A stretch of 56,781 nucleotides of DNA, taken from Thelocarpon superellum (Eukaryota). The translations under genes and the position numbers were made by a program. The DNA is taken from positions 1 through 56,781 of the forward strand of contig JAPEUG010000071.1 of NCBI GenBank assembly GCA_026025795.1, given 5' to 3'. A model generated the notes under the pieces. That model had not been told where the DNA came from and ran no database searches. It saw only the letters and a list, made by a program, of their open reading frames with translations. This document shows, piece after piece, positions 1-56,781 of the stretch; position 1 is the first letter of the stretch; each line of letters opens with the position of its first letter.

Positions 1-209
1 CAAGAATCATCGAGACCGGCTTTTGCGAGGCATTTGCATTCATTCAACAATCTCATAGGTAGGGACCCATCTGCTTGTTTGCTATGGATCGAGCGCTGGG
101 AAAAGCAAAGAAGTGGAGATGCATCGAGCCGACGGGAAGACGAAGAGACGGGAAGAGCAGAGACAACGTCATCCTAGCCAATGGCAGGTAGCCAACGGCA
201 GGACATGCC

Positions 210-3200
210 CTACAACCAATTCGCCTCGTTTCTCTCAGCCCTCGAGTAGAGAATGGCGAACACTTTGCTGCGCATCCTCTCGCTTTCCGAACCGTCGCCT
301 TCCGATTTCGCCATCCTGTCGTCCGCCGTCGCCTCGTCCACCGTTCGCTTTCGCGCTTCCTCGTCATTCGTCCCCTTCCTATCCCGAGCCTCCTTTCCCT
401 TGCGTCTCATCAGACGCTCACCGAATTCGTCGTCTCCATCGTAGAGATCTTCTTCTCTATGGTCGTGGACAATCTCGTCCGACGACGGAACCTTGGCCAT
501 CCAGGCTCTCATGATCGATCGTTCCACGTCGACGCTGATGTTGTCAAGCTTGTCATTGACGAATGGCGACGCCGAGGCCAAGGACAGCTGGTCGCGTGGT
601 CTACCACGGCATGAGCATTGCGTAGAATCAAGGGTCGGGAATGAGCAACGTACCCCCACGCACTACACCCCGGGTCATACAACTCCGTCAGGAAGCTGTT
701 CTTGCTTACCGTTCCAAAGAGATGTGTCTCTACGACGCGATCGCGCGCTGCGTCCACGAGATCCCAGAGTTTCTTGAACTTGGCCAGATCCAGGACCGCG
801 CCCCGGAGGAGGGTCACGGCATCGTGGGCGTAGGGAATCGCCAAAGAAGCGTCGACGTTTCGCGTCGTCTTTCCGTCCAGCGCGTTATATGACTCTCGGA
901 CGAGGTGGACGTTCCGCGTGTACTCCTTGGTGATCTCTTGCCGCAGACCCGTGCGACCAGCTGTTCTCACGTCAGCCGCCGGTCTTTCTCGATCGCTGAG
1001 ACGACTTACCAAAGATGGGAATGACCGGGTCGAGAAGATTCTCGAGCGTGTCCTCATACCGTGCTCCCAGCATGTAGGACAGGTTCTCTAGCAGTCCGCT
1101 GATGCCCTCCTTGTCGAGGTCTCGCCACGACACCTTGAAGGCGTCTCGGCTGAACTTCTCCTCGATTGCACGCACAATCACATCCGCACCGTGAAGGTCG
1201 CCGTAGAAGACGAGGAGCTCGGCAACCTTGACAAACTTCGTCACCATCTGAGCCCGCTTGGTCGGCCTGTCCGTGTTGAGGATGGAGAAAAGCACCCACT
1301 GGCGGATCATCTTGCTTCGTTTGTCCAGTCGACACGCGCGGAGGAGTTCGGGGGTGATCACCGAGACCGAACCGGTGAAGGGGTGATGTTTGAGTCGGGT
1401 CTCCAAGCCCGTCGGATCCACGGCCTCGCGAAAGAAGATGAGGTCGACCGCGGCGAGGTACTGTGCCAGGAGCGCATGGTCCAGGATCATCACGGCCGAT
1501 TGTCGACTAGGAGCCGGCTTGAGAGCCTTGATGGCATCGCGGTACTCCGACCGTCGGTTCAACGTCACCGCCTGCACCTCTGTCATAAGCGTCCCCTCTG
1601 CCGTCTCCGGATACTCCGGAGTGCCCCCGTACATGTACTCCATGTAGTCCATAAACTCCGTCTCCTTCAGCCGATCCCGGCGCTCCTTTTGAAGGGTGCT
1701 GATGCGTCGCGCCAGGGTCTGGGCCGTGACGTGGACCAATCCGTCGTCGATGACGTTGCCACGCAGGAAGACGTCGAGCATCTCCGGATCCCATTTGACA
1801 CATTCGTCCTCTTTGATCTCGGCCCAGGTCTCCAGCAACAGCAAGATCTTGACTTGCATTCGCCCGCATTTCAGTCCGTGGGCCTCGGTGAATCGTTCCG
1901 CCAGGAATTTGAGGAGATCGAAGTCCGGCGCGAGGAGAGGGAGGGATCGAAGGACGAGGCTCGTGTACTTTTTCTGTGGCGCCAGCCCCTTTGGAAACAC
2001 GGGTCCCAGCAGCTCTCCCACGATGGCTCGGAGGGTCCCCGCGGTGGGCTGGATGGCCCCAGACACTCTCTCGAACACCAGCACCACCTCCTTCCCCACG
2101 CGGAGCTGGAGCACCTCCTGCGCACCCAGCTCCTGCGCGAAGGGTCGCCTCGTGAGGCCGTCGGGTGAGAACAGATCCAACATCGTTCTCCTCACCGACT
2201 TGGACCGGCTCGGCGTGGGTGCATCCCGCGCGAGTTCGGCCGGGGTCCGCTTCGCCTCAGTGGCGCGAACGGACTTGGACCTCGTGACCGAAGTCATGGT
2301 CGGAGGCTTGGACGGCGTGGCCTGGTCCACCCATCCAGTGGACTTGCGCCGTGGTGCCGCTAGCACCCCGAGCGCCGGTGAATGCGCCGCCAACATTTGC
2401 ACCTCGTCCTCTGCACCGATGGAGGGCGACATGAGCAGGCGAGATCGACGCGTCAGGGAGTGGTAAAGGCCGAGGCCGAGCCGGGTAAGGCGCTGGCGGC
2501 CGCCGTGATCGGAAGGCGGATCGGTCAGAAACAACTCCGAGTCCGTGGTGGGGATGACGATGCCGGCGGCATGGAACTTCTTGAGGCGCTTGAGGTAGCC
2601 GCGGTCCATCGACCTCGACTGGTTCGAGGCCTTGCTGCCAGAGCGTGGCAGTTGGAGGTGTGGAAAGCGGTGCACGCCGAACATCCGCCGCACCGAGCCA
2701 CGACTCATCAGCCTCGACGGCACCTTGGCATCCTGCGATGGTGCCTCGGCCGTGGTGGCCTGAAGGTGATAGGGGGTGCCGGCCACGGAAGCGTCCTCGG
2801 TTTGCGCGAACACATCGGCATCACCGTGTGCTTGGGAGACTGGTGCCAGCGGGTGTTGGGAGTTGACGGACCCATCCGTCGCTCCGGGCACAACAGCTGG
2901 CTGAGTTTGGGGCAGTACTGCCTCACCGGCAACCATCTGCCGCACCGTCTCTTGGATCTGCGCGCTGGTCCAGGACTGGTTCACATCGATGACGCGAGGG
3001 GGGGTGCGCGGGAGAGGGATGGACGGAGGAGGGCTGGCCAGGCTCCTCGTCGGTCTGGCGGTGGTGCTGAGTCGACGGTGGGCCAGACCGCCGACAGGCC
3101 ACGATGGCTGGCGCCCGAGATCATCTTGGCGGCTGGGGCCTTCCGAGGGAAAGTAGAAGGGGAGCTCTCCGTAGACGATCGTGCGCTGGAAGGGGATGTT

Positions 3201-3521
3201 AGAGGAGGGGGGCTCCAGCGCCATCAGCTCTTGCCAGCTGAGGCTCGCCATGTTCTCAATCGAAGGTTGGGCCACCTGGGCGTCAGCCCGAGGCGGCGAG
3301 GGTGTGCGATCCCCCGTGGGGGACGCCGTCCGCGGCATCACCGCTGAGACAACGGGGCGACACCGCAGCGGCAGGAAGATGTGGGAGAGTGCGGCGGGTT
3401 GGATGGTGGCTGGTTGGAGGTCTAAGCTTGCCAATGCAAGCCGCAGTTGCGCTGTGGTGAGCTTGCGGCGATCAGCTTGGAAGAGTCGAGGCTGAGCAGC
3501 GTCAGGATTCGTGGGAGACAT
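210..3521 (-). CDS. Ras guanine-nucleotide exchange factor (REM + CDC25-like catalytic domain) with a long disordered N-terminus; multi-exon
   Basis: The 852-aa ORF (972..3530) ends in REM-like (VKILLLLETWAE) and CDC25-like segments (LAQYLAAVDLIFFR; IRQWVLFSILNTDRPTKRAQMVTKFVKVAELL; PVIPIFG). Intron GTAAGT(1009)..CAG(961) joins it in frame to the 509..1057 ORF. A further donor at 709 leads toward the 210..659 ORF. 3' exon structure is uncertain. Confidence 0.72.
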
Positions 3522-4144
3522 GGCAAACAACCGTCCGGATCTAATTGAATGACAGTGGGCGTGGGTGCTGACTCGGCGTGACGTTTCTCGGCGATGGGAG
3601 AGTCAACGACGACGATGGACACGTAGGGTTCAGGGCTCCCGATGCACACCCGACCATGAAGGGACGACGGGGCACGCCGCGCATACGAGCGGCTCGACAA
3701 TGTCCGATCCCAGGCATGCGCGTCCACGGAGAGACTTCACAGCACCGCTTGAACGGAGGCAAACACGGCGTACCCCCGCCCCCCGCAATGCACGGCATGT
3801 TGAGAAACGAAGAGAGCGCCCAGAGGCGTTGCAAGCTTTGTGCACCGGAGATCCATTTTTCCATTGTTTCGGTCATGCTAATCTCTGATAGCATAATCGA
3901 TCTGGCATCCTCCATCATGTTCCTTGGAAGAATCTCGTCGGTGGACGATGATTGGCAATCACCAAGGGCCTCGTCACACCATCACGAGCCTTTGACCAGT
4001 GGAGGAGGCCCCGATCACAGACGTATGGAAAATACGAGGAAGATCTCCGAGGAGAGACATCATTGGTGTGGGAAATCCAGCACGCGATAGATGAATAATG
4101 TTGCCATGATGACAGGGAAATCGATCATGACCACAATAGTGATG

Positions 4145-4691
4145 GATACTACGAGGAGGGTGCGATACCACAGGGAGTGTGGGATATCACACGAGGCGTG
4201 AAACATCACCAAGAGCACCTACCACCACGAGGGGCGCGATGTACTATATGGAGCGTGGGATATTCTGAAGAGAAAACGATACCACGAGGGGCGTGTCGTA
4301 TCATGGCGGGGCGTATGGCATCACGAGGAGCGTGGGATACCACAAGGGGTGCGCAACACCAGAAGGAGCATCAGATCCCACAAGGAACGGGAGATACCGC
4401 AAGGAGTGTGGGAATTGTAAGGGAAATGGGACATCGTGAGGGGTGTGCCACCATGAGAGCAGTCAGATATCAAAAGGAGTGTGCAGTGCCACGAGGAGCA
4501 CGTCATGTCACAAAGGATGTGCGATACGACATGGAGGATGCTCTACCAGGGTGGGCATGGAACATAACGGGGTGCGTGGGACACCACAAGACGCGTAGGA
4601 CACTGCGAGGGGCACGTCAAACCCTGAGCAGCACGCGAATCACAAGAGGCGTGTACTCATCTAATGGAATGCGATGTCACGAAGAGAGTGG
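4145..4691 (+). repeat. Degenerate 19-bp tandem array (minisatellite), ~29 units, consensus about GATACCACGAGGAGCGTGG
   Basis: Manual phasing gives units such as gataccacagggagtgtgg (4164), gataccacgaggggcgtgt (4278), ggcatcacgaggagcgtgg (4317), gataccacaaggggtgcgc (4336), gataccgcaaggagtgtgg (4393), gatatcaaaaggagtgtgc (4466) and gacaccacaagacgcgtag (4580). Most units are exactly 19 nt; a few are 17-20 nt. Confidence 0.85.
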
Positions 4692-4865
4692 TATTGAAAT
4701 TCATGTCGGATTGCGGACGTTGGCGTTCCCCAGTTGGCGCTAACGCAAATTGGATTAATGGAGCATCGAACAAATCATCTACCACCAGCGATCGCCGCAG
4801 CACTCGAAAGTCCTTCCCGAGACACTATCCCCTCCCACGGACCATGTTCGATCCGGACCGATAGA

Positions 4866-5461
4866 ATGGGCGGGAACGACTACACCGCCGCGGCCGGCGG
4901 AGCCCTGAAACTCAAGGGCGTCAGCAACGGCAAGGTGGACAAGCACAAGAAAAGGAAGAAGCGGAAGGAGGGCGAGAGCCAGGACGGAGCTCGATCAGCG
5001 CCGTCGGTGTCTCGGGCCCCCACAGCAATCGATGAGGAGTCTGCAGTGGCGAGGGAGCAGGACGGCGAGGGGAATGACGACGATCGCCAGCCGCGTGTCC
5101 GACAACAGTCGCTGCCTGCAGCGGGCGAGGCCGACCCAGACGACGCGGCACAAGATCGCAAGACGGCGGCGGAGAAGCGGTATGAGGAACAGCGGCGGAA
5201 ACGGGTATGCTCGAGCAATACCTGATGAGATGCGGAGATGGTGGTACTGATCAAGTCGCCGCAGCTCTTGGATCGCATTCAGCGCGAGGGTCTCAAGTCT
5301 CATAAGGAACGGGTGGAGGACCTCAATAAATACCTCGCAAATCTGAGCGAGCATCACGACATGTACGTGGCGTCCCTGGCACTGCGGGGCGCTCCGTCTT
5401 ACTCTGTATCCTCTGCTGATATCTCACGCTACGATATAGGCCTCGTATCGGGCCTGGCTAA
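4866..5461 (+). CDS. FAM32A/DUF1754-family small basic protein (spliceosome-associated); 3 exons (4866-5204, 5265-5362, 5440-5461)
   Basis: GGALKLKGV...KKRKK N-terminus, KTAAEKRYEEQRRKR, KSHKERVEDLNKYLANLSEHHDMPRIGPG* C-terminus; GT-AG introns restore the frame. Confidence 0.9.
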
Positions 5462-5744
5462 GACCTGTGGCGCGTCGACGGAGAATGGTGGGTCGAAGCG
5501 TCGAAGCTGCTTGGTCGCTCGGGCGGCGTTACTCGTACCATTTACAGGATGCCACCGTATTTCAGCTGGCAGGTGGGGGTGTACAGAACAACTTCGTCTC
5601 AGGCTGTGACCACCCGACTGCTACTATCAACGTATGAAGGCTATATGATGCAAGCGAACGACGCCATGACCCAGGCCATCGGCTCGAGCCCGTCTCATTC
5701 CTCCTGCCACATCTCGGACATAGGAAATGCAATGAATGTGAGAA

Positions 5745-7989
5745 TCAGTCTTGATCAAGAATGGGCATCCAGCCCTCTCGCTCCTCTTGGCTCTCCCAAT
5801 CGATGTCTCGTCCCGCGAACAGATGGCGGTCCAGGATCTCGGTAGGGGTCTCGCACGAGTCACTGGCCGCGCAGCTGTCCTCATCCACCACCGAGTCCGA
5901 CGAGTTGGACTCCGGCACGGTGGGGTGAGGGCCAGTCAGGCCGACGGCAAAGCGGGGCACGCGCTGGATCTTGCTAATGCGTTCCTCCGATTCGGGTGAC
6001 GGCGTAGGGTAGGGATTGGACGTCTTGGGGGTGACTGTCGTCGGCGTGCGGAGGTGGTGCAACTCACGCTGCAGCGACGACACGTGTCGCTCCAGCTTCT
6101 TGCGCGCCGCTTGCTCGTGCTTCAGCAGCGCGAGCAAGGCCGTGTAGTGTTCCATGGCCAGGGTCGGCGGCCCGGCGGCCCGGGCGCCATGACTCCGCGT
6201 CGGCGTCTGCGACGGCGTCGGCCCCGGCGGAGGCGGCGTCTGATCTCGGGGCTCCGCTGTATCCTCGCGCGGCGTGATAGGCACGTTGTTGTACTGGCTG
6301 GACCGCTCAAACGATCGACCATGCGAGAGCGTGCCTGACGCCTGCGAATGCACTGGCGATGGCGGCCCGACCTTGTTCTTGGGCGAGATCGATCGGCGTT
6401 CGCGGAACGAGCGCCGCTTGGGCGCATCTTGGAGGATAAATTCGTTGCTCCCCGTGCACGTGAGGCGAGGCGCGCTCTGAAGCTCCACCACGACCGTTTC
6501 GAGCTTCGACGTCCGTTGCTCCAGCGTTCCCACACGAGCGTCCAGGCCCTTAGGCTCCGCACTCTCCGTCTCCCCGAGTCCCAGGACGCCTTTGAAGGGG
6601 GTAAAGGTGGAGACATGCGTCTCTTGGATGGGGTGGTCCCGGCGCTTACTCCGCGATGACGACGCGGCCGAGGTCTCGGACGAGCGTGGTCGCGCCTCTT
6701 TGGCTTTTTGGTTCGTCTCCTTGTCCGTGGCCGATTTCCATCGGCCGGCCTCGTCGAAGGCGCGCAGGTCGTTCGCACTCCGAGATCTCCGTCGAGCGCG
6801 GCTAGTACCCGACGCCACTCCCTCGTCGTCGGAATTCATAGCTTGGTCAGGCTCCGCGCCACGCGTGTCCTGGCGGCTGGGAGGGCGCTCAATGGCCACC
6901 GCGTCCGCCCCAGGGAGCGACGCCCGTCGTGCCCGGGTCGGCCCCTGCGTCTCGTCGTGCAAAAACGCTTCCCTCGACTCGACCCGCGGCGCCCCGTGCT
7001 CGTGATCCCGGGGTCGAGGAGCCGACGGTGTAGAACGCCGCTGATGGCTGAGCTGAAACTCCCGGCTGAATTGGAGATCGGTGCCATTGGGCGTGTTGGA
7101 TCCCAACGGCGTGGACTTGGTAATCTCGCCAAAAGGCGCCGAAGCCGCTCGTGAGGATGGCGTGGGTGTGTTGCGTGGTAACGAATCATCCAGCATGGCG
7201 GCGAGAAAGCCCGGGTCCTAGGGCCATTAGCATCCAAGTACCATCTTCGAAGATGGACATGGGCGAGCTTACACTGCGATGATGTTCGGGTGCTCGGCCG
7301 GCTTGTCCGAGGGGCCGGCTGATCACGGGTGGCGTGGTCAAGAGATCTTTTCGAACCTCTCTCCGCGTGCCTCGCCGACTGAACAAACGTTGTAGGGCGA
7401 CCTTCACCGGGTTGCCTTTCCTCCTGGTCTTCTCCGACGCCGTCGAGGGATGACGAGCCACCAGCTTTGGCGGGTCGAGATTGTAGGCGGGGGCATCCTT
7501 TCCATCGTCGTGGTGGTCGAGCAAGCCCACCTCGTTGAATGACGCGATCCGGGCCTTCTTGGTCTTGATCGCCCGCGCGGGGAGAGTGGGCATGGGTTCT
7601 TCCGTGCCGGTGGTGGTGAAGGCACGCCCAATCTCCGCGGTGGCGGGGGGATCGATGCCGCGTTCGGCCTCGTCCTCTTCCGCTTGGGGAGCCTCGGTGA
7701 TGGAGAAGACGGCGGTGGAGTTACGCAAGGGAAACTCTTCGTCAGGATCCTTGGGCACGGAGAAGGGCCCGCTGATAGTCAAGCTGCCGCGACGGACGGC
7801 CGCGGGAGCGGTCTTGGTGGCACGCTCGGGGGAACCTTTGTGTTTCTTGGATCCACTCATCCGTCGTCGACGAAAAGAGCCTTTGGACGATGTCGGCTGT
7901 TCCGGGCTATCGGAATCCGCCGAATACCACGACATCTTGGAGGCGGCGCTGATCTCACGCGAAGATATGGTAACCTCGCGCGGGGACAT
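5745..7989 (-). CDS. Conserved fungal hypothetical protein, low-complexity with C-terminal coiled coils; 2 exons (intron 7218-7272)
   Basis: The 271-aa and 483-aa ORFs join in frame through GTAAGC..CTAAT..TAG (HHRS|DPG). Coiled-coil segments LDARVGTLEQRTSKLE and YTALLALLKHEQAARKKLERHVSSLQRELH. Start codon is uncertain. Confidence 0.7.
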
Positions 7990-9669
7990 GTCGAGGGGCA
8001 AGGAGCCAGCGCACGTTTATGTACCGGGTCGTGGAGAGAGGGGCGTGGGCGGAGGAAGATGACGGAGCAGAGGTCCACATGCGCCGCGCCGTCTCCCGCC
8101 GGGGGTGGCGGTCCATTTGACAAGAGCGTCCGCGTGGGCGGCGATTCAGGTGTTGCATAGGCTCCAGGATCCATCGCGACTGGTAGTGCATCAACTGTAA
8201 TGTCGCTTGGGACTAAGATGGCCGCATGGAATGGAGCCCCCGGAAATAGCGTGAGGTGGTATCAAGATCCGTCAGGCAAGGGTGCTCTGGGGGATGTACC
8301 GAGGAGGCAGCCCGCCTGTCTCGAGTGCCGGAGTACCGCCCTCATTCTTGTCTGCCCGTGACCGACCTGGCCTGGACGGGGACGGAAGGCCCTCCGGCAG
8401 TGTGAGCTGGGCGAGCGACCAATGAGGGCGTCGACCGTCTCGTCCGTCATGGACGGTACCTGTCTCATCGTCGGCTCTGGCCTCGGCCAGGAGGGGTGGA
8501 GGCCTGGTCTGAAACGGTTAGCGGCGAGGCGACCGACGAGAGCCCCACGACCGGCGGCGAGCTCCACGGCGACTCGTGGCCTGAAGAAGGGGGTGCCACG
8601 CCCTTGAACATCAATGCAAAACGTCGCGACCAAACCTTACCCGGGTGCCAGCTCCAATGAAGGCCAGCATGGCCATCGCCGAGGCCACACGACGCTATCA
8701 ACGTTTCTTATGCCTTGACGCAAGGATGGCGCCGCGATGCGTCCCCCGGTGCTCGCACAGTAGTGTGCATGCCGGTACGAGTACTCGGACAGACGAGCTT
8801 GTCACCGTCTACGCCAACCGCTATGCACCCCAGCATGACGCAAAGGTCGTGCCATTCCTCCGGGACTACTCCGGTGGAGGCGATGGAGGCGACGGCTTAC
8901 CCGCCGGCCCCTTCTCTCCTGATCAGCCGGACGCGCGGAGTTGTACAATGATAGGCAGATGGACATAAGGTGCATTGAGGGGCTGCGCGTGGGCTCAGTG
9001 CCCGTAGATCTGAAGGTGCCGCCAGAAGCCATCATGCCTCGGGGCGTCCGAGTGTCTCTCGCTGGATGGAGTTAGGCCGGTCGTGTCCCACGATCAAGCA
9101 ATGTCACGAGAGAGCACGGTGATTGGTGTCGCGTGTCATCGTGAACCGGTCAAGGTCGGTTCGCAAAGCGTCCAGCCCGCTGACTCGAGCATCGTGGGGG
9201 ACGGAGAAGAGGCCCAGGAGAGCAATTCAGTTCTACTCATTACCATCCGTCGCCGTTGGTCTCCTCGTAATGCAGAGTTGGTACTCGTGACAGACGACCG
9301 TAAAACACAAAGGAGACTTATGCGTTCTCTGCCGACTTGAAAAGGCGATATGGTCAAGGGCAGTCCTACGTCCGTTGAAGCAGCATGGCGGCGAAGGCTC
9401 CGTGATTGTTTTGTGCTCTAGCGAACAGGACCGGGAGAGAGCAACGAGTGGGTGGAGAGGATCTGGTCGGGCTGCCAGACTGCGGAGCGCTACTACTGAA
9501 GACTAGTAGTCTTGCTTACGTGTTGGGTGACAAGTGCCGTCGCCCCGGATCGTCATGCATCCCGTACTTCATGTCACAGAAGTGTCAGGCACCCGATCGA
9601 CAAACGAGTTGTCGCAGATGGACCGCCTCGTTCCGTGCCGTCATTGGGATCCAAGGTGTACTGCGCAGG

Positions 9670-12088
9670 CTACGCTGCCCCCCTAGTGGAGAGGCTGGTC
9701 ACATCCGGATATCTCAGATCGGCATGCTCTTCAAGGAAAGCCATCCATCTCTTCAGGTACGCGCTGCCTCTAAGGGAGAATGAGTGTTCGTCCATGGGGG
9801 AATACATATCGGAGATAACTTGCCGTGATACTGTATCCGAGTCTCCAATAACGCAGAGATGGCGTTTAGGTCGAGTCATCGCAACTGACGGTAGTCAGCA
9901 GATACCGGTAGAAGCCGGCATGCCTCCTGCGGGTCCCTCACCATTCAGCCGTCGTTTTTCTCCCAGAAAGCCGACTTCATGTTCGGGATTACTTCGAACT
10001 AAGCTGACGACCACGGCCTCTTTTTCACGTCCCTGGAAGCCGTCGATGCTGCCCAGCTCGATTCCGGGGAACGCATCCTTGAGATCATGAGACAGCAGTG
10101 CGAGCTATCGGCGTCATGCTGTGGTTAGCGCAAGCGTTCATGCGGACATTCCAGAGACCGACATACCTGGGCGTTGTACGGCGTAATGACGGCGAGGTCG
10201 TCATGCTTCACCCCGGCGTCGATCAATCGTCGAACGTGCTGCTTGACGAGGGCTGCTTCCATCTCGTTGCTTTTGCTCTCACCGAGGGGCACCCCCTTTC
10301 CCGCCTTCTTGCCGACCTCTTCATCTTCGGTCTTCTCAGGGAAGTCGCCGCCCTGAGTATCCCAGAAAACCAAAGGTTCTGTGGTATCATCTGTCTCGCG
10401 GATGGGATATGGCAGATCGGTCAGGCAACGGTCTTTGACGCCAGCGGCCGCCACCAGTCGCCCGTCATAGAGCTCACTGGAAGGGAAGAGCATGATCTTC
10501 GTGTTCATACGATACTGGACGGTCAACATCCTCTTGATCGAAGGCCCATGCAACGCCAGTAGTCGATCGAAAAGCGTCGTCTCCAGCGTGAGTCCTGGTG
10601 ATGCCTCCGAAGGCCCGTTGGCTTTGGTCGCTTTGGTCGCTTTGGTCGATCCAGTCTTGGAGTTGAGCGATTTGATGGTCGGTGGCAGTTGGAGGTGGTC
10701 TCCTGCCACGACGACTTTCTTCGCCGCCAGGAGCGCAACCCAACACTGTGCTTCGAGCGCTTGACTACCTTCGTCGATGAGCACCACATCGAAGACCTGG
10801 TGTTTCAACTGAAAGCCGCCAGCCCCATGCAACGTGGCCAGCACCACCTTGCTGTCCCTTATCAGACTTTCAACACAGTTCCGTTCTCGCTCGCGGTACT
10901 CCTTTCGCAGGTCCTTGAGCTCGCCGTAAATGGCCCTCCGCTCCCGCGCATTCCGCGTCTTCCGTATACTCGCCTGTTTCTCGTCCATCTCCTTTCTCAC
11001 GTCCCGCACGATGGCCGCCGCCTCCGAGGTTTGCGTGAGCACATCAAGCGAATGGTCCAAGACCGAGGAGAGCAGGCGAGCCGGATGACCCAAGCGGATG
11101 ATAGGGACCTTGTGCGGCGCCAGTCGCTCCACAATATTGTCCACGGAGACATTCGACGGGCCACACACGAGCAGACGCTGTCCCTGCCGTAGCAGTTGGA
11201 GCACCAGCTCAACCAACGTCCGAGTCTTCCCCGTCTAGGGTGTGTGAGCATGCCAGCGGCAGTAAACAGGGAGCGCCGTGCTCACACCGGGTGGGCCGTG
11301 AATCAGAGCGACGTCCGGTGAGGCGAGGGCAAACGCCACGGCGGCGCGCTGAAAATCGTTAAGATTTGGGTCGATAAAGTCAAGAGGGTCACCGCCCGAG
11401 CCTGTACCTGGCGACGGTATAGAGACCGGGCCGGGTGACGAGTAGCCAAACAAGACCCGAATCAAGGAAGTGTATTCGGATTCCGTCATTGCCTGCAGTT
11501 TACTCATGGTCTGTTTCATCCTGCCCGCCGGATCAGTGGGGCATGCCAACTGTCGGAGACACAGTCCTACCGTTTGTATGTTACGTCGTTGGCCAGCTTG
11601 ATCCTGCCACGAGGGTCAATTGCCATGGTGGAACCCATTGCTCGGAGTCCTCACAGCCAGAGTCTTCCGGGGGGGGGATCTGCGTCATCCTTGTCGAGGG
11701 CGACGGCGATGTTGGACGTGGATACTTTGGTGACCACCCCCTCAACACCCGCGCTCTTCAGATCGGTCTTTTCTCGCCTCTTGGCCGATCCCGCCGGCTG
11801 GCCTTGCAGGGCGACGATATCTCCTGTCCGGATGCCATGCTCCGCCAAGGGACCCCCACCCACCGCAGTGTCAAGCTCCAGATCAACGACAGTCTTGCCG
11901 CCTAGGCCGGTGCGTTGTGATGAGACGGCTAGATTCAAAATAGCAACGCCGGCACGTTGAAGCGCTGCGGGGGGCAGGTGAGACAGGAGGGCTGACGTGT
12001 CGGACAATTCGGCTTCTAATTCATTGTCAAGCAGGGCCAATTGAGCCGCAGCAAACGCTGGGATGTCAGTTGGCGATGCTGGAGCCAT
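9670..12088 (-). CDS. HCS1: SF1 (Upf1-like) helicase Hcs1/SMUBP-2 (IGHMBP2 homolog); 7 exons
   Basis: Motif [32 protein letters not shown], motif [43 protein letters not shown]. Confidence 0.93.
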
Positions 12089-12812
12089 GACAGACTCCAA
12101 CAGGCTAGGTTGGCTGATACACGCCAAACTCCACGCTTCTGCTTCTACCCCAGTAGACTATTGGCAGATCATCTTATCGTGCACCAAGTAACAGCCACGC
12201 CAGACGTTATTCCTTGGACGACTGTGGCGACTGTGGCTTACCACCGTGATTGGTTAGAGGGCATGGCGGCTTGGCGGCTTGGCGTGAATGCTTATGTAAG
12301 GAAAGCTGCGCCACACGGGCGTAAAACATTGTGGGGAAGTGGGTGAGACGTGCATGGCACGACCCCTCGTTTCAACTGTACACTGCCCTTCCAGCCAGAC
12401 CTCGATTCCTTCCAGCTCCCTTCCACGATGCAGTGGGCAAAGGATGTTCGTGGCAAAAGCACGCGGGGCATCATGCCAAACTCCCTCGCCGGGTGACTGA
12501 AGAATCCGCTCCAGCACTTGGATCGTGGGGATCAATCTGCGCCATGACGACCGCTGAAGGATGATTCCACCGGAACTAAGCAGAGTCGATCCAGGTCGCC
12601 ATCTCAGAGTGCAACTACAAACCCCTGACATGCATAGTACGGTCAAACCAGGAGACTCCTCAGACGCCGTCGCACCATGGACATGTATGTCATCAGATGG
12701 ATGTATGCAGGAGGCTGTCGTAATGGTAGACGACTGGGAGGCAGGAGGGGACTTCTGTGCTGAGCCTGACTGAACGTTCACAGGATCGCAGGCAACGAGG
12801 ATGAAGGGTCAA

Positions 12813-13646
12813 CTAAGACGCCTTCTTGTCGACGCTCAGGTATCCGTCTTTTTCTTCGAGCAACAATGGCGTGACTGGACCTGGGCTACCCAGGGGCGCC
12901 AGCTGCGGGGAATCAGGCCGATGGCCGCCCATCGAGGTTCGAGCAGCAACAGCATTGTTCGCGAGGTCGCGCTGATACTGGTGGAGTCGCGTAGCGGCGT
13001 CTGAGGGCAGGAGCTGCGATTGTATCGCGCCCGCGCCCGAGCCCGAGGAGCTGGGAGATTGATAGACGGCTGGGTGATAGCGTGGCAGGCTCGTCAGCTT
13101 CATCGCGTTCTTATTGTGACCCTTGCGTGCGGGCGGAGAGGTTGCAGTTGTGGCCGCGGTCGAGCCTCCCATGGCGTCCTTGGTGGGAGAGGATGTGGTC
13201 ATGGGGGCAAACATCAGCGACCGGGTGGAAAACCCGCCGGACGAGCGCGAATCGACCGAGGAGGAGGAGGCGTCGCTGTTGACTGTACGGCCGCGTGGAG
13301 ATGGCGGAGAGGACACGGCGGTAGACAGGTAGGAGATGTGTTGGCGGGCCGTCAATGGGGTTGGTATGCGCGTCTCATGCCACTTGGATTTCTTCGCGGA
13401 GATGGCGATGGCTCGCGACCGCGGGATGGGACTGGGCGGTGGGTGCGGATGCGTGATGACAGGCTTCAGAGGAGCGGATGACGGCGACGTGGCCAGGGTC
13501 TTGATATCTCGGGAGAGACCCTTATTAGTATCGGCCGTAGCCATGACAGACAGTGGCCTGTCTCGACTAATTCGCTTGGGTTTGGCGTCCGCGGCGAGCG
13601 CTGCCTCACGGCTCGGCCGACGCGGCCGATCGCCCAGGTCGACCAT
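12813..13646 (-). CDS. Hypothetical Ser/Pro-rich protein
   Basis: Long ORF with coding-like composition and motif-like C-terminal blocks (LTSLPRYHPAVY; LHQYQRDL; PQLAPLGSPGPVTPLLLEE). The start ATG at 13646 is the first ATG of the frame and is uncertain. Confidence 0.65.
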   Translation of the reverse strand: MVDLGDRPRRPSREAALAADAKPKRISRDRPLSVMATADTNKGLSRDIKTLATSPSSAPLKPVITHPHPPPSPIPRSRAIAISAKKSKWHETRIPTPLTARQHISYLSTAVSSPPSPRGRTVNSDASSSSVDSRSSGGFSTRSLMFAPMTTSSPTKDAMGGSTAATTATSPPARKGHNKNAMKLTSLPRYHPAVYQSPSSSGSGAGAIQSQLLPSDAATRLHQYQRDLANNAVAARTSMGGHRPDSPQLAPLGSPGPVTPLLLEEKDGYLSVDKKAS

Positions 13647-15000
13647 GGTCGCGGCGCCTGAGGGAGAAGGCCCAGTCGACGCGAACCCTCCCGGAAAACA
13701 CGGGTCCAACTCGTCCAGGCTGATTCGCAGATTGGCAATGCCTCCCTCTACTAACCGTAGTACGGTCCACCGTTGCCGTGACCCGCGCTCAGTGAAGCAT
13801 ATGCACAGTGACGTCGTGTCAGAAATTGCCCCACCTCAGCGAAACTCTGGTGCGCCGTATTGCGGCCGAAGGAGCCGAAAACTTATCGAGCACGTCGACT
13901 TAGGTATGGTGGGGCGTTCTCGCTGACCACGGTGAAAGGGCTCGTATTCCACTCCCGCTGATTGCCAATCAGATGATGAAATGCTCCTCATCCACGATTG
14001 GGAATGTGGTTCCAGCGCTTCGGGTACTTGTCAGCGGGCGAATGTCACGCGAGCCAGGAGAAGGGTTTGCTAATCTGACCATTCCCAGGTTCACACTGAT
14101 CATCCTTCGGAATTCTTCACAAGTCGCTGGGATATTCTCCAGATCGAGCCGCGTCACTCCTGGCAAAGGGTGTGGATTGGTAGCGTGATGTGATGGCGCG
14201 AGGAGGCCGGACCCGATCATGTCAACCGCTAACGATCCCACTAGCAAGTAGCGGTGCGATGCCGATGATGTTTCTACACATGTTGCAGAGCCCAAGGTCG
14301 GCGTTATGCCACGGGTCTTTGGGTCTACGCGAAGCGGATCCTCGCTCTGCAGATGCGTCCTTGCATACTTGTAGACGCACAAACGTCAGACTCACATCGA
14401 CTGAGGCGATGTTGCGTCTATGACGTGATCCATCCTACCCGCTGCTTGCTCTTTGGCTTGAAGGAGTATGAAGTGCCTTCCCACTGTAATGCGGATACAT
14501 TTTCCTCTCAGGTGGCAATGAAGTGATGACAGACGTCGTTGCCTTCTCGGGACCCAACACTAGGGCCGTAGATCTACAGCTGGCTCGCTGTGAACACTGA
14601 GATCGATACACGTCTTAATTTCACAGCCGCATACTCATACTTACGGAGGCAAAACATGACGCCTAACTGCCCAGATATATGCCAACATGCGAAGGTTATT
14701 GGCCTGTGAGGGCCCACCAAGGCTCCGCCACTGAGGGTCTTCTTTTACGACTTGTTGGATACATTCACGCTTACCTAAGGATGCAGGTTCCGTGCTGTGC
14801 CGCTTGCCGTACATGGATCAATTTCGATCTGGATAACACATCATCCCACTGGACATCACATGCATTGTCAAAAATGACGCTATGTCCTGGCCCACAGACC
14901 CGGACCATGGGCGAACGGGTAGAGCGGACCACTGAAACAGAGTCCTGTCGACTACGTTTTCCACCATCCATGGCTCTCAGTACTCGTGCAGTGGTTTGGT

Positions 15001-15345
15001 TCACAGCGCTGCAGCTTTGTCATTTCTCGCAACGCTGGACGTGCAATTAGGCTTAGGGTCAGTAATCGAAGTGGGAGACACTTTCGACCGACATTGGTTC
15101 TCGATCAATCCCATCGCCACCAACGTGGTCTCGAAGATATCATCTACTTCAGTCAGAGAATCGCCGGTGATATTCGGTCGACCAAACAGGGCGTGGTCCA
15201 TCCACGAGGTTGCGACGCGTGAGAGCTGGAAGACAAGTCCGCTTCTCTACGAGTACAAGCGTCGGGCTCTGACCAACTCGTGCAACAGGTTGACCTGATT
15301 CGCATGAAGACGCGAGGTCTGATCAGCTTGAGAAATAAGACGCGC
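15001..15345 (-). pseudogene. Possible decayed coding exon of unknown family
   Basis: A branch site and acceptor (CTGAC...TAG at 15346) are followed by 115 codons with a single in-frame TAG (15247-15249). No recognisable domain. Confidence 0.2.
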
Positions 15346-16469
15346 CTACCGTAGGCGAGTGCACGAACTTAGTCAGGCAATCGAAAGCAGTGAAGGGTTT
15401 CTGCGGGGCGCAAAGGGTTGAGCAGCTGAGCCTCGACAGCTGCATACGCCGCAGGAGAGCGCTGGACGTGCCCTGCTGGACAAAAAGCAGCCTTCATATG
15501 AATGGGCCACGATTGCTGCGTCAAGAGGTGTCTACATTCCAGGCGACAATTTGAGGGAATCTTGCCGCACCGTGATGAGTAAGGATATTTCTGTGTTCAC
15601 CTCGCACCTGGGTCATGTCACCCTTGCGTGCTGTAGTCCGCCAACCGCTCAGACAGCAGTCACTCTCCAAGAGTCGGGGTCCTGAGGCCTGCACAGAGGT
15701 GATCTGGTCTGAGCGTAAGAGTGGCGACAGTCAGAGAGGAGACGGAAAGTCTCGGTAGGCGTGGCGATGGCAGGGTTGACAGCTTCACCCCTGGACAGTG
15801 CCGTCAATGCGGCGGAGGCGGAGCGTGTCCGAGCTGGTACCGTGACGGAAGGCCGAGCATCTGCCCTCACCTATCGCACCACGATTAAAGTAGGGAGAAA
15901 CGAGTCAATTCCTGGAGGGGCATAGTGGGATACTGAGCAGCTGCGCGAAACACGGCACAGTGCGTGAACGTTGTCCGGGCACGCGACGCTTCTCTACGGT
16001 ACACCCCTCTCCCCGCCGCTAAGCGGGCGGGAGCCAAGTACCTTCCCCCCGGGACGGACGGGTCGCTGTTTGCCGCCCGCTGCTGAGAATGCTCTTGATA
16101 CCTCATACACGCATGTGGATGGTCAATTCCGTTACGTCTAGTTCAGATATCCGGATTACTATAGAAAAACCCTCCCCCCGCCCGGTGCTGGAAATGACTG
16201 CTGGAATGTTGAGTGCTTTGACAGAGTCCGTGATACATTTCTGCGTGCCTGTCCCCTGTGGACGGCAGTAATCTTGCCCCACCATGTCCATGACCGCGGT
16301 GGTGAAGACGAAACCGGTGGAGGTGCAGGAGTATCAGCACTCATGGATGAGCAGTGGATTATATATCAGCCGTCCGCCGTCGCCAAGGTTGCTCCTCACC
16401 CTTGCAGTGCCAGAGGTGCGCGAACGACAAAGTAGCAGCCTCCAGTATCCTCCGCTCATTCGCAGCGGG

Positions 16470-17209
16470 ATGCCTCGACGCCGCACGTCACGAGACTCTG
16501 AAGACCCGGCGACGGAGGCCAGTCCTGATGAGCGGACTTCAATTGTGAAGCAGGGAAAACAGCCATTGTATGGCGGTTCCGATACGGCCTCACAGCGATC
16601 AGATACAGCCTCGCAGCGCTCGAAGGCGGCCGCACAGCCGGAACCAGATCCGCCACGCTCTGCGGATGGCGTCACGCCGAATGACCCCGCTCTGGAGAGT
16701 CGATGGAAACGATTCATCGACAAGTACGGTAGCATTGAGCTGGACAACAAAGGCAGTGTGGCGCGCGATCACCTCGCCTTGGGTATGTCACATTTCTCTC
16801 TTCCACCAGAGCCTGGATTCAGGTGGCTGTGGGTGGCGGCTAACACGATTCAGAGCGCACCTTTCTAGCCTGGCTTCGGACTTCGCTGGCCTTTGCCTCG
16901 ATTGGCATCGCCATCACGCAGTTATTTCGACTGAACACGACGATTACGAATCGCGATCCCGCTGTGGACGCAAGCTCCATCCGGATGCGCGGGGTCGGCA
17001 AGCCACTCGGATCGACCTTTTTGGCCATTGCCATTATCGTGCTATTCGTCGGCTTCCACCGATATTTCGAGAGCCAGCATTGGATCATCCGGGGGAAGTT
17101 TCCCGCCAGTCGAGGCAGTGTCTTCATCGTGGCCATGATCGCCGGCGTGCTGATCGTGGGGAGCTTGGTCGTCATTCTGGCGGTCGATCCCAGCGCGATT
17201 GAAAAGTGA
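16470..17209 (+). CDS. DUF202 (YidH/Vtc1-like) three-TM membrane protein; 2 exons (intron ~16783-16853)
   Basis: [44 protein letters not shown], followed by hydrophobic helices ([35 protein letters not shown]). Confidence 0.88.
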
Positions 17210-17459
17210 GGTCCCAAGTGGAGGTAGGTCATTAGACGCATGGGCGGCGTCTTGGCGGCTTAAATTCAAGTCGCATTTTCCGGCAAAATGTCGAGCACCG
17301 GGCAAGTCTGCTGATGCCTATCGAGGGTAAATTTTGGTGACGAAACGGAATAGTATACATGAAAGAGGATGTCAAGATAGCTTGTTTCCAGATGGTTACT
17401 GTTCGTAGTATTTGCAGAGTCGTATGTCCGGACGCTGCGCAGAAATTCTCGGCTTAACC

Positions 17460-17673
17460 ATTGCGTAAGTAGATAGATGGCGTTGAGGGAGGTATCCAAA
17501 TCTCGCTGGACGGTCTATTCAGGATGCGGTGCGTACGAACGAGGATGATATACGATTGACGAGCGGGGACAGCCGAATGATTGCGCGGCATCAGGTGATG
17601 ATTCAAAAATACCTTACGTCAATCGGTCGATACTCTTACGGTGTGGCTGAGTGAGAATTTCTCATGACGCAAT
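17460..17673 (+). promoter_or_regulatory. Cluster of bZIP-type (ATF/CREB, AP-1/C-EBP-like) sites upstream of the glutathione peroxidase
   Basis: ATTGCGTAA (17460), TTACGTCA (17614-17621) and ATGACGCAAT (17664-17673) lie within ~215 bp. Confidence 0.35.
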
Positions 17674-17983
17674 CAAGGACGAGATTGTCGGATCAGAAGC
17701 GTCGACTGGACGACTGATTCGATGGACAGAATCGACACCGGTCCCTTAAAGCAGCCTTCGTCCGAACCCGAGCCAACACCTCCCGGCAAAGAAACTCCTA
17801 GAGATCGTCCCGCCCGCTCAACCTCACTTAATGCAGGGCTCGCGTTCACTCTTCCAGACGGCCATCAAAGTTGGAGGCCGGCCGGCAGATACTGGGATCA
17901 CGAAGTCGAGACCCTTTCTCAACGTTTGGGCCACGAACACCCCACCACAGCAGCAGCAGCCAGCCCATCGTCAGTCATCCACC

Positions 17984-18650
17984 ATGACGTCCGCTACCAC
18001 TATCTACGATTTCAAGCCTCTTGATTGTGAGTCGTCCGGTGTCCCGTCGCCCGCTCCTCCTCGATCACACCAAATCGTACTTCATCGTGTCGTGAATGGG
18101 ATACTGACCGCTGTCGTGCTGGGTCATAGCCAAGGGCCAACCATACCCCCTCAGCTCCTCACAGGGCAAAGTGCTCCTGATCGTCAACGTGGCGTCCAAA
18201 TGCGGCTTCACACCACAATATCCGGCGCTGGAGAAACTATACAAGGACCTCAACGTCAAGTACCCTGATCAATTCGTGGTGCTCGGATTCCCCTGCAACC
18301 AGTTTGCAGGCCAAGAGCCGGGCAGCGACAGCGAGATCCAGAACTTCTGCCAGATGAATTATGGCGTCAGCTTCCCCATTCTCGGCAAGACAGACGTCAA
18401 CGGCGACCAGGCCAACCCACTGTGGGAGTGGATGAAGACAGAGAAGGCCGGCATCATGGGCATCAAGCGCGTCAAGTGGAACTTTGAGAAGTTCCTCATT
18501 GGCCGCGATGGCCACGTCAAGGGCCGCTGGGCTAGTTCCACGAAGCCGGAGAGCTTGGAGGGTGCCATCGAGAAAGAGTTGAATACCGATGCTCCAGCCG
18601 CTCCCACCGCCACCACCGCAGCGCCGGAGTCCACCAAGGCCGAGCTCTAA
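17984..18650 (+). CDS. HYR1: Glutathione peroxidase (Cys-type, Hyr1/Gpx3-like); 2 exons
   Basis: MTSATTIYDFKPLD|..GKVLLIVNVASKCGFTPQY, LGFPCNQF, IKRVKWNFEKFLIGRDG. Confidence 0.95.
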
Positions 18651-19831
18651 TTGAACGTCTTCCCTTCACCCCTACCCTTTCCCTCACCAGTACCATGACC
18701 ATCACCATCACCGTGACGTAGTCATGCGTAATAATACTATACCGTACGATTACGCAATCGCGGAGCATAGGGATGTGGTATCTGATTCCAGGGCGACGAC
18801 TTCTCAAATGAATTCTGCCTCCGAAGGGAGGCGTGACCGTAGCGACGGAGAACCTGACACACAAAATCATGACGTTTATCCTGTCAGTAGAAAGTCCTGT
18901 CATTCGTAGAATAGATGACGAGTACCCGCACAAATAGATACTGACATTCCTCGTTGATTGAACGATGCAGATGCAGGTGACAGAGACAGATACTTCGCTG
19001 CATGCGCCGGCGTGAGATATGTTACTAACGTTACTTCTTTTTCTTTCTCCCCCATCCGCCTCCTGCCCCACCCTCTTAGTCCCTGCCTCCCTCTCCTTGC
19101 ACGGAGGCGAGGTAGCGGACGGAATGAGTAATCTCCTACCAAGGGCGTTCGTGTACAACGTAGGCATCTTGCTGCGCACGGCGGTCAAGCAGACACACAC
19201 CAAGAGGTACCGCGGCAAATTTGGTACTCATATCCGAATACGTCTACCCAGGATTCTTTCTCTCCGGCGACACTCGTTATGATCTGGTGATTGGATTTTC
19301 CAGTCTGCGAACACAGGGAAGATTCGGGGAATCAGGAAAATAGGAAAGAAGTCACAAAAGATTGCTGCCATGTACATACAAATGCGACCGATCCTTGCCC
19401 GACCCGGCTCGGCCATGATCGTGAGGGATGCGTCGGTCACATCTTCGGGATCGGCTGGACCGACGGCGAAGTCCGAGGCTGACGACGGGTAAAATTGGTC
19501 GGTGTCCAACAGAGATGATCGAGTCCGTCATCGCCCTCCTGGGTCGGAAGGAGGGGCCGCGCATCAGGTTGGGAATCCTTTCTTTCCGCTCGCGTGTCGT
19601 GGTCTCACCCCGCCCCGAAATCCCCCTCCCACCCGAAACCTCCTCGGCACGGTTAAGCCATTTCCTAGAAAGCCGTGGCGAGAGGGGCAGAGGGTTCGAA
19701 GAAGAATTTGGAAGAAGAGAAGACAAGATGGGTCAGAGATCAGCGGGAATGTACAAAAGAGGCCAGGGACTCCGTAAATCAAGATGAATGCGCCGTTCGG
19801 ATGAACAAGGTCGGGCTCGACGAGCTCAACA

Positions 19832-21268
19832 CTACGGCACACTGCCGTAGGTGAACTTGAATGTCGCATCTTGGCCTTGAGGAATCGACGCCTAGTACCG
19901 GATCAGTTGCAATGCTAGGTTGAAGAGAGCGCCATCACACGTACCGTACACCCCGCATTGGGATCACTGAGTGGCAGGCATTTGTTCACGCTCATGTCGC
20001 AGATATGGCCAGCGTTGTGGTCATAGTAACAGGTGGAGGGAGCGTTGCCTGATTCCACCGAGATACTGAACTTGAGCCCTGGGCCCGCGTTGGTGGGCTT
20101 GTTCGGGAAGATGGAAAGCCACTTGATCCCGCCCGTCATGCTGCCGCCAATATTCTGCCCTTCGCGTCAGTGTTTCGCTCGAGCTATCCAGCAACCTAAC
20201 TCACCAGAGGCGCCCAGTTGCCAGAGTCCGGCGTGCCAGTCGCGCTACCCCACAGACAAGCTGACTCGGGAGTGGTTCCAACATCGTTGATGTAGTATTG
20301 GGCCGACGTCTTCTGGCCTTGGTGATGATAGTACGTGTCGCCGTTGGGAATAGTCAATTGGTAGGAGCCAGTGGAAGACTGGTAGGTCGCGGGAATGGTC
20401 TCACTTTCAGTACCTGCAGGACAGGTCAGTGTTGTGCACGGCAGCGTGATGCGACCTAGGACGTACCAGGATAGTCGGTGCGACACACAGCGATGGAGCC
20501 GACTTCATTGTCCACGCTGACGCCACCCACACCCTGGATGCACAGCGAATTGGAAAGGCCCGGGTTGGTGAGGTGGAGCTTGTTGTCTTGACCGCAGAGG
20601 AGGCCACCAATCGAGCGACCGTCGCCCTCGTCTGCGACGGGCCATTGCGATTTCTGGTAGCCTTCCGGGCAGGCGTACGAGCAAGTATCACCGGGCGAGC
20701 AGTTGTTGTTGGATGAGTTGCCGACGACGTTGGCGTTTTGGTCGGAATCCGGCCCCTGAATACCGGACCATCCGTTCAGGCCGAGGTATCCGAGATACAC
20801 GGCACCGTAGCCACTGGGGAAATCGCAGGGCAGCGTGCCGTCGGGAAAATCGCTCCCAAGGCCGCTCGTGCTCGGGCCCTGGCTGCCGCTGGACGTGGCG
20901 GCTGGGGCTGAAGCCGAGGCGGGCGCAGAAGAGGATCCAGTCGTGGAAGTCACGGCCTCCGCATTGAGTTGTTGTCCTTGGTTCGCCGGAGGCGGGCTCG
21001 GCGAGGCACTGGGTGCGGCGCTGCTGAGCTGGTTGTTGACGAAGCTGCAGGACTTGTCGGCAAGACAGGCGTCTACCTGGGCCTTGGTCAAGGTCTGGCC
21101 GTCAGTCGTGATGTAGACGGTCTCGACCTCGGTGTAGACGTTCGTCTGGGAGCTGCCAGGGCTGCGCTTGGCGGCGTGGAGGTCGGCATGACGGTGGTGA
21201 TGATGGGGTTGCGCCGCAACCAGGGATCCAGCCGTCGCAAGCGACAGAATGATAGGTGAAAACTTCAT
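19832..21268 (-). CDS. SUN1: SUN-family secreted beta-1,3-glucanase (GH132; Sun4/Uth1/Sim1-like); 4 exons
   Basis: Signal peptide, His-rich pro-region ending in KR, Ser/Ala-rich linker, CSYACPEGYQKSQW, SIGGLLC, CRTDYPG|TESETIP, QYYIN, GNWAPL. Stop TAG at 19832-19834. Confidence 0.92.
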
Positions 21269-24200
21269 GATGAGGCGGCGAAATCAATTCGGCACGATCG
21301 AATGATGTTCAGCAAGGATCGGCGCGAGGTCGGCGGGGACCTCAGAGAGCGATGAGCGACCGCAATGCGATGGGACGCTCTGGGCGAACGCGTGGAGAGA
21401 AGGTTGGATGCTGCAGTAGCTGGTGGCAATCGCGATCTGGACGCGCACGGGACGGTCAGTGTCGGGTTCATGCATGTGTAGATAGGGTGGAGCTTTGGAC
21501 GTGTCGCGGCGTCGGTGGTGTTGTTAGTGTCGTCGGTGTTGGTGCAGGTGTTGCAGGCCTGAGTGACTTGCTCGAATCCACAGCAGGGCGAGATTCAACC
21601 GCGACCGACGCGTTGAGCAAGTGAATCGGCCTCCAGGCGTGCAGCGGGACAAAGAGCAAAGACGCGAAGTAAGGGTGAGACATACCAAGATCTGGGTCGG
21701 GTGGTTGTTGGTCGACGTGCCCGAGGGTCAAACGGCAGACGCAGATCGTATCAAGGGGAGACTCAATGAACCCTGAAGCGGGAAGGACGGGCTGGTTTCA
21801 AGTACGAAGGGTAAGCCTGGTGTTGATAACAGTGTTTCTAAAGGAATGTGGTAGGAAGTGGTATTGCTTCCAGGTCGGAGAGTGAAACGCGAGCCCGCGA
21901 CAATTGACGATGCGGTCGTGCAGCAATGAAGGTGGTGAAAGGGACGAAAAGGGTGCAGGGCGGAAGAAACGAGAAGAACTATGCGAGAATGGGAACGACA
22001 AGGAAGGGGGGGTGGCAGCGCGCGGCGTGCGAGAGAGATTGTGTGCGCGCTGGGCTGAGCGAGTAGTGAGAGAGGGCGCCAGTGCGAGGGCGACCAAACG
22101 AGCGAAATTGGATAGCGCCGCCGTTCGGAGCGTGTAGTGAGCGAACCAGTGGACGGGGGGACGTGGCCGCAGGGAAGTGGCCGTGAACATGGGCATGGGG
22201 TCCTGGGGGCATGTGGGTGCAAGCGTCAGGTCCAGCAGCGCCCGTCTGCGCCGGGGCCTAAACCTGCGCGCCGACGCGGGTCGGTGGTACCCGTCAGGGG
22301 AGCGAGCGAGTCGGAGCGCGAGTAGAGTCCCGGGTCCCCTAGGTGGTAGGGTCCTCAGTTTTCCCTGTCCCAGTAACACACCGCCCGGCCAATCCTCAGC
22401 GGGCCAAGCGAGTCGAGTGCGTCGTGGCCGCCGGGCGTTGCTGCTGGCAGGCGGCTGCTGACAACAACGGTCCAGGGGGGCACATGCTCCGCGCCCCTGG
22501 TCGGCCGGCGACTCGGCTCGCTCATTGGTCCGCTAAGGCTCGCACGGGAAATGAGACACTCTCGGCTCCTGGCTCAAACCCTCCGTCGAGCATTCCACAT
22601 GCCCAGCACAGCATAGGCCCGGCGCTGCGTCTTCGGCCTGCGATGCGAAGAAAGCGGTGCGAAAGCCACTCACCGAGCGTAATTCTTAGGAAGCGATGAC
22701 AACAAATCTCCTCCCCACCTCGCGTGGCGACCGATGTTCGCGCACAAGCGGTGCGGAGGACGCGTCGTACTGGATTCTTGCGGATTGCGGATTCCCGACG
22801 GCGGCTGCGTCGTACGCTCGTCGCTCGTCGCTCGTCGCTGCTTACCCGATGGCTGCTTGCCCGATGGAGGAGGTCCTGGCGTCCAGGGAAGTCGCGGGAT
22901 CGCGGTCGCGCCGGGCAGGGCCACCCGCGGTCGTGAGGTGAAGGAACGTTGGAGGTCGGGATCAATGGATGTTGCGGCCGCCTTCTGAAATGAGGGCCGC
23001 GGTCAACGTTGGGGCACACCGAGGAGACAGCCAGGCGGTTTCGATCGTCGCCGCCGAGGATCAGGGCCAGTCGACGTAGTTATGTGAAACGTGGTGATGC
23101 GCCGACGCCCTCCATCCATGACCACCTGGACGGTTCCTCGGTGCGAACATAAGTACTACAGGTACCCATCACCCATCAGTGGCTCGAGAGATACAAAGAC
23201 AGTACCTCTCCAGCGCGAGGTCGGCCAAACCGCCAAAGCCCGGCGATCCTCCATTCCTCCATCCACCATCATCGACACCTTTGCACGCGTAGCTGGGCGA
23301 ATGTGGCTTGATCTTCTCCCCGCCTGATCCATGCCGCCGCGCCCAGCGCCCCGCGAGGGCTGAGGCCCAAAGCAACGTGCATCCAGATGGCTCGGGCGAT
23401 GCCCCAGGCGAGCCACCCATTTTTGGTCCCGCATGACGAGGAGAGTTCATGGATGACAATCCTTTACCTCGGGACACACTCTACGAACACAGGCACGGTA
23501 TGCGTATGAAAACAGGCCCGACCGGACGTCTTGACTGTAAGCCTTTGCTCCCTGCTTTAATTCGGACCTGGAATTGGACGTTCGTTGACTCGGACGTCGA
23601 CTTTCTCGACGAAGGAGGATGCCATAATTAGATCACCTAGTCATTTAGTGTCGAGGGAAAAGGGACAATTGACGATGATTGCCTCCTCAATTGCTAAAGC
23701 CGGACGGCTCATTTCACGGACAGGAGTAAGGAGTGACACAGGTACGAGTACTCGGACTCGTATGGCCAATGACTCCGTGTCCGGTGTACGTAATCCCGCT
23801 TGTGCCGTGCCTGCGGTAGTCGCGCGACTACTACCACCGGGTACCAGCACGAGTGGTCGGAACGAGGATGACTACTGGCCGGGAGCCTCGCTGTCCCCTT
23901 GCATATTCCGATGCACCGCCGGCGTGTGGCTGCAAAGTCGCCCTGACCGATCGTCTGCCAGAAACAGCACGAGCCAGCTTTATTCGACTTAGACTCTACT
24001 TCAAGCCAATGGGCCGGTAACGATCCCCCTACCACCCGAGCCTAGCCCTGTTTCAAGTCCAGTCAAGCATAACCACTGGCACCGCCATGGCTTGATGCCA
24101 ACTCATGCAACGGCTTCGTGGATCGTCGTGCGTGTCAGGCCTGGCTCACTGGAGCATGAGTGGTCTGGAAGTTCTCGTGGCCTCACTGTCAGTGCTCGCG

Positions 24201-27099
24201 CGCAGTCGGCCGCACTGGCCGTGGCATAGCCACCGAGCATTCCCGATGCGTTGGCGAGACCGTGGCGGGGACTTTTCGTCATCCTAATTGGGCCGGTGTG
24301 CAACGTCCGTGGCGACCTAGCCCGGTCGTTGTCAGATGCATCCCGTCAAGAAAGGATGATTCTGATGTCAAAGAAATGTCAGGGTAGTTGGACACGACAG
24401 CTGTGTCGTGTCTGACCGGGATCCCGGTTCCGGATGGACGTGGCCCCTTCGGACGCATCGTTCCCGAGGCTGAATGGTCGTGGAGACTCGAGGTGGTCCT
24501 TGGATCGTAGACAAAGTGGAACGTGCCCAACGGCGTCCAGCAAACTGGATGCATGGCCGACACGCCGCAGGACCATTAGCAAGTGGGGACCTCCCGCGAA
24601 GTGCCCTTGTCCAGTCGCCTCCAAGGCTGTGGGATTCTCGGCGATCCGATTTGTAGACCAGAGGCCCCCCGCCAGTGGAATGGATGTTTCACGCGCATTG
24701 ACAAGATGACGTTGCTTGCACCTCGGCGCTGCGCTGAAGCTTCCGCATGATGACCGAGACTCTTCGATGACGAAGCTACGCGTACACGCCGGGAAGGATC
24801 TCATCCTTCCCTTTGATGCTCCGACGCCTCGCACTAGACGACATGATGGGGTGCGATGTAATGCCCAGCCACCGCAAAAGCCACGGCGGAGCCTTATCGA
24901 TTGTCTTCCACTCTCGGGTACGGTGCCGCCGCCAAGCCGATGCGGGTGCCGGGACGGAGACCGCACGACGGCACGGCGGGTCCTTTGACTCGTACGAGGA
25001 GCTAGCAACTAATGGCGGTCGTTACCGAAATCTCTTGTGTCGCCTTTCTCCTTCAGGCCGAAGAGTATTCGTTGCAATACCATCACGTAAGAGGAGGCAA
25101 TGGTTGACCGCCATTGACCTAAACCCGTGTAGCCCGAGATGTGACCCACTTTACTACTGAGCCATAATAGTCCTACTATTGTAGAACTACCAAAACCGGT
25201 ACGTCACAGTGCCGTGAAAATTTCAGAATAAGGAAGGGTCTACCGACGGTCCATCCTCCTGTTAACGACACGAGGTATGCACCGCCGCCTAGTGGGAACA
25301 CGGTCAATGGAGACGAGGTCGACCCGTTGTTCTTTGTCCATTCCCACCAAAATGTGGATCGCCCATACAAGCCTTCATTTTCGGGGAGGAAAACTCTTTG
25401 CGACGGACGACATTTAGCGTACGAACTCATCGTCGAATGTGGGATAAAGGTGACTTGGCTTCACGAGGGATGTGCTCTCTGTCAACGACTTCAAAGAAAA
25501 GCTCGAATCCTCTCCCCGGCGAATCCGCGAGGCTTGACCCGATCTCCTTGCCCAGAGTGGTATGGAAGGTGGCCAATTTGGAGCGGACCACTTCGTGAGA
25601 AAAGTTTGTTTGAACGCCGGGTCTGCACTCCGACGCACATCAGTCCTCCGATTACGATCCCCTCCCATAGCTTTCGATTCCCGCCAGGCATCAGAAGAAA
25701 GACCGATGTTCTGTCAGCCTCTGGATCTGCGAGGTTCCCCATGACCTCGGTCCCTAAATGATGGGAGACCCATAAACAGGTCGTTGTTCACGAGGGACGA
25801 CTGAAATTTCCGTAACAGCACGTAGAGTGCGTGGATGCAAACTCGGAGTCACTATGAATGATTTGAAGGACAGGATTCTGTGACAAGGTGAATGTAGATA
25901 CTCTACCTTGGCGACGCTGCGGCTCATTGCTTCAGCATGTGCCAGCACAAACCCGCTTGATGACATCTCTATAGTCATACTTGTTCCATAGTAATAATAT
26001 TAAAACTCCGACATCGATTAAAATATTCAAGTCGCAGAGTTCGTGAAGTTGCGCACGTGAGACGTACTCGCGGTTTACAGCTCCGAAACACAGCTCTCGT
26101 CAGCGAATCCCACCTACACGCCGTGGCTTGGATTTCCCGAACCGGAGCTCGGTTGACTGCTCCTTGCCTCGTTCTGACCTTCCTGACGGGATTTCGCTGT
26201 ATGATCTTTTTCAGACAGGCTACATTCCGCCAGGTTTACGCGACAAGTGAGGGCGTAAGCAGATGAGTGGGTAAGACAGGTGATATGGAACATCAGCACA
26301 CGTGCGGCCCAGTCATCCTAGGGCAAGGATCTGATGTCCGAAAGGAATACGTTGATGATAACCCCCGACCAGGCTTGTTCTCGGCTCTGTTCAGCGCTGA
26401 CGGGGGAGTGTTATTTGGGGCGCCGCTCGGAAGGTCGTGCAGCACATCGAGCCAATGATCTGTTGGCGAGAGGGAAAGGCCCCCACCAACCTCGGGGCTC
26501 CCTCGGCAGGGTGGGGCGCAGCGAACACTAAGTGGTAGTACCACACTAGGGTAAGGTGGATGTCTTGCCTTTCATTGGTCTATCCGCAATATACGTTCAA
26601 TTTCCACGTCGGACTGAGGTCAACATCGCCGTTCCACTGGAGCAAGCGTGTGTGGAGACACGGACCACGGAGTACGCGCTCAGCTGAAAGAGTGCTCTTC
26701 CAAGCTCAGGCCGAAGCCGGGGACAGCGCACCACGCGTGCCGGCGGTGCCTGCGTGGACACATGTCCGCCATACACCCGTGCAACGTAGACCATCTGCAC
26801 CGGACCGAGGACGATCGAAGTGAGTTGTGGTGGGGCGGTGCCCTGCCCGGCAAATCCCCGCGGGGCGGGGTCCGTCAGCGGAGGTAAGATGGGGAGGCCA
26901 GATAGAGCAGTGGCGATGGCAGTGGCCCCTGCCGCCCGCACTCCCAGCATCCTCTGGATGCGACTCGCCGTTTCTGCTTTTGTTCTTTCTCCGGAGTACC
27001 TGGACATCCTAAGCATGTCATCCATCGATCGTGCGTTGGCCGTCGCTGGATCTCGAGATGGGCCGCAACCGGCCAGACGAGGCTCGTCCTCCAACCATC

Positions 27100-29353
27100 A
27101 TGACCTTCCTCCAGGTCTGGCTCATGCTCCTCTTCCTCCTCGTGAGCGGGAGTGGAGCCTCCCCGGCCAGCCCAAGTCCGATCGTGGTCCCTCCTAGTCA
27201 GTATTGGTGCGCCGAGCCTTCTCAATCCCCCTCGCTGTGCCGCTGCCGCTGCTGGTGACGAGATGGATGCTGATGGAATGCTGCGTCGTAGGGATGGGGA
27301 TGATGGAGCGTGGTCGTCATTCTCCTTCCGGGTCGGCACGCCGGCACAGCAGGTACGCCTCTTGCCATCAACCGCGGGGCAAGCTACGTGGGTGGAGATG
27401 TCGCAAGCATGTCCCCCCCTCAGCAACGCGAGCGCCTTCTACAATTCCAGCTGCTCGGACTCACGAGGCGGCTTATTCAATCTGAACGCATCCACGACGT
27501 GGGATGATCAGAAGTTCTGGAGCCTGGCCCTGGAGACGAATCTGGGCTACAGCGGCACCGGGGAATACGGATTTGAGCGAGTCGGGCTGGGGGTATCCAA
27601 CGCGAGCGGCCCCACGTTGGACCATCAGGTGGTGGCGGGGATCATCACGTCAGAGTATTGGGTGGGGATGTTTGGCGTCGGTCCCAAGCCCACCAATTTC
27701 TCGACCTTTGACGACCCCCAGCCAAGCTTTTTGTCGACTCTGAAAGCGCAGAACTTGATCTCAAGTTTGTCCTACGCCTATACCGCGGGTGCCAAGTATC
27801 GTGCGTCTTGTTCCCCATCATCATCAGCCCCCGTGCAACTTTCTAACGCACGACAGAGCTGGCGGGCATCTTTGGTAGCTTGATCTTTGGAGGCTATGAC
27901 ACGGCCCGCTTCACGCCAAACGGTCTGTCGATTGCCTTTGCGCCAGATGTTTCACGCGACTTGGTGGTCGACTTGAAAAACATCGCGCTCGTCGACGGAA
28001 GTGGCCATAGCAGTCCCCTGCTGACGACGTCCATCCTCGCGTTTGTCGACTCGACCATCCCGTACATCTATTTGCCGACGGACGTATGTGCGCAATTTGA
28101 GGAAACGCTAGGTCTGGTGTGGGACAATACGAGCCAGCTCTATCTGGTCAACGATAGCCTCCATGAAAGCCTGGTGGCGAAGAACCATGAGTTCATCTTC
28201 ACCATTGGAAACGTGGGCGTCGACGGACCGAATGTTAACATCAAATTGCCTTATGCCAGTTTCGACTTAGTTGCCCAGTTTCCCCTGGTGCCCAACGCCA
28301 CTCGTTACTTTCCGCTAAAGCGCGGGGCGGATAGCACTCAGTACACGCTGGGACGGACATTCTTGCAAGAAGCGTATGTCATGGTCTCGCGGTGACCTGC
28401 GTACAAGACTGATCAAGTGCAGGTATCTGATCGTGGATAATGAACGTCAGAACTTCTCCATTTCGCAGGCCGTCTTCAATGAAAGTGCGCAGCAGAACCT
28501 CATTACGATCGCGCCCAATGATGGCCTCACGGGCGCCTCCAACCCATCTTCGGTCCTGAGCAAGGGTGACATGGCAGGCATTGTCGTTGCGGCCGTTGCT
28601 TTCACCGTGGTCGCGTTCCTTGCCGTCGCCTTCCTTATGCGAAGGTGGCCATTCGCCTGGCGACGAATCAAATCAGACGAGGCGGAAACGGGATCGATGC
28701 AGAAAACGCACGAACTGGAAGACGCCGACAAGGGCACCCGGATGGAATTGTCGTCGTCGCCCGATCTCAAGGACCACAAGTCCGTCGCAGATCTGTACGG
28801 CCACTATCATCCCAGCCGTGGTATAAGACGACACGAAGTGGATGGGAAGCACAAGGTGGAACTCCCAGGACATAACCACGTGGCGGAGATGGGCCAGCCA
28901 CCGGCGGAATTGATGGACTACAGCATGTGCCAAGAGCTGGACAGCCGGCCCATCTCCTTCATCCCCAATCCGCTCCGGCACTATCAAGTCTCAGAGGAAG
29001 AAGAAGCGACGGAGCAGACAGGGGGCAGGGAAGGAAGTGAGGAGGGTGAAGGACAAGGAGAAGAAGAAGGAGAAGAAGAAGAAGGAGAAGAAGAAGAAGG
29101 AGAAGAAGGAGAAGAAGAAGGAGAAGAAAAAGGAGGAGGAGAAGAAGAAGAAGAAGAAGAAGAAGAAGAAGAAGAAGAAGAAGAAGAAGAAGAAGAAGAA
29201 GAAGAAGAAGACGAAGAAGACGAAGAAGACGAAGAAGACGAAGAAGACGATGAAGACGATGAAGTACTCACCGGACCTCCCCCGACCCCATTCACCCCCG
29301 CTCCAGTCAGTCCGATTCGACGCTCAGATCCTCCATACGAAGGCGCCATATAG
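27100..29353 (+). CDS. Type-I membrane A1 (pepsin-like) aspartic protease homolog, probably catalytically inactive; 4 exons
   Basis: Signal peptide MTFLQVWLMLLFLLV; DGAWSSFSFRVGTPAQQVRLLPSTAG; LIFGGYDTARF; AFVDSTIPYIYLP; YTLGRTFLQEAYLIVDNERQNFSISQA; TM AGIVVAAVAFTVVAFLAVAFL-MRR; acidic tail. Confidence 0.88.
29050..29264 (+). repeat. Coding GAA/GGA/GAC trinucleotide microsatellite, including a perfect (GAA)23 at 29141-29209
   Basis: Read directly from the sequence; encodes a poly-Glu/Asp tract. Confidence 0.95.
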
Positions 29354-29775
29354 ATGGGCCGCAGCGCATTGTGATTGCAACCTCTTCCACACTCTGCATA
29401 GGGTCAGTGTCGATGTTCCTTCACGCCCTTTTTGGATTATTGGATCACTTGATGGAGCATTTTTAGCGGATAAGAGAGGGGGGGGGGGGAGGACGGAATG
29501 GGAGGAAAGGGGGAAAGGAAGGAGGCGCATAGGTGTCAACAGTGCCGTAAAGAATTTGATTGATTTGAGGTGTAATACTTACACACCCTTCTTGGTTTAA
29601 ATGGTATCCACTCCACCTGGCCATTATAGACATACAGACATGTATTGTTATGGACGCATTCACCAGTGCCCGTCCAATCCTATGCTATTTGTCGCCGTCG
29701 CTGGTGGTATGGTATGTTATGTCCAAGACGTGCAAGAAGGAGGGAAGGGAAGGCGCGATCGTAGTATCGACGTTC

Positions 29776-29865
29776 ACCTCCACTCTCACTCCCAATCCCA
29801 CTCCCACTCTCGCTTCCGCTTCCGCTTTCGCCTTCGCCTTCGCCTTTGCATTCGCATCCGCTTTC
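29776..29865 (+). repeat. Graded hexamer microsatellite (CACTCY to CGCTTY/CGCCTT), ~15 units, just 3' of the peroxin stop codon
   Basis: cacctc cactct cactcc caatcc cactcc cactct cgcttc cgcttc cgcttt cgcctt cgcctt cgcctt tgcatt cgcatc cgcttt. Confidence 0.75.
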
Positions 29866-29868
29866 AGA

Positions 29869-31413
29869 TCAAGTCCTATTGACGGCAACGCGGCGGATAG
29901 GAGTCTGTTGAACGAGACGCACCCACCGTCTCCGTCGCCAGGATCCCTTCTTCGTGGCGAGCGACGACGCGGCCGGGACCTTCCGCCTGCCCGTGCTGAT
30001 GTCACTGTCCTCTGATCCCTCGTCGTCCGACATCAGATCGTAGACCCATCGCTGTCCCTCCGTCTCCACCTCCACGCCCGTGATGAGTCTTTCTTCGACC
30101 CAGTCGCTGCTCAGCAGATCTAGAGTCCACTTTTTGTCGCTCCATTGCCACCCGCCCGGTGGCTGGACGTCTTCGAAGAAGCGTGTCCCATTTGGTCGAC
30201 TCCCAGTGATGCGTGCCGGGGAGAGGGGCTCGTAGGGCGAGGGTGAGAAGACCCATTCCTCCCACTCGCCGGCGCCGCTGCGGCGCTGGAGTTCGAAGAC
30301 TTCGACCTCGCGCGTCTCGGGCGAGGCGTCGAGCAAGATGTCGTTCTCGATCCAGGCCGTGAGCCAGCTCTTGGCCCGACGTTCCTGGGGACGCACGTGC
30401 TCTCTGTGGACGGAGACGACCATGCGTTGCACCGATGGGTGACCGAGCGCCGTGCTAAGCCAGCCTGCCCCCAGAAACATGGCCCGCCATGGTAGGAGGT
30501 GTGAAGTAAGGAACAGAGCGCCGGCGAGGGCAGCGAGGAAGAGGAAGATGGCGGAGCAGAGGGATTCGTTGGCGAAGTTGGTCAACGGGGCGACTAGGTT
30601 GACGATATGGTCGTGTCCGACGGCAAAGTCGTCCATGCTGTTCTGTAGGTCGCGCAGGTTCCGGAAGAAGTCTTTGCTCATCTCGCTGACCGGCTTCACG
30701 CTGGGCGGTGGGGCGATAGCCGGACCGGTGGCATGGTAAGAGGTAACGGGGAGAGTGGTGGGAGGCGGCGGATGGCGGACCACGAAGGAGGGGACCATGA
30801 TGGAAAGGAGGACGGCCAGGATGGGAAGGATAGGCAGAAGATAGGGATTCAGGCAGACAAGAGAGTAGACGGCCAGGAAGGACCAGGTGTGAGTCGGCAC
30901 TCGCCATGATAGCAGCCGGATCATACGGTTCTGGAAGACAAAGACAACGCCGATCCGGGCGTTGAACCGACGAAAGTTGCTGGTCATCAGGGGAAGGCTG
31001 AAGCTAGGCCGCACCAGTCCCTTGTCGGCAAGAGCGGAGTCGGCGACTGAGGCGCTGGAATCCATGTCCTCCGACGGGATGATCTGCTGGAGAATCCTGA
31101 ACAGCGTGTGTCAGTCGTCATCCAAACAACCATTTCGTCGATGGAAGCCCCTCTAGGGGTGGAAGGGGTAATACCGGGCGAACAAGCGATCCTGGAGGCC
31201 GACACCCAGTTCAGGCTTGGGATCTTCGGTGGCATCTTGGGGTTCTTGCGGGCGCCCTTTCGTCCAAGAACGCGCAAGGACCTTTTTGAGCTGGCGCCGC
31301 TTGCTGCGCGGCGAGTCTGACGGGGCCGGGTCATCGTCGCTGCCGGATACGGTCAAGAGGGGAACGGGCTCATCCCGGTTGGCGAACGTTTCGATGGTGT
31401 ATTCGGTCGTCAT
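29869..31413 (-). CDS. PEX29: Pex24/Pex28/Pex29-family integral peroxisomal/ER membrane peroxin with a dysferlin-like C-terminus; 2 exons
   Basis: LQDRLFA|.ILQQII, FSLPLMTSNFRRFNARIG, LLSW...TWSFL, DFFRNLRDLQNSMDDF, VEVFELQRR, PPGGWQW, WRRRRWVR. Confidence 0.88.
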
Positions 31414-32985
31414 AATGTAGGCTGAAAGTGGGACATATTCTCCAGATAGGCCGTATCATTCCTACAGGTGATTTTAATCCTTCATCGTCCCATGTCGTGA
31501 CCGGTAGCAAATATACTGAGCCCCATGGACGGTCATCAGGCCTTTCACCGGCATGGCGCGCGCAGCATGTGAGAGTGGCGGACGTCGGTACCGGTGCTCC
31601 TGGTAAGACGCACGTACCGAGATGTGGAGTGGCGGCATGTTCCGTTCGCTTCCCGGCCTTCGGTGTCAGGGGTGTTTCGGTGTTTGGTCCGTGGGTCCCA
31701 AGGCTTTTGTGACGGCGGCCATGCGACCGTACAAATGTCTCGGCACATCAAACCAGCAGAGTGCATTAGTTACGCATTCAGCACGAGCACGAGCAGGAGT
31801 AGAATGCATCGGTAGCCGTCTCAGTCGATGACACGGCATGGCTGTAATCGGTCTAGGAATGTCTCCAGACAGATGCCCCCCGTTTCCTTGGTATAGATAC
31901 GCCTGCCTGGTCTGTCGTGGGTCGCCCCACACTTTCATACAACGGTGTGGTCATGGCGGGCCGTAGGTCCAAATGGGATCGCCCGTCGCGGGACGTCCAC
32001 AGCGCTACCGGATCTCATGGGCGGTGAGGCGCCTTCGGGGTGCATCGTCGGACACATGGCCACCGGCATTTACGACTGGGGTCCAATTGGACGAAATACG
32101 GAGCATCTCACGACGGATAGCGACGAAGCTCTCAGGAGGATCGGAGGAAACAGGCAAGGATAGGCATGGAGACAGCAACCCAGCCCTGAGATTATTGTTG
32201 ATGGAGAGTCATTTGGCTTGCGTGCGTGAGCAGAAGCAGGGAGTCAGGGAGGCGTGAGAGCGGCGGTGCGACCAGACCCGACCGGGCGAGTAGTAAGGGA
32301 GCATGGCAACAAGCGAGTCGAGCCGAACGGCAATGTTCACGCCTCTCGCTTTTACCGCTTGCCGCCCAGACGAGCCCAAGGTGGTAGAGAGGAGCGAGAA
32401 TAGAGCGGCACGAGGGGAGGGCCAGGAACAGGATAGAGGCAAAACTAAAAGCATCACTACCGCTGGTAGGCGATCCTCAGTCGTCCGAAGCCCCAGAGCC
32501 AGAACCCGAGAGCTCGAACGACCAACCCCCCCAAACGACCTCCTTCGTCATTCATCCATCGACGCTGGATGAACTTGCGTCAACTGGATCCCGGTCCAAG
32601 CACCCACGATCGGTCCGGCGTACTGTCCGACCGTCCCGTGTAGCTTGCACAGCCGTCGGATTAGGTCGTCCATCGCAGTGTGCCGATGCCAAGAGCGTAA
32701 TCCTCTGCTGGTCCCCGTCACGCCGCCCATCATCCATGGACGCCCTTTCCACCCCGGGTCCTGTCTGAGCCAGCGCCGGATGCCCATCTCACGGCAAGGA
32801 TGATCTGAACCCGACAGGCCCCAATCACGTCCAGCTCCTGCCACGGCCACTCTTCCCATAATACGCAGCCTGGTGCATCGCCCGCTGCTCGTCCACCCGT
32901 TAAGTTCGACCCACCGCCTGCATCTCGCCAGCCCACGTCCTTGTCGCGTGTTCGCTATCGTCGTGAGCGCGCGCCCCTGGCCGTC

Positions 32986-35900
32986 ATGCCCAAACGGGTT
33001 ACACCACAACCGCATCCCCCGACTGATCCGCCGTGGCACTCCCAATCTCGCGCCTCCAACTCCTCCCGGACGAGTGACTCCGGCTCTGGAGGTAAGTGAC
33101 GTTCCGCGGCCCGGCATGTCTGTCCAGCCTGACCCCCGCCACAGCGGAAGGACCGGCGAGGAAGAGGTTCCAGAGGAGCACCATCGCCAGCGAGGCCCTC
33201 GCCCGTCGACCAAGCGTCACCAGCGCCGCTACCAGGGCTGGAAACGACACACGGACCGCCGTGAATGCCCGGCGCCTGTCCATCAGGGACCCGAAGGCCC
33301 CGTTGGGTCCCCGCCCGGCCGATTTCTCCCCCTCCAAATCGTGAGCCTTCCTCCCAGCCTGATCTATGGCTATCCGTCACCGCTGACCTGATCCTTAGGG
33401 ACAATCCAGGACTACCCGTACCGGTCTTGCGGCCCGCCACCTTGTCAAGGTCGGCGGAGCCGGCACGGGGATCCGCCACGAACAATATACCCTCCCTCTG
33501 TGACCCGACGCCCGGCCCCAACGGGACCGTGGACAATTCCGAGAACGCCATGGCTACCACCGACTTCTTACCTTCCGTGAGCTTTGATGACCTGCACACC
33601 AGCATCGCCTCTAATGAGCTTCGGCTGAGCCAATTTCCCGCGCCTGGGGGCGGAGGAGCCATACTGGCAAGCGAAGGTGGTGAAGGGACTCGCGATGCCG
33701 GGCGAGATCGGCCTGCCGCCGCGGCTGTGACCGCGACCCCTGCGCCCACACGCCTGGCTCGGAGCGACTCGCTGCAGTACCGTCAGCGTATGACAGCCCG
33801 ACCGAACCACCAGCCCGCGTCGGCAACGTCGGCCGTCGAGTCCACGTCGAACCTATCGCTGGCGGGGAGGGCACGACGACAAAGCCACTTCATTCCCAGT
33901 GCCAGCACTGGTGCCACCATCAGCCATCCGCGAAAGTCGATCGGCCCGGGCTTCTTTGATGGCCCGCCACCCAGCAGGGCCGTGCACGCTGGACGTCCGA
34001 CGCTGACAACCGTGGGAGCGCGAAGTCTATCGGACGACAAGTCTGCTGCCCGGCCTGCGGGGATGTCGCGCATCATCCTCAACGCAGATCTCACCGTGCC
34101 TAGTAGCAGCCGGAGTATCAAGGCCCAGTCCCTGCTGCCCCCCTCTGACTCTGGGTGCTCGACGGCATCGTCCATCACCTTTGATGGTGCCCGGTCTTCC
34201 ATGATCGGCGGCGTGCGGACGCCGGCGAAATCGCCTGGGCGCCGACCCAACTCGCCGCCATCGGCCTCAAAGCGCCTGTCCGTCATGCCCAACCACGCCA
34301 CCGGGCTGGGAGCCCGCACCATCAGCCCGACGGACGCCCGGCGGATGAAGCGCATGTCTATGATGCAGGATCCGCCGCCGCTGCCCACTACCCCGTCCAC
34401 GCCGACGACGCCACTGCCTGATCTGCTGCTGGGGCGGCGATCGGCCGCCCAGTCGCCATCGATGATCCCCCGGAAGAGCGTCACCCCTTCGTCCTCGCGC
34501 ACCACCCCGGATCCGCATCGAAAATCTTACAGCTCCGGTCTCTCAAATTCCTCCAACACCAGCAACACCTCGGTCCGTACATCCACGGGATCCCTCCCAC
34601 AGCGCTTGAGCCAGAACCTGTCCACCTCACGCCTGCCGACGGTGAAGCCCAAGAGCGGTCACTCATCGGCCGGTGCCGACGATGACGAAGAGGTGCCCCC
34701 GGTGCCTGCGATCCCTAAAGCGTATGAGTCGCCAAAAGACAGTGCCAACCGCTCACCATCAATGCCGCGAAAGGCCAGTCTGCCCCTGAGCCTGACCGCC
34801 TTCCCGAGCAGCGCCACGGCGTCAACTCCCACCGCGACCACGCCCGTGACGCCCGTCGAGGAGTCGACGCGGGTAGAGCGCGCCGCACGACCTGCGCCCG
34901 CCGCGGCGCCCGCCGCGGCACCCGCCGCTGTTTCGATGTCCGAGACAGAGGGACGGGCTGGGGTCACACCGACCATGCCGCGGAGGACAGGGCCGCCGTC
35001 GCGACTGCCGCCGCTGAACCTCCAGCCACTGAGTACCCCGACCGTGGCAAAGGTGGCTGCCCTGAACGACCCCCAAGCCGCCACGAGCGAGAAGGGCCGA
35101 TGGACGCCTCCGCCGCCGCGGCCGCACGCCAAGACGCCCAGCAGCCCGCTGACTGCTTCTAAAGCCACCTTCTCACAGAGTCACCGCGACGACGTCTTTC
35201 CCGCCTACCGCACCGCCCGCGCCGAGTCGGCCATGGTCCAGGCTGCCGGAGACAGTCCGCCCTCGGGCTTGGCCGACAACGATGATCTGCGCTCGGGTCG
35301 GCACACCATGACTCCCTACGCCTCTTCCTCCCTGCCCAAGGCGAGTTTGGATCTTGGTCACTCGACCACCACCGATCGCGTCGAGCGTGACCGCGATGAG
35401 CTGAGCACGGCCGAGCTGATCGCCGAGGCTCGCGTCGCCCGCCTTGGCGGTCTCCGCGGTCAAGCATCTAGCATCACGTTGCATGAGTCATACGCTCGCC
35501 CGGCTAGTCCGCGTGAAGCCGAGCCGCCGTCGCCGGCGACATCGCTGCGACAGAAGCTCGGTCTCGGCTTCCGGCGGAACTCGACGAAGAGCCTACTGGC
35601 AGGTCCGGAGCAGGATTCGCAACAGACGCCGCAGTCGGCCAAGCACGACGAGATGCCACCGCCGCGCTTCCCGGCCTCGGCTACGTGGTCCGACGCCAAC
35701 ACGAGCGCCACTGTGCCGAACCTGTCCGTCAAGACGACGCACCTCCAATCGCGTCGCCGCCAGAGCTCCATCTCAAACCTCACCAACGGCCACTCGCGCA
35801 TCCTCAGCGATAGCTGGAGCAATCGCGCCAACATCCGAGCCTCTAAGGACGATGCTACTCCAGTATCGGCCGTCTCAGCCGCGTCGGACCCTTCGCCCAC

Positions 35901-37755
35901 GGGGCCGCCGATGACGAATAAGACGTCGTCCATCCTTTCCCCCGTGCATCGCATGCTCAACAGCAAGTCTTCAGCTACACCGGTACGACCGGCCAAGGAT
36001 CCTGGCGTCGACGCCGACGATGCTGCGGCCGAGGAGGAGATGCGTAAGCTCGCGATGCGACGCAAGAACTTCGAATCCGCTGCCAAGGAGTTGGACGAGC
36101 TGCGGCGGCGTGCCGTGCCCAAGGAGCGCACGAGCCCATCGTACGCGCTGCGCAACAACATCCTCAACATCTTCGAGCGCGGCGAGATTATCGACTACAA
36201 GGACATCTACTTCTGTGGACATGCCGGCGCCAAGAAGCACGTGGGCGATTTGGCGACGCCGGGCACGCAACCAGCCAACTTTGGCTACGACGACGATCGC
36301 GGCGACTATAGCATTGTGAACGGCGACCATCTGGCCTACCGCTACGAGATCATCGACGTGCTTGGCAAGGGCAGCTTCGGCCAGGTTGTGCGCTGCATCG
36401 ATCACAAGACTGGCGGCCTGGTGGCGGTCAAGATCATCCGGAACAAGAAGCGCTTCCACCAGCAGGCTCTGGTGGAGGTAGGCATCTTGCAGAAGTTGCG
36501 CGAATGGGTGAGTGGCTCCGGTGCCTCGATGCAGGCGTCTGCAGTAGGTCAGGGGGCAAGACTGACGTGGGTGGCGTGGCGATAGGACCCGCAGAATCGG
36601 CACAGCATGGTCAGCTTCACGCAAAGCTTCTACTTCCGCGGCCATCTCTGCATCTGTACCGAGCTGTTAGGGATGAATCTGTACGAGTTCATCAAGTCCA
36701 ACAACTTCCAGGGCTTCTCCCTCAAGCTCATCCGGCGCTTCACGAAGCAGCTCCTGAGCAGCCTGGTCCTCCTCAAGGGCCATCGCGTCATCCACTGCGA
36801 TCTCAAGCCCGAGAACGTGTTGCTGGCGCACCCGGCACACTCGGAGATCAAGGTCATCGATTTCGGCTCGAGCTGTTTTGAGAACGACAAGGTGTACACG
36901 TACATCCAGTCACGCTTCTACCGCTCGCCCGAGGTCATCTTGGGGATGAGCTACGGTCTGCCCATCGACATGTGGAGTCTTGGCTGCATCCTGGCCGAGC
37001 TCCACACGGGCTATCCTATCTTCCCCGGCGAGAATGAGCAGGAGCAGCTGGCGTGCATCATGGAGATCTTCGGCCCGCCGGAGAAGCACTTGATCGAGCG
37101 CAGCTCGCGCAAAAAGCTCTTCTTCGACTCGCTCGGAAAACCCCGTCTCACCGTTTCGTCCAAGGGTCGTCGTCGGCGGCCCAGCTCCAAGACACTGCAG
37201 CAGGCGCTGAAGTGTGACGACGACGCCTTCCTTGACTTCTTGACTCGCTGTCTGCGATGGGACCCGGAGCGTCGGCTCAAGCCCGAGGAAGCGGTGCAGC
37301 ACGAATTCATCACGGGTGTGCGGAAGACGGGGCGTAGCCGGGCCCAGCAGGTCATGGCCTCGACGCCGATCAAGCGCTTCAACAGCATCGCCACTTCTTC
37401 CACGTCGTCGTCTGCAGCTCGCCCGCTGCCTGATCCGCCTGCGACGAGCTTCAAGTTCAGCTCGTCAATCCGGAATCGTGATGTGCCGAATGGCTCGCCC
37501 TCCAAGGTGGCGCCGCCATCATCAGCGCGACGGCTCTCGACGGTCAATGGTACATCGTCGACCACGGCAGCTCTGAAACGATCGTCGGCGGGCATTACGA
37601 TGTCGTCCAATCTACCGCGCGTCACGCCTCGTGGCCCGACTATCAAGGGGGAGATGGCGACGGCGGCCGCGACGGCGGCCACGAATGCAGTAAGTACTTC
37701 TGGCTTCAGTCTGTGACTGTTACGACAGCTGACGTCTCGGTGGCAGCGACGATGA
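32986..37755 (+). CDS. pom1: DYRK-family dual-specificity kinase, Pom1-type, with a long disordered N-terminus; 5 exons
   Basis: DH-box NFGYDDDRGDY, LGKGSFGQV, HCDLKPEN, DFGSSC, VYTYIQSRFYRSPE. Introns at 33092-33143, 33341-33398, ~36508-36585 and 37690-37746 join in frame. Start codon is inferred. Confidence 0.88.
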
Positions 37756-39071
37756 TCATGAGGGACGACGTTATCCCCCTTGCCCCATCCACCCGATATA
37801 CATATTTGTCTTTCCTTTCCTTAATGTTTGACCTGTGATTCCTTAGATCGCAACGAAGCGTTGCGAGGCGTGGTACCATGAAGCGTTGGGAAGCATGATG
37901 GGATTTCGTTGACGGTGTCTTGTGTGTCTTGTGCCCCCGTTTCTTGCGAGAGAGCGTATTCCTCTCGCATCCGTGTTCATGACCATTCCTTACCGCGTTC
38001 GTGGCCGGTCTCTATTACATTTCTTGGGTCGGATGGATCAAGCGACGGCATGGTCAGGTACGGTTGGGGAGGAACGAGGGTCGGGGTGAGGGTAGGAAGG
38101 AGGACGACGAAAGATAGAGAGTCGGGGGCAGGAGATCAGATGAGGCGAAGAAGCGAAGAGACGTCGTCCCTCTTTGTATACACGCCACAAGGCCCATGGC
38201 TCCCAAATTCCGTCCTCACGACGGTGCTGTATATACAATCCTCCTCCCATTCATCCCTCTAAGAGAAAACGGAGTCCGTGAGGTCATAGAAGTAGAGGAG
38301 CGAGTTCTGGCTTTCGCAAGGAGCAGTACAATGCGTGTGTACCAGCGGCCATCGTCCCAGAACCGCCCCGGGCCCTGCTCTATTACAACCATCTGATCAT
38401 GTCTATCGCAGGTCATTATCGGACCCCGACGGAAATCTTGGGGCTCTCCGCCATCTGACTGTGGTCCCCCGGTCTCTCCTCATTCTCTGAGCACGGACAC
38501 GTGTAATCATCCACCGGGGCTCTCCCTGTTATCTCGGCATGGACCTAACCAAGTGGTCTTCAGCGAGGCTCGTCGTGACATCCGAACTTGTTTCTAAGCC
38601 TTGGAGCGCTCCGTATCATGGCGCCATGAAAAGTGTATCGGGGCATTCCCTATCGTGCAACGGTGATCGTCCACGGTAGGATCTTCGCTGTTGATGGGCG
38701 TGATCATGCGTTTACGGAGTGTATAGGGGTCATTGCAATGGCAAATAGGAGAAAGAAGGGATGAATCTGGAGATGGAGATGAAGATGAGGATGGACAAGA
38801 TGTCAAGCACGTGTTCCAATTTAGTCTGTTCGGTCTGCCTCTTCCTCTACCCATGTGCTTCGCTACTGTTTGCTTTCCTTTCCTTCTCGACCGATTACTC
38901 CTTTCACTCGCCTCTATCTTTGTCTCCCCTTCCACTCTCCCTTCCCATCCGCTCTCTCTGCCCATTTAGTCCTCCCAGTCCAGACGTCTCCAGCACCAGG
39001 TAGATCCGCCATGGAGATAGACAGACCGATTCGTTGATAGTAGGGCAGGGAGGAGGAGGGAATGTGGCGCC

Positions 39072-40501
39072 TCAACGACTGGAAGTCTGCACCGACACAT
39101 CCTGCTTGACATGCACGACGCCTTCCTCTCCACGTCCGTGCCCACGTTCATGGGCACCAGCTCCGCGCTCGAGATCGCGTTGCGCATGGCGTGACTCGGA
39201 GGGAAGGCGGTGGCCCATGGACTTGCAAAAGGAGAAGGGCCGCTTCACTGAGAACGGAAGCGGCGCTTTCTCCCACTTCTCCTTCGTATTCATATCGTTG
39301 TCCAGAGTCATGGTAGGGGATTCGGCGATGGAGGAGGATAGAGTCGGAGAGACCTTGGTGGCCATATCAGGGTACACATGTCCCGTCGTCAGAGTTGACG
39401 TCTCTTGGGAAGAAGTGCTGCTTGACGTGATCAGATCATCCGTCTTGGAGCGGAAAGCCGTCGTGCCCGTTGAATAGCTGTTCGTGAAGTTCTTGTTGCC
39501 TCCGTGAGGACCGTGGTGCTTGTTTGATGGATCCGTGCTGCCGCTGCCGCCGGTCGGGCGGCTGTAGGGATGGGACGCCGGTGGTCCGTTGACGGCTGCC
39601 GACGCCCAGAGAGAGGACAGCGGGAGGGAAATGGCGACGAGGGTCAGGACGTTGGTCGAGAGCACTGGCACGGTCACCACGTATTGAAGGATGGCGAAGA
39701 TGGCTGCGATGGGTCAGCGGGTGAAGAAACACGAACCAGATCTGGAATTATACCCGGAACGACCATAGTCTGACATCCCATGATGAAGATGATCTGCATC
39801 GGCGCATACTGCTTCATGCCCAGCTTCTTGCGTTCGTACAAGGCGAAGCCCAGCTTGATGGCGAACAGGGCGCAGAAAAAGCAGATGCTGATGGTCGCGG
39901 TGATGTTCGCGGCGCTGGCCAGCCACTGCCATGCGAGGAAGTTCTCGGCCTCGAGGATCTTCTCGCTATTGATGATGACCAGGGCGAAGCGGAAGCCAAT
40001 AGCTAGAAGCGCGACCACCGCCGAAACAGCCGTGATGATGTACCGCTGGGATTTGAGCAGCGTGGCGCACACGACACGTGCCTGCAGGACCAGGGACACC
40101 TCGATGGTCATCAGGAGAAGTAACGTGAGGACGTCAGCGGTGATGGAGGTGGCGTAGTCTGTGGCGGGGACGCGGGAGTAGTCCTCGGCGAAGAAGGCGT
40201 AGGTCTCGTTGAAGCCGCTAGTAAAGTAGAGGCATTGCAGCAGCGAACGGATGAAGTTGACCGACAGCGAGAGGGCATTCAGGTAGAAGATGGGCGATTG
40301 GCGCTTCTCGGCCCGGGTCAGGAGCATCAGCACCACCAGGAGGATCAGCGATGCCCCCAGCTGGCTACCATAGTCGATGCAAGTCTGCACGTTGTACAGC
40401 GTGAAGGCATCGAGGTCCGGTATGGTGATATTGAAGGGCGTGCCGTCCGCCAGGAGGAGGGTGACGTTCTGCGAGAACGGATCGAACGTCGGAGAGGCCA
40501 T
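39072..40501 (-). CDS. STE2: Alpha-factor pheromone receptor (Ste2/PreB, class D GPCR); 2 exons (intron 39704-39753)
   Basis: FDPFSQNVT, IDYGSQLGA, SPIFYLN, IEVSLVLQARVV, KLGFALYERKKLGMKQY, MQIIFIMGCQTMVVP, LVAISLPLSSLWA; seven hydrophobic helices. Confidence 0.95.
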
Positions 40502-41559
40502 GCTCGACGACGTGTCGGACAGATGCTGAGGTGACGAAGCTTGTTAGAGGCTGATAGACGGGCTTGAGGAGACTTGCAGGCCAACGAGGAGATGATGAGG
40601 AAAGATTGATGGACCTCGTGAAGAAGCAGAGAGACTGCAGAAGTCTTGATGCAGTGCGTTATGTGGGAAGAAGAGAAGGAGAGAGCAGGGCAGAGCAACG
40701 CAGGATGAAGTATTTGAGCTCCATCAACAATGGAGCTCTGGGATCGACATGGCCCAGCCCCGGCCGTGGTTGACCGCGACCCGCATTCATCGTCGTCGCT
40801 GCGAGACTCGGCAGCAGGAGAAGAATAGGATGAACGTCGACACTTGGAGCGAATCGTCCGGAAACACAATACCTACGAGGCTTGGAGAGATTGCGAGACA
40901 GATGGTGGACAATACGAAGAGAGAGACATCGGCGCTGCCATTTCCCTTCACTGTATCTTTGCCGCCCTCCATATTCACGGCGAGACCGGGTATCGACCCG
41001 CCTGGCAGCATCATCTCCTCTGTGAAGCCGTGCCATTCATCCGCATTGGAACATCATCACAGTCAACGCCGACCTCACTTCGAGACCTGTCATGATGGCT
41101 GGAGAGCCTTAGTATTGTTCTCTCCGCCGCTACTGACCCTGTCTTGCATCAGCGCCTGCGACTACCCGACGCGCAGGATGAGGTTGTCTTTGGGCGCGAG
41201 TCGGATCACGGCAATGCATCCGGAGACCTAGGTCTACTGAATGAGTAAGGTCATACTCGAGCAGCTGACAACACGATGCAGCGGCTCACTCTTGTGAGTG
41301 AGATTGGTGCAAGCGATCAGCCCACGGAGGGAAATTTGATGTCTCGTGGAGTTGAGATTTTTCCCGTGACTTGGCGTTGGACGATACACGTGACATCGTG
41401 ATCGAACTACCACCGACGCGTCTTCTGCAGAGCCTCAGGTGCCACTTTGGTATATCAGGAATACTCGCACGGCATCTGACCCGTCACTCGGCTCACTCAT
41501 ACGCAGCCCCTGGGGAAACCCTTCATGATCCAAACCCAAAGCAACCCACGGTGGACGTC

Positions 41560-43623
41560 ATGACATCTGACTGCCTACATCTGCGAGCAGATGGCGATCA
41601 CTCGTATGTTTCCGAATCATTACGGACTCCATTTCCCCTCGCGCTTCGGAAGTCTGGAAAACCATCGACGTACTATTTTTTGAAAGAGCTGAGTTCGGGA
41701 CGTCTCCATGTCCGACAAGACCAGGATGCGACCGCGTGGCATTCTGTCGCCGCCCTCCGTAACTCGCCTTTCCCTGTTGTCCTTGTGGCTAAGTTCTCAC
41801 CTTGTCCAGATCTGCTTCCGAAAAACGTCGTTCTGGAAGCTTTGGAACCCAAGGCAGTCCGGGTCTCGTATGTTCTCGTCAGCAATGGAGAGGATGGATC
41901 AGATGGATCTGGCACTGCGACGCAAGCACCAATCCTCGGGTCATCATATCTTCTCCATGCTCGCGGGCAAGTCGAATCATTTACCATTGGCTCCACCAGA
42001 TTCATCCTCGAGTCAGATCCTTCCATTGATGTTCAAGTCACCTCTTCGCCTCCTCTCACCACTGGAGGCGGCACCGTCATGGCCGTCGCTGACCGCGGAT
42101 CAAGTCTGACATTCAGTGCACAAGATGATCAGCACGGCCACGACGACCCGGGCAAGGAAGAACTCGTCGTGAATTCCCACGCAGAGACGGCGGTGGGTGC
42201 GTCGGGCTCAGAAGTCGTGCTCCAGCCTCAGAAAGTCCAAGCAACCCGAAATTTGACCCCTGGAGAGTCCGGCGCCGGAGAAGACCGAGTGCTAGATACG
42301 CCAGCGATGGAGAATCGATACAAGAATGCCCGCTCGGCGAGCGATCACATCCAAGGGATCACCAAAGAAGCCCGGAACGACACCACAAAGCCCCCACCAA
42401 ACTCCGTTCGTAGAGGCCGACCTCTGGGTCGAACACGAAAGACGGAGAACGACAAGCATGAGAAGACGGTAGCGGTACTCAACGACGGCGGCGCTGTGAT
42501 CGCACTACCGCCTGATGCGGCGTCCGTCCCAGATACTGCCCATGACACTGATGCTAGGAGCTCGACCGAGCAACCCGCCGCAGAAGACGTCGAGCCACCA
42601 GAGCCGCATCTCACCCCCACCACGAAGAGCATCTCCAAAAGAAAGCTCCCCATACCTGCAGACACCGCAGCGAGACCACTGACGGCAAAGCGACGGCGGA
42701 ATGGAGGCCACGAGCTGGTCACGACCGCGGTAAGACCCACCATCGCATCGTCCATGTCCCCACCAGGCACCGACTACACCGATTCCTCCATCAAAGACAC
42801 GCAGTGGACGTTTCAGGCCGGATCCTCCGTCCCATCGCAGAGCTCAACACAAACACCGCGAAAGGGCCCGCTAGCCGTCTCCAAAGACAAGAGAACTTCT
42901 GCACAGTCTCCGAGTCTAGGCGTGGTCTTCAGCAACACCGCAGCCCCGAATCAGCCCAAGATCAAAGCCTTCCTCAAAGCCCAGCAAATCGCCGTGGTCC
43001 ACTCCGTACTAAGCGACGAAGCAACCATGCTGTGCATCGGGGCCGGCGAGCTCCGACGAACGAGCAAGCTCACGATGAGCGTGGCGCTGGGCAAAACGAT
43101 CGTAACAGACGAGTGGCTCAAGGATAGTGCCAAAGCAGGCTCAATCCTCGACGCGACGCCGTATCTTCCGCGAGATCCCAAGCAAGAGGAGGCGTGGAAC
43201 TTCCGCCTCGCAGACGCTGTTGAACGCGGTCGACGTGGCGAGGGCATACGACCTCTTTCGAACTGGGCCGTTGTCATTACCCCGCGACTGAAAGCAGATC
43301 TGGGCAAGAGCAGCGAACTGATGGACCTCGTCTCCTTTGCGGGCGCTGCGTCCATAACGCATGATGTCCCGTCTGATCCGCCAGAAGAAGTGCCGCGGAC
43401 GCTCCTCCTCGGATCGGCACGCGACGAGGGCGAAGTTGACATTGTGCGAGCATTAGCAGCGGGCTGGGCCGTATATAGCACGGACATCGTGTCGCTTAGT
43501 CTTTTGAGAGGCGCTTTGCAGACGGGCGGAACGGAGTTTCGGATTCAGTATGGGGCGAAGAAGGCACCGGAGTCCGTCAATGGTGGGAGATCGCGGGATA
43601 GAAGGAGGAAGGCAGGGTCATGA
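41560..43623 (+). CDS. Tandem-BRCT protein with an MDC1/Mdb1-like C-terminus
   Basis: Single long ORF. The C-terminal VVFSN...LRRTSKLTMSVALGKTIVTDEWLKDSAKAG...PRDPKQEEAWNFRLADAVERGR resembles the MDC1-type BRCT1 plus linker. ATG 41560 is assumed as start. Confidence 0.78.
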   Translation: MTSDCLHLRADGDHSYVSESLRTPFPLALRKSGKPSTYYFLKELSSGRLHVRQDQDATAWHSVAALRNSPFPVVLVAKFSPCPDLLPKNVVLEALEPKAVRVSYVLVSNGEDGSDGSGTATQAPILGSSYLLHARGQVESFTIGSTRFILESDPSIDVQVTSSPPLTTGGGTVMAVADRGSSLTFSAQDDQHGHDDPGKEELVVNSHAETAVGASGSEVVLQPQKVQATRNLTPGESGAGEDRVLDTPAMENRYKNARSASDHIQGITKEARNDTTKPPPNSVRRGRPLGRTRKTENDKHEKTVAVLNDGGAVIALPPDAASVPDTAHDTDARSSTEQPAAEDVEPPEPHLTPTTKSISKRKLPIPADTAARPLTAKRRRNGGHELVTTAVRPTIASSMSPPGTDYTDSSIKDTQWTFQAGSSVPSQSSTQTPRKGPLAVSKDKRTSAQSPSLGVVFSNTAAPNQPKIKAFLKAQQIAVVHSVLSDEATMLCIGAGELRRTSKLTMSVALGKTIVTDEWLKDSAKAGSILDATPYLPRDPKQEEAWNFRLADAVERGRRGEGIRPLSNWAVVITPRLKADLGKSSELMDLVSFAGAASITHDVPSDPPEEVPRTLLLGSARDEGEVDIVRALAAGWAVYSTDIVSLSLLRGALQTGGTEFRIQYGAKKAPESVNGGRSRDRRRKAGS

Positions 43624-43808
43624 CGCATTGTGTGATGTCAAGCTCTTGAATTAGCCAGCGTCCTTCATTGGTATGATACAAGCACGATCCCAGCTTGTCC
43701 GCCGCCCACGCCTTTGCCACGTCCATATCCTCCCTGCCGAGCCAGCCATGATATCATACAAACCGAGGGAAAAGAGCCGGTGCAGCGTAAGCCAGACAAC
43801 CTGCTCAG

Positions 43809-45018
43809 CTATGTAGGAGACGACGTCTCGGCGACCGTGTTCGACGCCTCAGCAGCCGGTTCCATCTTCTTAGCCTCTACCTCGGTCACTGGTTTGGTCG
43901 CGGCCTTGGGCACCAGGTTGCGCAGGGAGATATCGTACACGACGTCCTCGGTCTTCTTGACGTGGTACTTGATGCTGTCGCTGCGGCGCCTCAGCGCGTC
44001 GTTCTTGAGATTCAGGATCTGGAAGCCCGCGTGCAGGTCTTTGACGAAGTGGCTGATCTGGAGCGGCCGGTGGTAATCTCCTAGGGTGACAGAGTTGACT
44101 GCCAGACGGGCCTGGCATGGTGTTAATCGAGACGCGAAGAGCCTGAAGGGGGGGAGTAGAGGGAGAGACGTGCCAGCTCTTCAATCAGGTTGATCAGCGC
44201 GTGGAGATACTCTTCGATCGTGAGGTGGAAGGTATCGCGGTTCTTGACGTTGACGGGAACTGGGGACCTTCTGCGTGAGTAGTGAGGCACCACGACTACA
44301 TGGGACGGGCCGTACCGTCCAGGATCGCTCCCACTTCCTCGATCGTTAACAATCGGCCTTGCGGCGGCGATGCTTCCAGCCGGAACCCCCCGAGCCACCC
44401 GCAGAGGATCACGGAATAGGCCTGGCGCTTTCAGCTCAATCGTCAGCCATTGGAAACAGACGCAAAGACATACCACGATCTGCATGTCCCGGGTCCACAT
44501 GACATTGTATCTGCCACGCCGGTCAGCAAGGGTGCAACCGTTGAAGCTGTGGGAGAGCCAGACTTGTAGTATGGGTGTTTGGACGCAATTTTCGAGAGCT
44601 GTGCAATGGTCTGCACCTCATCTTGGATCGCTTTCTCCGCGATACTGATGGCGGGTAACACTGGCACGCGTCGAATGCGGTGAGCTGGTGACTGACAGCG
44701 CATGGGGGGGGGAATGTGCACATTCGGCTTCAGGAGTTGCATGAGCTCGAGACAGGATCGATTGAATCATGCGACCTTTACTTGCGTTAGAGAAGAAAGA
44801 CAAAGACAGACAGACGTGGACCAGTCCGATCTCACCTTGGCGGTCTAATGTTTGGAGAATCCCTCGAATCTCCTGACCACCACCAAGGGTCAACCCTGCT
44901 TGATGAGGCGCACGGTGGGGAGCACTACCTCTCGAACTTGAGCATCTTCATCGATCTTGGTTTGAAGGTGCTCGAAGATGGCCGGGTCCACAACGGTGCT
45001 CGAGCTGGACTCTGCCAT
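43809..45018 (-). CDS. TSN1: Translin (C3PO subunit); 8 exons
   Basis: IFEHLQTKIDEDAQVRE|EIRGI, FHLTIEEYLHALINLIEEL|ARLAVNSVTLGDY, GFQILNLKNDALRRRSDSIKYHVKKTEDVVYDISLRNL. Confidence 0.93.
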
Positions 45019-45707
45019 GTTGATGGGTGTCTCGGCTCTTGTTGACGCCTACCAGGCGTCAACTTAGGCGTCAACACCACAAGATGAATTTCGATTTCGA
45101 CGTCATTGTGCGAATCTCAATTCTGCCGTCTCAGCAACTTCACTACGCTATGTGTACACGGAGAACTACGATTCCACTCAGGCTTCTTCTCCAAGCCCTC
45201 GAACAAGTCGAGAGACATGATGAAAAAGGATTGCGACGGCCCGAGATAGTGCAAATACGAGCGTCACGGTGCCGCGGCCATTCGCAAGCGAAGAGGGCGC
45301 GCGACCAAGTACAAAAATAAGTATAATCAATGCAGGGTCCTTAGACCCGTTTCAGAGATTAAACTGAAAAGAACAGATACTACACTTGATCTGGGAAGAG
45401 GTCAGCGAAAACTCCGAAAGCTGGAGTTGCGAGGGAGACATACCTAAGCCAAAAGGCAAAGAGAGCTGAAGAAGAAAAGGAAGAAAGGGAGAAGGGCGTG
45501 GTGGGGCGAAGATTATATACCTGCGGAAACGTATGATTACCCGGAGTGCCAAGACCGGACAGCTTTAGCGGTCCTGTGCAACCGTGACTCAAGTTGTCAA
45601 GCATGACTACGCAACTTTCAACGCGAGCTCAATCTGAAGCCCGCGGCGGATTCATGAGCGCGCAAGTTGACCTTCCACGGGCTTCTCCGTCCTGGACATG
45701 AGTCACG

Positions 45708-46552
45708 ATGACTTCTACCGTCACAACCTCGGCTCCCGTCGTGGAGCGAGCGTCTCCAGTTGAGGTGCTCAACACCGACCTGGCGCGGCTGGCCACTCAT
45801 GTGCACTCCGCCTTGTTGCTCACCGCCTACTATCTCGGATTCCAATACCTCGTCGCCGACCCAGTTGAGGCACTCTGGATCTCCCTACCCGTGCTTGCCG
45901 CTGTGCAGATCGCCTATGCTGTTCTCTGTCTTCCAGCGGCAGGGCCTGCCGGAGCCAAGACCCCCAAGAAGCCGGCGTCGCGTCGGAAAAGTTCAGCGGC
46001 GAACGGGTCGTTGAATACCAAGATTGTTGTTAGCGGCCCCTCAGTCACCACCTGCATTGATGTAACGGACCATTGAACCTTCGTGTAGCATGCCCTTCTC
46101 TCCACTCTCCTCTCCTCCGTGATGGGTGTGCCCACCCTTACCGTGGTAATGATCCTCTTCGGCGCTCCGTTGACCACCCACTTAACCCACACGATCCTCG
46201 CCGCGTGTCATTTCACCCTCCTCGCCGTCCTACCGTTGACCTATGTCCTTGGCGTCGACGGTCCACGATGGCGCGACGCCATTGCTGCGATGCTCCCGCT
46301 GGATGAGGTGTTTGGAGCTACTCTTGGATGCTTCGTCGGTGCATGGCTCGGTGCCGTGCCGATCCCGTTAGACTGGTGAGGCCCGACATGTCCGCCGATC
46401 ACATCGACTGCGTGGCTGATGCATCTTCCCACAGGGACCGCGAGTGGCAGAGATGGCCCATCACCATCGTGACGGGTGCTTACGGGGGCTATGTGTGTGG
46501 GAAACTGATCGGCGGCTATGCCGTCAAGGGCAAACGAATTGAGTTTGACTGA
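45708..46552 (+). CDS. GPI11: GPI anchor biosynthesis protein Gpi11/PIG-F; 3 exons
   Basis: ILFGAPL, GCFVGAWLGAVPIPLDW|DREWQRWPITIVTGAYGG. Confidence 0.93.
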
Positions 46553-47351
46553 GTCGGTCGGGGAGCTTGCTGTGCAGACCCGCAGACCCGTCAAAACATA
46601 CCCAATTATGACCCCGCAACGGCATACCTTATACCCATCTCTCTTATACCCATCTCTCTTCACAGCAAAAGATCTCTGATTTCTAGCCCACTGACTGGAG
46701 CAATCAAGGTCTTTTGCAGTGGATACACCTTCACCGGGATAAATGCATAGTGACCTGGCTCGCATGTGACATTTGCCGGATGTGTGCACGGGAGGGGAGA
46801 TCGGGACACATCCTGGCAGGACGGTCATCAAGCTCAAAGGGTCTGCGCAGCCAGCATGCCCAGAGACGGCGACTCAGCGCTCCCAAAGCAGGGAGAGCCA
46901 TATTCCGATGCGAAGTAGGTGACAAGCCGCCCAGAGCATCTGAATCTGTGAGAAGGAAGGCGGTGAACTGGCGGATAGGAACAGCCTCCGCGGTAGCAAA
47001 GTGACGGCCCAACTCGGTTCCACCGAGGCTACTCGCCGGGCGAAGCGACAGCCGGTGGTGATGTTACTCGTTTCTTGGCTCGCCTTTCTCAAGGCCGACG
47101 GTATTCACCGTTCCTAAAGCCCCACATACTTGCAGATTTTAGTAAACGCCGAAATCTCCGCGGACTCCTCCTCTTCTTTGCTCGCCCTTGCTTCCCGTTG
47201 CCCCACTTTCGGATTCTTGCAGATCAACATCTTGCTACATGGCGTCCCGCACACCGCAAAAGCTCGCTCCGAGGCGCTGCTCTTAAGCAGAGTCGATCCC
47301 TGCAACTCGATCGATCAGCCGCAGTTGCTCTCGCCAGTCTCATCGTCGAAA

Positions 47352-50300
47352 ATGCCCCACGCGACGTCCTTCTCAGACGATGAGCTTGAATACATCATCA
47401 ATCATGTCCTCCTCCCTCCTAGGTTACCTCATGAAGACGACGCGGAGGACTGGAAGAAGCAGGATGCTCTCTTACGACTGGTGCATGAGCGTGCACAAGC
47501 ATTCGTCCACCAGTGTTCGCCAAGCCAGCAGACCGCCTGGCAACCGGCCTTGAGAATGCTCGCTCGATCCATCAGTATCAACCAGCAGGGGGTGATCAGC
47601 GAACCCGCGCTCTCTGGTGCTCTCCGGGACATGGCACCACATGGTCAGTGATGTGATGAATGTGATCGTAACAGTTTCTGACCAGCGTCTAGATGCTATC
47701 ATGCTCACCATCAAGGCGCAAAATGCCGGCCTCATCTTCACCAAGGTGCCGGAAGCTTCCGTCGTTGTGGACGCCTTTGAAATTGCCGCGACCACTGAGG
47801 CCGTCGTTGGGACTACCGGGAGGCTGATCCGCACGTTTCCCGGAAGCAGTGTGAGGTTCTCTTCAGACCTCCTCAGAGACCCGCTCTTTCTCGCCCAGGT
47901 GACTGCGAGATTGTGCCAACTGGCCGTGGAAGTCGTTGCTAGCACTATGCCGACCACGAGAAAGGCCGGCGAGACCCTCGTTGAAGAGCGCGATACCGCC
48001 GCACCTTTCTTGGTGACAGAATGTCTCATGAACGTGTTTGCCGCACTCGGTGGCGCCTGTGAGAGCGAGGCCATCCAAAAACACACGCGAGATGACGTGG
48101 TCTATCACCACTCCAAGCTTCCCTGGCGACGTTCGCCATCGTGGCTAGTCCTCCGCGTCGCCCTTCAGATGACTCTATCCCGCGCCTTTCCCCACGACCC
48201 GTGCCACGCCCAGTACAAAAGCTTCATGCTGTTCCTCCTCTCCGACCTCTGCAGCATGGCCACGTTGGCCCATCTACCTGTCGATACCCAGAAGCTGCTC
48301 GCCGCCAAGGTCGCCGGTCGCGTATGGAAGCTTGGTTCGCTCGCGGAAAAGTTCGTTCTCGAGGCGAGTCTGGCAGCCACGCAAGCGACCCGTTGCGCCC
48401 TGGAGTCCGCTTGGGTCGAAGTCCGCGGCGCTGAGATGACCCGTCTCCCGACTCTCCAAACAACAGTTGTGGATAAGGACATGGCCATCGTCTTGAGCCG
48501 CGGGCGAGATCGTTTGGTGCAGGCGATGTTGCCCCCAGCGACATCACCCACGCAGTCCTCATTTCGGCCGCAACATCTCGTTCGCTCTGGCAAGGATGAC
48601 CTAGAATTACCTCAGCTGACCCAGGAACGGGGACCAGATCGCTTTCTCGCATTGGCAGACGTTGAGCTCTGGGTCTCGGGAAACCTCGCCGGTTGGCTCG
48701 ACGGGAGACTTCAGTTCGGAACTGATGTGGATGAGAGTTGCCGATGTCTCGCGGCCCTCCTCCGCGCATACATCACCACGGCCTTGGAGGACTATCAAAA
48801 CAACCCCCGAGAGCGGTCCATGATGCTACTTGTCACCCTGGAGATGTGGGTGGCACTAGACAAGCTCTGTCTGCGCTCCTTACCCCTACTTGCAGAATTC
48901 TCCCCAATAATCCCCCCGACGCTTCTGCAGCCTCTTCTCCTGCCGAGAAAGGATCACCTGGCCCGGCTTGCCGCGGTAGAGCAACATCTCCTACATCGAC
49001 AAAGAGATGTCGCTGGGCCTAGCTCAAGTCTCTTGACAGAGGACGGGCACTCCTCATTTGCGTTCAAGCTTTACGATTCTTCGCTCCCTCATCAGCGGCT
49101 CCGGATGGAAGTTGTTACCGAGGCCACACGGAAGAGAGCCGCGAAGAAGACCGAGTGGGAATCAAAGTCCTCCCAATATCGATCTCTTGTCGAGAGCGCC
49201 CAGTTTCTAGAGCACGACTATGAGATAGACGAGGACGGGATCAGTCAGCATCGGAATTGCACTCGGTGCACCAAGGAAAAGGAAGCCCGAAATATCAGCA
49301 TAAGTTACGATGAATGGCCCCTCCCCGAAAATGAGGCATCTATCCGACGAGTCATCCTGGAACTGTCTGTGCCCTTACCGGTGCTCGTCTGGCGAGAGTC
49401 GACTTGGATGATCCTTCAGGACCTTGGTCGGGCACGCGTCGTTTCGGCAGAGAGCGTGGAAGACATACTATTCGGCTACAGTCTCTTACGCCAACATCAA
49501 AAGATCGACCCCCCACGCATCACACTTGCATCCAGGACCAAGTCATTTCTGCGTGCACATTATCAACGAAAGCGTTTTCCAGTGACGCTTCAAGCGGTAT
49601 GTGTGAAAAATGCCCTGCAACTGCACCTATTCGACAGTTCTCGCTCGGCGTGGATCGCTCGCCAGGATGAGAAGCCCTCACTGAGGCACCTGTGCACCCT
49701 GAATATCCCGTTTGGCCCGTATTTGCAGCTCGGATATGCCGCTAGGGCCTGCGCCCATTCAACGAGTCAAGTCATCGCCGAGCAGAGCGAATGCTCCCCA
49801 AAGCTGACCGTCCTTGAGTATCTGGCCTTTGGGTCTCTCCGGGCTGGCGAGCGTCTCCAATGGCGGAACATCCTCCGCGAGCTGGGATTGTTCAATCTCT
49901 CATTCAACGAGGAGGCCGTCATGTCGCTCATCTTGCAAGCTATTTGGCAAGCCGGATCCCCCGCGCCGGACACAATTTATCGAACAGCTCATGAAGTCTT
50001 TAAGGAGTCCGCTTTCAGCACGCGCTTGCTGGAGATGCTCTGGCGGCGTTTGTCGATGGTTGAGGCTAATTGGAGGGAGCAGAACGCCATGTTCATACTC
50101 GTTGCCATCGCTTTACGTGCGCTTTCGCTTGCACCGACGAGCGACATCGCGGCCAAGGTCATTGCATTTCTTCGATCCGCTCGGGTGATCCTGGGACAAT
50201 GGTCGCGAGATCTGACGGCAATCCAGCACGGGTGTACGGACGAAGATGACAGCAAAAGGAACATGGACATGCTGTCATATGCCGCCTGCATCTGTCGTAT

Positions 50301-53300
50301 GACGTACGACGTCGACTCGCAGCACGTTCGTTCCTTGCTGGCCGATGCTGCCGACGTAGCCACATTCATCGAGTGCTCCGTCCTAGTTCACGATAATACC
50401 GCAGGACGGCAAGACGAGCTTCCTCCGTACCTACGACAGGCAGTGGAACGCAATCAAAAGATATCGCACGCTTCGGAAGACTGGCTTCGACATTTGATCC
50501 TTCAGGATCAAACCGGCATCAACTGTGCGATGGCCAGCATCTGGCAGGACGTCACGATGAGAGACCAGTGGCAAGTTCTTCCCTCACCAAACGAGCGGTG
50601 GGTGATAAATACGACCGCGGATTCGCCTCTCCGACGTCCGCAGTCGGTCTGCTACAACCTCCTGAGTGGCAGTCTCCTCGTGGATGGAAATCCGCTCGGG
50701 AGACTGCCATCGCAATATGTCGAGGATCCGATCTATCGCCGCGTTTTTGGCTCGGTAGGTTATTTTCATCTGTTTACTAGGCACCGCATTAACACATCTA
50801 AGCGCATCCTTCACGTCTTTGCATCGGACATGCCTGGGATGTCGTATATGACTGCACGCGATATCCATGGACATCAGGTGAGTACTCCAAGGCGTCAGCA
50901 CATCATGCCACCCTGACCGGGTTTATAGCTTCATCTGGGCGTCTGGGGCCAACAGCTCCGGATCAAGGCACGGCGTGGGAGCCAGGTACTTGAGTTGATC
51001 CCATTGGAATTCTTTCAAGACGACCTCCCTGAACATTTTGCTGTCAACTTCGTCCACTGGATCAACGTGGAGACAGGCGAAATTGAGTTTCGGCCGCTCT
51101 CGACCCTGTGGCACACGTCCCCAGAAAATTGGCGACTGCACTTTTCGCCCACAGCCTCATCGCGCATGACAAGAGGCCAAGATCAGATGATCGATCATCG
51201 CAGCAACGTAGCCTCTCAGATAATGACCATCCTGAACGCGATAGAGGACAGAACACACATGCACATCACCTGGAAAACTGGGGAAGGTATCGAGGCAGAG
51301 CTTCCACGCTTCAACCTGCGCTTCTTCGTTGATCAGACTGGCCATCTACGGTCTCGAGAGCTCGCGGCTGTGGTCGACCAGGATCAATCGATCGGGACGC
51401 TCTGTGGCCTCTGCAGTCGACTGGTCCTCCGAGACGTGACCTTTCACGAGCATCTGAGTGAACGAAGCGTGCTGGTCCCCCATGGCGTGGTCCACGTCAC
51501 CAAAAGAGGGGAACACGTTCGCGTCCGAGTCAATCCGGGAGACTCTTCGCAGATTCGATACTTCCGTTACAAGCTCGACCTCCACCTTCAGAAGCTTCGT
51601 GGGCCGCCGGGTCGCCTCGGCGAGTTGTACAAGGCCTACTTGCATGCTGTTACGAGCTATGTCCTGGCGGATCCTTTCACGGGGCGGACCGGAACTGAAG
51701 AAGCCCTGATCAGTCTCCGCAATGAGTCTCTACGCTTGTCAACACCCCTCGAAACGGCGGAGACGCGTGTCTTGCATGCTATTGCGGCCCTGTCTCCCAA
51801 ACGCACCTTCTACCCAGTACGTCTACGGAGAATGGAGGTCGTCTTTTGGGATGCAAACCTCTCAGAGCTCGCGCAGCATGAAGAGTTCTCCCTAGCAGCC
51901 CGAGAGATCGAGACCCACGCAGCACGTTTTGCTGCCCTCTACGACGGAAACGCGCCCGAGCAGTCCTCAGGAAGTGGTACGCATGAACACCTTGTCAAGC
52001 GCGCGCGGCTGCGAAATGCTTCATTTAGAAGTTATGAGTCTGGCGGCAACGCGAAACAAGACCGTCTCGACGCTACATACCAGGCCCGAGACAGGGGTCA
52101 GACCAGCGGGCGGGCACGCCGCGCTTTCGAGATAGCATCGCTCATTCGAGAGTGGCCCTCAACAATTCATGTCACACATGCACTCGACACGAGGCTTTGT
52201 CGGTGGGGAACAATCGCAGGCTATGGACAGACGTTCACACAAAGCATATTAACCGAGATACTGGAGCTGTCCATGCCTAACGCTTGGGGAGCGTTGTACA
52301 ATCTCTGTCGATTCTCGACGCGGGAATCGGATACGTACCAACTTATGTTTCTCTTCGGCTTTGTGGCATTTGGGGACGCCGGGTCGCTGCCTGATATCCA
52401 CGTCCTTCTGGCCTTCGCCTTTGGCCGCTTTGAGGATCTTGATCCTCCACCCTACCCTGCTTATGCGCTGGAGGCTGGAGCCCATCCGGTACGGCGGCAG
52501 CTTTCTCGTACAATCCGGAACGCTTGTGTCCCCTTTGAGCGCCGTCGACATGAAAATCACGACCAGCGACAGCGGCGAAGATCAGCCTTTGAACGGGATC
52601 AAGCCGCTCAAGTCGAGAGTTTCTGTCAAAATGCTCTGGACAAGTGGCCATGCGAGGCTCTCAACCTACCCGACCGCTCCGAATTCCCCCTGATCAAGGT
52701 AAAAACTGCGCATCGGCAGGTCGAGGACTTGCTCGCTAGTTGGTTTCACAACAAGCTCTTCCTGGAACATATCAATAGAGTTCAGGAACGTTTGGAACAG
52801 ATGACCATCGCCAACATTGTCACGTTTTGGCCGGAAGTGCCACTGGTCGACTACATCCCGGAATTGCCTTCCCCACGATCGCCTCTGGTCAACCTCTCTG
52901 GCCTCTTGTCGTCGAAATCTCCCCCGCCGTTGGAGAAGTTTATCAGTGCGCTGGTAGCACCCCGTCAGCAAGGCGTGGTCAGCGATGCCAACCGCTACTC
53001 TGAACTTCGGGACATGATCTTGACGCTTCGCAGCAGTCACTGCCCACTTCGCCAAGAGTACGGAAAAGACCTCCAAGAGAGCTTGCAGGCTTTAGAGGCA
53101 GTTCCCAAAGTCGAGAACCCTGTTGGATTTCCCTTCGATATGACGACCCTCTTGACCCATCGACTCGATATCGAAACCCAATTGGAGAAGATGATGTCGC
53201 GGCTAAAGCTCAATTTGGGACCCACCTCACAAATAGATAAGGTGATCGAGAGCGCTGACATCTGGCCTCGCTTGACGCCACAGTCACTCTTGGCGATGTT

Positions 53301-56300
53301 GTCTGCTACGAACTCAGACCAGATCAGCAAGCAGTGGAGGGAATATCTCGTGGTGCTGGGGGAGGTGATCACTCTGCTGCAGCGGGTCAACCGGCTCATC
53401 CGCCTCCAGGGCTTGGGCAACGTCGTTGGCTCCTATCGTGAATCGGAGAATGGAGGCCGCGAGGGATGGAGCGCCGTCGATTATCCGGAGTGGCTCCTGA
53501 TGGAGATCGAGAACGACTTCATGATTCGACGTGTCCAAGCCACCGTCGCGCTCGCGATGATTCGACCCGAAGACGCCCGCAATTCGGTCTTGCAGCTCAA
53601 CATGGGCGAGGGGAAATCCTCGGTCATCATTCCCATGGTGGCCGTGGCTCTAGCCGATCGACGACGGCTCGTTCGTGTGATCGTGCTAAAGCCTCTCCTA
53701 CGGCAGACAGAGTATCTGCTCTCTCAACGCCTGGGTGGTCTGGTCAACCGACGCGTCTATCACACGCCCTTCTCCCGACAAACTCCTCTCGATCCGAGTC
53801 TCGTGGCTCACCTTCAAGAAATCTTTGAGGAATGCAAAGGTAATGGAGGTGTGTTGCTCGCGTTGCCAGAACATATCCTGTCGTTCCGTCTGATGGGCAG
53901 AGAGCGGCTCTCGTATGACCGGACGCTCGCAACACATCTCATGGAGACCGAAAAATGGCTCCAGAAACACGCGAGAGATGTCCTGGACGAGAGCGATGAG
54001 ATTTTGGCCACCCACTTCCAGCTCGTCTACACGACAGGTCTCCAACAGCCCATGGACGGACAACCGGACCGTTGGACGGTCTGCCAAAAGATGTTGTCGT
54101 TGGTGAGGAAGCATGCAGGAGACGTCCAAGCACAAGATCCCGGAGACCTGGAAGTAGGCGGCAGAGAGCATGCCTTTCCCACCCTGCGATTCTGCTCAGA
54201 CCGTGCGGGTCGCGAGCTCGTGTCACGTCTAGTGAGAGACTTAACCCACGGCGCAGGCTCGGGAATCTCCTATGGTCACTGTCCCTCGCAAGTGCAAGAG
54301 GCGGTAGTCCGATTCATCTGCCGCCGTTCGCTGGAGGCGGACGATGCCGATCAAGTGATGCAGTTCTTCGGCAACACAAACTATCAACACATCATCCTGC
54401 TCCTCCGAGGCCTTATTGCGCACGGCATTCTACTCTTCGTGCTGCAGAAGAAGCGGTGGCTGGTCGATTACGGACTGGACCCGAAGCGCTCCCTGATGGC
54501 GGTCCCCTATCGTGCCAAAGGCGTTCCGTCGTTGAATTCGGAATTCGGCCACCCCGACGTCGCTCTCCTCCTGACTTGTCTGAGCTACTACTACACGGGA
54601 CTGACATTCGATCAATTGGGCCAGTGCTTCGATCTCCTCTTCAAGGAAACGGATCCCTCGGACGAATACGATCGCTGGTATGCTGGCTCACCTTCCCTCT
54701 CGGAGAAGCTCCGAGGGCTGCACGCGATCAACCTCGAGGACTCACATCTTCGCACTCAAGACCTGTTCCCGCATCTGCAGTTCAACATGGTGGTCATCGA
54801 CTTTTATCTGAACAAGGTCGTCTTTCCTCGTGAAGGCAAGGAATTTCCCACCAAGCTGTCCGCCTCCGGCTGGGATATCCCGGCGCACGAGAGTGAGCAG
54901 ATCACCACAGGATTTAGCGGCACCAACGACAACCGATTCTTGCTACCGCTGTCGATCCGGCAGGCTGACCTCCCAGAACTTCGACATACCAACGCCATGG
55001 TTCTCAATCTGCTGCTGCAGCCGGAGAATCGGCTGTACCTCTACGCCCGTGATCAGGAGGGCCAGCGCCTCTCGGTAGAAGGGTTGCTGAGACTGATCGC
55101 ACGGCAAGAGCCAAGCATCCAGGTCCTCTTGGATGTCGGCGCTCAAGTGCTAGAGATGAAGAACCGCGAAGTGGCCGAAGCATGGCTGCGCTGTGTCCCG
55201 ACCGCCGAGGCTGCCGTCTTCTTCGATGAAGGTGATGAGGTCATGGTTCTGAGTCGTCGCGGGCTCTATGAACGTCTGGTCGTCTCCCCCTTCCACCATC
55301 GTCTCGAAAATTGCCTCATCTATCTGGATGAGGTACATACCCGTGGCGTTGACCTCGACATCCCCGCCGGCGTGCGTGCCGCCGTTACGCTTGGCCCACG
55401 CCTGATCAAGGACCGACTGGTGCAAGCATGTCTGCGGATGCGGAAGATGGGATGCGGGCATTCTCTGGCCTTCTTTGGCCCGCCCGAGGTCCACCAGAGC
55501 ATCCGGGCCTTTGTCGAGAAAGACTCGACGGCCCAGCTGGATGCGGCAGACGTGGTGCGATGGAGTCTGGAACAGACGTGTAAGCTCACGAAGGATAACA
55601 AGTCCTTGTGGGTGATGCAAGGCTTCGAACACGATCAGCGTACGCGCGCGTGCCGTGCCTTAGCAGCCGGTAGCGCTAGTCTCGAGAGCGTGATGTCGGA
55701 TGATGGTCGCGTCCAGGCCTTTGGAGAACGAATCCAAGTGGCGGAGTCACATACCTTGGAGGAGATGTACGGTCCTCGTTCCGGCCCTTGCGCACCCTCC
55801 TCGAACGCGACGGAAAGTGACGCCGATGATGAGGGCGATGGCGACGTCCTGACCGAATTGCATCGGGTGTGGCATACCTTGGATCCAACAAGCGTCCGGG
55901 ATGGTGTCATGCACGAGGAGCAGGAGCGAGAAGTGGCGCATGAGATCGAGCGAGAGCGGCAAGTCCAGCGGCCGGGAAAGCTGGGCTTTCGAGCTTCACA
56001 TCTCCATCCGACGGTTAAGCATTTCGTCCAATATGGTACCTTCCCTCCCGGCAATATCCAGGACGCGGTTCGATCGGCCGCTCGAAGCCTCGATCACACC
56101 ATGGTGACTCGGCTTCTCGCGGATGCAGACATGTGGCCGCAGCTCTGGGCCACGGTCGACTTTGCCCAGACGGTGGATGCGAAGGGCGGGCATACTGACG
56201 AGTACTTGCGCCCGGTCAACTGGATCTTGACGAGCAGTGCAAGCCATGCGGCGGTCATCATCAGCCCTTACGAAGCGAACGAGCTGATTCCGACAATCAA

Positions 56301-56757
56301 GCGATCCAACAGGGTGCGACTGCACATGTATGCCGCCCGCACGACAGGCACCATGGTTTCGTTCGCCGACCTGTCCTTCTACACATTGACTGGAGACACC
56401 CCTCCTTACGAGGCCCCGCCGGCCATGATCCGAAATCTACACCTCTTCGGCGGCAGCCTCTACCTGGATGACTGGACGCAGTATTGCGCCGTGTGCCACC
56501 ACTTGGGTATCCTGATGAAGCGCGACACAATCGACGACGGCGTCCGCGTGTCGAGCGATGGCTTCGTCGATGAAGCCGGACGAGCCCTGCTCCGATGGCC
56601 GGTCAGCTCCCCCTTCAAGACAAGCCCGCTGCCCTTCCTCAAGGCGCTGCTCGGTCTTCGCATGAAGGGTGGTAGCTTTCCGCAGACGCACTTGGGGTCC
56701 TTGGTTGAGGGGAGGACGTTAGGAGCAGAATCATTTGAAGAGCGTCAAGATCGATAA
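47352..56757 (+). CDS. Giant (~3,080 aa) DUF6606 + DUF3638 + DUF3645-type protein with an SF2-like P-loop ATPase module; 4 exons (introns 47644-47692, 50755-50802, 50878-50928)
   Basis: N-terminal YIINHVLLPPRLP, AQNAGLIF, PWRRSPSWLVLRVALQ; LYKAYLHAVTSYVLADPFTGRTGTEEAL; QLNMGEGKSSVI; DVLDESDEIL; MAVPYRAKGVPSLNSEFGHPDV; GFSGTND; YLDEVHTRGVDL; HEEQEREVAHEIERERQ. Confidence 0.88.
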
Positions 56758-56781
56758 GTAGCGGTCACACTCACGTTACTT

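Follow-up and report, generated by a model that had tools for sequence, protein, structure and literature searches.

A giant Thelocarpon superellum protein of the DUF6606-DUF3638-DUF3645 family with a predicted Legionella effector-like head and a conserved SF2-type ATPase motor

The gene described here, from a MAG of Thelocarpon superellum, encodes an ordinary, intact member of a large, catalogued eukaryotic family of proteins of around 3,000 residues, defined by the Pfam domains DUF6606, DUF3638 and DUF3645. In the predicted structure, the N-terminal head has the fold of the cysteine-protease-like plus cap domains of the Legionella effectors LegA15/AnkD and AnkH. Both the conserved motifs and the modelled fold of a region further along the chain support the presence of an SF2-type ATPase, complete and conserved, that is of the DEAD/SecA 'DEAD motor' type.

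Family membership and domain organisation

The gene starts with an ATG at position 47352 and ends with a stop codon at 56755-56757 on the + strand of the window, by which we mean the whole 56,781-nucleotide stretch of DNA that was analysed. Its features are as follows.

47352-47643, 47693-50754, 50803-50877, 50929-56757, + strand: whole gene, 3,085 aa, 4 exons (homology and splice signals)
47644-47692, + strand: intron 1, the first of three introns with GT..AG ends, 49, 48 and 51 nt long (homology and splice signals only)
47352..48435, + strand: N-terminal head, residues 1-345, DUF6606, split by intron 1 (Pfam, AlphaFold)
48436..53388, + strand: middle region, ~1,620 aa, conserved in homologs (homolog alignment)
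53389..55608, + strand: SF2 ATPase core, residues 1964-2703, two predicted RecA-like lobes, DUF3638 spanning lobe 1 (Pfam, AlphaFold, fold searches)
53599..53622, + strand: motif I / Walker A, NMGEGKSS (GEGK at least 90% conserved)
53986..54006, + strand: motif II / Walker B, DESDEIL (D, E and D invariant in 22 ATPase fragments)
54037..54858, + strand: lobe 1 insertion separating motif II from motif III, ~275 aa (AlphaFold secondary structure)
54478..54576, + strand: DUF3645 signature AVPYRAKGVP..SEFGHPDV..LTCLSYYY within the insertion (Pfam, fragment residues 364-396)
54496-54519, + strand: MAVPYRAK (sequence)
54538-54561, + strand: SEFGHPDV (sequence)
54910..54924, + strand: motif III, GFSGT (invariant in 22 ATPase fragments)
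55336..55356, + strand: motif V, HTRGVDL (H, R, G and D at least 90% conserved)
55423..55452, + strand: motif VI, QACLRMRKMG (Q.C.R.R..G at least 90% conserved)
55609..56757, + strand: C-terminal region, ~380 aa, conserved acidic stretch E.ERE...E, then stop (homolog alignment)

The first-pass annotation, made from the sequence alone, had recognised a DUF6606/DUF3638/DUF3645 protein, and Pfam places all three domains above the gathering score, with DUF6606 at the N-terminus and DUF3638 followed by DUF3645 further on. DUF6606 (PF20255) is matched in two pieces due to intron 1 splitting the domain (E 1.5e-13 and 1.2e-62; 51.2 and 212.1 bits, cut-off 27), while DUF3638 (PF12340) is matched at E 1.1e-95 (319.6 bits, cut-off 31) and DUF3645 (PF12359) at E 1.2e-16 (60.1 bits, cut-off 25). 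With E-values between 1e-13 and 1e-95, the family assignment is far beyond chance. The family comprises 4,924 clusters at 50% identity (E≤0.001). A full-length alignment of 126 sequences consists of the gene product and 125 homologs of 2,950-3,300 aa.

Two fungal relatives, Candelaria pacifica P0002 (3,083 aa) and Macrophomina phaseolina P0005 (3,073 aa), have the same three domains in the same order and a similar length, with end-to-end identities of 45% and 41% respectively, rising to 56-59% in the motor. Residues 6-3085 are colinear with 2-3082 of P0002, in an alignment made with a 3,091-aa variant of the gene model that has a 31-nt, and hence too short, intron 1. Nothing notable separates the Thelocarpon protein from other fungal members except its defective deposited annotation. 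None of the open-access papers searched studies the family, and PADLOC and NCBIfam searches with four pieces of the protein returned nothing meaningful. The motor alignment, scanned against viral contigs, gave 32 pattern matches, of which none were confirmed, and a scan of prokaryote genomes returned a single locus that resembles a fungal contig inside a bacterial bin, with no chlamydial or Legionella relative among the results. The ESM Atlas, queried with the DUF6606-only protein P0264, yielded no usable match.

A conserved SF2-type ATPase core

The first-pass annotation had placed five SF2 motifs behind some 2,000 residues of preceding sequence. The motor indeed begins near residue 1964, and motifs I, II, III, V and VI were all located at the positions proposed, with intact catalytic residues on two predicted RecA-like lobes, on which basis the core is assigned to SF2. 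Conservation of the motifs reaches at least 90% both in the 126 full-length homologs and in the 22 ATPase fragments, and the homolog alignment and hhalign additionally reveal a Q-motif-like R..Q together with Ia- and Ib-like stretches. The motif order had been likened to that of SecA, and the E. coli SecA sequence bears this out: GEGKT105, DEVDSIL209, GMTGT389, GRGTD508 and QLRGRSGR570 follow one another in the same order, corresponding to a shared GEGK[ST], DE.D..IL, G.[ST]GT, RG.D and Q...R.(G)R.

The predicted motor fold is closest to SecA

The motor was modelled with AlphaFold (pLDDT 80.2) and the model compared with known structures. In Foldseek, ranks 1-9 are all occupied by SecA (E 2e-7 to 9e-7), directly followed by MDA5, RIG-I, LGP2 and Dicer-2 (E 1e-6 to 1e-4), with TM-scores of 0.36 for SecA versus 0.24 for MDA5/RIG-I. 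A second look with VIA similarly returned SecA or SecA2 in rows 1-22 (Z 14.4-17.1; 6itc_A, 3bxz_B and 4uaq), then Dbp5 at 14.3. An independent, wide VIA search ranked the isolated SecA motor first (Z 16.7, 341 residues aligned), ahead of SecA2 (16.1), SecA (15.6) and DDX20 (14.2). A total of 196 PDB chains reached a Z of at least 8, and nearly all are SF2 proteins among the matches listed. The margin of SecA over DEAD-box, Hef and Dicer helicases, at ~2.5-3 Z units, is small. The structural comparison proposed at the outset, SecA versus DEAD/RIG-I, thus ranks SecA first, but with the helicases close behind.

At the level of sequence, none of 22 members matched SecA_DEAD (PF07517) at E≤10 in a search where HMMER filters discard many weak hits, and 14 of the 22 gave a weak match to Pfam DEAD (best E 0.002, below the cut-off). 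In hhalign comparisons, a profile of 25 SecA sequences gave a probability of 1.9% and the single E. coli SecA sequence 0.14%; a DEAD-box profile gave 10.9%, likewise not significant, with a match that spans the Q-motif and the region of motifs I and Ia. These sequence signals lean to generic DEAD-type helicases. Because none of these comparisons is significant, sequence cannot choose between SecA and DEAD-box proteins. Sequence searches of the PDB gave no hit for the motor with phmmer and only chance-level rows for the motor and head profiles. The suggestion of a SecA-like motor therefore holds for the best match of the predicted fold and for the site of the insertion, but not for a sequence link to SecA, and the structural lead is only the ~2.5-3 Z units given above.

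Beyond the lack of a significant sequence relation, the Thelocarpon motor differs from SecA in its context, lying within a 3,085-aa chain of a eukaryotic and apparently cytosolic protein that presumably has no SecY partner, and in the distance from motif II to motif III, which is 308 residues (DESDEIL to GFSGT) compared with 180 aa in SecA. DEAD-box helicases such as Dbp5/DDX19 and eIF4A share the predicted two-lobe fold (Z 13-14.3) and the weak Pfam DEAD signal; however, the Thelocarpon motor reads DESD and GFSGT rather than DEAD and SAT, carries the 275-aa insertion in lobe 1 and has no Helicase_C match.

An insertion in lobe 1 carries the DUF3645 signature

An insertion of ~300 aa holding a DUF3645-like block had been noted between motifs II and III, in agreement with the 308-residue spacing and the Pfam match. 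It begins immediately behind the strand downstream of motif II, at the site occupied in SecA by the preprotein-binding domain, and is mostly helical in the model, with helices at motor-fragment residues 227-478. The insertion matches the motor in conservation (0.52 versus 0.56 for the whole core), and the DUF3645 signature is near-invariant across the 22 fragments and 126 homologs. The first part of the signature lies in a low-confidence stretch of the model (pLDDT <50, fragment residues 356-386).

The insertion had also been compared to the substrate clamp of SecA. The position agrees, but full-length SecA aligns over ~365-385 residues versus 341 for the isolated SecA motor, a gain of only ~25-45. 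As the motor without its inserted domain aligns about equally well (Z 16.7), the likeness to the SecA clamp is putative beyond its position.

These data bear on a somewhat unlikely but serious alternative, that the protein works as an SF2 helicase or sensor dependent on RNA or DNA and resembling RIG-I, MDA5 or Dicer, with mycovirus defence or RNA quality control as example roles. MDA5, RIG-I, LGP2 and Dicer-2 are next after SecA in Foldseek, and VIA scores them at Z 13-14. Pfam DEAD is the sole sequence-level signal, and the local hhalign match extends over the DEAD-box Q-motif, motif I and a PTRELA-like 'VLKPL..Q'. The lower TM-score to MDA5/RIG-I argues against this reading, as does the location of the insertion: in RIG-I-like and Dicer helicases the large helical insertion is located in lobe 2, whereas here the model puts it in lobe 1, flanked by motifs II and III. 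Furthermore, Pfam scans detected neither Helicase_C nor nucleic-acid-binding domains.

The DUF6606 head has a predicted LegA15/AnkH fold

The head was modelled with high confidence (pLDDT 90.8, pTM 0.90). VIA matched it to LegA15 (Z 16.0 and 15.8), AnkD (14.9) and AnkH (14.0), with 250-264 of the 345 residues aligned at an rmsd of 3.5-4.0 over the protease-like plus cap domains (7xql, 7kj6 and 7ew8 for LegA15/AnkD, 6mca for AnkH), and the next match is found at Z 8.1-8.8. This predicted fold is new for fungal DUF6606 members and was absent from the first-pass annotation. XopD, Ulp1 and similar CE-clan proteases are absent among the matches listed, which speaks neither for nor against a relation to them. 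The fungal head differs from the Legionella effectors in that identity is only 7-10%, ankyrin repeats are absent and it forms the N-terminal part of a giant ATPase.

In BFVD, the viral structures closest to the head are the N-termini of giant-virus DUF3638 proteins (Hokovirus, Harvfovirus and Fadolivirus). The top two are N-terminal parts of such proteins (E 2.4e-3 and 3.7e-3, probability 0.99), although they share only 8-10% identity with the fungal head. These matches between predicted structures suggest that head and motor are combined in a single architecture throughout the wider family.

The fungal head does not keep the His and Cys of the effectors' putative triad. No Cys or His is invariant or at least 90% conserved in 30 head sequences, and among the 126 homologs there is neither a conserved Cys in residues 196-206 nor a conserved His in 104-114. 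Residue 108 is Asn in 121 of the 126, including Thelocarpon, while residue 200 is variable (Thr 34, Ala 29, Val 15, Cys 13) and Ala in Thelocarpon. The residues were mapped from spacing, secondary structure and aligned ranges rather than residue-level superposition: N108-E127-E195-residue 200 (19/68/5) approximates the H268-N290-Q356-C361 of LegA15 (22/66/5), as given in PMC9757750. With this putative mapping, N108, E127, E195 and residue 200 match neither the LegA15 H268/N290/Q356/C361 set nor the AnkH H243/D258/C324 set.

The same fold in LegA15 binds and hydrolyses GTP, and a C361S mutation abolished the GTPase, according to PMC9757750. The head could accordingly be a nucleotide-binding or -hydrolysing regulatory module that gates the motor, in the manner of LegA15 as an atypical GTPase. 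We regard this as quite improbable. The top structural match to the head is LegA15 with bound GNP (7xql_A, Z 16.0), and many basic residues of the head are conserved (K188, R197, K227, R243, R244, R252 and K273 in the 30 sequences); however, the position of Cys361, which PMC9757750 reports as required for hydrolysis, is not conserved in the fungal head, and the LegA15 pocket residues R291 and K367 appear to map by spacing to non-basic positions.

It is very improbable that the protein is active as a deubiquitinase or protease, which is what the automatic label 'ubiquitinyl hydrolase 1' implies. The head does have a predicted cysteine-protease-like fold, the fold of AnkH resembles the clan-CE protease XopD (PMC6712400), and 13 of the 126 fungal homologs have a Cys at residue 200. 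Against this, residues 200 and 108 are Ala and Asn in Thelocarpon, the head is devoid of conserved Cys or His, the protein matches no protease or DUB family in Pfam, and AnkH itself was reported to be inactive as a protease in vitro (PMC6712400). The annotation's remark that no motif backs a 'ubiquitin hydrolase' label proved correct: the label is unsupported because Asn and a variable residue occupy the effectors' His and Cys positions. For the same reason, we infer that the head is probably not a thiol protease or deubiquitinase in the fungal clade. Modelling of the N-terminus, which had been proposed as a check for a catalytic site, returned a known fold, and the head alignments contain no conserved Cys/His. 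The surrounding polar residues are still conserved, and a ligand-binding pocket is therefore more likely than a catalytic one. VTD deubiquitinases were considered separately and set aside; the available text of PMC9741609 ties fungal VTDs to RBR ligases and makes no connection to the DUF6606-DUF3638-DUF3645 family.

Middle and C-terminal regions and a corrected gene model

The middle region contains a conserved C-x2-C at residues 620/623. Neither it nor the C-terminal region has a match in Pfam, NCBIfam or PADLOC. The deposited model, at 2,680 aa, wrongly drops ~400 conserved residues in two stretches (492-788 and 1502-1603), both of which fall in the middle region. In our model, the intron 1 boundaries were taken as in the deposited protein P0001, and with the three short introns spliced out a single frame of 3,085 codons is open, which makes this an intact gene. 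That the gene is decaying or mis-assembled and without function, as the 400 missing residues of the deposited model might suggest, is refuted for practical purposes by this single open frame, by full-length alignment with homologs and by the integrity of every catalytic motif.

Discussion

The best explanation, which we hold tentatively and with a little less than even confidence, is that the protein is a family member in which a non-catalytic head of LegA15/AnkH fold and a conserved middle region are joined to an SF2 motor whose insertion serves as a clamp, and which more likely acts on protein. ATP binding and hydrolysis between the RecA lobes would shift the conserved insertion, including the invariant DUF3645 loop that it carries, the moving insertion would act as a clamp on a polymer substrate, and the head and middle region would select or hold the target. 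We lean weakly towards a protein or protein-conjugate substrate, and hence a remodelling or unfolding machine, rather than nucleic acid, the substrate class being a guess. The polypeptide-translocase and innate-immunity roles put forward in the first-pass annotation are conjectural.

A broader proposal, which we consider unlikely as a whole, is that the family represents an ancient eukaryotic cytosolic relative of the SecA-type motor that grips, threads or remodels polypeptides, perhaps ubiquitin-like conjugates, with DUF3645 as the clamp. The head would be the eukaryotic counterpart of the LegA15/AnkH module, serving non-catalytic recognition in fungi, and the 'orphan' effector domains and giant-virus copies would be parts, either captured or shared, of a host machine imitated by pathogens.

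For the locus itself, the practical outcome is a corrected gene model. For the family, the results argue that 'ubiquitinyl hydrolase 1' is an unsafe database label in the fungal clade. The family is very large, with proteins of ~3,000 residues that are conserved throughout, yet none of the open-access papers searched is devoted to it. Two testable handles are now available: according to the predicted structure, the nearest solved relative of the motor is a protein translocase and not a nucleic-acid helicase, and the head connects the fungal proteins to Legionella effector domains with disputed chemistry, protease-like or GTPase.

Gene model and family membership

Successive long frames on the + strand (47118-47651, 47596-50916 and 50929-56757) are joined by three GT..AG introns of 49, 48 and 51 nt into one gene encoding 3,085 aa, the conserved sequence having its first ATG at 47352.

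Exons of the giant gene and motifs of its motor
47352-47643, + strand, exon
47693-50754, + strand, exon
50803-50877, + strand, exon
50929-56757, + strand, exon
53599, + strand, start of NMGEGKSS
53986, + strand, start of DESDEIL
54496, + strand, start of MAVPYRAK
54538, + strand, start of SEFGHPDV
54910, + strand, start of GFSGT
55336, + strand, start of HTRGVDL
55423, + strand, start of QACLRMRKMG

The intron 1 acceptor is that of the deposited protein of this gene (P0001), which replaced an alternative 31-nt intron 1 with a 3,091-aa product. Residues 6-3085 of that 3,091-aa version align with residues 2-3082 of the Candelaria pacifica homologue P0002 (3,083 aa; 45% identity), and the alignment with P0005 from Macrophomina phaseolina is comparable. 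The window is a contig belonging to a Thelocarpon superellum MAG, and its giant protein shows 100% identity across the motor to P0001 ('hypothetical protein M1838_005579'). At 2,680 aa, P0001 is without residues 492-788 and 1502-1603 (~400 aa) of the 3,085-aa model, which were treated as introns. Both stretches are open frame in the window, have identities to four homologues of 30-38% (492-788) and 23-44% (1502-1603), and show gaps of at most 8% across 126 sequences. The P0001 model therefore drops real coding sequence, and the homology-supported product of the window gene is 3,085 aa.

Pfam identifies DUF6606, which intron 1 divides, together with DUF3638 and DUF3645, all far above cut-offs. 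A word-indexed search found 2,260 family proteins at E≤0.001 among 8,000 candidates scored, while an exhaustive search gave 4,924, 2,913 and 1,549 clusters (50% identity) at E≤1e-3, 1e-10 and 1e-30, respectively; named matches come from many Ascomycota classes and from Agaricomycetes. The window gene is an intact, ordinary member of a catalogued family. A motor homologue of 43% identity (match 10001-12312; L001, NYXK01000198.1, 1859-16900) lies on a contig of 16.9 kb assigned to a 'Deltaproteobacteria bacterium' MAG. Its frame falls into three segments (1,763, 661 and 269 aa), as though short introns intervene; the contig is probably fungal and misplaced in a bacterial bin, rather than the source of a bacterial homologue. 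In the middle region of the giant protein, a C-x2-C at residues 620-623 (~49200-49220) is shared by at least 90% of 126 homologues and may be a metal site; C798 and H864 are conserved as well.

The neighbours of the giant gene are ordinary:
33265-37716, + strand, large protein-kinase gene (Pkinase profile 1-56 and 59-263 on two adjacent frames)
39072-40543, - strand, STE2-type alpha-factor pheromone receptor (Pfam STE2, E 3.9e-95)
41356-43623, + strand, BRCT-domain protein (Rtt107-like BRCT)
44123-44617, - strand, translin-family gene

The ~1,000 residues preceding the kinase domain gave no Pfam match at E≤0.001. The receptor gene occupies two frames, presumably with an intron between, and the BRCT and translin genes lie between it and the giant gene.

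The motor is predicted to resemble SecA

All motifs named in the first-pass annotation were located where it had placed them, and each is either invariant or conserved to at least 90% across 22 motor fragments and 126 full-length homologues. The same set conserves QLNMGEGK..VI.P, DESDE.L, TTGFSGT.D, DVGAQ, LD..H.RG.D and TLG....KD...Q.C.R.R..G, as well as the DUF3645 block AVP..AK..P....EF.HPD....LTCL.YYY.GL.

The motor (residues 1964-2703) was modelled from a 22-sequence alignment without templates (mean pLDDT 80.2, pTM 0.62). In Foldseek against the PDB, SecA fills the first nine ranks (E 2e-7 to 9e-7, query-normalised TM ~0.32-0.38), followed by MDA5, RIG-I, LGP2, Dicer-2 and INO80 (TM ~0.21-0.25). 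An independent VIA-align search of 48,161 representative chains returned the isolated SecA DEAD motor (3bxz_B; Z 16.7, 341 residues aligned, rmsd 5.2), SecA2 (Z 16.1, 384 aligned) and E. coli SecA (Z 15.6, 366 aligned), then DDX20 lobe 1 (Z 14.2), Hef (13.9), Dicer-2 (13.8) and DinG (13.7). When VIA-align was applied to Foldseek's best 986 chains, rows 1-22 were SecA or SecA2 (Z 14.4-17.1), the top non-SecA protein being Dbp5 (Z 14.3). SecA therefore comes consistently first, in Foldseek and in both VIA-align rankings, and leads ordinary SF2 helicases by ~2.5-3 Z units.

PDB searches with the motor by phmmer and by profile returned nothing relevant. Across 22 family members at E≤10, Pfam DEAD (PF00270) was found in 14, below cut-off (best E 0.002), with no match to SecA_DEAD, Helicase_C or SecA_PP_bind. 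Using hhalign, a family profile retaining 102 of 126 rows was compared with SecA (25 sequences) and DEAD-box (22 sequences) profiles; neither match was significant. The top SecA match pairs the motif II stretch, DESDEIL..FQLVYT, with DEVDSILIDEARTPLIIS (probability 1.9%), while the top DEAD-box match (10.9%) spans a Q-motif-like R..Q, motif I and a PTRELA-like 'VLKP..L..Q'. The motor belongs to the DEAD/SecA branch of SF2 and is nearest SecA in predicted structure; its sequence does not prove that it descends specifically from SecA.

The insertion between motifs II and III

In the model, ~275 mostly helical residues separate the strand that comes after DESD (fragment residues 212-216) from the GFSGT strand. 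DEVDSIL209 and GMTGT389 likewise bracket the inserted domain of E. coli SecA (L002/L003). Motifs II and III are 308 residues apart in the giant protein and 180 in E. coli SecA. A SecA motor lacking its inserted domain matches as well in VIA-align as full-length SecA does. Full-length chains gain only ~25-45 aligned residues over the isolated motor, which gives no support for an insertion resembling SecA's substrate-binding domain; one row reaches 474 aligned residues, at rmsd 10.6. The insertion is conserved like the motor (mean majority frequency 0.52 versus 0.56). The model's one long low-confidence stretch (fragment residues 356-386) takes in the beginning of the DUF3645 signature (Pfam match 364-396), which is near-invariant; this may be a loop that gains order only on contact with a ligand or a different domain.

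The head is predicted to have a protease-like fold

The head (residues 1-345, identical in P0001 and the 3,085-aa model) was modelled together with N-terminal fragments of 29 homologues (mean pLDDT 90.8, pTM 0.90). A wide VIA search matched AnkD (7ew8_A) at Z 14.9 over 251 residues (rmsd 3.5) and AnkH (6mca_A) at Z 14.0 over 256 residues. After these the score falls to Z 8.8, and all further rows cover the C-terminal helices only. A second look gave LegA15 (alias AnkD) with GNP (7xql_A; Z 16.0, 262 aligned) and 7kj6_A (15.8), then 8.1. LegA15/AnkD and AnkH entries again top the Foldseek results, yet only at E 0.013-0.09. In a viral structure library, the two best matches are N-termini of a Hokovirus 'DUF3638 domain-containing protein' and a Harvfovirus 'ubiquitinyl hydrolase 1' (E 2.4e-3 and 3.7e-3, probability 0.99), a Fadolivirus protein ranking sixth. 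Together, these matches identify DUF6606 as the fungal form of a head shared across the wider DUF3638 family, with the LegA15/AnkH fold as its predicted structure.

For AnkH, PMC6712400 describes a domain resembling cysteine proteases, its closest relative being XopD of clan CE. The putative triad is H243/D258/C324, lying in the motifs rGHa, D/NRg and GNCSWANV; its His opens one strand, its Asp closes the antiparallel strand and its Cys precedes a helix. Protease activity was not detected in vitro. For LegA15, PMC9757750 proposes H268/N290/C361, with Q353, Q356, D359 and C361 conserved, and reports GDPNP binding and an atypical GTPase activity dependent on C361. In the DUF6606 head, N108 lies in a conserved AQNAG turn opening strand 109-116, E127 closes antiparallel strand 120-127, and E195-x-R-D-T-x-x-P precedes helix 203-216. 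The spacings of 19/68/5 parallel the 22/66/5 of LegA15, and the aligned ranges (head model 10 to chain residue 167) fit an offset of ~160; the mapping derives from spacing and aligned ranges rather than superposition.

Residues at mapped head positions in 126 homologues
108: Asn 121
127: Glu 119
195: Glu 115
198: Asp 99
199: Thr 97, Ser 18
200: Thr 34, Ala 29, Val 15, Cys 13, Ile 9, Pro 8 (Ala in the window protein)

The 126 homologues have no conserved Cys in 196-206 and no conserved His in 104-114, and no Cys or His in a 30-sequence head alignment is invariant or at least 90% conserved. The fungal clade lacks the thiol-imidazole pair, a conclusion that holds even if the mapping is off by a few residues. 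Because that pair is absent, the name 'ubiquitinyl hydrolase 1', borne by many UniRef entries among the family matches, is unsupported, as the first-pass annotation had suspected. A conserved polar shell (Q107, N108, E127, K188, E195, R197, D198, T199, K227, D231, W242, R243, R244 and S245) suggests a retained candidate binding site.

Possible role of the family

The ATPase motifs are confirmed, while their SecA-type interpretation is supported only in part. With modest confidence, we propose that the giant protein acts as an ATP-driven clamp or remodelling machine, and, at similarly modest confidence, that the head serves as a non-catalytic recognition domain with a protease fold. A nucleic-acid helicase or sensor is a serious rival: helicases such as MDA5 and RIG-I are among the motor's matches, behind SecA.

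In the literature searched, 'DUF6606' and the family's Pfam and InterPro accessions are not mentioned. Two comparative-genomics papers mention ATPase or helicase-related domains termed 'SecA-like', in toxins of bacteria and in effectors of Amoebophilus; these may or may not belong to the DUF3638 family. DUF3638/DUF3645 receive passing mentions in the papers examined: a gene found in a single A. oryzae strain only, a family among the five with the greatest expansion in Hypomyces perniciosus (9 genes), a domain of an extensive gene family in microsporidia, and a predicted Plasmodiophora effector that is highly polymorphic. These scattered mentions hint at, rather than prove, a variable, conflict-type biology of the family.
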